Below are positions 1 through 64,000 of a stretch of DNA of 64,000 nucleotides, in pieces. The stretch lies in NCBI GenBank assembly GCA_016776505.1, contig JADHTG010000012.1, positions 223 through 64,222 on the forward strand, in the 5' to 3' direction. Numbering within the stretch: position 1 is the first letter of the stretch; each line of letters begins with the position of its first letter. The notes below the pieces were generated by a model, which did not search any database, had not been told where the DNA came from, and saw only the letters and a list, made by a program, of their open reading frames with translations. The translations under genes and the position numbers were made by a program. Origin of the DNA: Bacteroidota bacterium. Its GTDB lineage: Bacteria; Bacteroidota; Bacteroidia; CAILMK01; JAAYUY01.

Positions 1-171
1 GGTTAAACAAACGGCATTACCATCCACTCCATCAGTTCCGTCTGTACCATTGATACCGTCGGTACCTGCTGGTCCTGCAGGTCCGATAGGACCTTCACAA
101 CTCATGAAGAAAACAATTCCTGCTACCATCAGAAGGGAGAAGATACTGAAAATTACGTTGTTTTTTCTCAT
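1..171 (-). CDS. Multiheme cytochrome c lipoprotein, 5' fragment (paralog of 631..1686; gene continues beyond window start)
   Basis: Minus-strand translation from ATG at 171..169 reads MRKNNVIFSIFSLLMVAGIVFFMSCEGPIGPAGPAGTDGINGTDGTDGVDGNAVCLT. It has the same signal peptide, lipobox Cys and nine G-X-Y triplets as the 631..1686 product. The DNA aligns without gaps to 1516..1686. The plus-strand ORF 50..361 is its shadow. Confidence 0.8.
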   Translation of the reverse strand, partial: MRKNNVIFSIFSLLMVAGIVFFMSCEGPIGPAGPAGTDGINGTDGTDGVDGNAVCLT

Positions 172-219
172 GTCTTTAGTTTTTGTTTATAAATTAAATT
201 TCCATTATTGTACTGCCAA

Positions 220-227
220 CAAAGTTA
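220..227 (-). promoter_or_regulatory. Candidate Bacteroidetes-type -7 promoter box (TAnnTTTG)
   Basis: caaagtta is the reverse complement of TAACTTTG. It lies about 50 nt upstream of the ATG at 171. Confidence 0.4.
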
Positions 228-281
228 TTTTTTTCACAGCAAAATATATATTAAATATCTTGTCCTATAACATATTTTTTT

Positions 282-295
282 TTGAGATATATCAA
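282..295. promoter_or_regulatory. FNR/CRP-family type inverted repeat TTGAG-ATAT-ATCAA
   Basis: ttgagatatatcaa lies upstream of the candidate -7 box of the truncated hexaheme paralog. It has the same architecture as the boxes at 1828, 9172 and 9193. Confidence 0.4.
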
Positions 296-584
296 TTGCA
301 TTGTGATATAACTCATTTAAAATCATGTGGAAAAAATGCAATTCTTTGGGAATCAAAGTGAAGAAAAATAATGTGTTTTATTTACATAGATAGCTATAAT
401 GATATTTGAATAGCCTAAATTCTATCAATCATAAAGATCATTTTGACAATTAAATTACTTGCAGTAATTCAGCATTTCTAAGAAATATATTTTAAGCTAA
501 GCTTTTATGAGCTAAACTTTTCATACGCATACGACCATGGATTTGATCCTATTGCTAAAGATCATTTTCAACAGGATCAAAAAA

Positions 585-610
585 AAAGGCTCTCCATTTG
601 GAAAGCCTTT
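585..610 (-). terminator. Intrinsic terminator after the hexaheme cytochrome gene
   Basis: Stem AAAGGCT/AGCCTTT. On the minus strand it is followed by a run of about 9 T. It sits 20 nt past the stop at 631. Confidence 0.7.
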
Positions 611-630
611 TTAGTTTTTAATTAAAGTGC

Positions 631-1686
631 TTATAATGAAGCAAGAGTATTTTTAAGTACTGCTACAATATAATCTGGGTTATGAACTCCTAAGCTCTTG
701 TCTTCAGGAAGACACCATATGTAATTATAAGTTGCATTTGCAATCGAAATGTGATATGTTCCTGGTACTGGATGTCCATCATGATAAGAACCAGCTGTCT
801 CAAGCTTTGCTTCTATCTGATCCAGTAAATCCTGAACTTCCGTTTGAATACCTTCGTGATCAAAAGATGTGATAGTAGAGTGACATTTCTTACAATTCTC
901 AAGATTTGGCCAGAATGTATGTCCTCCAACATCAGCAGTTGCAATATTCATATGACAACCATTGCAGCTAGCAGATTTAAAATGAGGATGTGAACCTGGA
1001 GCAGGAATAGTTTCTGGTCCACTGATCTCAACTAAGCCAACTCCATAAAGTGATGCAGCTTGCGGTCCGTGATGAGGACCCCAGTGTGTACTGGTAATTC
1101 TGAAACTATCATTTGCATCAGCAGTTGGACCCACTCTACGTGGCTGATGACAAGTAACACAAGCATTTCCTGAGCCAAAATCAGCTGTAACTGAAGGCAT
1201 ACCTGCTGCTCTGTACATCAAAAAGTCTAATTCACCACCTCTACGTAATGAATAGTCAGGACCATCATTTTCAAAATCAAGTGTTGCATGAAAATCATGA
1301 CAAGTTTCACAAGTAATTGGAGTTGGATATGCGATACCAGCAGGCGAATTTGTGGTATCACCCCCATTCCACCATGATTCTAAATGTCCTTCATGTGAAT
1401 GACACATTCCACAACCCTGGCGTCCTCCAGCATAAGCTAAAGAGTGTGCACCCGATGCGTGTTGTGACTTAGCATATTGTGTTTCCTTTGCTGCTTTATT
1501 TGCTAAATTGTGGCAAGTTAAACAGACTGCGTTTCCATCTACCCCATCAGTTCCGTCTGATCCATTAATACCATCTGTACCTGCTGGTCCCTCAGGTCCG
1601 ATAGGCCCGGTACAACTCATAAAGAAGACAATACTGGCTACCATCATAAGGGATAAAATACTGAAAATTAAGTTTATTTTTTTCAT
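631..1686 (-). CDS. Hexaheme c-type cytochrome lipoprotein with collagen-like (G-X-Y)9 stalk
   Basis: Signal peptide ending in lipobox FFMSC. Nine uninterrupted triplets follow: GPI GPE GPA GTD GIN GSD GTD GVD GNA. Six CxxCH motifs are present (CLTCH, CGMCH, CETCH, CVTCH, CNGCH, CKKCH). Confidence 0.9.
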   Translation of the reverse strand: MKKINLIFSILSLMMVASIVFFMSCTGPIGPEGPAGTDGINGSDGTDGVDGNAVCLTCHNLANKAAKETQYAKSQHASGAHSLAYAGGRQGCGMCHSHEGHLESWWNGGDTTNSPAGIAYPTPITCETCHDFHATLDFENDGPDYSLRRGGELDFLMYRAAGMPSVTADFGSGNACVTCHQPRRVGPTADANDSFRITSTHWGPHHGPQAASLYGVGLVEISGPETIPAPGSHPHFKSASCNGCHMNIATADVGGHTFWPNLENCKKCHSTITSFDHEGIQTEVQDLLDQIEAKLETAGSYHDGHPVPGTYHISIANATYNYIWCLPEDKSLGVHNPDYIVAVLKNTLASL

Positions 1687-1743
1687 GTCGTTTGTTAGTT
1701 ATTTAGTTATTTAAAAATCTAATTATTTATATAATTAACTATT

Positions 1744-1751
1744 CAAAAGTA
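1744..1751 (-). promoter_or_regulatory. Candidate -7 promoter box (TAnnTTTG)
   Basis: caaaagta is the reverse complement of TACTTTTG. It lies 58 nt upstream of the ATG at 1686 and is the identical octamer to 9109..9116. Confidence 0.45.
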
Positions 1752-1827
1752 TGAATAAAACAAACCTTGTTATTACAATAACACATGATATTTGTTCAAT
1801 ATTTAGATGATACTTGTCAGTTCTTTA

Positions 1828-1841
1828 TTGACAAATATCAA
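1828..1841. promoter_or_regulatory. FNR/Dnr-type box TTGAC-AAAT-ATCAA
   Basis: ttgacaaatatcaa. A degenerate inverted copy, tgatatttgttcaa, lies at 1786..1799. Confidence 0.45.
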
Positions 1842-1843
1842 CA

Positions 1844-1875
1844 AAAAGGGCTTTCTGCACACAGAAAGCCCTTTT
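1844..1875 (-). terminator. Intrinsic terminator after monoheme cytochrome c gene 1895..2305
   Basis: 14-bp stem AAAAGGGCTTTCTG/CAGAAAGCCCTTTT with a 4-nt loop. A T-run follows on the minus strand. Confidence 0.75.
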
Positions 1876-1894
1876 CTAATAATTAGTATTTTTA

Positions 1895-2305
1895 TTACTT
1901 CATCGAACCCATGTAATTAAGGATGGCCCATCTGTCTTCTATGTCTGGAATTTTCTTTTCAAAATTTGGCATTTGATCTCGTCCAATAAATCCTTTGTAG
2001 TACTTCTCACCGTCAGTCTGGGCTTTGAAATCTTTAGCCAGAAAAGACCTGATTTTTGTATCAATTCCTAAGGATTTAGGTCCGTCCCCTGCTCCTTTAA
2101 CCCCATGACAGGATTTACAATGCTTGGAATACAAGGTTTTTCCAGTCGCTATGCTGGCTGCATCCACTTTTACCGGGTTCTTCATGCTTTTATACTTGGC
2201 AGGCACAACCCAGGGTTTTTGAACCAGGCTAAATGAAGCAAAAACAAAAGCACTTAAAAATAATGCGACAATAAATAATTGTTTTTTTTGATTTGAATTC
2301 TTCAT
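1895..2305 (-). CDS. Monoheme class I c-type cytochrome (paralog of 2458..2871)
   Basis: Signal/anchor helix, single CKSCHG motif and a distal Met region (GRDQMPNF). I prefer the ATG at 2305 (MKNSNQKK...) over the TTG at 2341 used by the ORF track. Confidence 0.8.
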   Translation of the reverse strand: MKNSNQKKQLFIVALFLSAFVFASFSLVQKPWVVPAKYKSMKNPVKVDAASIATGKTLYSKHCKSCHGVKGAGDGPKSLGIDTKIRSFLAKDFKAQTDGEKYYKGFIGRDQMPNFEKKIPDIEDRWAILNYMGSMK

Positions 2306-2413
2306 ATTTTTCAGATTTATAATTTTTACAAAGAGTGGCAATTTAGGATTAATTATTCATATGAAATAATTTAAATAGCTTTAACTCTTAATATATAATA
2401 TAGTAACAAAAAA

Positions 2414-2435
2414 AAGGCCACTTTTCAGTGGCCTT
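2414..2435 (-). terminator. Intrinsic terminator after cytochrome c gene 2458..2871
   Basis: Stem AAGGCCACT/AGTGGCCTT with loop TTTC. A T8 run follows on the minus strand. Confidence 0.75.
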
Positions 2436-2457
2436 AATAAATTCAGGAGATTTTTCT

Positions 2458-2871
2458 TTACTTGAAAGTTTCCATGTAATTGACGATTGCCCATTGATCT
2501 TCCTTATCTGGAATCTTTTTTGTAAAATTAGGCATCTCATCACGACCTATAAAGGATTTGTAATACTTTTCTCCATCTGTTTGTTTCTTGTAATCCGCAC
2601 TGGCTAATGACCGGATTTTAGAATCCAGATTCATTGCTTTAGGACCATCCCCCTTTCCTTTGGTTCCGTGACAGGATTTACAAAACTTATTATAAAGTGT
2701 TTTGCCAGTTGCAATATTTGCAGTAGTTGCCTTAAGTGGGTTCTTCATGCTTTTGTACTTGGCAGGAACTTCCCAGGGTTTTTGCTGGTCGGGTGTAAAT
2801 GCCACTAAAACCAAACCTACCATCAACACGGATAGAATGGCTAATGCGCTTTTTCCAAATTTAGTTTTCAT
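2458..2871 (-). CDS. Monoheme class I c-type cytochrome
   Basis: Signal peptide, CKSCHG motif, GRDEMPNF. It aligns along its whole mature length with the 1895..2305 product. Confidence 0.85.
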   Translation of the reverse strand: MKTKFGKSALAILSVLMVGLVLVAFTPDQQKPWEVPAKYKSMKNPLKATTANIATGKTLYNKFCKSCHGTKGKGDGPKAMNLDSKIRSLASADYKKQTDGEKYYKSFIGRDEMPNFTKKIPDKEDQWAIVNYMETFK

Positions 2872-2926
2872 AATCGTTGTTTTAAGTTGTTATCTATAAA
2901 AATACAAAAAGTATACCTGTTATTAT

Positions 2927-3814
2927 TTACTTGTTATTTAACATTTTCTTACCTGCTTTTCCTATCAGTGACAACTGGATAATGCTATAAATGTAATGTC
3001 CCCAAACACCCGCCAACAAAATGATTAAAGTAATGATCATCCATAAAGGAGCAACGGGTGTCCAGAGTTGTCTTCCGAATGTTTCGCGTAAATGGGCATG
3101 AAACGGCACACCCCAGTTCGCATGGGAGCGGATCTCTACATTGCCATACAATTCATGTTCTGGAATAAAAGCGATCAGCCCAATCTTACCTGATGAATCA
3201 CCACTGATTTTTACGGTAAACTCATATTCCAGTTCTCCTGCTTCAAGGTATTCCTCAGACACCGTTAAATTGGTGAACATCCTGGGCACCTGAATATATA
3301 CATCAGCTTCTTCAACTGCAATTTTATTATCCAGGCTATCTCTTTCATAGGCTAAAAGACTGATGGTGCGAACAGAATCAATTTCATTTAAATCCATCTC
3401 CAGCACAATATCTTTAAAACTGAATTCATCTTCATAATATGCATACAAATTATTTCCTTCAAAGACAGCCCGGATTGTAAAAAAGCCATCCGGATCTTTT
3501 GGTAATTTGTAATCGTTGCTGATCACAAATTGCGCAATTCCATCCGCATCCGTAAGTACTTCTCCAAGCAATCGTTCTTCCTCTTCCCCTATGCTGTAAA
3601 ATTGGATAGCTAAATCGGGTAAAAAATGAAATCCTTCGTCATCGCGAAAATAAATTTTAGCGGTGACTTCCTTCCCATAATTCATAACATTTTTGTATTC
3701 AAGTAAAATGGCTGGTTCTATCATTTCTTCCTGTGCCAGTAAATTATTACCTGGAATATTTGAAAGGAGTAAGAAGAGCGCAAAATATTTTAATAATTTT
3801 TTCATTTTCTTCAT
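2927..3814 (-). CDS. Secreted protein of unknown function with C-terminal transmembrane anchor
   Basis: N-terminal signal peptide (LLSNIPGNNLLAQ) and beta-rich repeats resembling Ig/carboxypeptidase-regulatory folds (TDADGIAQFVISN). A His-rich segment HANWGVPFHAHLRE precedes one TM helix. It sits in the operon directly after the NrfD-type gene. Confidence 0.6.
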   Translation of the reverse strand: MKKMKKLLKYFALFLLLSNIPGNNLLAQEEMIEPAILLEYKNVMNYGKEVTAKIYFRDDEGFHFLPDLAIQFYSIGEEEERLLGEVLTDADGIAQFVISNDYKLPKDPDGFFTIRAVFEGNNLYAYYEDEFSFKDIVLEMDLNEIDSVRTISLLAYERDSLDNKIAVEEADVYIQVPRMFTNLTVSEEYLEAGELEYEFTVKISGDSSGKIGLIAFIPEHELYGNVEIRSHANWGVPFHAHLRETFGRQLWTPVAPLWMIITLIILLAGVWGHYIYSIIQLSLIGKAGKKMLNNK

Positions 3815-3833
3815 TATTTAATAAGCCAGCACT

Positions 3834-5138
3834 TTAATCAATTTTTTTGTCATCTTCCACCACAGAAAGAGGAATAATAGGTACCATTTTTGAACCTATT
3901 GTAAAGAACAAACACAGGGAACCGATACCACCAATAGTCAGCACCCATTCCACCCAGGTGCCCCTGTAATGCACCCAGGCATCCCTTGCATCCTGTACAG
4001 GAAGGTAGGGTGTTTCCAAAGTAGGAACAACAATCAAATAGCGGTTAATCCAAAGTGCTACTATAACCACTACAGCTGCTAGCGTGATCCACCGGATTGT
4101 TCTCAATTTTGGCAGTCCTACAACTATTAATGGGACCAGGACACCGGCATAATTGGAAAACAGGAACAGCCAGTAATATCTGTCAAACAATATACTGATT
4201 AATTGCTCATCATTCTTTTCTGATCCATACCATTTTGTCAGGTATTCACTAAAGGTAAAATAGCCAAAAAATGCACCTAAAACCAGCATAACGACACCGA
4301 TATTCACAAAATGCTTTCGGGTTATTAAATCCTCGAGTTTATATATCTTCCTATAAATCCACATGATGACTATTAATACGGCTGTTCCGGAATACACGGC
4401 TGCAATAACGAAATACGGTCCAAAAATAGTGCTGTGCCAACCGGGTTGCAGGGTGACACTAAAAATCCACGCCAGCACAGAATACACAATGATAGCGATG
4501 GCTATGACCATTCCTGCCATGATATCGGTTGATCTTTCTAATCGCCTGCGCTGTTCAGGTGTATCCTTCCAATAAATGGCTAACCATCTGTATAATTTTT
4601 TTCTCCATTTGGCTACTTTTAAGTCAGGATAATCTCTCAATCTTGCAAAATCCCTGAGCAGGGCCAGGTAGAGGAATAAGAAGCAACCAATGATATCTGT
4701 TGAAATAGCGATCACATCCCATGTGATTGGAGATTGAATACGACCAAAAATAACCAGGTAATGCAATTTATCCAGTCGTCCCACACACAGCATGATGTAT
4801 AATGGCCCTATTAACAGAGAAAAAATAGTAAGAAACTCAGCCATCCGAATGATAGGCTTTCGCCAGTCGGACCTGAACAAATGCAATGTACCGGATATTA
4901 AAGCACCTGCATAACTGATTCCCATGAAAAAGATAAAATTAACAATGTATATTCCCCATACCACATTATCTCTCATACCTGTTACTATATGTCCCCTGGT
5001 AATTTGAGTTATTAATGCAAATATTCCAAGCAGAACAAGTAACACACAGAATATGATCCAGGCAACACCCAGTTTACTGGTTTTTTCCAGGTCGGGTGCA
5101 AATCGTTTCAGCAGAGCAGTAGGATTATCAGCTTTCAT
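3834..5138 (-). CDS. NrfD/PsrC-family integral membrane quinone-interacting subunit
   Basis: About 10 predicted TM helices. The N-terminal region is typical of the NrfD/PsrC/ActC family. An 11-nt overlap with the upstream FeS gene suggests translational coupling. Confidence 0.85.
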   Translation of the reverse strand: MKADNPTALLKRFAPDLEKTSKLGVAWIIFCVLLVLLGIFALITQITRGHIVTGMRDNVVWGIYIVNFIFFMGISYAGALISGTLHLFRSDWRKPIIRMAEFLTIFSLLIGPLYIMLCVGRLDKLHYLVIFGRIQSPITWDVIAISTDIIGCFLFLYLALLRDFARLRDYPDLKVAKWRKKLYRWLAIYWKDTPEQRRRLERSTDIMAGMVIAIAIIVYSVLAWIFSVTLQPGWHSTIFGPYFVIAAVYSGTAVLIVIMWIYRKIYKLEDLITRKHFVNIGVVMLVLGAFFGYFTFSEYLTKWYGSEKNDEQLISILFDRYYWLFLFSNYAGVLVPLIVVGLPKLRTIRWITLAAVVVIVALWINRYLIVVPTLETPYLPVQDARDAWVHYRGTWVEWVLTIGGIGSLCLFFTIGSKMVPIIPLSVVEDDKKID

Positions 5139-6096
5139 TTTCTAATTTTTTTACAAATGGGGTATTCTTGTATCTTTCCTTTAATTCCTCGTCCAGGCTT
5201 TCATAACCTCTTTCGACAGGGAAACTTCTATCAACAGCCGGCAAATAATAAACACTGGGTCGGGTTCCAAGGTTTTCATGATAACGATATCCTGACCGGT
5301 CACTGATCAATTGTGAAAAAACCACAGTTTCTGTACCATTCGTGACCGTATCTTCATTGATATCGCCAAAATAGATGACTCCCATAGGACAACCGGAGAC
5401 ACATCGCGGGAGCTTGCCGTTCTTCACTTTGTCGGCACAGAAAACACATTTGCCAACTGTCCCTTCCCTTGCGGGTATATTTGTTTCGGGAGAATAGGGA
5501 ATATCCTTATCTGCTTCTGCCGATTCGGGTTCATACCAATGAAATACACGTGCAGAATAAGGACATCCGGTCATACAAAATTTACATCCGATGCAGCGGT
5601 GTGTATCCACCAGCACAATTCCATCAGAGCGTTTATACGTTGCACCAACAGGGCAAACACTCACACACAATGGATTATCACAATGATAACATGGCCGGGG
5701 AAACCAGTAGGGTGCTGATTCCGCAGAATCCTGCAGCAAATACACCCTAATCCATTCCTGATCTTTGGAAATATGATGTCCTTCCTGGCAATCATCGATG
5801 CATTTTCTTGCATTTTTACACCTTGCCAGATCAATAACCATGACGAATTTTCTTCCTGGGATCCCCAGTCGGGATTCTTTTCTACCAGCTGGTTGTAAAT
5901 CAGGCTTGATATCGTATTTGTCCACTTCAACAATTTGTCCGTCTTCTGACAGCAGTTTGACTTTCTGACCAGATTTAGTGGAGCCAGTTGATGTCTTGGA
6001 AAGAAGAACTGCTCCAGCTGCAGCACCCGCACTGACAGTGAGGCCGAGTTTCAGGAAGTCTCTCCTGGATTCATGTTTGTTTTTCTTCTTCTTCAT
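5128..6096 (-). CDS. TAT-exported 4Fe-4S ferredoxin-type subunit (NrfC/PsrB/NosG-like)
   Basis: Twin-arginine signal SRRDFLKLG. Cys clusters CYHCDNPLCVSVCP, CIGCKFCMTGCP and CVFC...CVSGCP, plus a divergent first cluster. Confidence 0.9.
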   Translation of the reverse strand: MKKKKNKHESRRDFLKLGLTVSAGAAAGAVLLSKTSTGSTKSGQKVKLLSEDGQIVEVDKYDIKPDLQPAGRKESRLGIPGRKFVMVIDLARCKNARKCIDDCQEGHHISKDQEWIRVYLLQDSAESAPYWFPRPCYHCDNPLCVSVCPVGATYKRSDGIVLVDTHRCIGCKFCMTGCPYSARVFHWYEPESAEADKDIPYSPETNIPAREGTVGKCVFCADKVKNGKLPRCVSGCPMGVIYFGDINEDTVTNGTETVVFSQLISDRSGYRYHENLGTRPSVYYLPAVDRSFPVERGYESLDEELKERYKNTPFVKKLENES

Positions 6097-6144
6097 ATTC
6101 TTTATTAAAATTTAGTATGCCCTTTGGATGGCCAAATTCATCTA

Positions 6145-6756
6145 CTATTCATGCCAACCAGTAATCATGCTTTTGAAAGTATTTTTCACAGAGGGTCCGA
6201 TCGTGCATAAATAGATATGGATAAACATAAATATAGATAGAATAAACCCAATAGTGATATGCACCAAATCGTTGACTAACAGCCCGCTCAGGTTAAATAT
6301 TTTTAATATGACAATTTCAGGAAAAAGATAAGCCCAACCCGTTAATATAACAATAGGAAGTCCAATGAACAGTGCTAATACATAAGAAAACTGTTGCAAA
6401 GGATTGAACTTCATATTCTCTGATGTGGGGAACGGTGTATCTTCATGCTTAAAAATGCCATATATATAAAACCTGCCCTGCTTGTACAATCGATTCCAGA
6501 ATCCTTTATATTTTATCTTATAATGTTTCATGTTCCCCGAAACTATTCCCCCGATGATAAAAATCAGGTAACTGGCAGTTAATGTAATTCCCCCAATATT
6601 GTGTAATGTTATTGCCAGGTTGAAACCCACAATTTCCAAATCCTTGCTGGAATACTGTAAACTCAGGCCTGTAACAATAAGGAGTAGAAACATTAAAGCA
6701 TTTACCATATGCCAGACTCTGATAGCTACCGGATATAAATATAATCTTGTGCTCAT
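6145..6756 (-). CDS. Membrane b-type cytochrome (hydrogenase/PhsC-type cytochrome b family)
   Basis: 203 aa with 4-5 TM helices. The N-terminal RVWHMVNALMFLLLIVTGL motif and conserved His residues in the helices are typical of this family. Confidence 0.7.
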   Translation of the reverse strand: MSTRLYLYPVAIRVWHMVNALMFLLLIVTGLSLQYSSKDLEIVGFNLAITLHNIGGITLTASYLIFIIGGIVSGNMKHYKIKYKGFWNRLYKQGRFYIYGIFKHEDTPFPTSENMKFNPLQQFSYVLALFIGLPIVILTGWAYLFPEIVILKIFNLSGLLVNDLVHITIGFILSIFMFIHIYLCTIGPSVKNTFKSMITGWHE

Positions 6757-6760
6757 GGTG

Positions 6761-7738
6761 TTATTTTTTAGTGATTAAGCGTAAAATAAAATGCATTAGA
6801 ATAGCCATTATGGACAAAATGAATATTCCCATACTCATCTTATTCAAAAAAACATTTCTATTGGCACCAATAACAAAAGACTCATTTAAAATGACTCCAT
6901 TCATAAAACCCACATTCGATCTGGTTTCAATAGTGCGGAACTTATACAAACTTGCCATCAAATGAGAATTGGCAGAATGACATTCCACACAATTATGAAC
7001 TGCATCTTTTTTAGGTTGAACCAAATGTGCAACCAGAATATCATTATTAACAGCTGTATGGCACTCAATGCACCTGACATTCTTAAAATGAAGTGCCTGG
7101 TTGGGTAACCAGCCATGTGTTGTCAGAATGTTGGCATTTGTGCCTTCCATGATGAGATTGTATTTCTCAATATTTGCATGGCAACTCAGGCATATTAAGT
7201 TATCGTATTCAATGATTTCCTTGATCAGCTCAACTGAACGTGCAGCTATTCTATAAGTGTGTGCATCATGACACATCCAACAATTGAAATCCTCGCTGTG
7301 TTTAGTCGAATGAATGCTGCCGAGGAATTCTTCTTCAATTTGTTCGAACTGGTATTGTGCATAGTCCTCATCATAGCCATGGCAATCGATACAGGCATAT
7401 TTCTCCTCCATGCGTAAATAGACCGGGTGTGGAAACGAATCGTATTCTTCAGAATGACAGTCGGTGCATTTAAAAGAGTAATGATTAGACTGGTAATATT
7501 CATCCGGATAAATGACCCGGTCAGGACACATTTTATCCCTGACCTTTTTGTCCATTTCAGGATTAAAATAAGTATAAGTTGAGCTCTTATGACAGGCAAA
7601 GCACCTTTCATTGAATTTTTTATTTTCCTTGATCCGCTCCTCTTTTTGAGCCGATGCAGAAAAAATGACAAAAAGCATGAAGAGGGGAACCAGTCCTCTT
7701 ATTGCTATTTTGAACATTTTTAGCAACTTCCTTTCCAT
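6761..7738 (-). CDS. Heptaheme c-type cytochrome with C-terminal membrane anchor
   Basis: Signal peptide, seven CxxCH motifs (CFACH, CTDCH, CIDCH, CWMCH, CLSCH, CIECH, CVECH) and a C-terminal hydrophobic helix MSMGIFILSIMAILMHFILRLI. Confidence 0.9.
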   Translation of the reverse strand: MERKLLKMFKIAIRGLVPLFMLFVIFSASAQKEERIKENKKFNERCFACHKSSTYTYFNPEMDKKVRDKMCPDRVIYPDEYYQSNHYSFKCTDCHSEEYDSFPHPVYLRMEEKYACIDCHGYDEDYAQYQFEQIEEEFLGSIHSTKHSEDFNCWMCHDAHTYRIAARSVELIKEIIEYDNLICLSCHANIEKYNLIMEGTNANILTTHGWLPNQALHFKNVRCIECHTAVNNDILVAHLVQPKKDAVHNCVECHSANSHLMASLYKFRTIETRSNVGFMNGVILNESFVIGANRNVFLNKMSMGIFILSIMAILMHFILRLITKK

Positions 7739-7764
7739 AATTTATAGTTTTTTATTAAAGTCAT

Positions 7765-8637
7765 CTAGAACATGCGAACTGTAATATTGAAACCAATCAA
7801 TATATCACCGGCAAAGAAATCATTCTGATTGTATCCAAAATTCTTTTGGCTTAATATTTTATCAAAACTGGCGATAAATACCTGGAATGCATGTGTGCTT
7901 GTACTAATTTCCAGTCCGATCGCATAATTTGACTTTGGAAGAATGGAATAGGTTTCTTCGCTCATGGCAACAGGCAGATCATACTCAAAAATAAGAGAGT
8001 TAGAACCCCATAATTTATAGCGTCCACCTACTGAAACAGCCAGGTAATCATTTGAGTTAAATGAATCAACGGCATTGAAATGCGCATAACCGCAGGCAGC
8101 CTGCAATGATAGTTTATTGCTGAACTTCCTTCCTACAATAATCTCATGAAAATAGGATAAGCGGTTAGTGAATTTATAATTTACGCCAAAAACAGAAGTA
8201 TCACGTCCATCGATAACTGCAGCGCCATAATAAGCAATAGCGACAGGAATACTTCCATCCCTTGTCTGGTTTAAAATATTGTATTTCCAATGTACATCCT
8301 GGAGTTTATTGTTTTTCTCAGTTCCGATCCCTACTGCCAGTTTATCGGTGATACCGTATTGTAAACCCACACGAATATTGGAAGGAGCATATATACCCCA
8401 TAAATCAGAAGCTCCATTACCGAATTTCCCGAAGCGATGATGAATAAGCAACTCGAGTCCTCCTTTGTATGGATTCACATAAGTTGGATTATCGATCAGA
8501 AGTGTGCAGTCAAATGGCGACCGCACAGGGCGCTTGTCTTCAGTCTTTTCTTCCTGTGCATAAAGCTGAGAAGTAAAAGCGAATGAAAGTAAACACACTG
8601 CAAGTATGCTGACTATCCTTTTTGAAGTGTTTTTCAT
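7765..8637 (-). CDS. Outer-membrane beta-barrel protein (resembles the Bacteroidetes DUF5777-type barrel)
   Basis: Signal peptide, alternating amphipathic beta-strand pattern and a C-terminal aromatic residue (..ITVRMF). The family name is from memory, not from a search. Confidence 0.6.
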   Translation of the reverse strand: MKNTSKRIVSILAVCLLSFAFTSQLYAQEEKTEDKRPVRSPFDCTLLIDNPTYVNPYKGGLELLIHHRFGKFGNGASDLWGIYAPSNIRVGLQYGITDKLAVGIGTEKNNKLQDVHWKYNILNQTRDGSIPVAIAYYGAAVIDGRDTSVFGVNYKFTNRLSYFHEIIVGRKFSNKLSLQAACGYAHFNAVDSFNSNDYLAVSVGGRYKLWGSNSLIFEYDLPVAMSEETYSILPKSNYAIGLEISTSTHAFQVFIASFDKILSQKNFGYNQNDFFAGDILIGFNITVRMF

Positions 8638-8663
8638 ATATTTATCATTTATTTTTAATTTAA

Positions 8664-9047
8664 CTAATTGTTTTTGGCACCGTCTTCAATCCAGGCCAGT
8701 ATCAATGCCTGCTCCGACGGAGTCGACCTGCCCTCATGAGTGCCTCCTACTTCGATCAGTTTTACATATAAAACACTGCTGGCAGCATCGGCAGTATCAA
8801 TCATGTTTTTTGCAAATAAGTCTGTATAGGCATTTGCTTCGGTCAGATCAACAGCGAAATGCCCTGTTCCATGGCAAGTCACACATTTATCAGTAAATAT
8901 TGGGATTATTTTCAGCGAAAAGCTCACAGAATCACCAGGTGGAATGACGATTTTTAAAGGCTCAATTATTTCATACTCACATGAGGTAATTATCAGTAAG
9001 GATGAAATTCCTATGAGCAGGGCAAATAACATTTTTTTTGTTTTCAT
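8664..9047 (-). CDS. Small lipoprotein with one CxxCH heme c motif
   Basis: Lipobox IITSC. The context IIPIFTDKCVTCHG resembles the planctomycete-type cytochrome c (PSCyt1-like) motif. Confidence 0.65.
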   Translation of the reverse strand: MKTKKMLFALLIGISSLLIITSCEYEIIEPLKIVIPPGDSVSFSLKIIPIFTDKCVTCHGTGHFAVDLTEANAYTDLFAKNMIDTADAASSVLYVKLIEVGGTHEGRSTPSEQALILAWIEDGAKNN

Positions 9048-9082
9048 ATACTTTCTTTTTATAATTATTTATTGCATATAAA

Positions 9083-9104
9083 AGCTGTTTAAAATTTAAC
9101 AGCT
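9083..9104. promoter_or_regulatory. Inverted repeat AGCTGTT-N8-AACAGCT in the predicted 5' leader of the cytochrome operon
   Basis: agctgtttaaaatttaacagct lies between the candidate -7 box (9109..9116) and the ATG at 9047. Confidence 0.35.
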
Positions 9105-9108
9105 GCGA

Positions 9109-9116
9109 CAAAAGTA
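9109..9116 (-). promoter_or_regulatory. Candidate -7 promoter box (TAnnTTTG) of the 9047->2458 operon
   Basis: caaaagta is the reverse complement of TACTTTTG. It lies 62 nt upstream of the ATG. Confidence 0.45.
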
Positions 9117-9171
9117 TAAAATATTAAGTACACCATCTCACCTAAAAAAATGATATATATTTTTTTTAATC

Positions 9172-9185
9172 AGGATATATGTCAA
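9172..9185. promoter_or_regulatory. FNR/Dnr-type box AGGAT-ATAT-GTCAA
   Basis: aggatatatgtcaa is a direct copy of the core GATATATGTCAA found 21 bp away. Confidence 0.45.
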
Positions 9186-9192
9186 CCATCTT

Positions 9193-9206
9193 TTGATATA
9201 TGTCAA
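9193..9206. promoter_or_regulatory. FNR/Dnr-type box TTGAT-ATAT-GTCAA (perfect consensus)
   Basis: ttgatatatgtcaa lies in the divergent intergenic region between the cytochrome operon and the Crp/Fnr gene at 9287. Confidence 0.55.
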
Positions 9207-9286
9207 TTTTTATTTTGAATTAACTTAATATTTGCATATCTTGGCATCAAAATTAATAATCAAAATCATTTAGTGCAGATAATTCT

Positions 9287-9982
9287 ATGACCCAAAATGG
9301 AGACAATTGTTCCTGCCAGGAATGCCTGCGCAAGACTTCAATATTCGAGTATTTAACTGATGAGGAACTCGTTGCTTTTAATGACAGCCGGTATCAGACC
9401 AAGTACAAAGCAGGAGAAATCATTTTTAAACAGGGAACTGCTATTACCCATATCATGTCCTTTACATCGGGATTGGCAAAGGTTTATATCGAGGGTTATA
9501 ACAACAGGGATCTGATTCTTCAAATAATAAAGCCCGGGAGTCTTATTGGAGGACCGGGTGTGTTAGTGGACAATATGCATCACTTTTCAGTGTCTGCAAT
9601 CACTGATTCCACAGCTTGTTTTATTGACATCAACGAGTATAAAAAATCACTGAATAATAATACTGAATTTGCAATCGCATCACTGAAGGAAATAAATTCA
9701 CAGCATATTGAGAATTTCAATAAATTCATTAGTCTCACTCAAAAACAAATGCAGGGCCGGATTGCAGACGCCATTATTTATCTATCAGATGAAATTTTCA
9801 ATTCCAATTCATATGATATGACGATTTCCAGGCAGGATTTAGCAGATCTTACAGCCATGTCGAAAGAAAGTGCAATTCGTATTCTCAAAGAATTCAAAGA
9901 CGACAAGATCATCCAACTGAACCACAATAAAATAGAAATATTAAATGTCGATAAGCTAAGAAGGTTTAGTGAAATTGGCTGA
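9287..9982 (+). CDS. Crp/Fnr-family transcriptional regulator with N-terminal Cys motif
   Basis: N-terminal CSCQEC, a cNMP-binding-like beta-roll and a C-terminal HTH (ISRQDLADLTAMSKESAIRILKEF). Confidence 0.9.
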   Translation: MTQNGDNCSCQECLRKTSIFEYLTDEELVAFNDSRYQTKYKAGEIIFKQGTAITHIMSFTSGLAKVYIEGYNNRDLILQIIKPGSLIGGPGVLVDNMHHFSVSAITDSTACFIDINEYKKSLNNNTEFAIASLKEINSQHIENFNKFISLTQKQMQGRIADAIIYLSDEIFNSNSYDMTISRQDLADLTAMSKESAIRILKEFKDDKIIQLNHNKIEILNVDKLRRFSEIG

Positions 9983-9995
9983 TGATGGATTTAGC

Positions 9996-10580
9996 TCATT
10001 TTATAATTTGCTTAAATTGTTTCCATTCGGCAGGTGAATTAATATTGAAAAACAATTTATTATTTCGCTTGATTTGCTGGCTGACATCCAAAAACTGAAC
10101 TCCCTCAGCATTGCTTAAAATATCCTGGAGCGCATAGCTTTTATGTTGAATATATTCTTCCATGTAGATCATCATTTTTGATGTATAAATCGAAATCAAT
10201 GGTTCGATTTTATGATCGTGAGTCGGAACCAGGGCAGTCTGTCCCACCCTCATTGATCCTTTCAGATATTCAATGAACTGGCTGTCAATGAAAGGCATAT
10301 CACAGCTCAGAACTATATTGCAATCAGCATCTGAATATTTTAGGCCGGTATAAATGCCACCAAGAGGTCCGATATCCCTGACCAAATCGCTGTATACATC
10401 TAATCCGAACTGATTGTATTCTACCTTATTCGAACAGATAATCAATCTTTTCACATGAGGGTTTAAAACATCAATGGCATATTCTACCAACGCTTTACCA
10501 GCTATTTTCAATAAGCCTTTTTCCATCCCCATGCGGCTGCTTTTTCCACCACTTAGGATAATCCCGTTTAAGTACTTCAT
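9996..10580 (-). CDS. mobA: Molybdenum cofactor guanylyltransferase
   Basis: The N-terminal GIILSGGKSSRMGMEKGLL nucleotidyl-transferase motif and the 194 aa size are typical of MobA. Confidence 0.85.
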   Translation of the reverse strand: MKYLNGIILSGGKSSRMGMEKGLLKIAGKALVEYAIDVLNPHVKRLIICSNKVEYNQFGLDVYSDLVRDIGPLGGIYTGLKYSDADCNIVLSCDMPFIDSQFIEYLKGSMRVGQTALVPTHDHKIEPLISIYTSKMMIYMEEYIQHKSYALQDILSNAEGVQFLDVSQQIKRNNKLFFNINSPAEWKQFKQIIK

Positions 10581-10598
10581 CCCAAATCATTTGCTTTC

Positions 10599-10606
10599 CA
10601 AATGTA
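10599..10606 (-). promoter_or_regulatory. Candidate -7 promoter box for mobA
   Basis: caaatgta is the reverse complement of TACATTTG. It lies 19 nt upstream of the ATG at 10580. Confidence 0.4.
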
Positions 10607-10663
10607 CATTAATTAAATTTCCCAGTTTTGAGCCAAAATTTATTGTTATACAACAAGATTTGC

Positions 10664-10671
10664 TATTTTTG
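10664..10671 (+). promoter_or_regulatory. Candidate -7 promoter box for the Crp/Fnr gene at 10690
   Basis: tatttttg matches TAnnTTTG and lies 19 nt upstream of the ATG. Confidence 0.4.
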
Positions 10672-10689
10672 TAAACAGAATTAAAACCT

Positions 10690-11403
10690 ATGGATACATA
10701 TACCAATAATGACATAGTAAGCTGTCACCACTGTGCCAACAAGGATGCTTCACTTTTTACTCATATCTCTAATCAGCACAAGGAAATTATTAATAATGCC
10801 AAAGTGCATTGCGATTATAAAAAAGGAGAAACTATTTTTAAGGAGGGGATGAAACCAACCGGTTTGATTTGTCTGAATGAAGGAAAAGTGAAAATATTCA
10901 AGGAAGGAATTGGAGGAAAAGAACAAATACTCAGGTTTGCAAAACCCATCCAGTTGATCGGATTCAGAGCTGTATTTTCAGATGAGAATTATATGGCTTC
11001 TGCTGTTGCCATTGAAGATTCCAGAGTATGTCATATTGAAAAAGACAAAGTTTTAGAGGTAGTTGATAAGGACAGCGAATTAGCTTTCAAAATAATACGA
11101 AGATTAGCTGATGAACTGGGGGATGCCAAAACTCGCCTGGTTAATCTAACTCAAAAACATGTGAGGGGCCGTTTGTCTGAAGCTCTTATCATTTTGCATG
11201 ATACCTATGGGAGTAATTCTGTTGATGGTTATTTGGATGTGCTGATTGGAAGAAATGACCTGGCTGACCTGGCGAACATGACGACTTCAAATGCCAGCCG
11301 AACACTTTCTGCCTTTGTGGAAGAAGGATTACTCAGTACACAGGGACGCAAAATTAAAATTCTTAACATGGAGAAGATCAAGCAAATCAGTTCCTATGGC
11401 TGA
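10690..11403 (+). CDS. Crp/Fnr-family transcriptional regulator with N-terminal CxxC
   Basis: N-terminal CHHC, a cNMP-binding-like domain and a C-terminal HTH (GRNDLADLANMTTSNASRTLSAF). Confidence 0.9.
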   Translation: MDTYTNNDIVSCHHCANKDASLFTHISNQHKEIINNAKVHCDYKKGETIFKEGMKPTGLICLNEGKVKIFKEGIGGKEQILRFAKPIQLIGFRAVFSDENYMASAVAIEDSRVCHIEKDKVLEVVDKDSELAFKIIRRLADELGDAKTRLVNLTQKHVRGRLSEALIILHDTYGSNSVDGYLDVLIGRNDLADLANMTTSNASRTLSAFVEEGLLSTQGRKIKILNMEKIKQISSYG

Positions 11404-11428
11404 TCCTTATTTTCTGCCTGAATCCGGA

Positions 11429-11962
11429 TTAATCCAGGTCTAATTTAGCTCTGCAGGGCGTACAGAAATCCTTGCCTTTCTGATCAATGTCTTCTACATA
11501 GGTGCTTGACCTCATGACGCAAACAGGAATGTGGCAGTGTATTAAACCAAAAGTATGACCCAGTTCATGTATAATAATTTTTGCAAAGCGATTAAGCAAT
11601 AGTTTTTCGTCCTTTTTCATGCCGTATTGCTCATTTCTGAGCCTGTAAAGAGAAGCAATTCCCGAGTTTCCTTCCAATATGGCCTGTCCGAAAATATAGG
11701 TCAGAATGGGGATAAAAAGATCCACCCTGAATAATCCCACTTTCTTTATGGATTGCGCATAGGCCAGTGAATCAATTTCTTTTAACAAGCTATTTCCATC
11801 ATATTGCCGTCTGTCGGAATAATAAAAATCACTCAGATCCATATGACTTTCTTCCAATTGAACATCCAAATGAAACTGTAATCCTACATCCCTGGCTATT
11901 TTTTCAAGAAAATCGCTATCGAAATGCCCATGAGAAATTAATAATATACTTTGCTTATCCAT
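11429..11962 (-). CDS. Archaemetzincin-like zinc metalloprotease (peptidase M54)
   Basis: HELGHTFGLIHCHIPVCVM...CTPC matches the archaemetzincin signature HExxHxxGxxHCxxxxCxM...CxxC. Confidence 0.8.
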   Translation of the reverse strand: MDKQSILLISHGHFDSDFLEKIARDVGLQFHLDVQLEESHMDLSDFYYSDRRQYDGNSLLKEIDSLAYAQSIKKVGLFRVDLFIPILTYIFGQAILEGNSGIASLYRLRNEQYGMKKDEKLLLNRFAKIIIHELGHTFGLIHCHIPVCVMRSSTYVEDIDQKGKDFCTPCRAKLDLD

Positions 11963-12060
11963 TAAATTGAAATAATGGTTGTAGGATCATATTATTAAAA
12001 TAGCTCATCATGAAATTCCCCAATGACAACAGCATGTAATTCGATTAATTTGGCAATTGA

Positions 12061-13401
12061 TTATTTTGACTGTTTTAAACTGTATTTTTTTATTTTGTTG
12101 TAAAGTGTCACCCTGTCTACATTTAATGCTTTAGCCGAGCGGGAAATATTCCAGTCATATTTATTCAGAATTTGCTGGATGAATTTTTTCTCCAGATCAT
12201 CCAGGCTTTCAGAAGTATTACTCATGATATCTTTCTCGAGTGGAAGGTCTTTTAATCTTATTTCATTTTCATTACCCACCACGATGGCACGTTCAATCAT
12301 ATTTTCAAGTTCACGAACATTGCCAGGAAAATCATATTTTTCCAGTCGTTTCAAGGCAGCCTGGTGAATGGAAATGATATTCCTGCTCATGGATGTACAA
12401 TATTTTTCAATGAAGTAATTTACAAGCAATGGAATATCCTCAATTCTGTCCCGTAAAGGAGGTATAGTAATATTGACAACATTCAGACGATAATACAGGT
12501 CTTCACGAAAAGTACCATTTTTCACCATCTTCAACAAATCCCTGTTTGTAGCACATATGATCCTGAAATCAGATGATATTTCCTTATTACCCCCCACCCG
12601 AACAAATGTTTTTGTTTCCAACACACGAAGCAATTCCACTTGCATTTTAGATGATATGGTAGCGATCTCATCCAAAAAAATAGTGCCTCCATCTGCCATT
12701 TCGAACCGACCTTTGCGATTAAACATAGCACCTGTAAATGCTCCTTTTTCATGTCCGAATAATTCACTTTCCAGTAAGCTTTCAGTTAAAGCACCACAAT
12801 GCACGCTAACCAATGGAAAAAATTTTCTCTGGGAATTGTAATGTATCGCACGGGCAATCAGTTCTTTTCCTGTGCCACTTTCACCGGATATAATGATGGG
12901 TGAATTAGACTGGGCCACTTGCTCTACTTCTTTAAGCACTTTCATCATGGCTTCACTTGTCCCGATCAGATCTTCTACATTTTCCAGGGTGACCACTTTG
13001 TTTCTTAAAGCCTCATTTTCCGCTACAAGCGAAATCTGGTTGGCCGCATTTCTGATTAAATGAGACAGGTCGTCCGGATCAAAAGGTTTGGTTATATAAT
13101 CATAAGCTCCATCTTTCAAAGCCTGAACAGCGGTTGAAACAGATGCAAATGCCGTCATGATGATCACTATCGATTCTTTATTTAACGATTTGATCCTACG
13201 GTGCATTTCCAAACCATCCATTCCTGGCATTTTGATATCAGCAAGGATGATGTCAAAATTCTTGGATTCAAGAACTGACAACGCTTGCTTGGCATTTTCT
13301 GCACAATCCACCTGGTAGCCATCTTCAATAAACCAATTGTATAATGAATCTCTTACAGATTCCTCATCATCCACAACTAAAATTGAAATATTTTCAGCCA
13401 T
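12061..13401 (-). CDS. Sigma-54-dependent response regulator (NtrC family)
   Basis: Receiver domain (ILVVDDE..DIILADIKMPGMDG), AAA+ Walker A GESGTGKE, the sigma-54 contact motif GAFTGA and a C-terminal Fis-type HTH. It overlaps the upstream kinase gene by 8 nt. Confidence 0.93.
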   Translation of the reverse strand: MAENISILVVDDEESVRDSLYNWFIEDGYQVDCAENAKQALSVLESKNFDIILADIKMPGMDGLEMHRRIKSLNKESIVIIMTAFASVSTAVQALKDGAYDYITKPFDPDDLSHLIRNAANQISLVAENEALRNKVVTLENVEDLIGTSEAMMKVLKEVEQVAQSNSPIIISGESGTGKELIARAIHYNSQRKFFPLVSVHCGALTESLLESELFGHEKGAFTGAMFNRKGRFEMADGGTIFLDEIATISSKMQVELLRVLETKTFVRVGGNKEISSDFRIICATNRDLLKMVKNGTFREDLYYRLNVVNITIPPLRDRIEDIPLLVNYFIEKYCTSMSRNIISIHQAALKRLEKYDFPGNVRELENMIERAIVVGNENEIRLKDLPLEKDIMSNTSESLDDLEKKFIQQILNKYDWNISRSAKALNVDRVTLYNKIKKYSLKQSK

Positions 13402-15031
13402 TTTTTTGTTTTTTATTCTTTACCAAGGGTAAAATTATAGAAATAGTAGTTCTTTTGCCAAGTACAGAGTCCACATCGACACTTCCATTATGACCTTCAA
13501 TAATTCCATGGACAATGGCTAATCCCAAGCCAATGCCACTTGCTTTTTGCTTGGCTGAGTAAAAAGGTTCAAACACATGTGGAATATCTTCCGGATCAAT
13601 TCCTACCCCATTATCCCTTATCTCCAGTTTGATATGGCGGGCATCCGGATTACTCGTTTTCATAATAATTTCACCATTCTCCATGACCGCTTCAGAAGCG
13701 TTCAGCAAAATGGCAATACAAGCTTGTTTGATCTGGTTTTCATTGCAATGCACTAAATCTTTTTTGGCAGAAAAATCTGAAAGAAAGCTAATATTCGCAA
13801 TCTTCATTTGATGTGCCATCAGAGTATATGCTTCTCCCACAATTTGATGCAAGTTTTTGTTTTCATATTTTTGAAGATCCTTTCTTGAAAATTCCAATAG
13901 GCCCTTTACTATCTCACCGCATCGTTTGGTTTCAATTTCAATCACCCGCAAATATTTTAACATGGGTTCTTTGACCGAATCATCCAGATCAAGCTTGTTT
14001 AATTGCTTATGAACCAATTTGGTATAGGTTAAAACCCCGGCTAATGGATTATTAATTTCGTGGGCAACAGAAGAGGATAATTTACCCAGAGAAGCGATTC
14101 GTTCCACATGTATTAATTCGCCCTGAATTTCTGATAGCTCTTCAGATTTCTTTTGCACCTTGTATTCAAGCTGTTGTGACCAGTTTTGCAACTCAGTCGT
14201 AGCCATTTGCAGGTTATCAAGCATTTCATTGAAAGCTGTGGAAACCAGTCTCATATCATTCAACTGGTGAGATTTAATTTCCAACCTGGTACTTTTATCT
14301 CCCCTGGATACGGCTTCACTCGCCTTTATGATAGCATTTAAAGGATTTTTGATCTTTAGCCTGGTAAAAAAGATTAAGAAAGTCACTAAGATAAGAGTGG
14401 TCAGGGTGGCTAATGCATAGGATTTGTTGAGGTTTGTATCCAGCTCCTCTAAAGGTATTCTGATCACAAAAGAACCCAATACCTCCTCCTCCTGCTTGTG
14501 TGCATGACAAGAACCGGTATAACAGGATCTTTCATTCAAAATAGGAGATTTAATTAAAAGCAGCCGTCTATGGTAATCATACTGGCTCATGCTGCACTTA
14601 CTGTCAAAACTAATAATTCTGAAGGATTTTTCATTCCTGGGAAACATTTCTTCAATATTGCCGTGGCATTCCTTGCAATTTGGATTGCTGTGCCCGGTAG
14701 CTTCTTCAGAAAAGGATGAATATACCAGCCTGTCCTGCTGATCGTACATATTCACGTCCTCTATGCCTGGCATTTTGTTGATGATATTCAGCATATTTTG
14801 CAATGCTGTGTTATCGTTTTCCAGCATATACTGATACAGGGCACCTTCAACAAGCAAACAAACATTGTTCCCACTCTGCTGAATGATACTTTCCATGTAT
14901 TCCTTATTGACTGTTTTGAAAATGGTACCAAATGATATGAACAGAAAAATAGCTAAAATAGCTATGATCAGCACCACCTGACCGTATATGGAGGATGTGA
15001 AGCTAAAGTATTTTTTAAACAAAGAACTCAT
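13394..15031 (-). CDS. Sensor histidine kinase with periplasmic domain carrying CxxCH and Cx4CH motifs
   Basis: Layout is TM, about 165 aa extracytoplasmic domain, TM, HAMP, DHp (SVAHEINNPL) and HATPase (GIGLGLAIVHGI). CKECH is encoded at 14663..14677 and CYTGSCH at 14504..14524, both verified on the DNA. Confidence 0.9.
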   Translation of the reverse strand: MSSLFKKYFSFTSSIYGQVVLIIAILAIFLFISFGTIFKTVNKEYMESIIQQSGNNVCLLVEGALYQYMLENDNTALQNMLNIINKMPGIEDVNMYDQQDRLVYSSFSEEATGHSNPNCKECHGNIEEMFPRNEKSFRIISFDSKCSMSQYDYHRRLLLIKSPILNERSCYTGSCHAHKQEEEVLGSFVIRIPLEELDTNLNKSYALATLTTLILVTFLIFFTRLKIKNPLNAIIKASEAVSRGDKSTRLEIKSHQLNDMRLVSTAFNEMLDNLQMATTELQNWSQQLEYKVQKKSEELSEIQGELIHVERIASLGKLSSSVAHEINNPLAGVLTYTKLVHKQLNKLDLDDSVKEPMLKYLRVIEIETKRCGEIVKGLLEFSRKDLQKYENKNLHQIVGEAYTLMAHQMKIANISFLSDFSAKKDLVHCNENQIKQACIAILLNASEAVMENGEIIMKTSNPDARHIKLEIRDNGVGIDPEDIPHVFEPFYSAKQKASGIGLGLAIVHGIIEGHNGSVDVDSVLGKRTTISIILPLVKNKKQKNG

Positions 15032-15071
15032 GATGTTCTTTTAAAATAATGAGTAAATAAACCAATTCATT

Positions 15072-16715
15072 TTATGTTTTTTTTGTTTTTTTTATTGGTA
15101 AAAATATGGATATTGTTGTGCGTTTTCCCATTTCAGAATCCACCTCCACTTTCCCATTATGACTTTGGGCAATACCATGTACAATGGCCAAACCCAGTCC
15201 AATTCCACTTGATTTCTGCTTTGCAGAGAAAAATGGTTCGAAAACATGAGGGATATCTTCAGGTGCAATACCCACCCCATTATCAGTAATCTCGAGTTTA
15301 ATGATATCCTTTTCCGGGTTAGTCGTTTTCATCCATATTTCTCCATTGTCAGACATAGCTTCAGAAGCATTCAATAAAATAGCAATGCATGCCTGTTTTA
15401 TTTGATTTTCACTGCAGCTTATTAAATCCGATTTGGCAGAAAAATCAGTTCGAAAAATAATATCTGATATCTTCATTTGGTGGGCCATGAGGGTATATGT
15501 TTCTTCCAGGATTTTATGCAGGTGCTTGACTTCAAAATCATGTTGGTCTTTCCTTGAAAATTCCAGTAAGCCTTTAACGATGTCTCCACAGCGTTTTGTT
15601 TCCAATTCAATGGTTCTCAGATATTTTAACATCGAATCTTTTCCTGCATCATCCAACTGGGGTTTGCTCAATTGCTTTTGAACCAGCTTGGTATAGGTTA
15701 AAATCCCTGATAAAGGATTATTTATTTCATGGGCAACGGAAGAAGAAAGTTTACCCAGTGATGCAATTCGTTCCACATGGATTAATTCATTTTGCATTTC
15801 AGAGATCTCCACTGACTTCTGCTGCACCTTGTATTCGAGTTGTTGAGACCAATTTTGTAATTCATTTGTAGCTGATTGTAAATTGTCAAGCATTTCATTA
15901 AATGCACCTGAAACCATTCTCAGATCATATAAATGTTCAGGTTTTATCTCCAAACGGGTGCTCTTATCTCCCTTAGAAACAGCTTCACTGGCCTTGATAA
16001 TGCCATTCAAAGGATTGATGATTTTCCTCCTGGTGAAAAACATTAAAAAAGCCACAAGCAAGAGGGTGGTTAAAGCAGCCAAAAGGAAAAAATCAGTCGA
16101 GGATTCTTCCACAGCTGCGTCCAGGTCATTCAACGGGATTCGAATAACAAAGGATCCAAGGACCTCCTCGCTTTTATCATGTGCATGGCAGGCACTGGTA
16201 TAACAGGATTTTTCATTTAAAATGGGGGACCTGATTAAAAGCAGCCTGTGGTCATAGTCCTTCTGGCTCATCCTGCATTCGTGATCAATATTTATGATTT
16301 TGAAGGTCTTTTCTTTTCCTGGAAACATGCTATTGATATCCGAATGGCAATCCTTGCAATTGGGATTGTTGTGGCCTATGGTGTCATCGGAAAATGAGGA
16401 ATGAACAAGATTGTCCTCACTATCATACATGTTGACATCTTCAATACCCGGCATGGTATTGATAACATCCAGGGTGTTTTGGAGTGCGCTCCTGTCATTT
16501 TTAAGCATGGAATAATATAAAGCACCTTCGACTATGGAACCAATATTGTTTCCGTTTTGCTTAATTACTGTGTTTAAATAGCGCTCGTTGACTGACCTGA
16601 AAATGATGCCAAATGCTAAAAATACAAAAACAGACAGTATAGTGATGGTATATACTACCTGGCCATAAATGGTGAATCTAAATTTTGCTATTTTCTTTAA
16701 AAATCTATTCAACAT
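15072..16715 (-). CDS. Sensor histidine kinase, tandem paralog of 13394..15031, same heme-motif sensor domain
   Basis: Same architecture as the neighbouring kinase. CKDCH is encoded at 16344..16358, and CYTSACH is conserved. Confidence 0.9.
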   Translation of the reverse strand: MLNRFLKKIAKFRFTIYGQVVYTITILSVFVFLAFGIIFRSVNERYLNTVIKQNGNNIGSIVEGALYYSMLKNDRSALQNTLDVINTMPGIEDVNMYDSEDNLVHSSFSDDTIGHNNPNCKDCHSDINSMFPGKEKTFKIINIDHECRMSQKDYDHRLLLIRSPILNEKSCYTSACHAHDKSEEVLGSFVIRIPLNDLDAAVEESSTDFFLLAALTTLLLVAFLMFFTRRKIINPLNGIIKASEAVSKGDKSTRLEIKPEHLYDLRMVSGAFNEMLDNLQSATNELQNWSQQLEYKVQQKSVEISEMQNELIHVERIASLGKLSSSVAHEINNPLSGILTYTKLVQKQLSKPQLDDAGKDSMLKYLRTIELETKRCGDIVKGLLEFSRKDQHDFEVKHLHKILEETYTLMAHQMKISDIIFRTDFSAKSDLISCSENQIKQACIAILLNASEAMSDNGEIWMKTTNPEKDIIKLEITDNGVGIAPEDIPHVFEPFFSAKQKSSGIGLGLAIVHGIAQSHNGKVEVDSEMGKRTTISIFLPIKKTKKT

Positions 16716-16857
16716 CCATTATTTGAAATTTGAACAACAAAATCAATTACCAGCCTGCTTAAATATTCCTCAATTTTATATCATCAGGTCTTTTTGAAAA
16801 AGTAAAGGTAATAATTTTTATTATTGTGTTATGAAAGATTGATTGCAAGTATAAACT

Positions 16858-16901
16858 AAAAGCAAAAGCGATTTGAACAGGACGCCACTCGCTTTTGCTT
16901 T
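16858..16901 (-). terminator. Intrinsic terminator after the GCV_H-like gene
   Basis: 13-bp stem AAAGCAAAAGCGA/TCGCTTTTGCTTT immediately downstream of the stop at 16922. A T-rich tail follows on the minus strand. Confidence 0.7.
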
Positions 16902-16921
16902 CTTCCTAACATATGAGTTTC

Positions 16922-17638
16922 TTACTTTTTCTGATCAAGAAATTCCTCCTGGAAATCCTCCCAAACCTCATTGGGTAAATCTGAAAGTATGTGGTCACGC
17001 AATTCTCCCCCATCCTGTAACACGGCCATGGAGGGCTGTGATGAATACTTTCTCATCGGACCACCCATCACAAAATCCTTGAATCTGTCCAATTCCTTTT
17101 TTGACCAATTTGTTGCTTCTTCTGCGAGGTAATAGGAATTTGTTTCAGCAATCCAACTGGATGGCTTGATTTCATAAAGCCAACCCTGATCATATGGATC
17201 TTCGTTTAAGATCTCAGGTGTATCATGCAATAATGAATTCACACTGATGATTTCACCGGATATGGGTGAAAAGATCTTCAGTTTCTTGCCATTTTGGTCA
17301 ATTTCAGTCAACAATTCACCTTTTCGAATTTGTTCACCTGAATTTTTCAGTTTACTGAAATTCACCTTTCCAGTGATATGCTGCAGGAAATCATCCAATC
17401 CTACTTTGGCATTACCGGAAGCTTCCAAAAAGGTCCAGGTATGTGTTTTATTGTAATATAAGCCTTGTGGAATTCTCAGAATACCGGCAGAAAGATTGCC
17501 CAGTAACTTTCGTATTTGCTTCGTTACCTGTTTGCCGGATAATTTCCAGAAAACGATCAGAACTACCAAATAACCAATGACAAACAAATATTCAATGCCT
17601 TTGGTATCGAATATGTCTATTTTGCTAAAACCTTCCAT
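16922..17638 (-). CDS. Membrane-anchored glycine-cleavage H-protein-like (GCV_H fold) protein with C-terminal extension
   Basis: One N-terminal TM helix followed by a K/R-rich stretch. H-protein landmarks are HTWTF, VGLDDFLQ, PISGEI and EDPYDQGW. The lipoyl-Lys column is Gly in QNGK. It overlaps the NrfD-like gene by 22 nt. Confidence 0.7.
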   Translation of the reverse strand: MEGFSKIDIFDTKGIEYLFVIGYLVVLIVFWKLSGKQVTKQIRKLLGNLSAGILRIPQGLYYNKTHTWTFLEASGNAKVGLDDFLQHITGKVNFSKLKNSGEQIRKGELLTEIDQNGKKLKIFSPISGEIISVNSLLHDTPEILNEDPYDQGWLYEIKPSSWIAETNSYYLAEEATNWSKKELDRFKDFVMGGPMRKYSSQPSMAVLQDGGELRDHILSDLPNEVWEDFQEEFLDQKK

Positions 17639-18882
17639 TGTCTTTTCTTTTTAATATTTTTAGTTAAAGATTTAAACTCTACATTGCTGCCAACCCATTC
17701 AGGAGATTCTGTATATACAGGCATTCTTCTGACTATCCATCTGAATACCAGAATCTGTACAAAAATGACAGCCAGACTAACTACTACTTCCATCCAGGTA
17801 GGAAAGTGAATCATGTTTTCCTGCCAATGATAGGCAAATGTGGAGATATTGAGCCTGTTCAGGATGATTCCCACAATCACCATAACAGCTGCTAATCTGA
17901 CGACTAATAAATTGAGATTCCTGTACCCGTATATAAACAAAGCGCATGGAATAACTACAAAACCAATTACTTCAAGCAGGTACCAATAACCCCATGGACT
18001 GCCCAGGTACACATAGTTTTTACCGTGTATAAACACCAAAACAGTCATAGAAAAATAGACAAATAGGGTGACTGCGCAAGTTTTGGCCAGACTTAACATA
18101 ATGTTTTTATGAGAGCTTTTAAACACATATGACATGATGCGTTTAAACACTCTTTGATTAATCGATTCCAGGATAATCACCAATGAAAGTCCGGCAAAAA
18201 TGCTTGAAATAAAGAAGAGAATAGGTATAAACTCAGAATACCAGAGGGGATGGATCTTTGTTTTGGCCATTAAAAAGAGTGCCCCAAGACCCGATTGATG
18301 TAATGTGGAAAGTGCAATTCCAAAAATAACCACCCCTAAAGTGAGTGAAACAAAGAATTTTCTTTGCTTCTTCAAACCGATCCATTCTGTGACTGTTGGA
18401 AAAAATTCAATAAATAAGGATCCCATGTACAAAATAAAATGCCAGGCAACCAGAAATAGTACTGCACTGATGCCAAAAGAGTTTCCTATGATCGGGTTGA
18501 TCACTTTCCATGGACGACCCAGGTCCAGTAAAAGCGCACCTGCATAAAATATATACGATAACAGGGCGTATAATACGGTGGCTCTTACAATGGGTCTGTA
18601 TTTCTCCATGCCCAGTATATATACCATAAAAGTCACTACAAAGGCTCCCCCGGCAAATGCCACCCCTGTGATGACATTAAAATTAATCCACAATCCCCAT
18701 GGAGCATCCTGGGAAGCATGAATGACAGAACCTAATCCTTTTGTAAAACGAATAAAAAGAATAATGGCTGCTGCCGATATGGTCAATGCAGATATGACAT
18801 TGAACGGTGTAAAGATTTTTCCTTTTGGTTTCAATTCATGTAGGATGAATTTAAAAACCCCTGTTTGTTGTTCGCTTTTCAT
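17617..18882 (-). CDS. NrfD/HybB/DsrP-family integral membrane subunit
   Basis: 421 aa with about 10 TM helices, directly downstream of a TAT FeS subunit, as in the hybAB, dsrOP and nrfCD pairs. Confidence 0.8.
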   Translation of the reverse strand: MKSEQQTGVFKFILHELKPKGKIFTPFNVISALTISAAAIILFIRFTKGLGSVIHASQDAPWGLWINFNVITGVAFAGGAFVVTFMVYILGMEKYRPIVRATVLYALLSYIFYAGALLLDLGRPWKVINPIIGNSFGISAVLFLVAWHFILYMGSLFIEFFPTVTEWIGLKKQRKFFVSLTLGVVIFGIALSTLHQSGLGALFLMAKTKIHPLWYSEFIPILFFISSIFAGLSLVIILESINQRVFKRIMSYVFKSSHKNIMLSLAKTCAVTLFVYFSMTVLVFIHGKNYVYLGSPWGYWYLLEVIGFVVIPCALFIYGYRNLNLLVVRLAAVMVIVGIILNRLNISTFAYHWQENMIHFPTWMEVVVSLAVIFVQILVFRWIVRRMPVYTESPEWVGSNVEFKSLTKNIKKKRQWKVLAK

Positions 18883-18883
18883 C

Positions 18884-19753
18884 TTAGTTCATTTTATCTT
18901 TTGCGATTTTATTTTTTCTTTCCATGACGGAATTATTCAGACCCAGCATAAAAGCAGGCCATAAGACCAGTACTGCAGGAACTGAATAAAGGAATGTTTT
19001 GTTGTATTCCGGATAGGCAGTTGTTCCCAGATCCGTTTTCATTCCCAATTCCTCGAAGGGAACAGATGAAAGATATAAAAGACCCGTTCCACCTACTTCA
19101 TGTTCACCATATACCTCGTGGTAATACATATCAGGTTTTGCATAGATTCTTGCTTTTGCTATTTCAAGCAGATCTCTTCTCTTTCCAAATATAATGGCTT
19201 CCTGCGGGCAGGCATCTACACAGGCAGGTATACCACCATCCTTCATGACTTCATAGCACATCCGGCATTTCTGGATTTTTGGATTCGGACTGTCATATTC
19301 AAATTTGGGAACATCAAAAGGACAGGCGATCATGCACGATCTGCAACCCATGCACTTATCTTCCCTCCAAATAACCGGTCCTTCCTCCGTTTTGTACATG
19401 GCTTTGGTTAAGCAGGCAGATGCACAAGCCGGACTGTTGCAGTGATTACAAGAATTACGTATATACTGTTCACCCTTCGAAGTCTCATAACTATTCAGTA
19501 CCACACGCCTCTTCTCATCTGTTTTGCGCACTAATCCCACTTCCGGAAAATCTGTGGAATAAGGTAGCTCATATTGATCTGAGCATGCATATTCACAATT
19601 TTGACAAGCCGTGCAAAGTACTGAATCATATAAAATTCCATAAAATTCTTTGTCGGATTTTTTCCCCTTAGTGGAGCCAAAGCTCTTCCCAAACGTGAGT
19701 GTAGCTCCCGTAGCCCCCAGGGTTTTTAAAAAATTTCTTCTATTAATTCCCAT
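18884..19753 (-). CDS. TAT-exported four-cluster 4Fe-4S ferredoxin subunit with C-terminal anchor (HybA/DsrO-like)
   Basis: Twin-arginine signal NRRNFLKTLG. Four Cys groups (CTACQNCEYAC, CNHCNSPACASAC, CMGCRSCMIACP, CRMC...CVDACP). C-terminal TM helix. Confidence 0.88.
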   Translation of the reverse strand: MGINRRNFLKTLGATGATLTFGKSFGSTKGKKSDKEFYGILYDSVLCTACQNCEYACSDQYELPYSTDFPEVGLVRKTDEKRRVVLNSYETSKGEQYIRNSCNHCNSPACASACLTKAMYKTEEGPVIWREDKCMGCRSCMIACPFDVPKFEYDSPNPKIQKCRMCYEVMKDGGIPACVDACPQEAIIFGKRRDLLEIAKARIYAKPDMYYHEVYGEHEVGGTGLLYLSSVPFEELGMKTDLGTTAYPEYNKTFLYSVPAVLVLWPAFMLGLNNSVMERKNKIAKDKMN

Positions 19754-19892
19754 TATTTTTTATTTAGGTTTTTAGAAAAGTTCCTTGTTTGTAAGATAAA
19801 TTGTAATTCAAATGACTGTTTTCAGAGAACATCATTCTTATTGGTTTTTTGAAATTGCTGTTTTTTTTGTAGGATTCGGACTTAAATACTGC

Positions 19893-19906
19893 ATGAAGTA
19901 TGTCAT
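19893..19906. promoter_or_regulatory. Inverted repeat ATGAA-GTAT-GTCAT (weaker member of the ATGAY-N4-RTCAT set)
   Basis: atgaagtatgtcat lies in the 175-bp gap upstream of the HybA-like gene. Confidence 0.3.
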
Positions 19907-19928
19907 TTTAAAATGAGTACCATTTGAT

Positions 19929-21614
19929 TTAATTTTCCATTATTTGCGAATTGTCAATAAAAAAAGTCTGAAAATCTTCCCATATTTCAGGGCCCATTTT
20001 TTCCAGGATACTGTCTTTCAGCTCTCCTCCATCCTGAAGTACTACAAGAGCATAGTCCCTGGAATCCGGATTCAAGGTTTCTGTAAGAAAATCCCTCAGT
20101 CTTGAAAACTCCTTACTAAGCCATACTTTATATTTTTCAGCCATTATTAAAAACTGCATTTCTCTTATCCAGTTGGTGGGCTCAATTCTATAAACCCAAC
20201 CATCAGAATAAGGATCTTCATTGATGATGGATGAATTCTTCAGGAGTAAATCATTTTGTGCTTTAATAACTCCAGAAATAGGCGCATAAATGTTCAATTG
20301 TTTGCCATTTTGTATAATGGAAAGAATGTGTTCTCCTTTCTTTACCTTATCACCGGTGTTCTTCATTTTAACACGGGTTATAGCACCTGTGACATGCTGA
20401 AGGAAATCATCAATACCTATTTTGACTTTTCCATCTTTTTCCATGTATACCCAGGTATGTGTTTTATCATAAAGAAGTCCTTTTGGAATGGTCAAAGAGT
20501 TCAAATTGAATACAGCTGATAAAATGGATTTTGTTTCAACTACTGTCACTTTCTTATACTTTATCAGCTGGAATACAACAAGCATTATTAAAATTAAGCC
20601 AAAACTTACTGCAACTGTGATGATTAAGTTTTTTGTGTTGGTCAGAACATAGTTTTCATTCAAAGTGGCTAAATTCATGTCATTATAAATTAATTCGATA
20701 TTTGCAAGTCTTTCACTTACCATAAGATCCCAATATCCGGCTGCTGCCAGCAACTGCTGCCCATCACTTAGAATCCATTTTAAGAAGGCCACTTCAATTT
20801 CATTGGTAGGTTTCTTAGCCGAGATAGAATAAATATTTCGGTATAAATTTTTTGGATATTTTCCAATCCATACTCCTCGGGTTAGTGTATTTAGGTCATC
20901 ATAAATTTGTTCTGTATAATCCAGTTGACCATTTCCGTTCCGGTCGATAGGCAGTAATTTAATATGATCCACTATCCTCTGACCGGGCAGATCGATAATA
21001 TCCGCCATTTTACAAAAACCAATTGCGTAGGGATCTTTTTGAATAGCAGAAAGCAAGTCCTTTTCATTTTCAAGCTGTATTCCATTAAGGACCACATTCT
21101 GACTTAATCCCAGGAAACTGGCAATTCTGGACTGAACAGCCTCATCATTGATCAGGTAGTAATGAATGGGTGCATTAAAATCCCCATTCAACAGGGCATT
21201 CCAAAATTCACCCTCCTTATTAGTGAATATTTGAGCAATGCTTTGAGCAGAAAGACCTTTTTTATTAATTTCATCCAGCAGTGGATTTTCAGAGTTTATA
21301 ATAGGTACAAGAATATCTCTTCCAAGCTCCATTTTCCATAAGGGATCTGTAGAGGGATCGACATAATATTCATCAGAACTAAAGAATAAATTTTTCTTGA
21401 GAGATACATCCTCCTGGCTTAGTTCGATTTTCACATTGGGATTTAAGCGGCAGAATTCATTTGCCCATGTGGATGTAAGCTGATATAATTCCGAACTGCT
21501 ATAAATATGTATGGAACCTTTAAGAGGAGGCCGGGTTTTAATTTCATTAATACTGTGTAGAAAACTACAATTTAACAGAAGTAATCCGATAAGAGGCAGG
21601 ATCTTAATTTTCAT
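19929..21614 (-). CDS. Fusion protein: periplasmic PstS-like substrate-binding domain, TM helix, GCV_H-like domain
   Basis: Signal peptide. PBP-like 2 landmarks (GSIHIYSSSELYQLTSTWANEF, DILVPIINSENP..LSAQSIAQIF, YAIGFCKM). TM helix LIITVAVSFGLILIMLVVFQLI followed by KYKK. The H-protein-like domain (HTWVY, IGIDDFLQ, QNGK, PISGVI, EDPYSDGW) carries the same C-terminal extension as 16922..17638. I prefer the ATG at 21614 over the GTG at 21620. Confidence 0.7.
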   Translation of the reverse strand: MKIKILPLIGLLLLNCSFLHSINEIKTRPPLKGSIHIYSSSELYQLTSTWANEFCRLNPNVKIELSQEDVSLKKNLFFSSDEYYVDPSTDPLWKMELGRDILVPIINSENPLLDEINKKGLSAQSIAQIFTNKEGEFWNALLNGDFNAPIHYYLINDEAVQSRIASFLGLSQNVVLNGIQLENEKDLLSAIQKDPYAIGFCKMADIIDLPGQRIVDHIKLLPIDRNGNGQLDYTEQIYDDLNTLTRGVWIGKYPKNLYRNIYSISAKKPTNEIEVAFLKWILSDGQQLLAAAGYWDLMVSERLANIELIYNDMNLATLNENYVLTNTKNLIITVAVSFGLILIMLVVFQLIKYKKVTVVETKSILSAVFNLNSLTIPKGLLYDKTHTWVYMEKDGKVKIGIDDFLQHVTGAITRVKMKNTGDKVKKGEHILSIIQNGKQLNIYAPISGVIKAQNDLLLKNSSIINEDPYSDGWVYRIEPTNWIREMQFLIMAEKYKVWLSKEFSRLRDFLTETLNPDSRDYALVVLQDGGELKDSILEKMGPEIWEDFQTFFIDNSQIMEN

Positions 21615-21669
21615 AATCACTAAATTTATCTTGTTAATTAAATTTTTCAGCTTTGATCAATTTTTGGAT

Positions 21670-21686
21670 TTCAACTAAGGTGCCAA
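21670..21686 (-). promoter_or_regulatory. Candidate sigma-54 (-24/-12) promoter
   Basis: The minus strand reads TTGGCAC-CTTAG-TTGAA against the consensus TGGCAC-N5-TTGCW. The -24 element is perfect and the -12 has GA instead of GC. It lies about 57 nt upstream of the ATG at 21614. Confidence 0.55.
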
Positions 21687-21762
21687 AGCAAAATAACAAC
21701 TGCAACCACTTGATTTTCTTTGTTTTACAAATACACTTGTATAAAAAATAAACAGGACGGAG

Positions 21763-21779
21763 TGTTGAATATTTAAACA
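21763..21779. promoter_or_regulatory. Candidate enhancer (UAS) site TGTTGAA-TAT-TTAAACA
   Basis: Imperfect inverted repeat about 110 bp upstream of the predicted sigma-54 start. It has the same half-site and spacing as 21852..21868. Confidence 0.4.
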
Positions 21780-21842
21780 GCCCATCCCAATTGAGAGCCT
21801 AAAGCATTGATATACAGCAGCCTTGCAACGACTGTATAATTA

Positions 21843-21868
21843 TTCAACAGCTGTTGAAATATTCAGCA
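21843..21868. promoter_or_regulatory. Candidate enhancer (UAS) cluster: perfect palindrome TTCAACAGCTGTTGAA overlapping TGTTGAA-ATA-TTCAGCA
   Basis: ttcaacagctgttgaa (21843..21858) is a perfect 16-bp palindrome. The TGTTGAA half-site is reused by a second inverted repeat ending at 21868. Confidence 0.45.
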
Positions 21869-22141
21869 TATTCGAATTTAAGCACAAAACAAAGGAGAAT
21901 GAATGATCTTAAATCATTGATTATCTATATTTTACAGAGGCTTGGATTTTCTGCTAATAATCATGAATTTTGATGAAAACAAGATTTTACCGACCGGAAT
22001 TAATATAAAGAGAATCCATTTTCCACAAAAATATTTTTGAGACCTGGTCAGATTTTTGGTTGAATTGTTAAGGGAATTAATGCGAAAAAAGAGGCTTATC
22101 TGAATGTCAAACAAGCTCCTTCCAATTGTAGATTTTATATC

Positions 22142-22714
22142 TTAAACGATGCCGGAAAATCCCATGAAAGCCAAAGCTAAAATACCTGCCACGATGAATG
22201 AAATGGGAACTCCCCGCATGCCTTTTGGAACTTCCATCAGGTCAAGATGTTCACGAATACCGGCAAAAATGATCAGTGCCAGGCCAAAACCAATGGCATT
22301 TGCAATTGCATAAACAACTCCTCCAACCAGGCTGTAATTCCCGTTGATAGTTAAAATAGCTACACCTAAAACAGCGCAATTTGTCGTGATCAGGGGCAGG
22401 AAAATTCCCAGTGCCTGGAATAATGTAGGACTGAGCTTTTTCAAAATGATCTCCACCATTTGAACCAAAGCAGCAATTACCAGGATAAAGCTGATCGTCT
22501 GAAGGAATTCAAGTCCATAAGGTTGCAATACATAATACCTAATCATATAGGTGACCAAAGTAGCCAGTGTCATCACAAACAATACTGCGCCACCCATGCC
22601 TACGGCTGTGTCAATTTTCTTGGAAACGCCAATAAACGGACATATTCCAAGAAATTGGGCAAGGACAATGTTGTTCACGAATACAGCCAGAATGATAATT
22701 GTTAAAATTTCCAT
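22142..22714 (-). CDS. rnfA: Rnf complex subunit A
   Basis: 190 aa, 6 TM, N-terminus ..[21 protein letters not shown] typical of RnfA/NqrE-type subunits. Last gene of the rnfBCDGEA order. Confidence 0.93.
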
Positions 22715-22719
22715 CAGAC

Positions 22720-23325
22720 TTATGATTTAGATATTCTGTTCATGATGCTTATTAAATATCCGAGCCCTATAAAAGCACCTGGCGCCAGTACAAAAACCAG
22801 CATGGTGACAGGACTCCCGCCCTCATCTATTGGATATATCGGCACGCTTAAACCAAAGAATGCACCTGATCCAAGGATCTCCCTTACGGCCCCCAGCAGT
22901 GTTAAAGCAAATGTGAATCCTATTCCCATGCCTAATCCATCAATAATTGAATTAAAAACCGTGTTCTTGGATGCAAAAGCTTCTGCCCTTCCCAAAACAA
23001 CACAATTGACCACAATTAATGGAATAAATAAACCCAGTTGTTCATGCAGGGCCGGAACATAGGCATTCATAACCAAATCTACAATTGTCACAAAGGAGGC
23101 TATGATCACTATAAAAGAAGGGATCCTTACTTTATTTGGTATTTGGTTTTTGATAATGGAAACAACTAAATTCGACATGATCAGCACGAAAGCAGTTGCC
23201 AATCCCATTCCCAAACCGTTGATTGCTGATGTAGTAACACCTAAAGTAGGACATAAACCCAGCAACAATATAAATACCGGGTTTTCTTTAATAAATCCTT
23301 TTGACAATGTTTCCTTTATACTCAT
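22720..23325 (-). CDS. rnfE: Rnf complex subunit E
   Basis: [18 protein letters not shown] motif, 6 TM, about 200 aa. Confidence 0.93.
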
Positions 23326-23939
23326 AATTCTTTCCCTCCCTCTATGCTTAATGCCTCAAAGGCCCTGTTTACGGCATCACAAAAAGCCCTTGAACTGATG
23401 GTAGCAGCTGTGATGGCATCCACATCTCCTCCATCTTTTTCAACACGAATGATAAAATCCCTGGGATCTTTGCCCTTGAATTGCAATGGGAATTTAGATT
23501 TTGATTCATCCATTTTGTCTCCTAAACCCGGAGTTTCAAAATGCTCCACGACAGCTGTATTATAAATTTTTCCTGTTGCATCAATGCCTAGCATGATCCA
23601 GAACTTACCGCTATAGCCCATATTTGTGTAAGACTTTACTGCTGTCCCGATAAATTCTTCTTCATTGAATGCCTTATAGAGTATAATGGTATCAGCTACC
23701 GGATCTCTTTTATAAATACTTTGAACCAGCTCTCCTTCTTCTACGAAAGTGCTTTTTTCAAGTCTGTCAAACTCCGGCAATACTTTTCTGATCGCATCTG
23801 TTACTTTTCTTTCTTTGGCTTCTTTTATTTTGTCTTTGGTGAGATTATAAATACTTCCCAAAGAAAAGGCAGCAACAACCGTCACAATAAACAATGTCAT
23901 GGTCATTGTTAAAAACGTTGATTCTTTTTTACTTGCCAT
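23322..23939 (-). CDS. rnfG: Rnf complex subunit G (FMN-binding)
   Basis: N-terminal anchor and covalent-FMN motif context [13 protein letters not shown] 4-nt overlap with rnfE. Confidence 0.9.
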
Positions 23940-23965
23940 CTGGTTTGAATAAAATAATTATCAAA

Positions 23966-24970
23966 TTAAATGTTTATCTTTTCTCCAAAGCGTACAGGTT
24001 TAAATCCCCGATTGATCAATGGTACAAAAGCGTTCATTATTAATATGGCAAATGACACACCCTCCGGATAGGCTCCAAATACCCTGATCAAAATGGTCAG
24101 GACGCCACAACCCAATCCAAATATAATCTGGCCTTTCCCTGCCATGGGAGAAGTGACCATATCCGTTGCCATAAAGAAAACGCCAAGCATCAGTCCCCCG
24201 GTTATTAAATGAAATAAAGGATCTACATATTGTTCTGGATTAATGAGCCACAATATGCCTGAAAAAATGATCACCGAAGCAATATATGATACTGGAATAT
24301 GCCAGCTTATGATTTTCCTGAACAGCATAAACAGGGCTCCAAGAAATAATGCAATTGCAGATACTTCTCCCAATGAGCCTCCCATATTCCCCATCAACAA
24401 GTCCATATATTCCGGAATTTGTGTTTTAAGAGCCGTTACTGTTTCGCCATTTGCCAAACCTTCCTTCATGATAGCCAATGGAGTAGGTCCTGTACTCGCA
24501 TCAACAAGTTTTCCGCTAAACAGGGGGTTTACTACCGGCCAGGAAGTCATTTGAACCGGAAAAGAAATAAGCAAAAACACACGACCTACGAGTGCAGGAT
24601 TAAATGGATTTTTACCCAATCCGCCAAAAGACATTTTCCCCATACCAATGGCAACCAGACTACCAATAATCACTATCCACCAGGGCAAATCGGATGGGAC
24701 ATTAAACGCAATCAGTATTCCTGTGATGATAGCAGAGCCGTCCCCAATGGTGGTCATGCCTTTGATGAGGTATTTTTGAATGAGGAATTCAAATAAAACA
24801 CAAGCAGCAACTGCAATGAGCGTTACCCTCAGAGCTTCCAGTCCAAAGAAATAAATGGAAACCAGTAAAGCAGGGATCATCGCATAAATAACACCCCACA
24901 TAATTTTGGGCACATTTTGATTGCCGTGCATGTGAGGAGAGGGGGAAACAGTTAATATATTACCACTCAT
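23966..24970 (-). CDS. rnfD: Rnf complex subunit D
   Basis: Polytopic membrane protein. N-terminal SPSPH motif and FFMATDMVTSP are typical of RnfD/NqrB. Confidence 0.93.
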   Translation of the reverse strand: MSGNILTVSPSPHMHGNQNVPKIMWGVIYAMIPALLVSIYFFGLEALRVTLIAVAACVLFEFLIQKYLIKGMTTIGDGSAIITGILIAFNVPSDLPWWIVIIGSLVAIGMGKMSFGGLGKNPFNPALVGRVFLLISFPVQMTSWPVVNPLFSGKLVDASTGPTPLAIMKEGLANGETVTALKTQIPEYMDLLMGNMGGSLGEVSAIALFLGALFMLFRKIISWHIPVSYIASVIIFSGILWLINPEQYVDPLFHLITGGLMLGVFFMATDMVTSPMAGKGQIIFGLGCGVLTILIRVFGAYPEGVSFAILIMNAFVPLINRGFKPVRFGEKINI

Positions 24971-26307
24971 TAGTTTTGTCTTGATCTCATTAATTTTCCA
25001 ACCTGTGTTTTACCTAAACGAATATAATCCAGCAATGGTCTGTAAGATGGACATGTATACATACATGAACCACATTCAATACAATCCATGATCCTGTTTT
25101 TTTCACACCCACTATAGTCTTCATATTTCGCCAGTTGGGCAAGATAAAAAGGTTCGAGTCCCATGGGACAAACAGCAGTGCATTTTCCACATCGGATGCA
25201 ATTCACAGCGCGTGATCTTTTTGCTTCTTTGGCATTCATAATCAGTATCCCGGATGTTCCTTTTACTACGGGCACTTCTAAAGAATTAAGTGCTTTGCCC
25301 ATCATGGGACCACCGCTGATTACTTTACCCGTATCCTCTGGTAATCCACCTACTTTTTCAATCAATTGGGAAATGGGAGTACCTATTCTAACCTGGAAAT
25401 TTGCAGATTCCATTAATGATTTTCCTGCCACCGTTACAATTCTTTCAATCAGGGGTTTGTTTTTCTGAACAGCTTCGTAGACGGCAAAGGCAGTTCCCAC
25501 ATTGTTTACTACAGCACCTACTTCAATGGGCAGTTTTCCACTGGGAACTTCCCTGTTGATGCATGCCTTGATTAATTGTTTTTCACCTCCCTGGGGATAT
25601 TGTACCTTAAGGGCTTGTATGCTAATGCCGGGATAATCTGCAATTAGACTTGCTAAATGGTCAATTGCATCCATTTTATTGTTTTCAATGCCAATAATGG
25701 CCCTGTCAACACCTAATCCTTTCATTAATATTTGACACCCAACAAGCAACTCCTCCCCTCTTTCCAGCATTAAACGATGGTCAGAAGTGAGGTAGGGTTC
25801 ACACTCCACCCCATTGATCAGTAAAACTTCAGCCACTTTTCCCTTAGGAACCATCAGCTTTACATGAGAAGGAAAGGTAGCACCTCCCAGGCCCACTATG
25901 CCCGATGATTTGATCTTTTCGATGATATCAGATTGTGTCAGCTCTCTTATATTCCTGTTTAGTTCAGTGGATCTGTCGATACCATCTGTCCAATCATCTC
26001 CTTCCACCTCAATAAGAACCGCATTTCTGCGATAGCCGGAACTATCCGGCACTCCATCCACTTTAAGCACTTTTCCTGAAACGGAGGAATGAACCTGGGC
26101 AGAAATGAAAGCCTCACCCTTGCCAATCAACTGGCCGACTTGAACCTGATCTCCTCTCTTTACGATGGGGATGGAAGGTACACCAAGGACCTGGCCAAGA
26201 GGAATTGAAACCTGGGTAGGAATGGGCATCAGCTCAATTGCTTTTCCAGCTGAAATCTTATGTTCCGGTGGATGAATACCTCCTAATTTGAATGTTTTTA
26301 ATGTCAC
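24970..26307 (-). CDS. rnfC: Rnf complex subunit C
   Basis: SGIVGLGGATFPSHVK motif and two ferredoxin motifs, CIRCGKCTAVCP and CIECGSCMYTCP. Confidence 0.95.
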   Translation of the reverse strand: MTLKTFKLGGIHPPEHKISAGKAIELMPIPTQVSIPLGQVLGVPSIPIVKRGDQVQVGQLIGKGEAFISAQVHSSVSGKVLKVDGVPDSSGYRRNAVLIEVEGDDWTDGIDRSTELNRNIRELTQSDIIEKIKSSGIVGLGGATFPSHVKLMVPKGKVAEVLLINGVECEPYLTSDHRLMLERGEELLVGCQILMKGLGVDRAIIGIENNKMDAIDHLASLIADYPGISIQALKVQYPQGGEKQLIKACINREVPSGKLPIEVGAVVNNVGTAFAVYEAVQKNKPLIERIVTVAGKSLMESANFQVRIGTPISQLIEKVGGLPEDTGKVISGGPMMGKALNSLEVPVVKGTSGILIMNAKEAKRSRAVNCIRCGKCTAVCPMGLEPFYLAQLAKYEDYSGCEKNRIMDCIECGSCMYTCPSYRPLLDYIRLGKTQVGKLMRSRQN

Positions 26308-26318
26308 TTTATTTCTAA

Positions 26319-27299
26319 TTAAACCTGCTTATCAGTTTTAGCTTCTCCTTTCGACTCGCTCGAAGCATCCTTAACAGCGGTATCTGATTTTTCATCCTTT
26401 TTGGTCAAGGGATTTGCAGAATCAGGTTTTTCAGCAATTTTATCCGGTACTGTCTGCTCCTTGACAGCCGGTCTTTCTTTTCTTGGACGAAAATTCACTT
26501 CCCAAATAGTATTTGTTTCGCATTCAGGTGCACATTTTCTGCAAAGAGTACATTTATGTGGATCGATGTATGCCAGAAAATTTTCGATCTTAATCGCATC
26601 GAACTTACAGACTTTTTCACATTTGCGACAGGCTGTGCAGGTCACACTGCAATTGGCTTTTGCAGGTATTGCTTTTTCTTCATTCATACAGGCAACAAAA
26701 ATTCTCCTGTCTTTTTTACCCCTGGGTCTTAGCTCTAAAATATTTCTGGGACAAGCCTTTACACAAGCTCCGCACGCATTGCAATTATCCTTCACAACAG
26801 GCAGACCGGTTTGTTCGTCCATATACATTGCATCAAAGTCACAGGCTTCCACACAATCTCCACAGCCTAAGCAACCGTAAGCACATCCTCCTTCTCCGGA
26901 AAACAAGGCATTGGCCACAAAACAGGATTTTACTCCGTCATATTGTACTTTTTGAGGTGAATGTTCACAGCTTCCATTGCATCTTAATACAGCAATTTCA
27001 GGATCTTTCAGATCTGCTTCAAGTCCCAATGCCTGTCCAATATCAGTCATCAGATCAGCTCCACCTACTGGACAATTAAAGCCTTCCATATTTTCGGCCT
27101 TAACGATTTCCTCTGCAAAATTCCTACATCCCGCAAAGCCGCATCCCCCACAATTCGCGGCAGGAAGAACCTCTTCCACCTCATCTATGCGGGGATCTTC
27201 TATGACTTTGAATTTTTGGGCAACAAAAAAGAGGATTATTGCAGCAATTACTCCTATTGCACCTAGGGATATAACAGCATAAAGGATAATTTCGTTCAC
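26319..27299 (-). CDS. rnfB: Rnf complex subunit B (polyferredoxin) with K/E/D/S-rich C-terminal tail
   Basis: N-terminal anchor, CGGCGFAGC motif and several CxxCxxCxxxCP motifs. The last ~55 aa are low-complexity (..KEQTVPDKIAEKPDSANPLTKKDEKSDTAVKDASSESKGEAKTDKQV). Confidence 0.92.
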   Translation of the reverse strand: MNEIILYAVISLGAIGVIAAIILFFVAQKFKVIEDPRIDEVEEVLPAANCGGCGFAGCRNFAEEIVKAENMEGFNCPVGGADLMTDIGQALGLEADLKDPEIAVLRCNGSCEHSPQKVQYDGVKSCFVANALFSGEGGCAYGCLGCGDCVEACDFDAMYMDEQTGLPVVKDNCNACGACVKACPRNILELRPRGKKDRRIFVACMNEEKAIPAKANCSVTCTACRKCEKVCKFDAIKIENFLAYIDPHKCTLCRKCAPECETNTIWEVNFRPRKERPAVKEQTVPDKIAEKPDSANPLTKKDEKSDTAVKDASSESKGEAKTDKQV

Positions 27300-27453
27300 T
27301 TCTTTGCCTTTAAATTATCGTTAAATAGCTTGTTATTTATATTTCTTTGGGCGCAAATATATAAACATTAGGCATTATCAGAAATTAATATAATTGATTA
27401 TATCAAGTCTTAATAATAAGTAACTTAAGGAAAACTGACTAGAATAATAATGA

Positions 27454-27894
27454 CTATAAAAGAGGAATCTTCATTATTTTATAGCGAAATACTTTTTGTA
27501 AATGATCTTTAAAAAAATAAAGTATTACGTAATAAATTGCAGCCATAGCCAAAGACAGGCCGGCAGCGATGCTTTCTTTTTGAAAGAAAGATATTCCCAG
27601 AAAAAGAGTAATAATAATGACCGCGAATGGGAACAAATATCCAAGAAATAATGCCTTATAACCCAATGTATTTTCCATTCCGATCAATACTTTTTCCCCC
27701 ACTTCAAAGACTGTTTTGGGATTTCTGACTTCAATTACTTTTTCCTGAATATCTGAAAAGTTGCATGCTCCTTTTATATGGCAGCTGGCACATCCGGATT
27801 TGACGATTATTTTCACATCGACCTGTGAGGGAGAGGATTTAATTACTATTCCTTCGTGTTCAATATAGTTTTTCTGATCTGACATAAAAAACAC
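27454..27894 (-). CDS. RseC/MucC-family protein (SoxR-reducing-system type), first gene of the rnf operon
   Basis: N-terminal soluble domain with CASCHIKGAC, followed by two TM helices. The position upstream of rnfB is typical for this family. Confidence 0.75.
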   Translation of the reverse strand: MFFMSDQKNYIEHEGIVIKSSPSQVDVKIIVKSGCASCHIKGACNFSDIQEKVIEVRNPKTVFEVGEKVLIGMENTLGYKALFLGYLFPFAVIIITLFLGISFFQKESIAAGLSLAMAAIYYVILYFFKDHLQKVFRYKIMKIPLL

Positions 27895-28031
27895 TTTGTA
27901 TTAAGATCTTTGGTGTTTTTAATATTCTCAAAGATGAGCATTTTTCAATTGATAAGATGACATCAGACAGGCCTGTTCGAATTATAAACATCAAAACGAG
28001 CAAAGACTATACTCATTGTAATATTCAGAGT

Positions 28032-28054
28032 TACTGCCTGACTAGCAGGCAGTA
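28032..28054. other. Perfect 9-bp GC-rich hairpin in the rseC/sodA intergenic region
   Basis: tactgcctg-actag-caggcagta. No U-tract on either strand. It lies 120 nt past the sodA stop and 140 nt upstream of the rseC ATG. Confidence 0.3.
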
Positions 28055-28176
28055 TTCTGCCGTTCCATCCTGTTTTATTCGTTTTTCTGCTCAGGCTACC
28101 ATAAAAGTTTGGAAGATACGAGAAAGCCGTCAGCCAGTTTTTACAATGAAGACAAACAATGTAAAAACTATATTTA

Positions 28177-28788
28177 TTACTTGCTCAAATGCTGAAAACT
28201 TGTCGATATAGCATCCCAGTTGACAACATTCCAGAATGCGCTGATATAATCAGCTCTCCTGTTTTGATAATTCAGATAGTACGCATGTTCCCAGACATCC
28301 AGCCCCAGAATGGGTGAACCTTTGCATTCAGCGATATCCATTAAAGGATTATCCTGGTTAGGGGAAGAACAGACACTTAATTTCCCATTGTTATCCAAAC
28401 ACAACCATGCCCATCCTGAGCCAAAACGTGTCATTGCAGATTTACTGAATGTATCTTTAAAAGTATCAAATGATCCGAATTCTGAGTTGATCGCGTCCAT
28501 TAATGAACCGGCAGGTTGTCCGCCTCCCCGTGGAGACAATATTTTCCAGAATAATGTATGATTGAAGTGTCCACCACCATTGTTGCGGACTGCTGCCGGG
28601 TATTTTGAAATATTTTTTATAATATCCTCCAGGTTTTTTTCTATGCCATCTGTTCCCTTAAGGGCATTATTTAAGTTGCTCACATAAGCAGCATGATGTT
28701 TTCCATGATGAATTTCCATGGTTCTTGCGTCAATATGCGGAGCTAATGCATCAAAGGCATAATCTAGATTTGGTAATTCAAAAGACAT
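28177..28788 (-). CDS. sodA: Superoxide dismutase, Mn-type signature
   Basis: [19 protein letters not shown] (compare GGHANHSLFW of E. coli SodA) and [15 protein letters not shown]. Confidence 0.9.
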
Positions 28789-29005
28789 TTGTTTGTTTTT
28801 AATTGTACGAATTATTTATTTAGAACTATTCTTGTTTATACAAAAGCTATACCAGTTTTGTTTAACTGATTGTGAATAATTATGAAGTTTCATTTTTTCT
28901 GCAGACAAGTCAAAGCCAGCGCAATTTTCTGCTTTAACTCACTTTACAAAAAACAGGGCAGATGATTGAATAAATCTAAGAAAGAAGTAATTTAAAATAT
29001 CTGAT

Positions 29006-29581
29006 TTACAATCTACTGTTAACCATTTCCCAATTCACCAATTTCCAGAAAGCGCTGATATAATCAGGTCTCCTGTTTTGATAATCCAGGTAATAGGCAT
29101 GCTCCCAGACATCACATGTAAGCAATGGTTTCAATCCATCGGTTAAAGGATTGGCTGCATTGGCAGTTTTGACAATTTCCAGTTTCCCTTCTTTGTTTAA
29201 AACCAACCAGGCCCATCCGGAAGCAAATTGAGTGGCTGCGGCATTACTGAACTTTTCTTTAAATAAATCAAAAGATCCAAATGAATCATCGATCATTTCA
29301 GCCAGTTTCCCGCTGGGTTTTCCTCCTCCCTGAGGTACAAATCCTTCCCAATAAAAGGTATGGTTCCAGACCTGGGCTGCATTATTAAATAGTCCAGCAT
29401 CCGAATTCAGGATGATATATTCCAGATCCATGTTCTCAAACTCGGTTCCTGCAATTAACTTATTAAGATTATTGACATAAGCCTGATGATGTTTTCCATA
29501 ATGAAAACTTATTGTTTTTGCACTGATTACAGGCTCCAGATCATCACTTCCATAAGGAAGTTTAGGTAATTCAAATGACAT
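29006..29581 (-). CDS. sodB: Superoxide dismutase, Fe-type signature
   Basis: [19 protein letters not shown] (as in E. coli SodB) and [15 protein letters not shown]. Confidence 0.9.
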
Positions 29582-29815
29582 GATTTTAATTGTGTTTTAG
29601 ATATAAAAATAAAAGAGATTAATATACTAATTATAGATGTATATATTTTATGACGTTCAAATGCTTAGCTTCCAAACAAAGCAAAAGACGGCCCTTAGAA
29701 CAAATAAGCAATTTAATCATTTTTACATATTAAATAACGAGCTTTAATTTTGTAAAGTATTATTTCAACTACTAAACAGGTTAAGATAAGCTCAATATAA
29801 AAATATTAGAATAAA

Positions 29816-31096
29816 TCAATAGGTATTCAGGAGAATCATTTCCCTGATTGCCTGCGTACAAACAGGGCAAAATCGATTTCGGATGGCAGCTCGCATGGAA
29901 CAATTAAACAATGGCCTGTAAACTCCTTTTGCCAAATATCCAGCTCCTTCATATGCACCAAGTATTTCTTTTCCGAAAATATCAGATGAGGTAGGGATCG
30001 GGGTCGTAATTTCCACCATATTGGCCCATTTTTCCTTAAAATTTTGCAAAGTAGTGATATTGGGTTGCCAGGGTTCCACATCCAGGAAAATCTTTTCTTC
30101 ATAAGGTATGTTTTCCACGTATTCATCAGCCAGGCCTGCAAATGAATGTCCAAATTCATGAGATAATACATAATCTGACATTTTATGGTCAGAAGTGAAA
30201 GTTGCATAATGATTGTAAATTCCTCCTCCTCCATATTCATTTGAATTGACTAAAATAACAACCTGGTCAAAAGGTACTACACAAGCTGCATCCATCACTT
30301 TCCAATAACTTTCAGTCATTAAATATCGTTCGCTTCCAAAAGTATTGAAAGAACAGTCAAAACGGGTATCTTCAAAATGCAGGAATTGGGGAAAATCGGT
30401 ACCTGTGTTCTTCGACCAGGTTTCAATGGCGATTACATTAAAATCTTTCTTATTCTTTCTGTAAGGAGAATTCCTAAGCAACTTTTTGACATGAATTCTT
30501 ACATCTTTCAGGTATTTCGACTTCAGTTCTTCTGTATACCCATCCGGTAGAAAAACAATATCCACTTTTTTATGGGGTTCCCCATTCTTAAGAACGTATT
30601 TATATAAAAGTTCATTTTGACTGGAGGTGATCTTATCATCCTGTGGATTGATATTGTACTCTATTAATGTTTCAAAAGAATTATCTCTTTTTCTTGATTG
30701 TATTAAAACATTTATTGCAAATTTTGGAAAGGGGAACAATATAGTTTCCTCGTATGCCTTCAGGGTATCTTTCGCTCTTTTTGTTTCCTGCCATTCTTCA
30801 AATAAAGTGGAGAATCCCCTTTGATAAATCAGTTTACCGCTTCTCAGGTCATATACCAGTACACGATAATTTCCATAATTCAGTGGATCTATCATGATGG
30901 TTTTTGAACCACCCCAGAGATCTATTTTTTGTACCTGGACTATTTCAATGGATTGCGTATCATAACCCCCGATTAAGTAGAAGTCAACCCGGCAAGCTTC
31001 ATCAGTAAAAAAGGAGGAGTAAACAGGTTGTTCGCCAGCGTATGAAGTATTAAATAATATAATTAAAAGGATTACTATTAATTTGTGTTCTTTCAT
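29816..31096 (-). CDS. Peptidase M64 (IgA-peptidase-like zinc metalloprotease)
   Basis: Signal peptide and HEFGHSFAGLADEY, the characteristic M64 active-site block. Confidence 0.85.
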   Translation of the reverse strand: MKEHKLIVILLIILFNTSYAGEQPVYSSFFTDEACRVDFYLIGGYDTQSIEIVQVQKIDLWGGSKTIMIDPLNYGNYRVLVYDLRSGKLIYQRGFSTLFEEWQETKRAKDTLKAYEETILFPFPKFAINVLIQSRKRDNSFETLIEYNINPQDDKITSSQNELLYKYVLKNGEPHKKVDIVFLPDGYTEELKSKYLKDVRIHVKKLLRNSPYRKNKKDFNVIAIETWSKNTGTDFPQFLHFEDTRFDCSFNTFGSERYLMTESYWKVMDAACVVPFDQVVILVNSNEYGGGGIYNHYATFTSDHKMSDYVLSHEFGHSFAGLADEYVENIPYEEKIFLDVEPWQPNITTLQNFKEKWANMVEITTPIPTSSDIFGKEILGAYEGAGYLAKGVYRPLFNCSMRAAIRNRFCPVCTQAIREMILLNTY

Positions 31097-31118
31097 AAAC
31101 TATGTGAAAAATAACATT

Positions 31119-31126
31119 CAAAAATA
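31119..31126 (-). promoter_or_regulatory. Candidate -7 promoter box for the M64 peptidase gene
   Basis: caaaaata is the reverse complement of TATTTTTG. It lies 23 nt upstream of the ATG at 31096. Confidence 0.4.
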
Positions 31127-31312
31127 ATTGTAAAATAGAACAAAAACCGCATGAAATTATAATTCATTGTTTTTTAACACATTAGGAAATAATTATTTGA
31201 TTTATGCTGTTAGTAATATAACAGCTTTGTATATTTACAGCTTCAGAATCTGAAGAAATGGATGGATTAAAAAGGATATGAACATCAATCCTCATGACTT
31301 ATAAATGTATTG

Positions 31313-32005
31313 ATGAACCTGAGAAAAAAAATTGATAGCTTGATCAAAAATGACAATCTGGGAAAATTATTAATAGAATCTGCCAGACTTCATGGACATT
31401 ATTGTCCGGGACTTGCTTTAGGAGTAATGGCAGCCCAATATGCCATGAAGCAAATTGATTCCACATCGGATGGTTTAGAAGACATGATCGCCATAACTGA
31501 AACGAATAATTGCTTTTCGGATGGAGTCCAATATGTCACAGGTTGTACTTTTGGCAATAACGCATTGGTCTTTAATGATTTTGGTAAAACAGCCTTCACT
31601 TTATGCAAGAGGGATGGCTATGGAATAAGGATATCTGTCCAGGCCAATTCTAAAGAATATATTCATAAAAAGACCAATGGATTTACAAAAAATTACAAAC
31701 AGGTAGTGGAAAATCATAACAGAGATGTTAATGAAGTCACAAAATATAAAAAAAAGGGTAAGAAGGCAGCTTTCGCATTGCTGGATTTAGACTTCAGGCA
31801 AATTTTCAAAGTAGAGCAAATTAAAACAGTTATACCAGCTTATGCACCCTCTCATCAAAGTCTTATTTGTGATGTATGTGGAGAATCTGTCATGTCCACC
31901 AGGATCATTGAAAAAGCTAAAAAGAAAGTATGTAAAAGCTGCAGCTCACACTCTTATATGCAACTGAACGGGGATGGTATCCTTATAAAACACCCAGCTA
32001 AATGA
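31313..32005 (+). CDS. FmdE-domain protein with C-terminal zinc ribbon
   Basis: HGHYCPGLALGV is the FmdE/FwdE-domain hallmark. C-terminal CDVCGE...CKSC. I prefer the ATG at 31313 over the TTG at 31310. Confidence 0.8.
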   Translation: MNLRKKIDSLIKNDNLGKLLIESARLHGHYCPGLALGVMAAQYAMKQIDSTSDGLEDMIAITETNNCFSDGVQYVTGCTFGNNALVFNDFGKTAFTLCKRDGYGIRISVQANSKEYIHKKTNGFTKNYKQVVENHNRDVNEVTKYKKKGKKAAFALLDLDFRQIFKVEQIKTVIPAYAPSHQSLICDVCGESVMSTRIIEKAKKKVCKSCSSHSYMQLNGDGILIKHPAK

Positions 32006-32700
32006 ATAATGAATTATTAATATTAACAGGAAGTGCTGCATCACTAGGATTTATTCACACACTTCTGGGACCAGATCACTACCTTCCATTTATCGTTATG
32101 TCGAAAGTGCGTAAATGGAAACTTTATAAAACTATACTGGTCACAACATTATGCGGAGTAGGACATGTTGGCAGTTCTATCATGGTAGGCTCTTTGGGGA
32201 TAGGTTTCGGAATAGGATTAAATAAATTGATCAGGTTTGAAAGCCTAAGAGGGAGTCTTGCAGCCTGGGCATTCATGTTATTCGGATTAATCTATATGAT
32301 TTGGGGAATATACAGGGCGGTAAAGAACAAAGCTCACAAACATGTACATGTGCACGATGGGGAAATTCACAATCATGAGCATGTACATAAAAATGACCAC
32401 GATCATGTGCACAGAACCAATCTCACTCCCTGGATTCTTTTCCTCATTTTTGTTTTGGGGCCATGTGAACCCCTTATTCCTTTGCTGATGTTTCCTGCCG
32501 TGGAAGCCAGTACATTTGGAGTTTTTATTGTTGCATCTGTTTTTTCAATTGTAACGATTTCAACCATGCTGACACTCGTTCTTCTTATTTCAAAGGGTGT
32601 TAGTTTTATATATCTCAAAAAACTGGAAAGATATTCACATGCAATAGGCGGAGCAATTATTTTGTTATCGGGGATGGGAATTCAGTTCCTGGGATTTTGA
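32002..32700 (+). CDS. Metal (probably Ni/Co) transporter-like membrane protein with His-rich loop
   Basis: TM1 motif GFIHTLLGPDHYLPF resembles the HupE/UreJ signature GFxHPxxGxDHxL. The central loop is HKHVHVHDGEIHNHEHVHKNDHDHVH. An ATGA start/stop overlap with the FmdE-like gene. Confidence 0.5.
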   Translation: MNNELLILTGSAASLGFIHTLLGPDHYLPFIVMSKVRKWKLYKTILVTTLCGVGHVGSSIMVGSLGIGFGIGLNKLIRFESLRGSLAAWAFMLFGLIYMIWGIYRAVKNKAHKHVHVHDGEIHNHEHVHKNDHDHVHRTNLTPWILFLIFVLGPCEPLIPLLMFPAVEASTFGVFIVASVFSIVTISTMLTLVLLISKGVSFIYLKKLERYSHAIGGAIILLSGMGIQFLGF

Positions 32701-32725
32701 GTACTGGTTAAACCAATAAAACAGT

Positions 32726-33289
32726 TTATTTACAGCTTTTTTCTTCAAGCAAATGATTCATTTTTAAAATGATATCATCCACATTCTCTTTTATCATGAT
32801 TTCCTGAACCTGGTCCAGGACCCTGCTCAAATTATCTTTTGCCTGCCTGCTCAGGCTGTCACCGAAATCCCATTCATATCCTTTTATATGCAATAAATAA
32901 GTGGGTGGATTTTTATGATAAATTTGTTGACACAGATCTAAAATCAGTGAAGGAGAAACCGAATGCATACTCGTACCAATTTCCGTATCGGAATGTTTTA
33001 CTTTACTGAAACAATAGTCAGCTATTTCTTCATTTGAGGCATCGACAAAAAGAACCAGTTTCTTAGTGGATATAATTTCTGCATCTTCCATATTTAACTG
33101 GAAACTATTCCTGCATTCAATGTGTTTTATCCTGTTCTTTACAATCCAGTTCTCAAAAGCTTCAATAAAAGCATAGCCCAAACCATCATCCTGGCGACCC
33201 GGATTTCCATATCCATATACCAATACATCAAGCTTTGCCAAATCAGTCAGATTTTCAATTATTAATTCATTTTTAGTTAAGATCGCCAC
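32726..33289 (-). CDS. [NiFe]-hydrogenase maturation endopeptidase (HybD/HyaD-like)
   Basis: VLVYGYGNPGRQDDGLGYAF matches the GxGNxxxxDDGxG motif, with downstream Asp (FVDA) and His. The start codon is uncertain: GTG at 33289, with no nearby ATG. Confidence 0.8.
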   Translation of the reverse strand: MAILTKNELIIENLTDLAKLDVLVYGYGNPGRQDDGLGYAFIEAFENWIVKNRIKHIECRNSFQLNMEDAEIISTKKLVLFVDASNEEIADYCFSKVKHSDTEIGTSMHSVSPSLILDLCQQIYHKNPPTYLLHIKGYEWDFGDSLSRQAKDNLSRVLDQVQEIMIKENVDDIILKMNHLLEEKSCK

Positions 33290-33366
33290 ATAGATAACTA
33301 CTAAAAAATATCATCAAATATGTTTAAGAACCTTATTTAAGATGGTTTTATATTATTTCAAAAGTA

Positions 33367-33374
33367 TAAGTTTG
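33367..33374 (+). promoter_or_regulatory. Candidate -7 promoter box for hypF
   Basis: taagtttg matches TAnnTTTG. Confidence 0.4.
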
Positions 33375-33408
33375 TATTGGATATAATTTCTTTTTGAGCA
33401 GTTTAATA

Positions 33409-35682
33409 ATGAAAGGGCTTTACATGAAATCCAAGCGTATCCGCATAAAGGGATTGGTTCAGGGTGTAGGTTTCAGACCTTTTATTTATTTATTGGCAAA
33501 CAAGCACCACATTCATGGATGGATTGAAAACAGGAATGACGGAGTTCTGGTTCTAGCTGAAGGTACTGAAAGCAATTTAAAATCCTTTATACAGAAAATT
33601 CCGATAGAAGCTCCACTTGCATCGAATATTTTTTCAATAGATATTTTTGATGAAGAATTTAAAAACCATGACAAGTTTCAAATAGTTAAAAGCAAAAGTA
33701 CTTCTGCTGAAATAACAGAAATAAGCCCCGACATAGCTGTTTGTGAGCTGTGTTTAAAGGACATTAAACAGCAGGAACACCGGCTGCATTATCCATTGGT
33801 CAACTGCACTCACTGCGGCCCCCGTTTCTCAATAATCAAGGACCTGCCCTACGACAGGCATAAAACCACCATGGATGCTTTTCCTATGTGTTCTATTTGT
33901 GAGGAAGAATATACAATGATCACCAACAGGCGGTTTCATGCCCAACCTGTTGCCTGTAATACCTGCGGCCCGGCTTATTTACTGGAATATCAAAACCGGG
34001 AATTTTCAGATATCCATGATATACTGGAAATGACTTCCAATCTGATTGATGATGGTAAAATTATAGCCATAAAAGGGCAAGGGGGTTTTCACCTGGCCTG
34101 CGATGCGACTCAGGAAGAGGCAGTATCCGGCTTACGGAAACATAAGATCAGGGAAGGAAAACCTTTTGCCGTCATGATCGCAGATATTAAAAGTGTTTCA
34201 GAATATGCCTATTTAAATGGATCATCAAAAAACTTGTTAAGCTCCTGGCAGCGTCCCATTGTTTTGCTTGAATCAAAAAAGAAAACAGCAAATTCTGTTT
34301 GCAATGAATTGAAAACCATTGGTGTAATGCTTCCCTATATGCCCTTTCACTATTTGCTTTTTGAAAAATTGAAAACGAATGCCATTGTATTAACAAGTGG
34401 AAATGTCTCCAACGAACCCATTATTATTGAAAATGAAAAAGCAAAAAATAGTCTGAGTATCTATTACGATGCTCTTATTACCTATAACAGGGATATATAT
34501 AACCGATCAGATGATTCTGTTGCTTTTGTAGCGAATGAAAAAAGCAGGTTGGTACGAAGATCAAGAGGCTTTGCCCCTTCACCTATCTATCAAAAAGCAA
34601 ATATGGATGGTATTTTTGCGGCCGGGGCAGAGCTGGAAAACTGCTTTGCCATCGGAAAAGGAGAACAGGTTATTTTAAGCCAGCATATTGGCGATCTAAA
34701 GAATCTGGAAACCCTGGAGTTTTATGCAGAATCAATTGATCGTTATAAAAAACTTTACCGGTGGTCTCCATCCCTGGCTGTTGCCGATTTACATCCCGAT
34801 TATTTATCCACTAAATATGCTAAAGAATTAAATATTTCATTTGTTCAGGTTCAGCATCATCATGCTCATATTGCATCCTGCATGGCTGAACATGGTTTGG
34901 ATGAAATGATGATAGGTGTGAGCTTTGATGGGACTGGACTGGGGGATGATGGTCAATTTTGGGGAGGAGAATTCCTTGTTTGTGATTTAAATGATTATCA
35001 ACGGATTACTCATTTTGATTATGTACCCATTCCCGGAGGAGACAAAGCCATTTACGAACCCTGGAGAACTGCAGTTTCTTATCTATATCAGTATTACAAG
35101 GATGATTTATTTGCTTTGGACCTGGATTTTCTAAAAAATATTCCTAGAGAAGAACTGCTATTCATAATTGATATGATAAAAACAAAAATCAACAGTCCGT
35201 TGAGTTCAAGTGCCGGAAGGTTGTTTGATGGAGTGTCAGCTTTACTTCAAATTTGTCGCAAGGCTAGTTTTCATGCAGAAGCTCCCATGCTCTTAGAGTC
35301 TATTATTGACCAAAATGAATCCGGAATTTATGCATACGATCCAGGTAAAAACATTTCATTTAAGGCTACATTCCAAGAACTAATACAAGATATTAAAAAC
35401 AAAATAGCTCTTTCTAAAATAGCTGCAAAATTTCATAATACTATTATACAGCTTATTTTTGGAGCTGTTAAAAATATCAGCGAAGAATATAATTTAAACA
35501 AAGTGGTCCTGTCTGGTGGTTGTTTTCAGAATAAATATATTTTAGAAAGAGTTGAAAGAAAACTGATAGAGTATGGCTTTGATGTTTATACGCATAGTAA
35601 AATTCCTTCAAATGACGGAGGAATAGCTCTTGGACAAATAGCTATAGCAGCAAAAAAGAGAGAATTGGGTTTAATTAAGTAA
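33409..35682 (+). CDS. hypF: Carbamoyltransferase HypF
   Basis: Acylphosphatase motif IRIKGLVQGVGFRPF, two CxxC-x18-CxxC zinc fingers (CELC..CTHCGPRF; CSIC..CNTCGP), and YrdC-like and Kae1-like domains. The start is the ATG at 33409 or 33424; the ORF track uses a TTG at 33394. Confidence 0.95.
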   Translation: MKGLYMKSKRIRIKGLVQGVGFRPFIYLLANKHHIHGWIENRNDGVLVLAEGTESNLKSFIQKIPIEAPLASNIFSIDIFDEEFKNHDKFQIVKSKSTSAEITEISPDIAVCELCLKDIKQQEHRLHYPLVNCTHCGPRFSIIKDLPYDRHKTTMDAFPMCSICEEEYTMITNRRFHAQPVACNTCGPAYLLEYQNREFSDIHDILEMTSNLIDDGKIIAIKGQGGFHLACDATQEEAVSGLRKHKIREGKPFAVMIADIKSVSEYAYLNGSSKNLLSSWQRPIVLLESKKKTANSVCNELKTIGVMLPYMPFHYLLFEKLKTNAIVLTSGNVSNEPIIIENEKAKNSLSIYYDALITYNRDIYNRSDDSVAFVANEKSRLVRRSRGFAPSPIYQKANMDGIFAAGAELENCFAIGKGEQVILSQHIGDLKNLETLEFYAESIDRYKKLYRWSPSLAVADLHPDYLSTKYAKELNISFVQVQHHHAHIASCMAEHGLDEMMIGVSFDGTGLGDDGQFWGGEFLVCDLNDYQRITHFDYVPIPGGDKAIYEPWRTAVSYLYQYYKDDLFALDLDFLKNIPREELLFIIDMIKTKINSPLSSSAGRLFDGVSALLQICRKASFHAEAPMLLESIIDQNESGIYAYDPGKNISFKATFQELIQDIKNKIALSKIAAKFHNTIIQLIFGAVKNISEEYNLNKVVLSGGCFQNKYILERVERKLIEYGFDVYTHSKIPSNDGGIALGQIAIAAKKRELGLIK

Positions 35683-35692
35683 TTAATATATC

Positions 35693-35956
35693 ATGTGTTT
35701 GAGTGTACCGGCAAAAGTTTTAGAGATTCATGGAGAAATGGCAAAAGTTTCATTGGGAGGAATTGAATATGAAGCCAGTCTTCAAATTGTTGAAGATATT
35801 CAGGTGGGCGATTATGTTTTGCTACATACCGGATATGCGATACAAAAGCTCAGCGAGGAGGAGGCTATGGAAACACTGAAGCTATTCGAAGAATTGAAAG
35901 AATTGAATAAACAAATAGAAGAAGAGGAAAAAGATGAAAGAGGGAGGACAGATTGA
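35693..35956 (+). CDS. hypC: Hydrogenase assembly chaperone HypC
   Basis: N-terminal MCLSVPAKV with the essential Cys2. 87 aa with an acidic tail. Confidence 0.9.
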   Translation: MCLSVPAKVLEIHGEMAKVSLGGIEYEASLQIVEDIQVGDYVLLHTGYAIQKLSEEEAMETLKLFEELKELNKQIEEEEKDERGRTD

Positions 35957-36152
35957 AAGTTAAAGGTTAAAAGTTCCTGACTTCGCTAAAGCTTCGTCAG
36001 GTAAAAAAAGTTGTGCCGAAGGCATCCTCTGAAGGAGACTCCTATGGACCTTTGGGAAAAGGTGTAAAACCAATTATTAATTAAACCATGAATTTATCCA
36101 TCTTACCTGCCTCCAAATACGCAAGAGCAGGCAAAGTAGTTTAAGCATCAAA

Positions 36153-37244
36153 ATGAGCATGAAATACATTGACGAATATAGAGATAAAGAGATCGTTCAG
36201 CATTTGATTCAGCGAATCCAAAGCATCTCCAGTCGTGAGATCCGATTGATGGAAGTGTGCGGAGGCCATACGATGGCGATTCAGAAATTTGGGATACCAT
36301 CCTTACTCCCTAAAAACATACATCTTCTTTCAGGTCCGGGTTGCCCGGTATGTGTAACCAGCAGAGGTTATATTGATCAAGCCATTGCATACAGTAGGTT
36401 AGACGATATAATTATTGCCAGTTTTGGGGATTTAATACGTGTACCAGGTTCAAGCTCCACGCTAGAAAAGGAAAAGGCCCGTGGAGCTGATATTCGCATT
36501 GTGTATTCTTCACTGGATGCACTGGACATGGCCCGTAAAAATCTTCAGAAAAAGGTTGTTTTTTTAGGGATAGGGTTTGAAACAACTGCTCCCGGATCTG
36601 CAGCCACTATACAAACTGCCTGGAAAGAAAATCTGGAAAATTTCCTCCTATTCAGTGCTCATAAAATAATGCCACCTGCTATGGAAGCACTGATCGACGA
36701 AGGGGTAAAAATAGATGGATACATTGCACCCGGGCATGTAAGCACCATTACCGGTCATGAAATATATTTAGACTTCCCTGAAAAGTTTGGAATTGCCTGT
36801 GTCATTTCCGGATTTGAACCTGTGGATTTATTACAATCTGTTTATATGTTGGTCAGGCAAGTCGAAGCAAATGATCCAAAAGTGGAGATACAGTACAAGC
36901 GAGCTGTAAAACTGAAGGGAAACGAAAAAGCCAAAGACATTATGCATGAAGTGTTTGAATTAAGGGATGATTGGTGGCGGGGCCTGGGTGTGTTGACTGA
37001 AAGTGGACTGGCTGTAAGAGAAAAATACATGAATTTTGATTCAGAAAAAGTTTTAAATGTAACAGTTGAAAGCCTTCGGGAAGACAAAGGTTGCATTTGT
37101 GGAGAAATACTGAAAGGTCTCAAAAATCCAAAGGATTGTAAACTTTTTGCCAAAACATGCAATCCATCTGATCCTGTCGGAGCTTGCATGGTTTCATCTG
37201 AAGGAGCTTGTCATGCGTATTATAAATACAATAGAAATTTTTAG
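36153..37244 (+). CDS. hypD: Hydrogenase maturation factor HypD
   Basis: MEVCGGHT and GPGCPVCVT motifs. 363 aa. Confidence 0.95.
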   Translation: MSMKYIDEYRDKEIVQHLIQRIQSISSREIRLMEVCGGHTMAIQKFGIPSLLPKNIHLLSGPGCPVCVTSRGYIDQAIAYSRLDDIIIASFGDLIRVPGSSSTLEKEKARGADIRIVYSSLDALDMARKNLQKKVVFLGIGFETTAPGSAATIQTAWKENLENFLLFSAHKIMPPAMEALIDEGVKIDGYIAPGHVSTITGHEIYLDFPEKFGIACVISGFEPVDLLQSVYMLVRQVEANDPKVEIQYKRAVKLKGNEKAKDIMHEVFELRDDWWRGLGVLTESGLAVREKYMNFDSEKVLNVTVESLREDKGCICGEILKGLKNPKDCKLFAKTCNPSDPVGACMVSSEGACHAYYKYNRNF

Positions 37245-37252
37245 TTTAAGTC

Positions 37253-38266
37253 ATGAATGATAGCATTTTATTAGGACATGGAAGCGGAGGAACCCTTTCT
37301 CATGATTTGATTCAGGATATATTTGTGAAGCATTTCGATAATCCCACATTAAGTCAGCAAACAGATTCTGCTATCCTGAAGCATGACGAAGGAAGCCTTT
37401 CTTTTACAACGGATTCTTTTGTTGTAGACCCGATATTTTTCCCAGGAGGTGATATTGGTAAACTGGCTGTTTGCGGAACCATTAATGATCTGGCTGTTTC
37501 TGGAGCAACACCTAAATTTCTCAGTGCTTCCTTCATCATTGAAGAAGGCTTTTCCATGAAAATGCTTGAAGAAATCGTCATCAGTATGGCCGCAGAAGCA
37601 AAAAAAGCAGGTGTCAACATAGTCACTGGTGATACCAAGGTTGTTCATCGAGGACAATGTGATAAACTATTCATAAATACCAGTGGCATTGGTTTTATTG
37701 AAGATAAAAACAAATCAATTGGAACAGCTGAAAAAATCCGGGTGGATGATAAAATCATCATCAACGGAACATTAGGAGATCATGGAATGGCGATTCTCAA
37801 AGCACGTGAATTCAATCGGTTTAAAGCCCCAATCCAATCAGATTGTGCCTGTTTAAATAAGTTAATTACAGAAGTACTTCAAATATCAGATCAAATTCAT
37901 TTTATGCGAGATGCAACCCGGGGAGGGCTGGCTACGGTTTTAAGTGAACTGGTTAAAAGTCGTGCATTTGGTATCGAGTTATCGGAAAACCAGATCCCCA
38001 TCAGGGACGAGGTTCGGGCTATGTGTGAGCTGATGGGTTTTGATCCTCTTTATGTGGCAAATGAGGGAATAGTCGTTATGGTAGTAGGAAAAGATGATGC
38101 TGATATAGTGCTCCAAACTATGAGAAAAAATAAATTGGCAAAAAAAGCTTCCATCATAGGAGAAATCACAGCTGATCACATGGGTAAAGCCTGGGTTAAA
38201 ACTGAAATCGGGGGAAGAAGGATTATGGACATGCTTGCAGGAGAACAATTGCCCAGAATTTGCTAA
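37253..38266 (+). CDS. hypE: Hydrogenase maturation factor HypE
   Basis: AIR-synthase-like fold and the C-terminal PRIC motif. Confidence 0.95.
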   Translation: MNDSILLGHGSGGTLSHDLIQDIFVKHFDNPTLSQQTDSAILKHDEGSLSFTTDSFVVDPIFFPGGDIGKLAVCGTINDLAVSGATPKFLSASFIIEEGFSMKMLEEIVISMAAEAKKAGVNIVTGDTKVVHRGQCDKLFINTSGIGFIEDKNKSIGTAEKIRVDDKIIINGTLGDHGMAILKAREFNRFKAPIQSDCACLNKLITEVLQISDQIHFMRDATRGGLATVLSELVKSRAFGIELSENQIPIRDEVRAMCELMGFDPLYVANEGIVVMVVGKDDADIVLQTMRKNKLAKKASIIGEITADHMGKAWVKTEIGGRRIMDMLAGEQLPRIC

Positions 38267-38284
38267 AGGATCTCAGCTAAACGC

Positions 38285-38704
38285 TCACTTTTTACTGGTA
38301 GGATTTGTCTTAAGTTTATTGTATAATGCATTTAATGCGGATGTTAAATCCACAAATGATACATTGTGGTTTTTGCAGGCTTTCCTGGAACAAATATTTA
38401 CTTTGCCCCCTATATCCAGTAAGAATTGCACCATAGGAGCTTCACAGATATCACAAGTTGTTTCAACAGACAGATTCTGCATACAATTCGGGCAATAAAA
38501 ACTTATAATATCCTGGTCTTTAACTGGGATATTCACCTGGTGATCATAGCAATCATAGACGGAGCATAAGAGCATAGTTCCATTCCTGCTATTGCCCACT
38601 ATATTCAAACGAATGCTTGGCTTACCATGCAGCAATTTATTTTTATCCATTAATGAATTTTTACATGCAGGACAGCAAACATTAAACGTAATTGATTTTG
38701 GCAT
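38285..38704 (-). CDS. Cys-rich zinc-ribbon-like protein of unknown function (paralog of 39854..40342)
   Basis: CCPAC..., CSVYDC, FYCPNC, CDIC and CSRKAC. It aligns with the 39854 product through shared blocks (CP..SL, I.L.I, FxCPxC, T.C.C, FLD). Confidence 0.65.
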   Translation of the reverse strand: MPKSITFNVCCPACKNSLMDKNKLLHGKPSIRLNIVGNSRNGTMLLCSVYDCYDHQVNIPVKDQDIISFYCPNCMQNLSVETTCDICEAPMVQFLLDIGGKVNICSRKACKNHNVSFVDLTSALNALYNKLKTNPTSKK

Positions 38705-38757
38705 TTTTTTTAGACTATAATTATTAATACAAAGTTAATAACTATTCTAAAAAAGAA

Positions 38758-38773
38758 AATGATATTAATCATT
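38758..38773. promoter_or_regulatory. Palindrome AATGAT-ATTA-ATCATT (ATGAY-N4-ATCAT set)
   Basis: Perfect 6-bp arms. The centre lies about 60 nt upstream of the ATG at 38704. Confidence 0.45.
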
Positions 38774-38880
38774 TTTGTTGATACAATTCACTGGTTGTTA
38801 ACCAGATATCCTTCAAATAAATATGCGCCATTAAAGGCTGACAATCTATTCAATCAAATTATTTAGATTATAATTATCTT

Positions 38881-38888
38881 TAACTTTG
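38881..38888 (+). promoter_or_regulatory. Candidate -7 promoter box for hypA
   Basis: taactttg matches TAnnTTTG and lies 20 nt upstream of the ATG at 38908. Confidence 0.45.
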
Positions 38889-38907
38889 GTATCCCAAATG
38901 TCAGCCC

Positions 38908-39249
38908 ATGCATGAACTTTCAATTGCAATGAACATCATAGAAATCGCTGAAGAAGAAGCAAAAAAATCCGGGGCGAAAAAAATCGTAAGCATAGAACTA
39001 GCTGTAGGGAAACTTTCTGGTGTAGTATACGAAGCGCTTGACTTTGCTTTGCAGGAAGCTATTAAAAACACCATGCTTGAAAAGGCGGAGATAATGATCA
39101 ATCAGCTTGAAGGAAAAGCGGTTTGTTTAAAGTGTTTACATCATTTTCAGCTAGAGAACCTGTATGAAGTATGCCCGGAATGCAAGCATCCACTTTGCAG
39201 TATAATCCAGGGAAAGGAATTAAAAATTAATTCTCTTCTAGTAGATTAG
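38908..39249 (+). CDS. hypA: Hydrogenase nickel-insertion protein HypA
   Basis: N-terminal MHELSI and zinc site CLKC...CPEC. 113 aa. Confidence 0.9.
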   Translation: MHELSIAMNIIEIAEEEAKKSGAKKIVSIELAVGKLSGVVYEALDFALQEAIKNTMLEKAEIMINQLEGKAVCLKCLHHFQLENLYEVCPECKHPLCSIIQGKELKINSLLVD

Positions 39250-39253
39250 GCTG

Positions 39254-39754
39254 TTATGCCGGAATTAACATGCATTTATCTGAAATGGATAAATGATGAA
39301 TCCAGGATTTCACCTGGTTTAGGTTTTCATCAAAGCTTTTACTGAGTTTAGGACTCAGTTTTGATCCAAAACTTAAGAAATCATCCACTTCAATAGAAAT
39401 AACAAATACATTTTCAGGAATTTGATATTCCAGTTTTTTCCAAAATGTAAAACAATCCCTAAAATTCATTTCATGAATATTCTTTAGGTGAAGGGTTTCC
39501 TGGAAATCAAATAAGCTATGAATGGAAATATGTCCGGGTGGATTCATGTTTTGATTCATTCCGTCAATAAAAACAACCGTTTTATAGCCTTTTATTGAGT
39601 CCAGAGTCACCAGGCTAAACAGGGACTCGGTCTTAAAACTAAGTTTTTGAAAATAAGGATCCGCGGAAAGTTTACTGACCATTTTGACACCAATGCCTTC
39701 ATCAGTATGGAAATCACTCCCCATGCCTACTATCAAAATGTTTTTCTGTTCCAA
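39254..39754 (-). CDS. Hydrogenase maturation endopeptidase-like protein (paralog of 40367..40855)
   Basis: ILIVGMGSDFHTDEGIGVKM, FIDGM and TLHLKNIHE occupy the positions of the Glu/Asp, Asp and His nickel ligands of HybD-type proteases. Confidence 0.7.
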   Translation of the reverse strand: MEQKNILIVGMGSDFHTDEGIGVKMVSKLSADPYFQKLSFKTESLFSLVTLDSIKGYKTVVFIDGMNQNMNPPGHISIHSLFDFQETLHLKNIHEMNFRDCFTFWKKLEYQIPENVFVISIEVDDFLSFGSKLSPKLSKSFDENLNQVKSWIHHLSISDKCMLIPA

Positions 39755-39853
39755 TTTTATAAATTTTAATTATTGTTTTCAAATGTTGTGCTTCATTCTT
39801 TGATTGTAAAACTCGGATATTAAAGTATTGAAATCAAGCCCTAATTGAACAAA

Positions 39854-40342
39854 TCATCTTGTCTGAGCCATTTTAGTTGTTCTTGTTTTTGATGCGAAAA
39901 CCATATCCTCAATTATTTCCGCATTATTGCATCCATAGTTATCACAAAATCCAATACAATCGCAGAAGTTTGTTTCCTGGTCTAAAAAGAGTGCAACTAT
40001 ATCACCTCCACAGTAGCATTTTGTATACACGGGAATTTTTATATCACAGTGGGGACAAAAAAACCCAATAGAATCACCCTTTTCACAATTGGTACCTAAG
40101 AGGATACTTCTCTTATCATGAGATATTGGACTGATAGCAATAGTTCCCCAATCTGCCTGAGTTTCTATTTTCAGCACAATACCAGCAAATCCGCTAAAAT
40201 TTGCCTGTGAATTGACCAGGCTGTGACCATTTGGACAATAACAATCGGTTATGACCTGAATATTGTCGCTGGTACAAATTTGTTCTTTTCTAATTTTATT
40301 GGGATATTCAATCATCCCTTTTTTATTGAAAATACTTTTCAT
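39854..40342 (-). CDS. Cys-rich zinc-ribbon-like protein of unknown function (paralog of 38285..38704)
   Basis: CYCPNGHSL, FFCPHC, CYCGG and CDCIGFCDNYGC. It lies between two endopeptidase paralogs in the hydrogenase operon. Confidence 0.65.
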   Translation of the reverse strand: MKSIFNKKGMIEYPNKIRKEQICTSDNIQVITDCYCPNGHSLVNSQANFSGFAGIVLKIETQADWGTIAISPISHDKRSILLGTNCEKGDSIGFFCPHCDIKIPVYTKCYCGGDIVALFLDQETNFCDCIGFCDNYGCNNAEIIEDMVFASKTRTTKMAQTR

Positions 40343-40366
40343 TAATAAAAATATAGCATTTCTAAA

Positions 40367-40855
40367 TCAATGGCTTAATGCAGAGGATTTGGATTTTATC
40401 CAATCCAAAACAGTTTGAAAAATTTGATTGTATTTTCTTTGAATTTCCTCACTCATTGAATCACTAAAAACTGAAAATTCTTTAATCACTATTGAAATTA
40501 CATATATGTCATCTGGTATTTTAAATCCCAGTTTTTTCCAAAAATCCACCATATTAATAAATGATGTTTCATGTATATTGGACAAGTGTAATGTGTCTAT
40601 AAAATCAGACATATGGTTTATTGAAATCTCTCCTGTACTTTTAGTTTTACTTAAAGTGGCGTCAATAATGATAATCAATTCATAACTTTCAAACTCCTTA
40701 ACTAAGTCCAGATTGAATAAAAGTGCTGTTTTAAAATCACAATGATTAAGGAGGCTTTCTTGTTGAAGTTGATGAACTACTGTAGAACCAATTCCATCGT
40801 CCGTCAGTATATCACTACCCAGGCCAAAAATTAATACTTTATTCCTACTACACAA
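40367..40855 (-). CDS. Hydrogenase maturation endopeptidase-like protein
   Basis: VLIFGLGSDILTDDGIGSTV, IIDAT and TLHLSNIHE. It lies immediately downstream of the large-subunit gene. Confidence 0.72.
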   Translation of the reverse strand: MCSRNKVLIFGLGSDILTDDGIGSTVVHQLQQESLLNHCDFKTALLFNLDLVKEFESYELIIIIDATLSKTKSTGEISINHMSDFIDTLHLSNIHETSFINMVDFWKKLGFKIPDDIYVISIVIKEFSVFSDSMSEEIQRKYNQIFQTVLDWIKSKSSALSH

Positions 40856-40858
40856 TAT

Positions 40859-42322
40859 TTATTTACGTTGAACTGTTCGCAATATTTTGCCTTCCAAATC
40901 CCTGAAGTTCACTTTCAAAGGCATTTTACCTGTTTGATAATGTGTAGCACATGAAAAACAAGGATCATATGCACGAAAAGCCATTTCGACCATATTCAGA
41001 ATTCCATCATTCACTTCCACTCCTTTCTTGATCAGGTTTTGGGCTGCTTTTTTCAAAGACATACATATGGCAGCGTTGTTATTGGTTGTTCCAACTATGA
41101 TATTGGCTTTAGTGACAATTCCTTTTTTATCTGTCCAGTAATGATGTGTGAGCGTTCCCCTTTGGGCTTCGACTATTCCAACACCTTCATTTGGGATATT
41201 TGTTAATGGTGTTCTTAGTTCTTTTCCTGTTATATCAGGGTCCTGTGCTAATTCGAGACAATGCTCAGCCGAATAAAGCAACTCTACCAGCCTGGCCCAA
41301 TGCATGGCCAATGTGGCATGAACAGGTTTTCCACCCAGCACTTCATACATTTTCTCATATTCAGCTTGTGCCAAAGGAGTGGCCATTCCATCTGAAGCAT
41401 TTAAGCGGGAAAGTGGTGTGGCATGATAAACACCTGAATCCTGTCCATCCACAAATCCCTTCCAACCAATTTTTTTCAGAAATGGAAACTTCAGATAAGT
41501 CCAGGGTTCAACATGCTCAGCAACGTAATTCATATAATCCTCAGGGCTGTATTTACAATGTTCTTCTCCTTTTGTATCCACAACCCTGACTTTTCCATCA
41601 TAAAAGTTGACTTTATTGTTCTGATCCACCAAACCCATAGAATAAATGTTCAGATTATAAGGACCATTTACAATCAAATCAACATAGCCTTCATTAGCTA
41701 AAACAACATCTTCAAATATTTTCAAACTGAATTTTGCGAATTCAATAAATCCCTTTGCTTTTTCCACAATATCATCTCGCTGTTCTTCAGTTAATCCTTT
41801 TCTAACCCCACCGGGTATATTCATCACGACATGAGTTTGATGGCCTCCCAGCAGGGCTTGTATTTCTTGCGCTAACCGTCTTTGTTTGATCACTTCAGTT
41901 CCCACTTCGACACCTACTTTATTAATAACTCCTAAAATATTTCTTTCAGCAGCCGGGGCAGTAGGACCCACTACAAAATCAGCAGCAGCTAAAGCATAAA
42001 AATGAGCGATATGACTATGAACATAATGAGCCATATAAAACAATTCACGTAGCTTTTTGGCAGTTGGAGTAGGCGTGACACCATATACAGCATCCGCTGC
42101 TTTTCCAGAAGCCATGTGATGGCAACCCGGACATACACCACAGATTTTGGTTACAATCTGCGCTAATTCCTCAACTGGTCTTCCTTCGCAGAATTTTTCA
42201 AAACCTCTTAATTCGGGCACCTGGAAATAAACATTTTCCACATCTCCCTCATCTGTCATGAATATTTCAATTTTACCATGACCTTCAAGCCTAGTAATCG
42301 GATCAATCGTTATTCTCTTCAT
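40859..42322 (-). CDS. mvhA: [NiFe]-hydrogenase large subunit, Mvh-type (group 3c-like by context)
   Basis: N-terminal RLEGHGKI, proximal motif CGVCPGCH and C-terminal DPCFSCATH followed by a 26-aa extension that would be cleaved. The group assignment rests on the adjacent mvhG, mvhD and hdrA genes. Confidence 0.88.
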   Translation of the reverse strand: MKRITIDPITRLEGHGKIEIFMTDEGDVENVYFQVPELRGFEKFCEGRPVEELAQIVTKICGVCPGCHHMASGKAADAVYGVTPTPTAKKLRELFYMAHYVHSHIAHFYALAAADFVVGPTAPAAERNILGVINKVGVEVGTEVIKQRRLAQEIQALLGGHQTHVVMNIPGGVRKGLTEEQRDDIVEKAKGFIEFAKFSLKIFEDVVLANEGYVDLIVNGPYNLNIYSMGLVDQNNKVNFYDGKVRVVDTKGEEHCKYSPEDYMNYVAEHVEPWTYLKFPFLKKIGWKGFVDGQDSGVYHATPLSRLNASDGMATPLAQAEYEKMYEVLGGKPVHATLAMHWARLVELLYSAEHCLELAQDPDITGKELRTPLTNIPNEGVGIVEAQRGTLTHHYWTDKKGIVTKANIIVGTTNNNAAICMSLKKAAQNLIKKGVEVNDGILNMVEMAFRAYDPCFSCATHYQTGKMPLKVNFRDLEGKILRTVQRK

Positions 42323-43299
42323 AATACTTTCCTTCTTAAAATTGAATTAGGTAAGCTGAATCTATAAAATAAACCTGCAGGATCATCAATTGTGTCAACA
42401 GTAGCATTGATCTCAGATTCATTATTTCCTTTAATGATAGTACCCACTGCCGAAAGCATTTTTGAACCTGGATCAGGAATATCATCTGGTGGACCATAGC
42501 ATCCACGACAAGGAGCATTTCCCTCTATGCATCTGACATCACATCCACCTCTTGTAGCGGGACCCATACAAATCACTCCCTGTTCCAGGAAACAGCTTTC
42601 CCCATCGTCAACAATGTCAATGGGTCGTTTAAATTCTGAAATACTTTTATCCTCAGTCTGCTTTCTTTCACATTCATCACACTGGGTTTTATTCAATGCA
42701 CCGATGACTGATCCTGCAGGAGGCAATTCAGCACCGGTAACAATTGCAAGAAACACTTCCACCAGGCGTTCCGTTTGAGGAGGACAACCGGGAAGGTAAT
42801 AATCCACATTGACAACCTGATCCAGTGTTCTCACATCGTTATAAAATACCGGTATATCCAGTATTCCTTCTTTTACTTCAAATTCAGGAACAGGACGAAT
42901 TTTATCAGGATTTATCGTTGATTCACTTTCTTCGTAAACGCGACTGAATATTTCTTCTTTTGATGAAAAATTTGCAAGCCCAGGAATACCACCCATATGG
43001 GCACAACTACCATAAGCTACCAAAACTTTGGTTTTTTTCCGAAGTAGTTTGGCCATTTCTTCATTTTCACTGTTTCGAACTGCACCATTAAAAAGAGTGA
43101 GATCGATATGACCATCAGGCATAGCTTTCACATCTTTGTACTTAATATCAAGCGCTATTGGCCAAAAAACAAGATCAGCATGCTCTAGCACTGTAAAAAG
43201 TTTTTCATGTACATCAAGGACTGAAACACAACAACCCCCGCATGCTGCTCCCCAATAAACAGCTAATTTCAATTTTGGTTTTGCTTCCGTTTTTGCCAT
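42319..43299 (-). CDS. mvhG: [NiFe]-hydrogenase small subunit, Mvh-type
   Basis: No TAT signal. N-terminal WGAACGGCCVS and C-terminal FeS cysteines (CDEC..., CMGPATRGGCDVRCIEGNAPCRGCYGP). An ATGA overlap with mvhA. Confidence 0.85.
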   Translation of the reverse strand: MAKTEAKPKLKLAVYWGAACGGCCVSVLDVHEKLFTVLEHADLVFWPIALDIKYKDVKAMPDGHIDLTLFNGAVRNSENEEMAKLLRKKTKVLVAYGSCAHMGGIPGLANFSSKEEIFSRVYEESESTINPDKIRPVPEFEVKEGILDIPVFYNDVRTLDQVVNVDYYLPGCPPQTERLVEVFLAIVTGAELPPAGSVIGALNKTQCDECERKQTEDKSISEFKRPIDIVDDGESCFLEQGVICMGPATRGGCDVRCIEGNAPCRGCYGPPDDIPDPGSKMLSAVGTIIKGNNESEINATVDTIDDPAGLFYRFSLPNSILRRKVL

Positions 43300-43310
43300 T
43301 TGTTTAATTA

Positions 43311-43736
43311 TTAGGATAAGGTTTCAACTATTTCTTTTACTTTACAAGGGCCAAACTCCCTGATCTCTTCTGTAAATTGATCCACAAGTTTGGCAAAATC
43401 TTTCCCTTCACTGGCACTGATCCACTTCAACTTCATCCTGTCTTTTTCAATTCCCATCTGATCAATAAACTTTTGCATGAGCTTAAATCTTCTCAGGCAA
43501 TTGTAATTTCCTTCATGGTAATGACAATCACCGGGATGACAACCACAAATTAATACACCATCAGCTCCTTGTTGGAAGGCTTTCAAAACAAAGGTGGGTT
43601 CCACCCTTCCGGAACACATCACTCTGATTATGCGAATATTCGAAGCGTATTTCATCCTGGATGTCCCTGCCAGGTCAGCTCCCGTGTAAGAACACCAGTT
43701 ACATAAAAACGAGACAATTTTAGGATTAAAACTCAT
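43311..43736 (-). CDS. mvhD: Methyl-viologen-reducing hydrogenase delta subunit (MvhD) family protein
   Basis: IVSFLCNWCSYTGADLAG and VMCSGRV are hallmark MvhD motifs. 141 aa. Confidence 0.87.
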   Translation of the reverse strand: MSFNPKIVSFLCNWCSYTGADLAGTSRMKYASNIRIIRVMCSGRVEPTFVLKAFQQGADGVLICGCHPGDCHYHEGNYNCLRRFKLMQKFIDQMGIEKDRMKLKWISASEGKDFAKLVDQFTEEIREFGPCKVKEIVETLS

Positions 43737-43772
43737 AGTATTTTCCTCCAGTGTTTAAAAATTTTATTTCTT

Positions 43773-45521
43773 TTAGTTTTCTGATATTTCTTCTTGAAGA
43801 ATCATCTCCATTAGTCCTTCTATCTGCGATAGTATTTGTTTATCAGTAAAATGCCTGCTACTAATAGCTCCGCATGGACAGGCAGAACCGCATGTTCCAC
43901 ATCCTTTACAAAGTGCTTCATTAACAACAGAGATATTTTTTTCCTCCTCATAGCTAAGGGCAGTGTAAGGACATACCTGTACACAAGTCTGACATCCGCA
44001 GCACAGTTCTTCATTGGCAAAAGCGGTTGTCACTTCGATTTCTACCTGTTTTTTATTAATGGTTCCCAGTATTCTTGCAGCTGCAGCTTTGGCCTGACAT
44101 ATGGAATCCGGGATATCTTTTGGTCCCTGGCAATTTCCAACAATGTATACCCCATCTGTAGTGGTGGCTACAGGGTCTAATTTGGGATGTTTTTCAATGT
44201 AGAAACTATTTCCACAAAGGCTAATACCCACTGAGTGTCCTGTTTTCTTTGCGTCTTCATGGGCTTCCATACCCACCATCAGCACTATTAAATCAGCAGG
44301 AATTTCCACTTCTTCCCCGGATAGTTTTTCATCCATTTGAATAAGCATCTCACAACCATCATTTTTACCTGCCTTAATTACCTCGGGTAATTTGTCCTGT
44401 TGGTCAAACATGAGAAAGGTAACTCCTTTTGTAGAGGTTTTTGTGTACAACTCTTCGCAACCTTTTCCAAATGAGCGCATATCAGCATATAATTCGTACA
44501 CATTTGAATCCGGGATAGCTGATTTAAGCTGGTTGGCAAATTTTAATGCTGTCATACAGCAGGTGCGACTGCAATACTCATGGTAATCTTTATTCCGGCT
44601 ACCCACACAATGTATGATGGCGATATTTTTTGGAACCTTTCCCTCTTTCGTTTGAATCTTTCCCTTCAAAAGCATTTTCTCAAATTCAAGGGAAGTAATT
44701 ACATTCGGAAATTTACCGTAAGCATAGGCTTCAATACCCTGTGGATCGAAAGCTTTTAAACCCGTTGCAACAATAACATTTCCAAATTTCAGCTCAGTTT
44801 CTTTCTTTTTACCATTTTTTATTTGTGTACTGAAATTTCCAATGTATCCATTCACCTCTTCAACTACCTGATTATTAAAAACCTGGATATTGGGGTGCTG
44901 AACGACTTTTTCAATGATCATTTGTCTAAGCTGTTGTGCACTGTACATGAAAGGAAAGGTAAGGTCAACCTGCAACAGCTGACCACCGAGCTGGGCCTTT
45001 TTTTCAACCAGGTAAACCTGTTTTCCTGCATCAGCAATTTCAAGCGCTGCAGACATACCTGCTATTCCACCTCCCAAAATCAAGGTAGCAGGATCAATTT
45101 CAACTGTCCGCTTTTCAAGTGCTTCATGATAAGCTACCCGACTAATGGCTCCGGCAATTAATGATTTGGCTTTTTTAGTTGCCTCCTCCCTGTCAGTATG
45201 AACCCATGAAACTTGTTCCCGGATATTGGCCATTTGAAACATATAAGGATTCAGGCCTGCATTTGCCAGCGCCCTTCTGAAGGTTAGTTCATGTATCCTG
45301 GGTGAACAGGCAGCAACAACCACACGGTTCAGATTGTTTTCCTGGATATCCTGGATGATCATATCCTGACCCGGGTCTGAACACATATATTTATAAGTTT
45401 TAGACAGAACCACATTCGGCAGATCACCCAATTCTTTTGCAACCTGCTCGACATCTACCATCTTGGCGATATTGGTACCGCACCAGCAAACATATAAACC
45501 TATTCTTGTATCTTCCATCAT
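43773..45521 (-). CDS. hdrA: Heterodisulfide reductase subunit A-like flavoprotein (HdrA1; N-terminal Cys domain and C-terminal 2x ferredoxin)
   Basis: N-terminal VCWCGTNI, FAD motif ILGGGIAGMSAALE, HdrA signature HCVGSRNKDYHEYCSRTCCM, and C-terminal CCGCQTCVQVCP and CKGCGTCGSACP. It lacks the inserted ferredoxin domain. Confidence 0.88.
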   Translation of the reverse strand: MMEDTRIGLYVCWCGTNIAKMVDVEQVAKELGDLPNVVLSKTYKYMCSDPGQDMIIQDIQENNLNRVVVAACSPRIHELTFRRALANAGLNPYMFQMANIREQVSWVHTDREEATKKAKSLIAGAISRVAYHEALEKRTVEIDPATLILGGGIAGMSAALEIADAGKQVYLVEKKAQLGGQLLQVDLTFPFMYSAQQLRQMIIEKVVQHPNIQVFNNQVVEEVNGYIGNFSTQIKNGKKKETELKFGNVIVATGLKAFDPQGIEAYAYGKFPNVITSLEFEKMLLKGKIQTKEGKVPKNIAIIHCVGSRNKDYHEYCSRTCCMTALKFANQLKSAIPDSNVYELYADMRSFGKGCEELYTKTSTKGVTFLMFDQQDKLPEVIKAGKNDGCEMLIQMDEKLSGEEVEIPADLIVLMVGMEAHEDAKKTGHSVGISLCGNSFYIEKHPKLDPVATTTDGVYIVGNCQGPKDIPDSICQAKAAAARILGTINKKQVEIEVTTAFANEELCCGCQTCVQVCPYTALSYEEEKNISVVNEALCKGCGTCGSACPCGAISSRHFTDKQILSQIEGLMEMILQEEISEN

Positions 45522-45539
45522 ATAAAGTTTATTCGATTA

Positions 45540-46604
45540 TTATTTCATTAAAGCAGCTTGTTTGAGATTTGAAAAATAGATGGCAAAAGCACGATAAAGG
45601 AAATGCGTCCATTTCCCAAATGGGACTATTAATAATCCCCATTGAGCAATTACTATCAGGTGAATAAAATACACCCAGAGATTATTCTCAATAGCTCCGG
45701 CATCAACCAGAATACGAGTAATAAATGCAGTTAATCCAAGTAAAAATAACCAGACTACAAACATCCAATCGCTGGGGTGTGAAAACTTTGAAGATTCTCT
45801 TTTTTTGCTGGATCTTTTCAATACAAAATCAAAGGTAAATATAAATACAAGAGCCCCTACAATATAGCCTATCCACTTTACAGTTTCTGAATCTGTATTA
45901 AACCAATTGAAGAATACAGTTATCACAAGCAATCCCAAATAGCCTATAACTATCAATAAATGTTCTACCCAGCGGAATGTATCTCCTTCACATTTTAGGT
46001 AATTCTTTTGTGTGAATAGGTTGACAAATAAACTTAGGCTATTGCTTATATACGCAAAAACAGGTACTTTGAGTTTATTCTTCAGAATGACAAACCAAAA
46101 CATTCTCAAAAGGTTTGGAAGAAGGATCAAACAGGCAACCGCATAAATCACATATTTTTCAAATTTATGTCCGAACTCCATCATGGCTTCGGCTTTGAAG
46201 TCCTTCGTGATTCCAATCACTATTATTCCAATGGCTACAACGATCATCGCGATGAGGAATGCTGGTAAAGACTTATAGAATAACCTGGCAATTCCAGTCC
46301 AATCATATTTAATGGTGAGCCATCTGCGAAATGACATCATTAGTTCACCAGGATTTGCTTCACGAGGACATGTTTCAGAACATTCTCCACAATAATAGCA
46401 TAACCATGGATCCACATCAGTGACTAGTTTATTTTTAAATCCAAGCTGAACGTTGCGGATGATTCTTCGTGGAAACAGTATGTTTTCTTCTGTCAGTGAA
46501 CAGACAGCTGTGCAGTTCCCACAATGAAAACAGTCCTGCCAATCTTCTTTGACGCCAAATCGATTCAGGTCTAATTTCAAATCAGGATTAACTCGGTATC
46601 TCAT
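45540..46604 (-). CDS. FeS-plus-membrane subunit (QmoC/HdrE-NarI-like): 2x[4Fe-4S]-type N-domain fused to a polytopic domain
   Basis: CFHCGNCTAVCS and CYYCGECSETCP motifs, followed by about 6 TM helices with conserved His (WVEHLL, FIHLIV, KWTHFL). Confidence 0.65.
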   Translation of the reverse strand: MRYRVNPDLKLDLNRFGVKEDWQDCFHCGNCTAVCSLTEENILFPRRIIRNVQLGFKNKLVTDVDPWLCYYCGECSETCPREANPGELMMSFRRWLTIKYDWTGIARLFYKSLPAFLIAMIVVAIGIIVIGITKDFKAEAMMEFGHKFEKYVIYAVACLILLPNLLRMFWFVILKNKLKVPVFAYISNSLSLFVNLFTQKNYLKCEGDTFRWVEHLLIVIGYLGLLVITVFFNWFNTDSETVKWIGYIVGALVFIFTFDFVLKRSSKKRESSKFSHPSDWMFVVWLFLLGLTAFITRILVDAGAIENNLWVYFIHLIVIAQWGLLIVPFGKWTHFLYRAFAIYFSNLKQAALMK

Positions 46605-46606
46605 AA

Positions 46607-48403
46607 TTATTTCTTCATTAATTGATTAATGCTTGTTTCAACATCAGTAAGTTTTATATCTTTAATACTTTTCTGTATTTTCCCTTTGATGATGCTTTGT
46701 AAAACCCTGGCTGCTGCTGCAGAAGCCTGTGCAACAGTATCAGGAATGTCTTTGGGTCCCTGGCATAATCCAGCAATCGAAATACCTCCTGTTGAAGTAT
46801 TAACCGGGTTGCTGTTATAATTGACTTCATTGTACCATCCTTCCTTTGAAGATGGAATACCCAGCATATTTGCCAGCTCATTTGAATTTTCAGCTGCCTC
46901 AAGACCAATTGCCAGAACCACCATATCCACTTCCTGCTCAATGATTTTTTCATTCAGTATATCTTCGCTTCTCAGCTCCAGCTTTTGATCCTTTTCTTTA
47001 ATGCTTGCTGTTCTACCACGGATCATATGCACATTTTCCTGTTTTATTCTTTCATAAAACTCTTCATATCCCTTTCCGAATGCCCGCATATCGATGAAAT
47101 ATTCAAACACATCTGCTTCCGGAATTTTTTCTTTGATCAGGTGTGCCAGTTTCAAAGAATACATGCAACACACTTTTGAACAATACTTGTTGTAATTTTC
47201 ATCCCTACTCCCAATGCAATGGATCACAGCAATTTTAGAAGGTGTTCCTGAACCATCTTTAAAAATCCAATTTCCCTTTTTATCCTGGCTGCGGAAAGTG
47301 ATATTTCCACCAGTGGGTCCCGAAGCATTGATCAACCTTTCAAACTCAAGTGAGGTCAGTACATTTGGAAATTTCCCGTAACCAAATCTTTCAATCCTTT
47401 TAGCATCAAAAGGTTTGAAGCCAGAGGCTACGATGATATTTCCTACTGTAATTTCAACATCTGTATCTTTTTCATCCAGATCAATACAATCCGGAACAGG
47501 ACAAAGTTTCACACAAACCTTGCACTTCCCGTTTTCAAAATAGGTGCAATTTGCTTCATCAACCAGGTATTTGTTGGGTACGGCTTGTGGAAATGGAATG
47601 TAAATAGCCTTTCTCATGGCAATGCCTGCATCAAATTCACTTGGAGCAACTCTCGGACACTTCTCTGAACAAATACCGCAACCAATGCAAGTTGCCAAAT
47701 TCACTTTGCGCGCCTTCTTATGGATTGTGACCTTATAATCACCCGGCACTCCGCTAATGGATTTCAACTCCGCATAGGTGATCAATTCAATGTTGGAATG
47801 CTGGCCCACATCCACCATTTTTGGTGTCAGTATGCATGCAGCACAATCCAGTGTGGGAAAGGTTTTATCAAACATGGCCATATGCCCACCGATGGTCCCT
47901 GTCTTTTCAAGAAGAAAAACTTTCTGGCCTCCGTTGGCTATCTCCAGGGATGCCTGAATTCCTGCAATTCCGCCGCCTATTACCAAAGTATCTGGATGTA
48001 CATCCACTTCATCAGGAACCAGCACTTTTCTAATATCGACTCCTTTAATGGCACATAAAAGGACCACTTTTGCCATTTCAGTGCTTTGGCCATTTAAGTA
48101 GGCATGTTCAACAAATGAAGCGAGTTCAATATTTTCAGCTTTTTTACCAGCAAGGCTCATGGCACTTACGAAAAGGTTTTTAATTTCACCCGGAAAATCA
48201 CCCGCAAGAATCATCTTATCAGGATTCACTTCTTTTATTTGTTCATTAATTTTTTCAGGTGATTTTAAATCCAATTCTGTTGTATTCCAAATCTTTGTAA
48301 CCTGGGGTAAGCCGGATGCATAATCGTATAACTCCTTGAAATTGAAGTAGTCTGAAAACCCTTGTCCCGAATCATAAAAACAAATTCCAATTTTATCTCC
48401 CAT
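46607..48403 (-). CDS. HdrA/QmoA-like flavoprotein (HdrA2; inserted ferredoxin domain, degenerate N-domain, no C-terminal ferredoxin)
   Basis: FAD motif VIGGGIAGIQASLE, TLDCAACIL, inserted CIGCGICSEKCP...CKVCVKLCP and HdrA signature HCIGSRDENYNKYCSKVCCM. I prefer the ATG at 48403; the ORF track uses a TTG at 48427. Confidence 0.82.
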   Translation of the reverse strand: MGDKIGICFYDSGQGFSDYFNFKELYDYASGLPQVTKIWNTTELDLKSPEKINEQIKEVNPDKMILAGDFPGEIKNLFVSAMSLAGKKAENIELASFVEHAYLNGQSTEMAKVVLLCAIKGVDIRKVLVPDEVDVHPDTLVIGGGIAGIQASLEIANGGQKVFLLEKTGTIGGHMAMFDKTFPTLDCAACILTPKMVDVGQHSNIELITYAELKSISGVPGDYKVTIHKKARKVNLATCIGCGICSEKCPRVAPSEFDAGIAMRKAIYIPFPQAVPNKYLVDEANCTYFENGKCKVCVKLCPVPDCIDLDEKDTDVEITVGNIIVASGFKPFDAKRIERFGYGKFPNVLTSLEFERLINASGPTGGNITFRSQDKKGNWIFKDGSGTPSKIAVIHCIGSRDENYNKYCSKVCCMYSLKLAHLIKEKIPEADVFEYFIDMRAFGKGYEEFYERIKQENVHMIRGRTASIKEKDQKLELRSEDILNEKIIEQEVDMVVLAIGLEAAENSNELANMLGIPSSKEGWYNEVNYNSNPVNTSTGGISIAGLCQGPKDIPDTVAQASAAAARVLQSIIKGKIQKSIKDIKLTDVETSINQLMKK

Positions 48404-48584
48404 AGAATTTAATTTTTGGTATTTCAAATTGATAATAACCTATTTTGAAAGTGTAAGAACGAATTATATAAATTGAATTGAAAGCTAGCAACAAATCCAT
48501 TTGCAGATTAAATAGTTGTTTTTTTTTTGTGCTAATATTACTAAGCCCCATATTGATTTAAAATGACATCCATCAGTTAGTAAT

Positions 48585-48598
48585 ATGATAAATATCAT
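48585..48598. promoter_or_regulatory. Palindrome ATGAT-AAAT-ATCAT upstream of the hdrA2-mvh operon
   Basis: tatgataaatatcata has 6-bp arms TATGAT/ATCATA. It lies between the Crp/Fnr stop (48653) and the operon start. Confidence 0.45.
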
Positions 48599-48652
48599 AA
48601 AACGAAACATGTGATCCGGCAATAAATACTTTGAGGTTTTTTAGGGCAGGAA

Positions 48653-49363
48653 TTATTCAAGCAATTCAGCTACTTCCAATAAGCCTTTTAAATCAGTGAT
48701 AGTTATTGTTCTCCCTTTAACTGAAATGAGTCCTTCATTTTTTAATTCCCCCAGTACACGGATGACCGTTTCAGTTGCAGAGCCTACTGTATTGGCCAGT
48801 TCATCTCTTGTTAACCTGATTTGATAGCCTTTTTGAGCATCCTCTGTTACATACGTATTATTAATAATGATAAGAGATTCTGCAACTCTTTGTCTGACTG
48901 TTTTTAAGGCAATGGACGTCATCTTGCTCTCCGCTTCAAAAAGCATCCTGCTGAGGGAAACGAGCATATAATTTGTCATATTGGGGTATTTCATTATCAG
49001 CTCAAAAATTTTCCGGTTATTGATAAAGCAAACAATAGAATCTTCAATGGCAGCACTGGTAGCTGAATATTTAGTTCTTTCTATCATGGCCTTTATTCCG
49101 AAAAGTTGGCCTGGAGCGACAAATCTTATGATATACTCTCTTCCATCCAATCCATCTTTATAAAGCTTAACTTTTCCTTTATGCAGACAGTATACTCCAT
49201 TAGGATTAGCCCCTTCGTAAAAAATAATCTGATTTTTTTTAAAAAATGTACAACTTTTTTCTATGCTTAAATCCCGCAGATCTTCATGGGATAGAATATT
49301 AAAGTAAGTTTTAAATCTTACCTCACATTCTTCACAGGTCGGTTTTGAAAATCTTGTTCTCAT
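48653..49363 (-). CDS. Crp/Fnr-family transcriptional regulator with N-terminal CxxC
   Basis: N-terminal CEEC, a cNMP-binding-like domain and an HTH (TRDELANTVGSATETVIRVLGEL). Confidence 0.9.
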   Translation of the reverse strand: MRTRFSKPTCEECEVRFKTYFNILSHEDLRDLSIEKSCTFFKKNQIIFYEGANPNGVYCLHKGKVKLYKDGLDGREYIIRFVAPGQLFGIKAMIERTKYSATSAAIEDSIVCFINNRKIFELIMKYPNMTNYMLVSLSRMLFEAESKMTSIALKTVRQRVAESLIIINNTYVTEDAQKGYQIRLTRDELANTVGSATETVIRVLGELKNEGLISVKGRTITITDLKGLLEVAELLE

Positions 49364-49480
49364 ATATAAGAACGTGATTTGCTTTTAAATAAATATTAAA
49401 TTTGAATGTATTCTATGTTTCATTCCAAAAAATCAATTTTAATATGAGACACTAATGTAGTGTAAATTTTTTATTAAAAT

Positions 49481-49494
49481 ATGACCTATATCAT
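49481..49494. promoter_or_regulatory. Inverted repeat ATGAC-CTAT-ATCAT upstream of the Crp/Fnr gene
   Basis: aaatatgacctatatcatc lies about 124 nt upstream of the ATG at 49363. Confidence 0.4.
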
Positions 49495-49712
49495 CTTTTA
49501 GCCACTTTTTTCAGTAAAATTGCCCTTATGGATTTAAGTGAATTTGCCTAAATTGCGAGGCAAATCTTCATTCAAAACAGCTTGTACTGAATTTAAGTCA
49601 GTACCATATGCAGATTAAATCAGAAGGATGATTCAATATGAATATTCCTAAAATTAAGATTAAAATGATTTTTAATCTTTATCGGGGAATAGCAATATTA
49701 AACTAGATCATT

Positions 49713-51065
49713 ATGCCTGAAAAAATTACATCCAAAAACCTGATGCACAATGCCATTTGGCTTGTTAAATTACGTTGGATCGCCATCACATGTCTTTTTT
49801 TCTCCATATTATTTGCAATCTGGGTTCTTGATTTAAATGTAAATGTCCAATACCTTTTAATTACGGTTTTTTGCATGATAGGCTTGAATATCATTTATCA
49901 CCTGATATTGGGATATCTTTCCGAAATAGAAGAAGCTGTAGAAAAACCCAATTTCGGCAGAGGTTTTCTCAACTTCCAGATATCTATAGATTTTATCATA
50001 CTAACATTTGTCCTGAACAATTCCGGAGGTATTGAAAATCCATTCATTGTATTCTATGTTTTACACATTGTCATTGGTAGTATTCTCCTTCCCCGCAAGG
50101 ATAGTCTTATGCAAACAACCTTCGTTGTTTTGTTGTTTATTTCACTCGTGTTTTTAGAAACCATCGGTGTTCTTCCGCATTATAGTCTGAATTCACATAT
50201 CTCAGAATTAATATCTACTGATAAGGCGTATCTTTTAGCTGCCATCCTCATCTTTATCGCTACTTCTTACCTGGTCGTTTATGTGACCAGTACGATTTCC
50301 AAAAAATTACATGATCAGCAAAAAGCGCTGGCTGCTGCCAACAGGGAGTTACTTAAAAAAGATCAGATCAAGAATGAATATGTATTGCGCGTTTCACATG
50401 ATATAAAAAATCACCTGGCTGCCATTAAAAGCAATCTCGAAATCTTAAATCAAAGACTTTTTGGGGAAATAAGTACAGAATACAATAAATATATTAAAAA
50501 TTCTTACTCCAGAACAAGTAAACTGATTGATTTTGTAAACGATTTGCTCCACTTAACTCGTATGAAGCTAAAGGATCATTTTGAAAAGGATGAATTTCAT
50601 CTTGAAGAATTAATTAAGCGCACCTACAAATCATATAAATACCAGGCTGAATCAAAACATATTGAGGTGACTATCATCGTTGAGGAAGAAGTGGAGCTTT
50701 TCTATGGCAATTCTTTTGTATTGGGTGGGGCATTAGCTAACCTCATCCAGAATTCTGTCAATTATACGCCTGAACAGGGTACAATTAAAATTAGTGCCGG
50801 CAAAGAAGATGATCAACTGATCCTGGTAATAAAAGACAGCGGTATTGGCATTCCGAAAGAAGATATTAAACATATTTTTGGAGAATTCTATCGAGGCAGT
50901 AATGTTAAATCCATTGTGGGAAGCGGTCTTGGGTTGTCATTTGTAAGGCAGGTTGCCGAAAATCATGGTGGAACTGTGTCCATAGATTCAGAACTTGGCA
51001 AGGGAACAATCATTCAAATGATTCTTCCTGTTATTGAAAAGGAAAGCAGGGAAAAATCAGCCTGA
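49713..51065 (+). CDS. Sensor histidine kinase with polytopic N-terminal membrane domain
   Basis: About 6 TM helices, DHp RVSHDIKNHLAAI and HATPase GSGLGLSFVRQVAENHGG. Confidence 0.87.
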   Translation: MPEKITSKNLMHNAIWLVKLRWIAITCLFFSILFAIWVLDLNVNVQYLLITVFCMIGLNIIYHLILGYLSEIEEAVEKPNFGRGFLNFQISIDFIILTFVLNNSGGIENPFIVFYVLHIVIGSILLPRKDSLMQTTFVVLLFISLVFLETIGVLPHYSLNSHISELISTDKAYLLAAILIFIATSYLVVYVTSTISKKLHDQQKALAAANRELLKKDQIKNEYVLRVSHDIKNHLAAIKSNLEILNQRLFGEISTEYNKYIKNSYSRTSKLIDFVNDLLHLTRMKLKDHFEKDEFHLEELIKRTYKSYKYQAESKHIEVTIIVEEEVELFYGNSFVLGGALANLIQNSVNYTPEQGTIKISAGKEDDQLILVIKDSGIGIPKEDIKHIFGEFYRGSNVKSIVGSGLGLSFVRQVAENHGGTVSIDSELGKGTIIQMILPVIEKESREKSA

Positions 51066-51068
51066 AAT

Positions 51069-51458
51069 TTATGGCAACAGCACTTTAATCGTATTAATCA
51101 AATCGTCAGGGTTTACAGTTTTTTCAAGAAATACCACTTTTTTCAACGAATCTACTTCTTCAATTGCGTCCCTGAAATTGACTCCCAGACTATCGCTCAT
51201 TGCTGTAAACATAATCACTGGTGTTTGATCAAAAGCAGGGATGTCCCTAATTTTATGCAGGGTATTAAAACCATCCAAGGTGGATTCCATCATAATATCA
51301 AGAATCAATAGATCTGGTTTCGTGATTTTTAGCATTTCCAACCCACTTTTACCATCTTTAGCAACTTCAATAATATATTCATGACTTTCAAGAATTGCTT
51401 TCAGTGAATCCAACAATTCAGCATCATCATCCACTATTAATATTTTCTTTTTTTCCAT
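51069..51458 (-). CDS. Single-domain response regulator (CheY-like receiver)
   Basis: ILIVDDD...DLLILDIMM...K receiver landmarks. 129 aa with no output domain. Confidence 0.9.
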   Translation of the reverse strand: MEKKKILIVDDDAELLDSLKAILESHEYIIEVAKDGKSGLEMLKITKPDLLILDIMMESTLDGFNTLHKIRDIPAFDQTPVIMFTAMSDSLGVNFRDAIEEVDSLKKVVFLEKTVNPDDLINTIKVLLP

Positions 51459-51525
51459 AAAATATCCTTATTGCATTGGTCCATTAATTGATGATCAAAA
51501 CTAGCTTAGATAATTTTTACAAAAT

Positions 51526-51539
51526 ATGACTCATATCAT
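51526..51539. promoter_or_regulatory. Inverted repeat ATGAC-TCAT-ATCAT between the receiver gene and hypB
   Basis: aaatatgactcatatcatatt. The centre lies about 74 nt upstream of the ATG at 51458. Confidence 0.4.
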
Positions 51540-51620
51540 ATTTTAAGACATGTAAATGTATATTCAGTTGTTATGTCAATAAATTAACGTTTTTTCTGTA
51601 AAACATTAAGAGAAATACAA

Positions 51621-51628
51621 TACTTTTG
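51621..51628 (+). promoter_or_regulatory. Candidate -7 promoter box for hypB
   Basis: tacttttg matches TAnnTTTG and lies 25 nt upstream of the ATG at 51653. Confidence 0.45.
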
Positions 51629-51652
51629 TTTTTTAAAATTAAAGGATAAAAC

Positions 51653-52447
51653 ATGTGTGATACCTGCGGATGTGAAGAAAATGGTGATATCAGAATTACT
51701 AAACCAGGTGAAGATCAGGTTCAACCAATTCATCACAAGCATGATGAAAATCACAAAGAGCATGATCATCCACATGATCATACACATCAGCATGTAAGTC
51801 GAAAAATTATACTTGATCAGAATATATTGTTAAAAAACGATTTGCTGGCTGAACGAAACAGGGGATTTTTTGAAGCCAAGAAAATCATGGTGTTTAATAT
51901 GGTCAGTTCACCGGGTTCAGGGAAAACCAGTTTACTTGAAAAAACCATACTAAAGCTTAAGGATGAACTTGAAATGGCTGTTATTGAAGGAGATCAGCAA
52001 ACAGCAAATGATGCAATGCGTATAGATAAAGCAGGAGCCAATGTGGTGCAGATCAATACAGGAAACGGATGCCACCTGGACTCGAATATGATTCATATGG
52101 CCCTGAAAAAACTCAATCCTAAAGAGGATTCCATGCTGTTTATTGAAAATGTTGGGAATTTGGTTTGCCCGTCTCTTTTTGATTTGGGTGAAAACAAAAG
52201 AGTGGTGATAATCAGTGTTACTGAAGGAGATGATAAACCCCTCAAATACCCCAATATGTTTCAAAGTTCTCATTTATGCATCATAAATAAAATAGATCTT
52301 TGCCCTTACGTTGATTTCAATATGGCCCAGGTAAAACAACATGCTCTTCAGGTCAACCCGTTAATGGAGTTCATTGAACTTTCTGTAAAAACAGGAGATG
52401 GGATAAATAATTGGTTTAACTGGATCAGGAAAGAGCGAAAATCCTGA
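51653..52447 (+). CDS. hypB: Hydrogenase nickel-incorporation GTPase HypB
   Basis: N-terminal CDTCGC (CxxCGC nickel site), His-rich stretch HHKHDENHKEHDHPHDHTHQH, and P-loop SSPGSGKTS. Confidence 0.95.
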   Translation: MCDTCGCEENGDIRITKPGEDQVQPIHHKHDENHKEHDHPHDHTHQHVSRKIILDQNILLKNDLLAERNRGFFEAKKIMVFNMVSSPGSGKTSLLEKTILKLKDELEMAVIEGDQQTANDAMRIDKAGANVVQINTGNGCHLDSNMIHMALKKLNPKEDSMLFIENVGNLVCPSLFDLGENKRVVIISVTEGDDKPLKYPNMFQSSHLCIINKIDLCPYVDFNMAQVKQHALQVNPLMEFIELSVKTGDGINNWFNWIRKERKS

Positions 52448-52559
52448 GATCAAATCAATCTTTTTTATCTATCTGATACCTAAATATCTGTATTATTAAA
52501 TTTTGTATTAATTTGCATTTTAATAATTGCTGTTAAATTATTATCAATGCACAATTAAA

Positions 52560-53183
52560 ATGAAAAATCTTCTTCCAGAAAAAACTGTTGAACGCTTAAG
52601 CCAGTGTCGCAGGGTATTGTTGAACAAATTGGATCAGGAAAAGGAATTTATTTTTTCACACGAAATTGCCAAACTACTTCACCTGACACCAGTTCAGGTT
52701 CGCAGGGATTTTATGTTGATGGGTTATACCGGGAGCCCAAGCAAAGGCTATAACATCAAAAAATTAATTAAAGCAATTGGCTATACTATTGATCCGGATG
52801 AAAGCCAGAATGCAGCGGTCATTGGGATGGGAAACCTGGGCAAAGCTATTTCGAAATATGTTGAAGATAAACGGGAGTTTTTGAAAATTGTCGCCAATTT
52901 TGATGTGGATGAAAAAAAAATAAGCAAGAGTGTTGCAGGAATTAAATGTCATCATATAAAAGATCTATCAAAGGTTATAAGGGATTTGGACATTACTATC
53001 GCGATCATTACTGTTCCAGCTAATGATGCATACGATGTGAAGGAATTACTTGTGGGCAATGGAATAAAGGGAATATTAAACTTCACCCCTGCTCCCCTTC
53101 ATGTTCCTGATCATATTTATCTGGAGGAATTTGACATCATCACCTCCCTTGAAAAAGTAGCCTATTTTGTAAAGGAAAAATAA
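52560..53183 (+). CDS. rex: Redox-sensing transcriptional repressor Rex
   Basis: Winged-helix N-domain (VRRDFMLMG), Rossmann GMGNLGKA and GIKGILNFTPAPLHVP, closely matching B. subtilis Rex blocks. I prefer the ATG at 52560 over the TTG at 52527. Confidence 0.92.
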   Translation: MKNLLPEKTVERLSQCRRVLLNKLDQEKEFIFSHEIAKLLHLTPVQVRRDFMLMGYTGSPSKGYNIKKLIKAIGYTIDPDESQNAAVIGMGNLGKAISKYVEDKREFLKIVANFDVDEKKISKSVAGIKCHHIKDLSKVIRDLDITIAIITVPANDAYDVKELLVGNGIKGILNFTPAPLHVPDHIYLEEFDIITSLEKVAYFVKEK

Positions 53184-53386
53184 AAATTTGTATTTTATTC
53201 ACAACTTTTCTTTGGTTTTTTTTCAATTTTTTTAAGAAGCCGGGGTGACCTTTGAAGCCCAAAACAGGCTTATTTATGACCCTGCACCCACATTTCCGCA
53301 TTTCACAGTTTAAACATCCTTGGAATATTATTTGCACTAATTAACAATGCTGTTGAAAAATATTTTGAAACGCATCTTATGAATTG

Positions 53387-53394
53387 TATATTTG
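53387..53394 (+). promoter_or_regulatory. Candidate -7 promoter box with upstream TTTG
   Basis: tatatttg matches TAnnTTTG and lies 26 nt upstream of the ATG at 53420. A TTTG at 53363..53366 sits at -33-like spacing. Confidence 0.45.
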
Positions 53395-53419
53395 CAACAT
53401 ATGTAAACTAACTGAATAA

Positions 53420-54115
53420 ATGAAGAAACTTTACATTTTCATCCTATTATTTATTTTTATTAGTGCCAATTTTCAGGCAAACGCGCAAAAAAGAGGAGGA
53501 GCTATACTCTCCGCGAAGTATGATTCCATTAAAGTAATCGGATTACAAAGCGATTTTGAACTTATTTCGCACAACCTGATTTATAATAATACACCTTTAA
53601 CCACTACTTATGTTTGGGTTGTTAAATCGGTTGATATGCCCACTATATGGACCATGGGTATCTGTGATAAAAATAATTGTTATTTCGGAGCGGATAGCCA
53701 GGAATTTACATTAAATGGATTGGATTCGTCTCTCTTTGATATCCATTTCTATCCTGAAAATCATGCCGGAACCGGTTGCGTAAAAGTATATGTTTATCCT
53801 AAGGGTGATTATAGCGAGGGGATTTATTTAACAGGTTGTTGTGAAGCAGGAACAAGTAGTATTTTTTCAAAGAGTTCTTTGGATTTTAACATGTATCCCA
53901 GTCCGGTAAGAAATAACCTGAATATCCAATTTTCAAGAAAAGGGACTCATGTCGTTGAAGTGTATAACATTTTAGGCAGAAGACTGATCCGTAAGGAAGT
54001 GCATAATGCCGATCGAATGAGAATCTCATTCGAAAGTCTTCAGAACGGAATGTATGTAGTTCTTTACAGGAATGAGAAAGGAAAAGTGATAACAAAAACC
54101 ATTTCCAAAGAATAA
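53420..54115 (+). CDS. Secreted protein with T9SS (Por) C-terminal sorting domain
   Basis: Signal peptide. The C-terminal ~80 aa pattern YPSPVRNNLNIQF...VEVYNILGRRL...LQNGMYVVLY is typical of the type A T9SS CTD. Confidence 0.75.
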   Translation: MKKLYIFILLFIFISANFQANAQKRGGAILSAKYDSIKVIGLQSDFELISHNLIYNNTPLTTTYVWVVKSVDMPTIWTMGICDKNNCYFGADSQEFTLNGLDSSLFDIHFYPENHAGTGCVKVYVYPKGDYSEGIYLTGCCEAGTSSIFSKSSLDFNMYPSPVRNNLNIQFSRKGTHVVEVYNILGRRLIRKEVHNADRMRISFESLQNGMYVVLYRNEKGKVITKTISKE

Positions 54116-54137
54116 TGTTAAATGTACCAAAAAATTT

Positions 54138-54166
54138 AAAAAGGACTATGATGGGTCCTTTTTTTT
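54138..54166. terminator. Bidirectional intrinsic terminator between convergent genes
   Basis: Stem AAAAGGAC/GTCCTTTT with an 8-nt loop, and T-runs on both strands. Confidence 0.7.
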
Positions 54167-55205
54167 ATGGTTTAGGTTTATATCCAGATTCCATGAGTAT
54201 CTTTTGTGCATCTTTTTCTTCAAATAATTCAATATAATTTTTGATCTTCTTGGTTTCAATATATTTTTGAACAATTTGCCAGCCCAGCCATTCACCTAAC
54301 CTGGCCGGTGAATCAGAGGGAATTCCATAGGCATTTGTGAATGGACCATCATCTATATATCTTGAGATTTTTAAAGTTTGAGTTTCATAAAGCACATTGC
54401 TTAAAAGGATCTGATTCCAGATTTTACCTTCGTTTTTTTCGCACCATTTCAACTCTTCTTTACGGTATCCCACTTTTATTGAATCAGCTGTTTCCGGCAA
54501 CATTAATTCCATGAAAAACAGTTTTTTACCCAGATAGATCATATTCGAGAGCAATGTGTTACCTGAGTATTCTTCTTCAGGATATATTTCTCCGAATTGT
54601 ACTTTCATAATGTCAGAGCAGATATATTCCTCCCTGAACCTGTTGGATTTATACTTTGGAAATAAATCATCATAATAATGATAATCTGCTCCCAGGTAAT
54701 AATCCAATGAAAACATGATGATATGCTCAAAACTAGCAGCTGCTACACCAAAATTGGAGATAATACTGTAAAATTCAGGAATTTCCTGATCAGGATAATA
54801 ATAATGGATGTGTTTGTAGGCATTTTCAATATCCTCCTCAATTTTATCCAGCTTACTGAATTTAAGCTGGCAATCACTATATAATTCCTGAGTGTATTTG
54901 TCAAAAAAGAAAGTGTGAAGTCTGTCAACATAAACAGAATCCTCTATTTTACCCGCCCTGGCTAATTGCTCAACAAATACCCTGAACATGCCTGGATATT
55001 TCTCAGCTATTTCCTGTAATTGGCTTTCATAATTGATTTTATTTAACAGACATAATTCCCGATCAAATCGATTAATCTCAATTTGTAAGTCAATATGATG
55101 AAGGTTTATGTGATAATCAGATTTGGATTTGCAGCCAAAAAACATGAAACTTATAAAAAGAAAAACAATGAATTTGTTATATCTTCGTACCCTCATACCT
55201 TTCAT
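54165..55205 (-). CDS. gldB: Gliding-motility lipoprotein GldB-like
   Basis: Lipobox FFGC. C-terminal blocks LKWCEKNEGKIWN, SPARLGEWLGWQIVQKY and SGYKPKP resemble the F. johnsoniae GldB sequence as I remember it. Proximity to nadE is common for gldB. Confidence 0.65.
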   Translation of the reverse strand: MKGMRVRRYNKFIVFLFISFMFFGCKSKSDYHINLHHIDLQIEINRFDRELCLLNKINYESQLQEIAEKYPGMFRVFVEQLARAGKIEDSVYVDRLHTFFFDKYTQELYSDCQLKFSKLDKIEEDIENAYKHIHYYYPDQEIPEFYSIISNFGVAAASFEHIIMFSLDYYLGADYHYYDDLFPKYKSNRFREEYICSDIMKVQFGEIYPEEEYSGNTLLSNMIYLGKKLFFMELMLPETADSIKVGYRKEELKWCEKNEGKIWNQILLSNVLYETQTLKISRYIDDGPFTNAYGIPSDSPARLGEWLGWQIVQKYIETKKIKNYIELFEEKDAQKILMESGYKPKP

Positions 55206-55226
55206 TATTTATGTATTTCAAATAAA

Positions 55227-55883
55227 ATGAACGAAATTATGAAAAAATTATTTTTTATAATACTGATTTCAATATGCTTCTCATCTGTCTATTCACAAAA
55301 GCTTCAATTGGGATTAAAATTGTCACCGCAATTCGGATGGCTGAAAACTGATAACCCGACCATCATGGATAACGATGGTCTTGGAATTGGCTTTTCCTAT
55401 GGTTTGATAGGGAATTATTTCTTTCAGGATAATTACGGAATAAACATAGAATTGTGCCACAGCGTACTGCAATATACGTCCAGTTACAGAGACACATCCA
55501 ATTCACTTCAAATAGTCAAGTGGAACCAACAATACATTGAGATTCCTGTTTCCCTAAAAATGCAAACAAATGAAATGGGTGGTTTAACCTATTATGGCAA
55601 AATTGGGATCAGCCCCATGTTCAATACCTCGGCCAAACTGAATGAGGTAAATAACAAGGAGGAAATAAACTTTTTCAATGCTTCTGTGTTGGTGGGTGCT
55701 GGTGTTCATTATGGATTGGGGGGCAATACCCTATTAATCGGAGGTTTTAGTTTCCATAATGGATTAATCCGAATGAATAAAAAGAATATGGACATTGTAA
55801 ACGACCATTTGGATGGGAATGGGCTGAAAGAAGTCCAGTTAAAGCCATCCTATTTGGCGATTGATCTTGGAATATTATTCTAA
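55227..55883 (+). CDS. Outer-membrane beta-barrel (porin-family) protein
   Basis: Signal peptide MKKLFFIILISICFSSVYSQ, alternating beta-strand pattern and a terminal F. I prefer the ATG at 55227/55239, because the 55095 start would overlap the gldB-like gene. Confidence 0.6.
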   Translation: MNEIMKKLFFIILISICFSSVYSQKLQLGLKLSPQFGWLKTDNPTIMDNDGLGIGFSYGLIGNYFFQDNYGINIELCHSVLQYTSSYRDTSNSLQIVKWNQQYIEIPVSLKMQTNEMGGLTYYGKIGISPMFNTSAKLNEVNNKEEINFFNASVLVGAGVHYGLGGNTLLIGGFSFHNGLIRMNKKNMDIVNDHLDGNGLKEVQLKPSYLAIDLGILF

Positions 55884-55902
55884 ATGAATTAATAGCAAAT
55901 TA

Positions 55903-57537
55903 ATGCGCATTGCTCTTGCCCAGTTAAATTTCAAAATTGGAGCATTCAAATCCAATACACAAAAGATTATTTCTGCCATAAATTCTGCAAAAGAGCAAAA
56001 AACCGAGCTGATCATTTTTCCTGAACTTGCCATTTCAGGTTATCCTCCGCAGGATTTTCTTGAATTTGACAGTTTTATTTCCCAATGCTTAAAATCACTG
56101 ACCAAGATCTCAGAACACTGTGATTCTATTGCTGCAATTGTCGGAACCCCTTATTTCAATCCGAATACAGGCGGAAAAAAACTCTACAATTCGGCATGTT
56201 TCATTTATGAGAAAGAAATAAAACAGGTGATTCATAAAACATTGTTACCTGAATATGATATTTTCGATGAATGCCGGTATTTTGAGCCCAATTTCAGTTT
56301 CCAGCTTATCGACTATAAAGGATTTAAGATTGCTCTGACTATTTGTGAGGATATATGGAATATTTACACACCTTATTATGCCAGGAGCCCCATGGATGTC
56401 CTGATCAAGCAATCCCCGGATGTCATGATCAATATTGCTGCATCTCCTTTCTCCTATGCACACGATGATCAAAGAGAACTGGTTTTAAAACGAAATGTGG
56501 ACCGCTACAAAATTCCACTGATTTATGTGAATCATATAGGTGCACAGACTGAAATTCTGTATGACGGATCATCCAAGGTCATCAGCAAGAATGGGAAAAT
56601 ATTCAACCAACTGTCCTCTTTTAAGGAAGATGTATTCACCTTAGACTTTGCTGACCTCCTCATTGATCATCAAAAAGAAAATATCAGGCAGCCTGAAAAA
56701 AACCAGCTTATTCACGATGCTTTGATCATGGGTATCAAGGACTATTTCGACAAACTCAATTTCACAAAAGCCATTATGGGTCTTTCAGGCGGCATTGATT
56801 CAGCCCTTACGCTGGTTCTTTTGCAGCGCGCATTAGGCGCTGAAAATGTGAAAGCATTTCTCCTTCCTTCCATGTATTCATCAGAGCATTCCGTTAAAGA
56901 TGCTGTGGATTTAGCCGAAAAAATAAGTGTTCCCTATGATACCATAGACATTAAATCCATTTATGAAAGTTTTGATTCAAGTTTACATCCCTATTTCGAG
57001 GGAGAGGATACTGGCATTACTGAAGAAAATTTACAATCCCGAATCAGAGCGGTTCTTTTAATGGCTATGTCCAACAAATTTGGATATATTCTAATAAATA
57101 CTTCAAATAAAAGCGAACTGGCTGTTGGATACGGAACCCTTTACGGGGATATGTGCGGGGGATTATCTGTACTGGGAGATCTGTACAAAACTGAAGTATA
57201 TGAACTGGCTAAATTCATTAATAATAAGAAAGAAATCATTCCCTGGAATACCATAAATAAAGCTCCATCTGCTGAACTGAAACCCAATCAAAAAGATAGC
57301 GACTCATTGCCTGATTACGAAATTTTGGACAAAATCCTTATTAATTATATTGAAAAGAGGAAAGGTTTCGAGGAATTAACAACACTTGGGTTTGATCCTG
57401 TGGTAGTACGGAAAATACTTAACCTGGTGAATCATAATGAATACAAGCGTTATCAGTCGCCACCTGTTCTGAGAGTTTCAGATAAAGCTTTTGGTATAGG
57501 CCGAAGAATGCCCATAGTGGCAAAATACTCCATCTAA
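55903..57537 (+). CDS. nadE: Glutamine-dependent NAD+ synthetase
   Basis: N-terminal CN-hydrolase domain (FPELAISGYPPQD, C in LTICEDIW) and C-terminal synthetase P-loop GLSGGIDSA. Confidence 0.95.
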   Translation: MRIALAQLNFKIGAFKSNTQKIISAINSAKEQKTELIIFPELAISGYPPQDFLEFDSFISQCLKSLTKISEHCDSIAAIVGTPYFNPNTGGKKLYNSACFIYEKEIKQVIHKTLLPEYDIFDECRYFEPNFSFQLIDYKGFKIALTICEDIWNIYTPYYARSPMDVLIKQSPDVMINIAASPFSYAHDDQRELVLKRNVDRYKIPLIYVNHIGAQTEILYDGSSKVISKNGKIFNQLSSFKEDVFTLDFADLLIDHQKENIRQPEKNQLIHDALIMGIKDYFDKLNFTKAIMGLSGGIDSALTLVLLQRALGAENVKAFLLPSMYSSEHSVKDAVDLAEKISVPYDTIDIKSIYESFDSSLHPYFEGEDTGITEENLQSRIRAVLLMAMSNKFGYILINTSNKSELAVGYGTLYGDMCGGLSVLGDLYKTEVYELAKFINNKKEIIPWNTINKAPSAELKPNQKDSDSLPDYEILDKILINYIEKRKGFEELTTLGFDPVVVRKILNLVNHNEYKRYQSPPVLRVSDKAFGIGRRMPIVAKYSI

Positions 57538-57539
57538 TT

Positions 57540-58766
57540 TCAGGTTTCTGCATGCGGTCTGGATAGAAATAAGATCATGCATGTAAAGAAACTTATTCCT
57601 GCTTGACGCTCCAGGGTGGATTCCACAAAAAAAGTAACAATTGAAATTAATAGAAATGCCAGGAAAAGAGGTGATTCTTGCTTTGAGGCTATTTTTAAGG
57701 CCTGGAAAAGGATCATCATAAAAACTAATAATCCTATTATTCCAAGCCCTGCAAGTATTTCAAGATACTGGTTATGCGGACCTTTCCTGTTTTCTAACTC
57801 CAATATAGAATTTTCTTTCTCAAAAATCTCTCTCATCTCATGTTTCACATCACCAAAACCCACACCAATAACAGGCGATGACAAAAAGACCTTAAAACTT
57901 TTATCCCAGTATTCAATGCGCTCGGAAATAGAATAAAAATTTATATCCCCTCCATCCCGGTACGCGTGGAGGTCCTCCAGCGTTTTTTGATACCTGTTGT
58001 TCAAGACAGGAATGTACTTCACTGATGCAAATCCTACAAATAGAACAATTATCATTGCTGCAATTGTCAGGATAATTTGATTTGCTTTAAAACCATAAAT
58101 AATCAACAAAATCACAAGACTGATATAAAAAGCAAATAATCCTGTTCGGGCAGCTATGGTATGGATAAAAACTATATTCAAAATGATCACGATGATATTT
58201 CCCACCTTCAGTGCCTTATTCCCAGGCCTGGCAAGATGAAGGATAATCCCGCTCAGGATCGCAAAAGCAAGGAGGAAACTATAATAGATGTGATTAATAT
58301 TTGCAATTAGCGGAACTGGTTTCGCTTTGAATATCTGCTGGTTGATTTCTTCATAATTAATAAGGTAATGGATAAATGAAAGCAATCCGGCAATGAAAAT
58401 AAATAAAATGAATGCATATAAAACCAGATGCCGTGAACGTTTTAAATAATACTTCGAATAAACAAAAGCCATTGGTAAAATAAGCAGGGGGAGTTTAAGT
58501 TGCAAATCTTTCCAGAATGAATTTAAGTCCTGTGTATAAAAAATGCCCAGCAAACACAATAGAAAATAGACAAGCAGGAGATTTGAGATTTTATTGGAAA
58601 ATAATCTTGAGAAAACTTCACGAATGGAATAAACAAGAAAAGGCTGAACTAACAGGAAGACGAGTGAGAAGCTTAATATAAATGGAGAAAATATCAGACC
58701 AAACTGGAAAAGTATCAAGCCAGCCAGACCCATATTTTCTTTTATCAGATTTGCTTTTATCAACAC
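57540..58766 (-). CDS. O-antigen ligase/polymerase-like membrane protein
   Basis: About 10-12 TM helices with a periplasmic loop containing GPHNQYLEILAGLGIIGL (Wzy_C-type). The start is uncertain: GTG at 58766 or ATG at 58733. Confidence 0.7.
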   Translation of the reverse strand: MLIKANLIKENMGLAGLILFQFGLIFSPFILSFSLVFLLVQPFLVYSIREVFSRLFSNKISNLLLVYFLLCLLGIFYTQDLNSFWKDLQLKLPLLILPMAFVYSKYYLKRSRHLVLYAFILFIFIAGLLSFIHYLINYEEINQQIFKAKPVPLIANINHIYYSFLLAFAILSGIILHLARPGNKALKVGNIIVIILNIVFIHTIAARTGLFAFYISLVILLIIYGFKANQIILTIAAMIIVLFVGFASVKYIPVLNNRYQKTLEDLHAYRDGGDINFYSISERIEYWDKSFKVFLSSPVIGVGFGDVKHEMREIFEKENSILELENRKGPHNQYLEILAGLGIIGLLVFMMILFQALKIASKQESPLFLAFLLISIVTFFVESTLERQAGISFFTCMILFLSRPHAET

Positions 58767-58775
58767 TTTTCAGAC

Positions 58776-59555
58776 TTATTCAAGAAAGTAATTCAACCTG
58801 ACCCTTGTCAGCTGATCCCTGATCTTTAGTTTTTTAGCGGTATACCTGGATACTTTTATTATTTCATTCGATTGTGATCCATCATTATCCAGATGACCTA
58901 CCACTTTTACATAAATTGAATTGCCATTCATGAGGTTTGTCACCTGGATGACACTTCCTATGGGTGCTTTTTTATGCAATGCCAGCGCTTTTCTTGAATT
59001 AATTGAAGCATCTTCAATATAAGTAGCGATCCCTTCCTCTATTATTTCTCCCTCTTTAGCTGTTTCTGGTTTTTCAGCTGTCCCGCTTCCGCTGATCTCA
59101 TCCTCGGTCTTTACCATTAATACTTCTACTTTTTTTACTTTCTGAATAATTTTAATTTGATCTCCTTCATGTATTGCATTATCCTTCAGTTTATTCCATC
59201 TTTTCAAATCTTCTACTTCCACCTGGTAGGTTTTTGATATCCTGTAAAGCGTTTCACCTTTTTCAACGGTGTGAAAAATAGTCATCTCTTCCTTGTGTGA
59301 TTTGACAATAGGAATGAGAATTTCCTGGTCCAGGCCCAGGGTTTCAATCTGGGGATTGATTGCTTCGATCTCCGAAATGCTTACATGATATCTTTTACTG
59401 ATGGCATAAAGTCCCTGACCTTTATCCACTTTATGGAGGATGTATTTGATTCCGTCAACAGTTTTAATTCCGATCGAATCCTTTAATCCAAATGCAGGAA
59501 AAATTGCAATACACAAAAACCCCCACGCCAGCATGTATTTTCTATTCATTATCAA
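58776..59555 (-). CDS. LysM-repeat peptidoglycan-binding protein with RlpA-like C-terminal domain
   Basis: Two LysM repeats (HKVDKGQGLYAISKRYHVSISEIEAINP; HTVEKGETLYRISKTYQVEVEDLKRWNKL). The C-terminal APIGSVIQVTNLMNGNSIYVKV resembles a double-psi beta-barrel. Confidence 0.8.
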   Translation of the reverse strand: MIMNRKYMLAWGFLCIAIFPAFGLKDSIGIKTVDGIKYILHKVDKGQGLYAISKRYHVSISEIEAINPQIETLGLDQEILIPIVKSHKEEMTIFHTVEKGETLYRISKTYQVEVEDLKRWNKLKDNAIHEGDQIKIIQKVKKVEVLMVKTEDEISGSGTAEKPETAKEGEIIEEGIATYIEDASINSRKALALHKKAPIGSVIQVTNLMNGNSIYVKVVGHLDNDGSQSNEIIKVSRYTAKKLKIRDQLTRVRLNYFLE

Positions 59556-59582
59556 TATCTTAGAATTTCAATTATTAATCAA

Positions 59583-59590
59583 CAAATTTA
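59583..59590 (-). promoter_or_regulatory. Candidate -7 promoter box for the LysM gene
   Basis: caaattta is the reverse complement of TAAATTTG. It lies 28 nt upstream of the ATG at 59555. Confidence 0.4.
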
Positions 59591-59645
59591 TATCAAAAGC
59601 AGAATCTCCTATTTTAAAATTGTCCACATTATTTTGCTGGCAGCT

Positions 59646-59653
59646 TATATTTG
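59646..59653 (+). promoter_or_regulatory. Candidate -7 promoter box for the NfeD gene
   Basis: tatatttg matches TAnnTTTG. Its position argues for the ATG at 59681 as the true start. Confidence 0.4.
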
Positions 59654-59680
59654 GTGAAATTTGAATTAAATAAATTTAAA

Positions 59681-61060
59681 ATGAAAAAGAATTGTTTAAT
59701 CCTTCTTGTTTTAGTTCTTTTTATTACCAACGCCTTATTTGCTACAGATAGTATTAAGAAAGATGCTGTTATTGTAAAACTTGATTTGAAACAGGAAGTG
59801 AATCCCTCCGCCAGGCGAAATACTTCAAAAGCATTTGAAATGGCCAAAAAGTACAATGCTGCTGCCATCATCATTGATATGAATACACCTGGTGGTTTAC
59901 TTAATGAAGCGGATAGCATCCGGACTAAAATTATAAATTCTACCATACCTGTTTATGTTTTAATTAATCCTAATGCAGCTTCAGCAGGTGCTTTAATTTC
60001 CATTGCCTGCAATAAAATTTATATGTCTAACGGATCCACCATTGGTGCTGCGACCGTTGTCACTCAAAATGCAGAGGCTTTACCTGATAAATACCAATCC
60101 TATATGCGCGCCATGATGCGTTCTACAGCTGAATTCAGAGGCAGAAATCCGGATATTGCGGAAGCTATGGTGGATGAAAACCTGGAAGTGGAAGGAATTT
60201 CCCCTGAAGGACAGGTATTAACTCTCACCCGTTCAGAAGCTATGGAAGTTGGATTCTGCGATGGGGAAGCAGAAACAATTGATGAAGTATTAGTTGCTGA
60301 AGGCTATCAAAACTACCAGGTTAAAGAACTGCAATTCAGTGCAATTGACAAAATCATTAACTTTCTTATCAATCCCGCTATTCATGGTTTGCTCATCCTG
60401 ATCATAATTGGTGGGATTTATTATGAATTACAAAGTCCGGGGATTGGATTCCCACTGGCTGCCGCTGCTATTGCTGCTATTTTATATTTTGCCCCACTTT
60501 ACCTTGAAAACCTGGCTGCAAGCTGGGAGATATTGTTATTCATTGCCGGGATCATATTGATTGGACTGGAAATATTTGTGATACCTGGATTTGGCGTGGC
60601 TGGAGTAGTGGGTATTATTTTCGTGCTCTCCAGTTTGGTTCTCAGCATGATTGGAAATGTGTATTTCGATTTCACATTCTCCGGTGGTCGGGATATTGTA
60701 AAAGCTTTACTAACGGTTACCATTTCATTTATACTGGCATTGGTTCTTATATTTGCTACTGGAGGGAAAGTGATTGGGAGTCGGTTATTCCAGCGCCTGG
60801 TTTTAAAAGAAACTCTTACAAAGGGAGATTACAGGACGACAGATCATAAGGATGCCACAGCAGATTCATTGAACTTAACAGGACAAAATGCCATTACCTT
60901 TACAGAAATGCATCCCAGTGGGAAGATCTCTCTCAATAACAATATTTATGATGCCATTAGCGAAGGACAATACATTGCCAAGGGTACAAGAGTTGTTATC
61001 ATTGAAGATTTAGGAAATAAATTAATTGTCAGGGAAGATAATTCAAACGATATAGCATGA
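59681..61060 (+). CDS. NfeD-family membrane-bound ClpP-class serine protease
   Basis: Signal peptide, ClpP-like N-domain (IIIDMNTPGG, AASAGALISIAC), a central multi-TM region and a C-terminal OB-like NfeD domain. Confidence 0.8.
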   Translation: MKKNCLILLVLVLFITNALFATDSIKKDAVIVKLDLKQEVNPSARRNTSKAFEMAKKYNAAAIIIDMNTPGGLLNEADSIRTKIINSTIPVYVLINPNAASAGALISIACNKIYMSNGSTIGAATVVTQNAEALPDKYQSYMRAMMRSTAEFRGRNPDIAEAMVDENLEVEGISPEGQVLTLTRSEAMEVGFCDGEAETIDEVLVAEGYQNYQVKELQFSAIDKIINFLINPAIHGLLILIIIGGIYYELQSPGIGFPLAAAAIAAILYFAPLYLENLAASWEILLFIAGIILIGLEIFVIPGFGVAGVVGIIFVLSSLVLSMIGNVYFDFTFSGGRDIVKALLTVTISFILALVLIFATGGKVIGSRLFQRLVLKETLTKGDYRTTDHKDATADSLNLTGQNAITFTEMHPSGKISLNNNIYDAISEGQYIAKGTRVVIIEDLGNKLIVREDNSNDIA

Positions 61061-61701
61061 AATGCTTCATCAGGATTCTAAGGTTTTATGTTCTCCTTTT
61101 CCCAGTATTAATAAGCAGCCTTCCAGCTCAGACTAATTTTTTCAGATCAGGAATTCTGGTCGGTGTGAACGGGTCCCAGATTACGGGAGATAATATGGTT
61201 GGATTTGACAAAGGAGGAGCTTTAATTGGGCCTTTTGTGGAACATGATCTGACTGAATTCTCCACTTTTCGTATGGAAATAGTATTTAGCATGAAAGGCA
61301 GTGCCGATACCAAAAGCAATCCTGATGCGAACAGAAATTGGGATTTATACCGGGTTAATTACCTGGAGGTTCCCCTTATGTATGATTGGAAAGTGTACCA
61401 GGATTTTGGCTTCACAGGAGGACTTGCAATTGGAATTAATGTAGGAGAATACTACATTGACAGGAATAATACGGCTGTTCCGTCCTTCAGCCTGGCAAAA
61501 AAACTGGAATACAGCTACTTGCTTGGTGGATTATATGAGCATAGTGAAAAAATGGAATTCTTTATCCGCTATCAAAGCAGTATCATTAATTTTTCCACAG
61601 CAGGAAACACTCCTTTTTTTCAACTTTGGCGACAAAGAAAGCCCGGTTATCTGAATGTGGTGGCCAGTTTTGGTTTAAGATATTATTTCGGGCAAAAATA
61701 A
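61057..61701 (+). CDS. Outer-membrane beta-barrel (porin-family) protein
   Basis: Signal peptide and amphipathic beta pattern ending ..GLRYYFGQK. A 4-nt overlap with the NfeD gene. Confidence 0.55.
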   Translation: MKCFIRILRFYVLLFPVLISSLPAQTNFFRSGILVGVNGSQITGDNMVGFDKGGALIGPFVEHDLTEFSTFRMEIVFSMKGSADTKSNPDANRNWDLYRVNYLEVPLMYDWKVYQDFGFTGGLAIGINVGEYYIDRNNTAVPSFSLAKKLEYSYLLGGLYEHSEKMEFFIRYQSSIINFSTAGNTPFFQLWRQRKPGYLNVVASFGLRYYFGQK

Positions 61702-61725
61702 AATTTCGAAATTTTAAAATATCCT

Positions 61726-61733
61726 TAATTTTG
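61726..61733 (+). promoter_or_regulatory. Candidate -7 promoter box
   Basis: taattttg matches TAnnTTTG and lies 49 nt upstream of the ATG at 61782. Confidence 0.35.
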
Positions 61734-61781
61734 TATCATGTTGTTCAAATAACCACCAATTAACTTTCAAAGTAATTAAGA

Positions 61782-62300
61782 ATGAAAACTAAAAATTTAA
61801 GAATAAATCTAATCGTTACTGGATTAATACTCATTGGATTTGCCAGCCGTTTTTTTATAGAAATTCCCAATTTTACAGCTATTGGAGCGATTGCATTATT
61901 TAGCGGTGCCTATTTATCGAACAAAAAACTTGCTATTGTGATTCCTGTTTTGATCCTTTTTGTATCCGATCTTATTCTTGGTTTACATAAAACAATGCTT
62001 TTTGTTTACATTCCATTCCTGCTCATAATTTTCATGGGATTCTATTTGCAGAACAATAGAAAACCACTTATTATTCTCGGTGCTTCCCTTTTGGGATCCA
62101 TTGTTTTTTATCTCATCTCAAATTTTGGCGTATGGGTAACAGGCATGGGATATTCCCCAGTCCTGTCGCAGGTGTATGTAGATGGAATACCATTTTTCAG
62201 GAATATGATTGCTGCTGATCTGGCTTTTAATGCCATTCTTTTTACAAGTGCTTATTATATTTTTGAAAAGACTACCGTCATTTCTGCTTTAAATGAGTAA
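61782..62300 (+). CDS. Small polytopic membrane protein of unknown function
   Basis: 172 aa with 5-6 TM helices and no recognisable catalytic motif. Confidence 0.55.
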   Translation: MKTKNLRINLIVTGLILIGFASRFFIEIPNFTAIGAIALFSGAYLSNKKLAIVIPVLILFVSDLILGLHKTMLFVYIPFLLIIFMGFYLQNNRKPLIILGASLLGSIVFYLISNFGVWVTGMGYSPVLSQVYVDGIPFFRNMIAADLAFNAILFTSAYYIFEKTTVISALNE

Positions 62301-62961
62301 ATCCTTTCAGTTTAACGATTCTTATAAGCACAAAGGTCTTAGGCGTAAATTAGTTCAATTAATTAAACAAAAAGGAATTCAGGACGAAGGGGTTCTGAAT
62401 GCAATTGAGGCCATTCCCCGTCATTATTTTTTGGATAGTGCATTTCATGAATTAGCTTATGAAGACCAGGCCATGCAAATCGGTTCCGGACAAACCATAT
62501 CACAACCTTTTACAGTAGCTTACCAGACAGAAGTCCTGGAAATTGAAGAAGGAGATAGAGTTTTGGAAATTGGACTGGGTTCAGGTTACCAGGCATGTAT
62601 ACTCGTTGAGCTTGGGGCAGTGGTCTATTCAATCGAACGCATTGAACCCTTGTTTAAAAAAACACAGGAATTATTGAAAGCTCTTGGTTATCAGGTACAA
62701 CTGTTTCTGGGAGATGGGACCATGGGATTAAGCGAACATGCGCCTTATGATAAGATCATTGTGACAGCTGCCGCACCAGAAATTCCAAAAACACTTGTGG
62801 ATCAGATGGTTTTAGGTGGCATCATGGTGATACCTGTTGGGAGCAAAGACCACCAAACAATGTATAAAGTGGTAAAAGAAACTGAAAATGAATTCAGTAA
62901 AAAAGCACTGGATAGTTTTCGTTTCGTACCTCTCATAGGTCAAAAAGGCTGGAAAAGGTAA
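62293..62961 (+). CDS. pcm: Protein-L-isoaspartate O-methyltransferase
   Basis: ISQPFTVAYQTE and SAM motif VLEIGLGSGYQA. 222 aa. Confidence 0.92.
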   Translation: MSKSFQFNDSYKHKGLRRKLVQLIKQKGIQDEGVLNAIEAIPRHYFLDSAFHELAYEDQAMQIGSGQTISQPFTVAYQTEVLEIEEGDRVLEIGLGSGYQACILVELGAVVYSIERIEPLFKKTQELLKALGYQVQLFLGDGTMGLSEHAPYDKIIVTAAAPEIPKTLVDQMVLGGIMVIPVGSKDHQTMYKVVKETENEFSKKALDSFRFVPLIGQKGWKR

Positions 62962-63085
62962 TACAGAATTTTTTATCTCTGATGAGCCTGGAAAATAACC
63001 CCAAGTTATTATTCTTTGTTATTAACTTAGGTTTCCAATTTGCATTTTAAGTCCTAAATTTGAAAGGATACATGAATTATCAATT

Positions 63086-64000
63086 ATGAAATTGCCAGTT
63101 GTATTTCGAATCATTTCGATCTTATTCCTCGTTTTCATACAACAATCCTTATTAATTGCTCAGGTAGATGGGGATGAAGGCTATTTAACTGCCAGTTTAA
63201 AAATAACAGATGAGAAGAAGAATCCGATCTCATCTGTTAAAATCATTTTTACAGATCTTAATACAAACCAGGTGGAATACAAATCCACTGTAAATGGGAA
63301 AGTTAAAATTAAGCTCAGGCTGGACAGGAATTATCTTATCATAGCATCAGATCCTTTATATTACACTAAAACAGTTGAGATTAGAACTGAAATTAAGAAA
63401 TTGGGCTACAGAACCGCATTTTATTCGGACATCGATATTTCTCTCTTACTTAATTGTGAAAATGATCCTTCCCGCTCAAATATTCTGGGAGAGCCTGTGG
63501 GTCGTGTAATTTATGATAATTACAAGCAAAAATTTGTTTATGATACTCGCTATACGGAAACTAAAGCCAGCCTTTATATGGCAGAATATTACAAACGCTG
63601 TGAGGAAGTAGAGAAGGAAAAGGCACTCGCTTTAGCTGCTGAAAAACAAAAACTGGAACTTTTAAAGCAATCTGAACTTACTGAAAAACAACGATTAGAA
63701 GAAGAAAAACGAAAGCGCAAAGAAGCTGAAAAAAAGGCAAATGAAGAGGAGCAAACAAGAATTGCAGCTGAAAATGAAAAACAAAAACAATTAGAGAAAG
63801 AAGAAAAAGCCAGATTAAAAGCAGAAGAAGAGCAGCAAAAGAAATTAGCTGAAGAAGAGCGAATCCGTAAAGAAGCTGAAGAAACTGCCCGGATCAAAGC
63901 CGAGAATGATAAACGTATTCGTCAGGAAGCTGAAGAAGCTGCACGGATCAAAGCCGAGAATGATAAACGTATTCGGCAGGAAGCTGAAGAAGCGGCCCGG
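63086..64000 (+). CDS. Secreted protein with N-terminal beta-rich domain and E/K/A-rich repeat region (3' truncated by window end)
   Basis: My own translation from the ATG at 63086 is open to position 64000 (305 codons): MKLPVVFRIISILFLVFIQQSLLIAQ..., then ...EKQKLELLKQSELTEKQRLEEEKRKRKEAEKK...EAEEAARIKAENDKRIRQ. It is absent from the ORF track because no stop codon is reached. Confidence 0.75.
   Translation, partial: MKLPVVFRIISILFLVFIQQSLLIAQVDGDEGYLTASLKITDEKKNPISSVKIIFTDLNTNQVEYKSTVNGKVKIKLRLDRNYLIIASDPLYYTKTVEIRTEIKKLGYRTAFYSDIDISLLLNCENDPSRSNILGEPVGRVIYDNYKQKFVYDTRYTETKASLYMAEYYKRCEEVEKEKALALAAEKQKLELLKQSELTEKQRLEEEKRKRKEAEKKANEEEQTRIAAENEKQKQLEKEEKARLKAEEEQQKKLAEEERIRKEAEETARIKAENDKRIRQEAEEAARIKAENDKRIRQEAEEAAR
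63872..64000 (+). repeat. 54-bp in-frame tandem repeat (EAEExARIKAENDKRIRQ), at least 2.4 copies and continuing off-window
   Basis: Units at 63872..63925, 63926..63979 and 63980..64000 differ by only a few substitutions. Confidence 0.85.

Follow-up and report, generated by a model that had tools for sequence, protein, structure and literature searches.

A conserved seven-gene cassette of Bacteroidota joins an iron-sulfur/NrfD membrane pair and two tethered GcvH-like proteins to a haem-motif kinase, a sigma-54 activator and an archaemetzincin

The window analysed here is the whole stretch of 64,000 nucleotides, and the features of interest are collected in Table 1. The original prediction described a four-gene unit (a, b, c and d). 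Its four minus-strand open reading frames exist as described, and the domain architecture and topology proposed for their products both hold. The framing was nevertheless too narrow, since the four genes form one half, driven by sigma-54, of a cassette of seven that is conserved in hundreds of anaerobic Bacteroidota-group genomes. The cassette order, a-b-c-d followed by one or two histidine kinases (HK), a response regulator (RR) and an archaemetzincin, is kept in 80 species-representative genomes, where synteny bore out the co-conservation of a, b, c and d, and also in more distant variants, including Marinimicrobia loci. Most related genomes contain a single kinase and the window contains two. 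A haem-motif kinase always follows a-b-c-d, and after it come the sigma-54 activator and the archaemetzincin; the flanks differ between genomes, the cassette moving as a unit among unrelated surroundings. A quinone-linked FeS membrane pair and two tethered GcvH-like proteins are thereby encoded together with a two-component system and the archaemetzincin, a small zinc protease. The proposed lack of a catalytic subunit was confirmed for the unit itself and for its neighbours: no conserved catalytic or cytochrome neighbour gene was found across 80 cassette loci, and the orthologous clusters do not always lie beside a known catalytic enzyme. No described system of this kind was found in the literature searched, in agreement with the earlier failure to name one.

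Table 1. Features of the cassette and its control regions in the window
Feature	Position	Strand	Description	Evidence
Archaemetzincin (peptidase M54)	11429..11962	(-)	Motif HELGHTFGLIHC...C.M...C..C	Profile search and synteny
Response regulator	12061..13401	(-)	NtrC-type, sigma-54-dependent	Profile search
Histidine kinase 2	13394..15031	(-)	Tandem paralogue, motifs as in kinase 1	
Histidine kinase 1	15072..16715	(-)	TM, periplasmic domain (NPxCxxCH, CxM, Cx4CHxH), TM, HAMP, HisKA, HATPase	
Stem-loop after d	16858..16902	(-)	14-bp stem then U-rich tract; probable terminator/transcript boundary	Folding
Gene d	16922..17638	(-)	Conserved 16-aa N-terminal tail, one TM, cytoplasmic GcvH-fold domain with C-terminal extension	
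Gene c	17617..18882	(-)	NrfD-family membrane subunit, HmcC/HybB-like	
Gene b	18884..19753	(-)	TAT-exported, C-terminally anchored, four [4Fe-4S] cluster motifs, HmcB/HybA-like	
Gene a	19929..21614	(-)	Signal peptide, periplasmic PstS-fold domain, one TM, cytoplasmic GcvH-fold domain with C-terminal extension	
Sigma-54-type -24/-12 promoter	21671..21685	(-)	TGGCACCTTAGTTGA, TGGCAC-N5-TTGA	Motif scan and orthologous loci
Half-site upstream of a	21763-21769		TTCAACA	
Perfect palindrome	21843..21858	(-)	TTCAACAGCTGTTGAA, candidate upstream activator site for the sigma-54 RR	Half-sites in orthologous loci

The sigma-54-type promoter had been recognized in the earlier reading. Its site is the sole match in the window, where one match is the chance expectation, and in 41 of 65 orthologous loci gene a is preceded by a TGGCAY-N5-TTGA motif, accompanied by TTCAACA/TGTTGAA upstream sites; in most of the 65 loci there are two such half-sites, about 80-90 bp apart. 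The terminator proposed after d also folds (-19.9 kcal/mol, z = -2.5), and was missed by a simple terminator scanner because its loop is long.

The open reading frame of a has two candidate starts (21614 and 21620), and the family alignment supports the predicted one, the ATG at 21614. Profile and structure matches confirmed the layout of its product, which carries a Sec-type signal peptide, a domain matching PBP_like_2 at the cut-off (27-30 bits) and PstS structures at 13-20% identity (Foldseek), and a single transmembrane helix (residues 332-350). The periplasm-facing domain has a degenerate PstS fold and a calcium-type loop, an invariant EF-hand-like stretch (nt 20910-20945) that the first reading had missed, as it had the seven-gene cassette and the c-type haem-binding motifs of the two downstream kinases. 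The product of d, whose gene overlaps c by 22 nt in the window, has its transmembrane helix at residues 15-33 and is paralogous to the C-terminal half of the a product. Both are single-pass proteins whose GcvH-fold domain, with its novel extension, is predicted to face the cytoplasm.

The GCV_H assignment of these domains was upheld by profile scores of 90.5 bits (a) and 88 bits (d), against a cut-off of 22.2, and by structural comparison with GcvH of E. coli and Thermus (TM-score 0.9-0.95, about 31% identity). They share the fold and the landmarks HxW, VGxDDF, SPxSG and DPYxxGW with GcvH, LbpA and GcvH-L, yet differ from them in being membrane-anchored, in having a Gly at the lipoyl-Lys position, in a core without net charge (about 0, versus -21 for E. 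coli GcvH, so that the acidic H-protein surface is lost), and in scoring 82 against a GcvH equivalog cut-off of 115.85. The C-terminal extension, first put at about 70 aa, is real and closer to 80 aa; it has invariant P, W, W, E, R, GG and W residues, is specific to this family, and gave no Pfam or PDB match. These domains are true GcvH folds but non-canonical H-proteins. A MAFFT alignment to E. coli GcvH agreed with the earlier by-eye placement of Gly in the lipoyl-Lys column, with a Lys one residue later. The further claim that this Lys is conserved in both paralogues stood for a-type proteins, in which the Gly-Lys pair is invariant (180/180), but not for d-type proteins, in which 8 of 106 have replaced it (K 98, R 6, H 1, Q 1). 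Lipoylation is reported to depend crucially on the Lys being placed correctly at the tip of the turn (PMC6270654, reviewing Wallis & Perham 1994). The invariant Lys beside the turn in a-type proteins would also fit covalent modification.

Genes b and c encode a bona fide HmcBC/HybAB-type module, in which a periplasmic four-cluster ferredoxin sits on a quinone-interacting NrfD-family subunit with its proton-channel residues kept. As proposed, the product of b is TAT-exported (26.4 bits), matches Fer4_11 and is anchored by a C-terminal helix (254-272); all 16 Cys of its four cluster motifs are family-conserved, and the closest solved structure is FdnH (1kqf_B). The identification of c as an NrfD/HybB-type protein, with roughly 10 transmembrane helices, was equally sound (NrfD, 46.8 bits against a cut-off of 25.8). 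HmcB, HmcC, HybA and HybB are the top NCBIfam models for the pair, with HmcB and HmcC scoring best (for c, HmcC 365 bits and HybB 208 bits), every score lying under its own equivalog cut-off. The natural partner of HmcB and HmcC is a c3-type multihaem cytochrome. Unlike HmcBC and NhcBC of Desulfovibrio or HybAB of E. coli hydrogenase-2, which the pair otherwise resembles in its TAT signal, cluster motifs, anchor and channel residues, the a-d operon lacks a multihaem cytochrome (HmcA/NhcA), a hydrogenase (HybOC) and a b-haem or HdrD-like subunit; its b/c pair lies instead between the genes for the two single-pass proteins of GcvH fold. The family of c conserves the counterparts of HybB R89, Y99, E148, H184, E155, K198, H200, E291 and R329, residues whose mutation impairs Hyd-2 function (PMC8076601), and has a family-specific conserved Cys (C269; Ser in HybB) near a predicted cytoplasmic helix end. 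Multihaem cytochromes and a second NrfD/FeS pair lie only about 3 kb away in the window; multihaem ORFs within 10 kb were found in 4 of 82 Bacteroidota-type loci scanned, and in addition in the window and the Marinimicrobia loci.

Haem c motifs within the cassette are confined to the kinase sensor, whose periplasmic domain is, judged by these motifs, the sole haem-binding candidate. Each of the 81 sensor domains examined, which come from Bacteroidota-type loci, carried the CxxCH, CxM and Cx4CHxH motifs; the Marinimicrobia kinase keeps Cx4CHxH only, a motif that would suit a Cys2His2 metal site equally well. The domain gave a weak Cytochrome_C7/sCache_4 signal and no match to DUF3365. It resembles the Cache_haem/DUF3365 sensors of Geobacter (GSU0582/GSU0935; PMC12889525) in its CxxCH and weak Cache-like similarity, and differs from them in carrying a second motif (Cx4CHxH) and a conserved CxM besides CxxCH, in being found in this kinase family only, and in that its haem binding is putative. 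The archaemetzincin (156.8 bits, cut-off 145) follows the RR gene in every complete cassette and overlaps it in some genomes.

Co-evolution was analysed in 39 single-kinase genomes by partial correlations controlling for all other domains and by partial Mantel tests. Known partners served as controls (HK cytoplasmic part-RR, 0.61; b-c, 0.33). Coupling was found between b and the HK sensor (0.52), b being the strongest partner of that sensor, between the PBP domain of a and the HK sensor (0.37), between c and the H-domain of d (0.34), and between the H-domain of a and the RR (0.32), with p = 0.0005 for each coupled pair and values stable to taxon subsampling. Two pairs were negative (PBP domain of a-b, -0.06; HK sensor-c, -0.09). 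Linkage cannot account for the coupled test pairs, whose genes do not lie next to each other. Such mirror-tree correlations are indirect and could reflect shared rate shifts instead of contact. The N-terminal tail and transmembrane helix of d were coupled to the kinase cytoplasmic part.

Genes b and c occur at about 97% of the loci seen, where they are closely packed with their neighbours a and d; they have been lost twice independently (L064 and L065). In both genomes a and d are intact and under purifying selection, with dN/dS of 0.10-0.18, the range in relatives that keep b and c, and the sigma-54 promoter still precedes them; b and c thus behave as accessory, being lost twice while a and d were kept. 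The tail and transmembrane helix of d are identical in L064 and carry one substitution in L065; that they are essentially unchanged without b and c counts against the reading favoured below and allows for more than one candidate binding partner. Between L072 and L067, dS is 1.5-1.6 for b and c versus 0.3-0.5 for the remaining genes.

We tentatively favour, with a probability of roughly 0.4, the view that the cassette is a self-regulated redox/ligand-sensing signalling complex and not a lipoyl swinging-arm relay. The redox partner seemingly missing for b would be the periplasmic haem domain of the kinase; b and c might set its haem redox state from the menaquinone pool, or drain the haems to the pool, and the PBP domain of a would supply a second, ligand input. 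The H-like domains would act as protein-protein adaptors rather than lipoyl carriers, that of d sitting on the cytoplasmic face of c and that of a communicating with the RR to give feedback, much as PspA does with PspF or NifL with NifA. By driving a-b-c-d, the activator would close the loop. The ligand-gated device suggested earlier comes closer to the evidence, the unit being the sigma-54 target of an adjacent haem-motif kinase and activator with which it co-evolves. The cassette resembles the three-component systems AioX-AioS-AioR, which has a sigma-54 activator, and TorT-TorS-TorR (with TorC feedback): a binding-protein fold is encoded together with a membrane kinase and an activator of NtrC type, a sigma-54 promoter and upstream sites stand before the regulated operon, and the binding domain co-evolves with the kinase sensor. 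In the cassette, by contrast, the binding domain is fused through a transmembrane helix to a cytoplasmic GcvH-fold domain inside the regulated operon and is absent from the Marinimicrobia variant, and no catalytic oxidoreductase is regulated. One point against a sensory role is that the only known target of the regulator is the sensor's own accessory parts, so that further targets would be needed elsewhere.

Alternatively, the kinase could sense a periplasmic compound and induce an ordinary respiratory module, with b and c linking menaquinone to an enzyme or cytochrome encoded elsewhere, or to a small redox-active substrate captured by the PBP domain, and a and d in a structural or assembly role. 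A two-component system beside an induced operon is the logic of Ttr, Psr and Tor, here copied with a sigma-54 operon and an FeS/NrfD pair. The fully functional appearance of b and c (conserved Cys, HybB residues) and the nearby cytochromes and second pair in the window point the same way. We consider this unlikely, given the lack of a conserved catalytic or cytochrome neighbour in 80 loci, the rarity of multihaem ORFs near Bacteroidota-type loci and the movement of the cassette between unrelated flanks; purifying selection on a and d after two losses of b and c fits poorly with mere accessories of that pair, and b co-evolves with the kinase sensor.

A somewhat smaller chance is given to a and d being the true effectors of a Psp- or MgrB-style stress response, induced by the kinase and acting on the membrane or feeding back on kinase or activator, with b and c optional and without a sensing role. 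This would agree with the dispensability of b and c in two lineages, their exchange as a cassette between close relatives (the dS contrast above), the promoter retained in the genomes that lost them, and the coupling of the H-domain of a to the RR and of the tail of d to the kinase. It accords poorly with b being the sensor's strongest partner and with the near-constant presence and tight packing of b and c, including the c-d overlap.

Least probable, and very doubtful, is the transmembrane redox relay of the original prediction, in which the H-like domains are tethered swinging-arm carriers, charged or discharged by b and c, whose turn-adjacent Lys holds a lipoyl, persulfide or other group: the fold and identity to real H-proteins, the invariant Gly-Lys pair of a-type proteins, C269 of c, and the precedents of biotin carriers docking on membrane decarboxylases and of LbpA, the carrier protein of the sHdr system, speak for it. 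Against it, the Lys lies off the tip, where the Asn-Gly-type turn has an invariant Gly; in d-type proteins that Lys can be R, H or Q; the acidic surface is gone; with no redox cofactor in NrfD proteins and no b-haem subunit in the cassette, electrons have no route from the periplasmic clusters to the cytoplasmic domains; ligase and lipoyl synthase are absent from the cassette; and a and d persist where b and c have been lost.

The original prediction had described a minus-strand unit of four genes: a, a periplasmic-binding-protein (PBP)-like domain joined by a transmembrane (TM) helix to a domain resembling the glycine-cleavage H-protein; b, a four-cluster FeS protein; c, an NrfD-family membrane subunit; and d, a second, membrane-anchored H-like protein. 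Pfam and NCBIfam scans bore out the four tightly packed open reading frames and their domain architecture. The four genes are followed on their strand by two paralogous histidine kinases (HK), an NtrC-type sigma-54 response regulator (RR) and an archaemetzincin (M54). Using the d family as query against one genome per species, we obtained at least 579 confirmed matches among the species-representative genomes. In the best 80 of these at least 579 loci the order a-b-c-d-HK(-HK)-RR-M54 was kept wherever the contig was long enough, no other gene family was conserved outside the cassette and the flanks differed. The four genes are thus conserved together, and the proposed lack of an adjoining catalytic enzyme held as well, none being conserved in the 80 loci.

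At E < 1e-30 the d-like (about 240 aa) plus a-like (about 560 aa) sequences formed about 320 clusters at 50% identity. The cassette is abundant. Its carriers, from anoxic sediments, lakes and groundwater, belong to Bacteroidota, Marinimicrobia and, probably, KSB1; one contig with the KSB1 label has HK, RR and M54. The Marinimicrobia variant (locus L083, 7019-15198) keeps the cassette, with a first H-like protein devoid of the PBP domain, and has a third, soluble H-like protein of 252 aa with a weak GCV_H domain and, at its N-terminus, the Cys-rich motif C-x12-C-x5-C-x2-C. Immediately downstream of this variant cassette are multihaem cytochromes and a cytochrome b. Among the Bacteroidota-type loci scanned, a multihaem cytochrome was found within 10 kb in only 4 of 82, and its candidacy as a conserved neighbour was rejected on that count. 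Each part of the cassette belongs to a known family; the full-text literature searched yielded no description of an a-d-type module, and the combination appears undescribed. We favour, with a probability of roughly 0.4, the reading that the cassette is a self-regulated sensing complex. It can be described as an FeS/NrfD module that has acquired new partners and is controlled by a two-component system, and there is a substantial chance that it is a new type of sensory device.

Coordinates of the cassette features and of neighbouring genes in the window
Feature	Position	Strand	Basis or remark
Genes a-d	16922-21620	-	
Hairpin 3' of d	16858-16902		direct folding
Tandem histidine kinases	13394-16715	-	
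EF-hand-type loop of a, D226-x-N-x-N-G-x-L-D-x-x-E237	20910-20945	-	sequence conservation
Sigma-54-like site TGGCACCTTAGTTGA upstream of a	21671-21685	-	motif scan
Perfect palindrome, TTCAACA/TGTTGAA type, candidate upstream site	21843-21858	-	window sequence
Terminator-like hairpin ahead of the cassette promoter	22094-22116		
Six-gene block directly upstream, read as Rnf-type operon	22142-27299	-	sequences and weak RnfC_N match
Two Fe/Mn superoxide dismutase genes, close together	28177-28788, 29006-29581	-	otherwise anaerobe-type gene set
HypF, HypD and HypE-like maturation genes	33394-38266	+	
[NiFe]-hydrogenase large and small subunits, maturation protease, two HdrA-like flavoproteins, FeS protein	40367-48427	-	
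Second respiratory-type cluster, about 3 kb from the cassette	631-8637	-	
Three Crp/FNR-family regulators	9287-9982, 10690-11403, 48653-49363	+, +, -	

The sigma-54-type promoter predicted ahead of a is present. One such match per 64-kb window is no more than chance expects, but in 41 of 65 orthologous loci gene a is preceded by TGGCAY-N5-TTGA. Two TTCAACA/TGTTGAA sites about 85 bp apart lie upstream of this motif in orthologous loci. The terminator proposed after d corresponds to a hairpin of -19.9 kcal/mol (z = -2.5), which a consensus terminator scanner did not pick up. By Pfam the kinase comprises HisKA and HATPase domains, and the regulator REC, sigma-54 AAA+ and HTH_8 domains; together with the -24/-12 promoter and the candidate upstream sites at the target, these are the elements of a two-component system. 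The activator would drive a-b-c-d from the sigma-54 promoter, which would give the cassette its feedback.

Protein b matched TAT_signal (26.4 bits) and Fer4_11 (69.5 bits), and ends in a TM helix (254-272); its four [4Fe-4S] cluster motifs contain 16 Cys, every one of them family-conserved, and its nearest solved relative is FdnH. Protein c matched NrfD (PF03916, 46.8 bits, cut-off 25.8); no solved relative was found for it. By NCBIfam scores the two are closest to HmcB and HmcC, whose partner is a c3-type multihaem cytochrome, with all equivalog scores under the cut-off (HmcB 306/420, HmcC 365/550, HybA 206/263, HybB 208/450). Counterparts of the HybB half-channel residues are kept in c, including those of R89, Y99, E148 and H184, mutation of which impairs hydrogenase-2 activity (PMC8076601). 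From their sequences, b and c look functional. Protein c has a single family-conserved Cys, C269, close to where a TM helix is predicted to end on the cytoplasmic side; E. coli HybB has Ser at the aligned position. HmcBC and HybAB modules have their periplasmic redox partner co-encoded, whereas for b/c no multihaem cytochrome, hydrogenase or molybdoenzyme lies in the unit or is conserved within 10 kb across the 80 loci. An inducible electron-transfer module of conventional type, with its partner encoded elsewhere, would agree with an intact b/c pair behind a regulated promoter; given the 80 loci, we consider it unlikely.

Two loci from unrelated genomes, L064 (9007-9274) and L065 (9811-10001), lack exactly b and c; the other cassette genes, namely a, d, kinase, regulator and M54, are all present, as is the sigma-54 motif. 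As their nearest relatives are different and both have b/c, the pair has been lost twice independently and is dispensable. In pairs with L064 or L065, dN/dS was 0.15-0.18 for a and 0.10-0.12 for d, equal to that of pairs keeping b/c. Genes a and d are under purifying selection after the loss, and their function is therefore independent of an adjacent b/c pair. The N-terminal tail and TM helix of d are identical between L064 and its relatives, and one residue apart between L065 and the related locus L070. Between two further, closely related loci, L072 and L067, dS was about 1.5-1.6 for b and c and 0.3-0.5 for the other genes; the b-c pair was thus swapped as a unit, which points to its exchange as a cassette between close relatives. 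Continued selection on a and d would also be expected if these proteins had a Psp/MgrB-like effector or feedback role to which b/c were incidental; we rate this as less likely again.

Both C-terminal domains matched GCV_H (PF01597; a 90.5 bits, d 88 bits, cut-off 22.2) in the Pfam scan. AlphaFold2 models (pLDDT 88 for a and 85 for d) superposed in Foldseek on solved H-proteins (3a7l, 1onl, 3ab9) with TM-scores of 0.9-0.95 at about 31% identity, so the GcvH fold proposed for both domains holds. Their scores are under the GcvH equivalog cut-offs of TIGR00527 (82.1 and 82.6 bits, cut-off 115.85) and NF002270 (93.5 and 91 bits, cut-off 117). Alignment to E. coli GcvH confirmed Gly at the lipoyl-Lys column (ESVK motif) and Lys one residue later; the overall spacing to the Gly and Pro anchors on either side is unchanged, and this displacement by one position is therefore genuine. 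In the AlphaFold2 model of d the turn of the hairpin is Asn116-Gly117. All 180 a-type sequences examined have the Gly-Lys pair, and the Lys column of d-type sequences holds K 98, R 6, H 1 and Q 1. GcvH is small, soluble and strongly acidic, whereas the domains of a and d are membrane-anchored with an approximately uncharged core (net charge +0.4±2.3 for a-type and +0.8±3.2 for d-type, versus -21 for E. coli GcvH). The extra C-terminal extension noted in both paralogues measures about 80 aa (consensus P..W...W...E..RFKDF...VLQDGGEL...W..FQ..F) and has no Pfam or PDB relative, the best profile match to PDB sequences having E = 0.29. In d, which overlaps c by 22 nt and has its TM helix at 15-33, the 16-aa N-terminal tail (ME.F.Y.NIF.TKGIEY) is among the best-conserved segments. 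On these sequence characters the H-like domains are not canonical H-proteins, which shows that the database label 'glycine cleavage system protein H' on such proteins is misleading. The redox relay onto a swinging-arm carrier first proposed for the unit would suit the fold and the invariant Lys of a, and is improbable with the Lys displaced from the tip of the turn: for lipoylation, correct placement of the Lys at the tip is reported to be crucial (PMC6270654, which reviews Wallis & Perham 1994). The displaced, invariant Lys of a-type domains may bear a covalent modification of a new kind.

The sensor of the kinase carries NPxCxxCH, CxM and Cx4CHxH between two TM helices in 81 of 81 sequences (all Bacteroidota-type loci); in the Marinimicrobia kinase of L083 a single Cys-His motif of the two is left, Cx4CHxH. 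Pfam gave weak matches to sCache_4 (E = 0.0025) and Cytochrome_C7 (E = 0.09), and DUF3365/Cache_haem (PMC12889525) was rejected as its identity for want of a Pfam match. A homologue search with the sensor domain alone added no further context, all hits being fragments from this kinase family. The kinase is single in most genomes; the tandem duplication in the window recurs in close relatives, and both copies have the haem motifs. The source organism makes c-type cytochromes, and the window holds two multihaem ORFs and a CcdA/DsbD_2-like gene. Because the haem motifs occur nowhere else in the cassette and c-type cytochromes are made, no cassette protein other than b and the kinase sensor could hold a periplasmic redox cofactor, which in the sensor would presumably be attached haem. 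The archaemetzincin scored 156.8 bits on NF033823 (cut-off 145). Its motif, HExxHxxGxxHC...C.M...CxxC, has a spacer of 16 residues before the final CxxC, compared with 17 in the published motif (PMC3427221). The archaemetzincin literature found consists of structural papers only, and the cassette provides a genetic context for the bacterial members.

Gene a starts at a family-conserved ATG (21614) and encodes a signal peptide and one TM helix (332-350). Its periplasmic domain matched PBP_like_2 weakly (27.1-29.7 bits, cut-off 27) and has a PstS/PBP type-II fold according to Foldseek (4jwo, 4pqj and 1twy, E 1e-16 to 1e-12); TIGR02136 gave 26 bits (cut-off 206.6). The family columns C/S-S/T-P-E/D-L and Y..(D/N)D fall at positions that would correspond to the GS(S/T) and SGT phosphate-binding motifs of PstS. 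With such residues, some of them acidic, at the putative Ser/Thr/Gly motif positions, phosphate is an unlikely ligand. The best-conserved feature of the domain is a calcium-binding loop of EF-hand type, which varies little or not at all among 61 diverse sequences.

A first mirror-tree run on 48 genomes had linked the N-tail/TM segment of d with c (0.81). This coupling was rejected, the run being confounded by kinase paralogy (a two-kinase clade) and b-c exchange: the signal was gone in 39 single-kinase genomes (0.07, p = 0.18), and the tail is nearly unchanged where b/c is missing. The final design used these 39 genomes and ten domains (45 pairs), with partial correlation of pairwise distances controlled for all other domains, partial Mantel permutations and taxon subsampling. 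The top seven of the 45 pairs, all with p = 0.0005, were the cytoplasmic part of HK with RR (partial r 0.61; known partners), b with the HK sensor (0.52), the PBP domain of a with the HK sensor (0.37), c with the H-domain of d (0.34), b with c (0.33; known partners), the H-domain of a with RR (0.32) and the N-tail/TM of d with the cytoplasmic part of HK (0.30). The PBP domain of a and b (-0.06), and the HK sensor and c (-0.09), were uncoupled, which argues against a plain effect of the periplasmic compartment; the coupled test pairs involve non-adjacent genes, which argues against linkage. This evidence is indirect, but the couplings fit together: one chain runs PBP(a) - kinase sensor - b - c - H-domain(d), and a separate link joins H-domain(a) to the regulator.

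In the sensing complex that we favour, b/c would couple the periplasmic haem domain of the kinase to the menaquinone pool through an electron link between b and the kinase, the binding-protein domain of a would add a ligand input, and, in the cytoplasm, the H-like domains would serve as adaptors that need no cofactor, that of a possibly contacting the regulator. A more specific version, which we put forward as tentative and rather doubtful, is a new sensory machine in which b/c is a private menaquinol-haem oxidoreductase that poises the kinase haem, the PBP domain provides a ligand input and a lipoate-free H-fold links to the sigma-54 activator; the kinase would then monitor how reduced and how energised the membrane is. 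Should the signalling reading hold, a respiratory-type FeS/NrfD module would have become a sensor front-end, anaerobes would have a way to couple the state of the quinone pool to sigma-54 transcription, and the H-protein fold without its cofactor would be exemplified as a signalling adaptor.

Two neighbours in the window were considered as partners and rejected. The company of HdrA-like flavoproteins suggests that the [NiFe]-hydrogenase is a cytoplasmic enzyme of Mvh/Hdr type, and no hydrogenase is conserved near the other loci. The six-gene block upstream, which from its sequence we read as a complete Rnf-type operon, is replaced by a different flank in other genomes; its adjacency to the cassette is not kept there. 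The second respiratory-type cluster comprises, in coordinate order, a multihaem cytochrome (6 CxxCH; a weak sub-threshold MtrC/MtrF-like match), a 295-aa protein without Pfam match, an NrfD protein (434 aa), a four-cluster ferredoxin (322 aa), a cytochrome b561, a c3-like cytochrome (7 CxxCH) and a DUF5777 membrane beta-barrel, and looks like a putative conduit for electrons from quinol to the outer membrane. Two of the three Crp/FNR regulators lie between this cluster and the cassette.

What the first reader, a model, noticed from the sequence alone, without database searches (positions are those of the whole stretch)
40859..48427. Mvh-type [NiFe] hydrogenase operon with two complementary HdrA paralogs and a QmoC-like FeS/membrane subunit, but no HdrB/HdrC
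Seen in sequence: minus-strand order is hdrA2 (46607..48403), an FeS-plus-6TM protein (45540..46604), hdrA1 (43773..45521), mvhD, mvhG and mvhA, followed by endopeptidase and Cys-rich genes. Both HdrA proteins carry the signature HC[VI]GSR...YCS..CCM.

Their accessory domains are split. HdrA1 keeps the N-terminal Cys motif (VCWCGTNI) and the C-terminal double ferredoxin, but lacks the inserted ferredoxin domain and the DCxxC motif. HdrA2 keeps TLDCAACIL and the inserted ferredoxin (CIGCGICSEKCP...CKVCVKLCP), but has a degenerate N-domain (ICFYDSGQGF) and no C-terminal ferredoxin. No CCG-domain (HdrB) or HdrC-only protein is encoded anywhere in the window.

Established knowledge: MvhADG-HdrABC is a soluble flavin-based electron-bifurcating complex in methanogens. 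QmoABC of sulfate reducers consists of two HdrA-like flavoproteins plus QmoC, an HdrC-like FeS domain fused to an HdrE-like cytochrome b membrane domain.

Inference: this looks like a hybrid in which a Qmo-like HdrA heterodimer plus membrane subunit is wired to an Mvh hydrogenase. It could be an H2-linked bifurcating or confurcating complex that uses the quinone pool instead of a heterodisulfide. rnfBCDGEA (ferredoxin:NAD+), rex and a full hyp set lie in the same island, which fits a ferredoxin/NADH/H2 balancing role. I cannot name a characterised complex with this composition.
Basis: partly seen in the sequence, partly recalled or inferred. Interest (0 to 1): 0.75.

Follow-up and report, generated by a model that had tools for sequence, protein, structure and literature searches.

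The report
Membrane-anchored Qmo-like hydrogenase operon
A conserved six-gene operon of anaerobic Bacteroidales joins a methanogen-type cytoplasmic [NiFe] hydrogenase to a Qmo-like flavoprotein pair and a haem-b membrane subunit instead of HdrBC, so it probably links H2 to the menaquinone pool (and ferredoxin), a coupling that has not been characterised.

Summary
On the minus strand, 40859-48427 encodes an A-type HdrA, an HdrC+NarI-fold membrane protein, a B-type HdrA, MvhD, MvhG and MvhA, followed by a maturation protease. No CCG/HdrB protein occurs in the 64 kb window or beside any syntenic locus.

This is not a one-off. The same gene order recurs in at least 12 further loci, including Prolixibacteraceae, Marinifilaceae and Draconibacterium. 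More than 120 protein clusters have a large subunit at least 83% identical.

The two HdrAs and the membrane subunit belong to a large Bacteroidales Qmo-like family, found in at least 590 species. All three proteins split the same way into a hydrogenase-linked clade and a hydrogenase-less sister clade. In some sister loci the A-type subunit carries a GltD-type NAD(P)H module.

The split of HdrA accessory domains between the two paralogs is conserved in every locus checked. Both HdrAs keep the Glu/Lys pair linked to flavin bifurcation. The membrane subunit keeps eight FeS cysteines and three invariant histidines.

Best reading, inferred and not shown: one membrane-bound complex coupling H2 to menaquinone and a low-potential carrier. 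I found no paper describing it. I rate it a new variant of known kinds (Mvh-Hdr, QmoABC).

The parts
46607..48427 (-). A-type (QmoA-like) HdrA flavoprotein, 'HdrA2'. It has FAD-binding GxGxxG, DCAAC, an inserted 2x[4Fe-4S] ferredoxin domain and HCIGSR...YCSKVCCM. The N-domain is degenerate and there is no C-terminal ferredoxin domain. The likely true start is the ATG at 48403.
   Evidence: The Glu and Lys equivalent to 5odc E356 and K409 are retained (residues as named in PMC12054007).
45540..46604 (-). QmoC-like membrane subunit. The N-terminal part is an HdrC-like 2x[4Fe-4S] domain (C25/28/31/35 and C69/72/75/79). It is followed by six TM helices of NarI fold carrying His146, His215, His315 and His334.
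   Evidence: qmoC NF038018 154.7 bits, full length, cut-off 300; pLDDT 84.8.
43773..45521 (-). B-type (QmoB-like) HdrA flavoprotein, 'HdrA1'. It has the N-terminal [4Fe-4S] domain (CWCG), FAD, HCVGSR...YCSRTCCM and a C-terminal 2x[4Fe-4S] ferredoxin domain. It has no DCxxC and no inserted ferredoxin domain.
43311..43736 (-). MvhD ([2Fe-2S] FlpD family), the connector between hydrogenase and HdrA. It is a separate gene here, whereas in canonical QmoB it is fused.
   Evidence: (PF02662, 189.6 bits).
42319..43299 (-). MvhG, the [NiFe]-hydrogenase small subunit.
   Evidence: VhuG model, 212 bits.
40859..42322 (-). MvhA, the group-3c-type [NiFe]-hydrogenase large subunit. Motifs are CGVCPGCH (N-terminal) and DPCFSCATH (C-terminal), followed by a 26-aa tail for cleavage.
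   Evidence: (best PDB hits MvhA/VhuA, 387-389 bits).
40367..40855 (-). Hydrogenase maturation endopeptidase, conserved directly downstream of mvhA.
39854..40342 (-). Conserved Cys-rich all-beta protein of unknown function with 7 invariant Cys. It is present after the peptidase in the window, L001, L085, L088 and L089.
   Evidence: No family or fold match.
48653..49363 (-). Crp/Fnr-family regulator immediately upstream on the same strand. It is also present in L002, L003, L088 and L089.
   Evidence: An ATGAT-N4-ATCAT palindrome lies between it and hdrA2; this is weak evidence.

Best explanation
The six genes most likely encode one membrane-anchored complex. MvhA/MvhG oxidise or evolve H2 in the cytoplasm. 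MvhD passes electrons to a heterodimer of two complementary HdrA flavoproteins: the B-type HdrA1 carries the N-terminal cluster and C-terminal ferredoxin domain that dock MvhD in methanogen enzymes, and the A-type HdrA2 carries the inserted ferredoxin domain. The place of HdrC/HdrB is taken by a QmoC-like subunit. Its HdrC-like FeS domain leads into a haem-b NarI-fold membrane domain that exchanges electrons with menaquinone.

The proposed reaction is flavin-based bifurcation, 2 H2 + MK + 2 Fd(ox) -> MKH2 + 2 Fd(red) + 2 H+. At very low H2 it could run in reverse as a confurcation. Menaquinone (about -70 mV) would play the part of the heterodisulfide.

Shown here: the composition, the cofactor motifs, the folds, the conserved synteny and the family relationships. 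Inferred: that the six proteins form one complex, that quinone is the substrate, that ferredoxin is the third partner, and the direction of the reaction.
For: - Tight spacing. The genes are tightly packed, with a 4-bp overlap up to a 36-bp gap between neighbours (coordinates). The Qmo-like and Mvh genes are interleaved in the order A-C-B-D-G-A.
- Conserved order. The order is the same in at least 12 loci from several Bacteroidales families, although the membrane subunit diverges to 37-44% identity.
- Shared history. A-type HdrA, B-type HdrA and the QmoC-like protein each split into the same hydrogenase-linked and hydrogenase-less clades, so the three have evolved together.
- Conserved domain complementarity. 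It was seen in every type-1 and type-2 locus checked.
- Bifurcation residues. Both HdrAs keep the Glu/Lys pair associated with bifurcation (PMC12054007).
- Membrane subunit. All 8 FeS cysteines are invariant. The fold is HdrC plus NarI. Topology is N-in with 6 TM. His215 and His334 lie on the cytoplasmic side and His146 and His315 on the outer side.
- No HdrB. No CCG/HdrB gene was found anywhere nearby.
- Modular input. Sister loci replace the hydrogenase with a GltD-type NAD(P)H module inserted in the A-type subunit. This suggests a constant Qmo-like core with exchangeable electron-input modules.
- Precedents. Ramos et al. proposed a hydrogenase as a possible partner of Qmo through the MvhD-like domain of QmoB (PMC3333476). 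Fix/EtfABCX shows that quinone can be the high-potential acceptor of a flavin bifurcation (PMC6085437).
- Quinone context. The window also encodes other quinone-type modules (NrfD, cytochrome b561), implying a quinone pool.
Against: - There are no biochemical data at all.
- The membrane subunit scores below NCBI's qmoC cut-off, and none of the ten diverse relatives tested reaches it either.
- Only three histidines are invariant. The fourth, His146, is absent in L090 and shifted in L088, so two bis-His haems are not assured.
- The hydrogenase-less sister loci carry DsrE2-like and GcvH-like genes. These hint at a thiol or persulfide substrate for the family, which could be encoded elsewhere in this genome.
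- The complete genome could not be searched for hdrB/hdrD.
- No multimer model could be made, so the heterodimer and the electron-transfer distances are untested.
- Rex and Rnf proximity is loose: no strong Rex operator lies upstream here.
Confidence: 0.5

Rival explanations
1. Confurcating reductase for an unidentified thiol/persulfide acceptor. As proposed for QmoABC-AprAB, electrons from H2 (through Mvh) and from menaquinol (through the QmoC-like subunit) would converge on the HdrA flavins. They would then reduce a third, soluble substrate encoded elsewhere, such as a DsrE2/TusA-type persulfide carrier, a lipoyl (GcvH-like) protein or a DsrC-like disulfide.
For: - Hydrogenase-less sister loci almost always carry DsrE2-like genes, and sometimes GcvH fusions, next to the Qmo-like genes.
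- The window itself has two GcvH-domain proteins in an NrfCD-like cluster about 22 kb away.
- Ramos et al. argued for this logic in Qmo (PMC3333476).
Against: - None of the loci with the hydrogenase has a DsrE2, GcvH, TusA, DsrC, Apr or CCG gene in or next to the operon.
- H2 alone is already a strong enough reductant for such acceptors, so adding menaquinol would bring no energetic gain.
Confidence: 0.17
2. Simple, non-bifurcating cytoplasmic H2:menaquinone oxidoreductase (or a menaquinol-driven H2 valve). The HdrA flavins would act only as two-electron/one-electron converters and wires, with no ferredoxin involved.
For: - The hydrogenase, the FeS chain and the haem-b quinone module are all present.
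- No ferredoxin gene lies in the operon.
Against: - Two large flavoproteins, each keeping the E356/K409 equivalents, plus two free ferredoxin-type domains, are far more than a wire needs.
- Group 1 and group 4 hydrogenases reach quinone or membrane modules without HdrA.
- About 340 mV would be wasted.
Confidence: 0.14
3. Two separate enzymes that only share an operon: a soluble HdrA1-MvhDGA hydrogenase (as inferred for hdrA-mvhDGA clusters of Desulfobacterota) and a separate HdrA2/QmoC-like membrane enzyme.
For: hdrA-mvhDGA units without hdrBC exist in sulfate reducers (PMC2702500; PMC3333476).
Against: - The gene order is interleaved: the qmoC-like gene sits between the two hdrA genes.
- In the sister clade, the A-type, B-type and C subunits occur together without any hydrogenase.
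- The accessory domains are complementary, so neither HdrA alone has the full set.
- The three subunits have congruent phylogenies.
Confidence: 0.09

Closest known systems
MvhADG-HdrABC (F420-non-reducing [NiFe] hydrogenase:heterodisulfide reductase of methanogens; PDB 5odc, 8rvu, 9sw2)
   Same: - MvhA, MvhG and MvhD are present and are the best solved-structure matches.
- The HdrA core is 430-515 bits to solved HdrA, with FAD, the HCxGSR...CxxxCCM cluster motif and the E356/K409 equivalents.
- An HdrC-like two-cluster domain is present.
   Different: - There is no HdrB (CCG, non-cubane clusters), so no heterodisulfide site.
- The HdrC-like domain is fused to a six-helix NarI-fold membrane domain.
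- Instead of a homodimer of full-length HdrA there are two paralogs, each lacking different accessory domains.
- The host is bacterial (Bacteroidales).
[quoted passage not shown]
   Same: - Two HdrA-like flavoproteins plus a subunit that fuses an HdrC-like FeS domain to a haem-b membrane domain.
- qmoC is the best-matching NCBIfam family, over the full length.
- An MvhD module is associated with the B-type subunit.
- 'Type II' Qmo proteins closer to HdrA, found in organisms without Dsr/Apr, are reported with unknown function.
   Different: - The score is below the qmoC equivalog cut-off (154.7 against 300).
- MvhD is a separate gene.
- No sat/aprAB is linked; no ORF in the window is of AprA size and unannotated.
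- A complete MvhGA hydrogenase is in the operon.
- The gene order is A-C-B, not A-B-C.
FixABCX / EtfABCX (NADH:quinone/ferredoxin bifurcating flavoprotein)
   Same: This is only a functional precedent. It is a flavin-based bifurcation that uses quinone as the high-potential acceptor and ferredoxin or flavodoxin as the low-potential one (PMC6085437).
   Different: The proteins are unrelated (Etf fold, no HdrA). The donor is NADH, not H2. There is no haem-b subunit.
hdrA-mvhDGA clusters without hdrBC in Desulfobacterota (e.g. Desulfobacterium autotrophicum)
   Same: The Mvh hydrogenase is linked to HdrA with no adjacent hdrBC.
   Different: Those clusters have a single HdrA and no QmoC-like membrane subunit. 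Their acceptor is likewise unknown.

Membership tests
Group 3c [NiFe] hydrogenase (MvhADG) | Large subunit with N-terminal CxxC...H and C-terminal DPCxxCxxH NiFe ligands and a cleavable tail | tested here: met
   CGVCPGCH at residue 61 and DPCFSCATH at 453, followed by a 26-aa tail. PF00374 match.
Group 3c [NiFe] hydrogenase (MvhADG) | Closest relatives are MvhA/VhuA rather than other group 3 or group 1 enzymes | tested here: inconclusive
   Best PDB hits are MvhA/VhuA at 387-389 bits. The NiFe-HydABCSL large subunit (7t2r_D) scores 380, group 3d scores 311 and group 3b about 90. The VhuA model scores 374, below its equivalog cut-off of 800. No reference phylogeny or HydDB classification could be run.
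Group 3c [NiFe] hydrogenase (MvhADG) | MvhD (FlpD, [2Fe-2S]) and MvhG encoded with the large subunit and linked to HdrA | tested here: met
   PF02662 at 189.6 bits. The VhuG model scores 212 bits. hdrA1 lies directly upstream.
HdrABC heterodisulfide reductase | HdrA with FAD and the bifurcation-associated Glu356/Lys409 | tested here: met
   Both paralogs align LEFE(R/K) and CCM(Y/T)(S/A)LK to 5odc E356/K409. The residues are named in PMC12054007.
HdrABC heterodisulfide reductase | HdrB with two CCG domains (non-cubane [4Fe-4S] catalytic site) | tested here: not met
   No CCG-domain candidate in six frames of the 64 kb window. None in the flanks of the syntenic loci. The rest of the genome could not be searched.
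HdrABC heterodisulfide reductase | Soluble HdrC | tested here: not met
   The only HdrC-like domain (residues 20-100) is fused to six TM helices.
HdrABC heterodisulfide reductase | Full-length HdrA (N-domain, inserted Fd, C-terminal Fd) forming a homodimer | tested here: not met
   The domains are distributed over two paralogs. The oligomeric state itself cannot be tested here.
QmoABC | Two HdrA-like flavoproteins (A and B), with B associated with an MvhD module | tested here: met
   The A-type/B-type split is conserved and phylogenetically old. MvhD is encoded separately, directly after the B-type gene. In canonical QmoB it is fused (PMC3333476).
QmoABC | QmoC: an HdrC-like 2x[4Fe-4S] domain fused to a di-haem cytochrome b membrane domain | tested here: inconclusive
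   The architecture, the eight cysteines, the NarI fold and three invariant histidines are met. The fourth histidine is variable. Haem binding cannot be tested.
QmoABC | Orthology to curated QmoC (NCBIfam NF038018, cut-off 300 bits) | tested here: not met
   154.7 bits for the window protein. Ten diverse relatives score 141-261 bits.
QmoABC | Genomic or functional link to Sat/AprAB (dissimilatory APS reduction) | tested here: not met
   No apr/sat gene is in the operon or in the syntenic flanks. Every window ORF of 400 aa or more is annotated as something else.
QmoABC | Haems b reducible by menaquinol analogues | not testable with these tools
   This needs spectroscopy on membranes or purified protein.

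The most novel reading that the evidence does not exclude
Anaerobic Bacteroidales possess a previously uncharacterised class of membrane-bound, flavin-based electron-bifurcating enzyme: an H2:menaquinone/ferredoxin oxidoreductase built from MvhAGD and a Qmo-like HdrA heterodimer with a QmoC-like subunit. It would be one member of a modular family whose constant quinone-linked core accepts electrons from exchangeable inputs: H2 through Mvh here, and NAD(P)H through a GltD insertion in the sister clade. If true, it would be a direct genomic realisation of the long-standing proposal that Qmo-type complexes work with a hydrogenase partner. It would also add menaquinone to the acceptors of HdrA-based bifurcation.
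Probability: 0.4. Interest if true: 0.8.

Novelty: new variant of a known kind. Interest (0 to 1): 0.62.

Why it matters
How Qmo-type complexes are energised, and what docks on the MvhD-like module of QmoB, has been open since 2003-2012. Here the partner, a complete hydrogenase, is written into the operon, so the question becomes directly testable.

If the proposed reaction is right, it extends HdrA-based electron bifurcation from thiol disulfides to the quinone pool. It would also give abundant sediment and gut-related Bacteroidales a way to make reduced ferredoxin from H2 while feeding fumarate or other anaerobic respiration. In reverse, it would let them vent reductant as H2 at low H2 pressure.

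The finding also warns against annotating every bacterial 'group 3c' hydrogenase as heterodisulfide-linked.

Tried and rejected
- Canonical QmoA/B/C sequences could not be fetched. No PDB entry matched beyond HdrC. The best 150 of the 50%-identity representatives did not include a sequence passing the qmoC cut-off among the ten tested. Placement against true Qmo therefore rests on the NCBIfam score and on the literature.
- A search for a Rex operator (TTGTGAAN4TTCACAA, up to 3 mismatches) gave 9 hits against 9.2 expected by chance, and none lies upstream of the operon. Weak Rex-like sites occur only in L007 and L008.
- The sigma-70 promoter and terminator scan gave no more sites than chance. 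Bacteroidales promoters are not covered by that scan anyway.
- For the Cys-rich operon protein, Pfam and NCBIfam gave no match. A PDB profile search gave only zinc-ribbon noise. AF2 gave pLDDT 77.7 and Foldseek gave no credible match. The homologue search returned only 10 hits.
- Nine literature searches found no description of this composition.
- I considered and rejected a chance juxtaposition of genes (conserved synteny) and a canonical Mvh-Hdr with hdrBC just outside the unit (absent in all flanks).
- A multimer structure prediction was not possible with the tools.

Full report
**1. Observation**

The minus strand of 38.3-49.4 kb carries, in this order:
- a Crp/Fnr regulator (48653-49363)
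- hdrA2 (46607-48427; the probable start is the ATG at 48403, as in the gene calls)
- a 354-aa FeS/membrane protein (45540-46604)
- hdrA1 (43773-45521)
- mvhD (43311-43736)
- mvhG (42319-43299)
- mvhA (40859-42322)
- a maturation endopeptidase (40367-40855)
- a Cys-rich ORF (39854-40342)
- a second endopeptidase (39254-39754)

Neighbouring genes from hdrA2 to the first Cys-rich ORF range from a 4-bp overlap to a 36-bp gap. A simple scan found no more terminator-like sites than chance.

Pfam and NCBIfam confirm every assignment:
- FlpD/MvhD at 189.6 bits
- Oxidored_q6/VhuG
- NiFeSe_Hases/VhuA
- both flavoproteins matching the HdrA/HdrA2 models at E-values of 1e-160 to 1e-172
- the membrane protein matching qmoC (NF038018) over its whole length at 154.7 bits, below the curated cut-off of 300

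A six-frame scan found no CCG-domain candidate in the 64 kb. rnfBCDGEA (22142-27299) and rex (52527-53183) are confirmed. Homologues of the window's hyp genes sit beside the operon in other loci.

**2. Anatomy of the two HdrAs**

I checked the domain split by alignment to solved HdrA (8rvu, 5odc).

| Feature | HdrA1 | HdrA2 |
|---|---|---|
| N-terminal cluster domain | kept (CWCG...C...C) | four cysteines lost |
| DCxxC | absent (FPFMYSAQQL instead) | kept (DCAAC) |
| Inserted ferredoxin domain (HdrA ~244-320) | missing | kept, both four-Cys motifs |
| C-terminal double ferredoxin | kept | absent; protein stops before it |
| HCxGSR...CxxxCCM motif | kept | kept |
| Glu and Lys equivalent to E356/K409 | kept | kept |

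E356 and K409 are the residues PMC12054007 links to flavin-based bifurcation.

In current methanogen structures, the N-terminal domain, the C-terminal ferredoxin domain and MvhD form a mobile input arm. The Cys/Sec of the DCxxC motif lies between the clusters and FAD (PMC13518236). So HdrA1 carries the parts that dock MvhD, and HdrA2 carries the inserted-ferredoxin route. A heterodimer would hold exactly one copy of each accessory module. This last point is inference.

**3. The membrane subunit**

Residues 20-100 align to HdrC of solved Hdr complexes. They carry two invariant CxxCxxCxxxC motifs.

An AlphaFold2 model (pLDDT 84.8) gives six long helices. Foldseek matches NarI of nitrate reductase for the membrane part (probability 0.99-1.0) and HdrC for the N-terminal part. 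E-values are weak (~0.15).

Hydropathy and the positive-inside rule give an N-in, C-in topology with six TM helices. This places His215 and His334 at the cytoplasmic side and His146 and His315 at the outer side. That is the geometry of a two-haem transmembrane wire (inference).

In 92 diverse relatives, His215, His315 and His334 are invariant or nearly so (92, 90 and 91 of 92). The fourth histidine moves between neighbouring columns. It is missing at that site in L090 and shifted in L088. The di-haem claim is therefore plausible but not secure.

**4. Recurrence**

The membrane subunit has more than 3000 homologues (E <= 1e-5) among the 8000 candidates scored in the 5.8-billion-sequence set, mostly from Bacteroidales MAGs. 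It has 1681 representatives at 50% clustering, and relatives in at least 590 GTDB species.

A tblastn survey of 80 loci shows two arrangements.

- Type 1 has the window's order, hdrA2, qmoC-like, hdrA1, mvhD, mvhG, mvhA, peptidase. It occurs in L001-L008.
- Type 1 also occurs in L085 and L086, in a Draconibacterium MAG (L088), in Prolixibacteraceae metagenome contigs (L089, 23 contigs) and in a Marinifilaceae MAG (L090).
- Across type-1 loci the five soluble subunits stay 60-85% identical, while the membrane subunit falls to 37-44%.
- More than 120 90%-identity clusters hold a large subunit at least 83% identical to the window's, all that carry a name being from Bacteroidota or unclassified bacteria.
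- Type 2 occurs in about 70 of the 80 loci, for example Ancylomarina longa and Paludibacter. It has Crp/Fnr, a DsrE2-like gene, an MvhD-like gene, A-type HdrA, B-type HdrA, a small ORF and the QmoC-like gene. It has no hydrogenase.
- In the Paludibacter-type variant, the A-type subunit carries an inserted GltD-like NAD(P)H/FAD module.
- In L087, receiver-domain fusions to MvhD and to a GcvH domain occur.

No locus of either type has an HdrB/CCG gene.

**5. Relationships**

Neighbour-joining trees of the QmoC-like proteins and of the HdrA core give the same picture. A-type and B-type HdrA separated before the type-1/type-2 split. All three subunits then split congruently into type 1 and type 2. 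The complementary domain pattern (A: DCxxC plus inserted Fd and no N-cluster; B: N-cluster plus C-terminal Fd and no DCxxC) holds in every locus inspected.

So the window's unit is a Qmo-like ABC core with MvhDGA attached, and not a degraded Mvh-Hdr.

Neither the window protein nor ten diverse relatives reach the qmoC equivalog threshold. This fits the 'type II Qmo' proteins that PMC10504309 describes as closer to HdrA, present in organisms without Dsr/Apr, and of unknown function.

**6. Mechanism**

The best-supported reading is a single membrane-anchored complex in which H2 (E0' -414 mV) is coupled to menaquinone (about -70 mV, PMC5861303) through the HdrA flavins and the QmoC-like subunit. 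The two spare ferredoxin-type domains would serve a low-potential partner such as ferredoxin.

The mean acceptor potential is about -285 mV, so bifurcation from H2 is exergonic, in the same way as Mvh-Hdr with heterodisulfide. At H2 below roughly 10 Pa the reverse confurcation becomes feasible (my calculation from standard potentials).

Two precedents support this. Ramos et al. suggested a hydrogenase as a possible third partner of Qmo (PMC3333476). Fix/EtfABCX bifurcates to quinone (PMC6085437).

The GltD-inserted sister enzyme suggests that input modules are exchangeable on a constant quinone-linked core.

All of this is inference. Composition, motifs, folds, synteny and phylogeny are what is shown.

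**7. Rivals**

(a) A confurcating reductase for a thiol or persulfide carrier encoded elsewhere. It is favoured by the DsrE2/GcvH genes of type-2 loci and by the GcvH-NrfCD cluster in the window. It is weakened because no such gene lies near any type-1 operon.

(b) A plain H2:menaquinone oxidoreductase. It is weakened by the two bifurcation-competent flavoproteins.

(c) Two separate enzymes. It is weakened by the interleaved gene order, the complementary domains and the congruent trees.

**8. Regulation and context**

A Crp/Fnr gene directly precedes the operon here and in L002, L003, L088 and L089. ATGAT-N4-ATCAT palindromes lie between it and hdrA2 in the window, L002 and L003. This is weak evidence because the DNA is AT-rich.

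Rex-family genes flank the operon in L001, L005, L007, L008 and L085. No convincing Rex box lies upstream in the window.

**9. Novelty**

Nine full-text searches found no description of a Qmo-like/Mvh operon or of Qmo-like complexes in Bacteroidales. The library lacks many subscription papers, notably Appel et al. 2021 on HdrA modules, so a prior mention cannot be excluded.

I class the finding as a new variant of known kinds. All parts are known modules. What is uncharacterised is the combination and the implied substrate change.

Noticed in passing
window 16922-21620 (-), with regulators at 12061-16715: This operon-like cluster encodes a 563-aa protein with a C-terminal GcvH (lipoyl-carrier) domain, a TAT-signal 4Fe-4S protein (NrfC/PsrB-like), an NrfD-like membrane protein and a second GcvH-domain protein (238 aa). 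Two histidine kinases and a sigma-54 response regulator follow. Combining an NrfCD quinone module with GcvH-like proteins is unusual. A receiver+GcvH fusion also sits next to the type-2 Qmo-like operon in L087.
   Followed up: partly
L010-L080, e.g. L027:2845-10050 (Ancylomarina longa), L033:1547-10041 (Paludibacter), L087:2697-10059: A hydrogenase-less Qmo-like operon is widespread in Bacteroidales. It runs Crp/Fnr, DsrE2-like, MvhD-like, A-type HdrA, B-type HdrA, small ORF, QmoC-like. In the Paludibacter type, the A-type subunit (about 920-950 aa) has an inserted GltD-like NAD(P)H module. These organisms are not known sulfate reducers, and the function is unknown.
   Followed up: partly
window 39854-40342 (-) and 38285-38704 (-); L001:15276-15698, L085:15500-15976, L088:12304-12783, L089:12020-12469: A small all-beta protein with seven invariant cysteines is conserved directly after the hydrogenase endopeptidase, and a distant paralog lies next to hypA. 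It has no Pfam, NCBIfam, PDB-sequence or Foldseek match. It may be a new maturation factor or a small redox partner.
   Followed up: yes
window 40367-40855 (-) and 39254-39754 (-): There are two paralogous hydrogenase maturation endopeptidases (36% identical), although only one hydrogenase is encoded in the window. A second [NiFe] hydrogenase may lie elsewhere in the genome.
   Followed up: partly
window 631-8637 (-): A respiratory or extracellular-electron-transfer-like cluster: multihaem cytochromes c, an NrfD-like protein, a 4Fe-4S protein, cytochrome b561, a mono-haem cytochrome c and a DUF5777 membrane beta-barrel. It points to a quinone-based respiratory capacity in this Bacteroidales genome.
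   Followed up: partly
window ~48585-48600 (intergenic, upstream of hdrA2); L002 and L003 upstream regions: The palindrome ATGATATTTATCAT (ATGAT-N4-ATCAT, like an FNR/CRP half-site pair) lies between the Crp/Fnr gene and hdrA2. Similar sites occur in L003 (ATGATAAATATCAT) and L002. The regions are AT-rich, so chance is not excluded.
   Followed up: partly
L088:5404-6597, L090:5569-6759 compared with window 45540-46604: In type-1 operons of Draconibacterium and Marinifilaceae, the membrane subunit is only 37-42% identical to the window's and has a ~30-residue insertion after TM1. The other five subunits are 60-85% identical. The membrane subunit therefore evolves much faster or has been exchanged. 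His146 is not conserved there.
   Followed up: partly
window 45540-46604, residue Cys205 (cytoplasmic loop between TM2 and TM3): This extra cysteine is conserved in 84 of 92 diverse QmoC-like proteins and lies outside the two ferredoxin motifs. Its role is unknown.
   Followed up: no
L085:16195-19086: In one type-1 locus, the operon is followed by rex and then by NuoF-like (HydB-type) and NuoG/HydA-like genes. This looks like a probable NADH-linked bifurcating [FeFe] hydrogenase or formate dehydrogenase module next to the [NiFe] unit.
   Followed up: no
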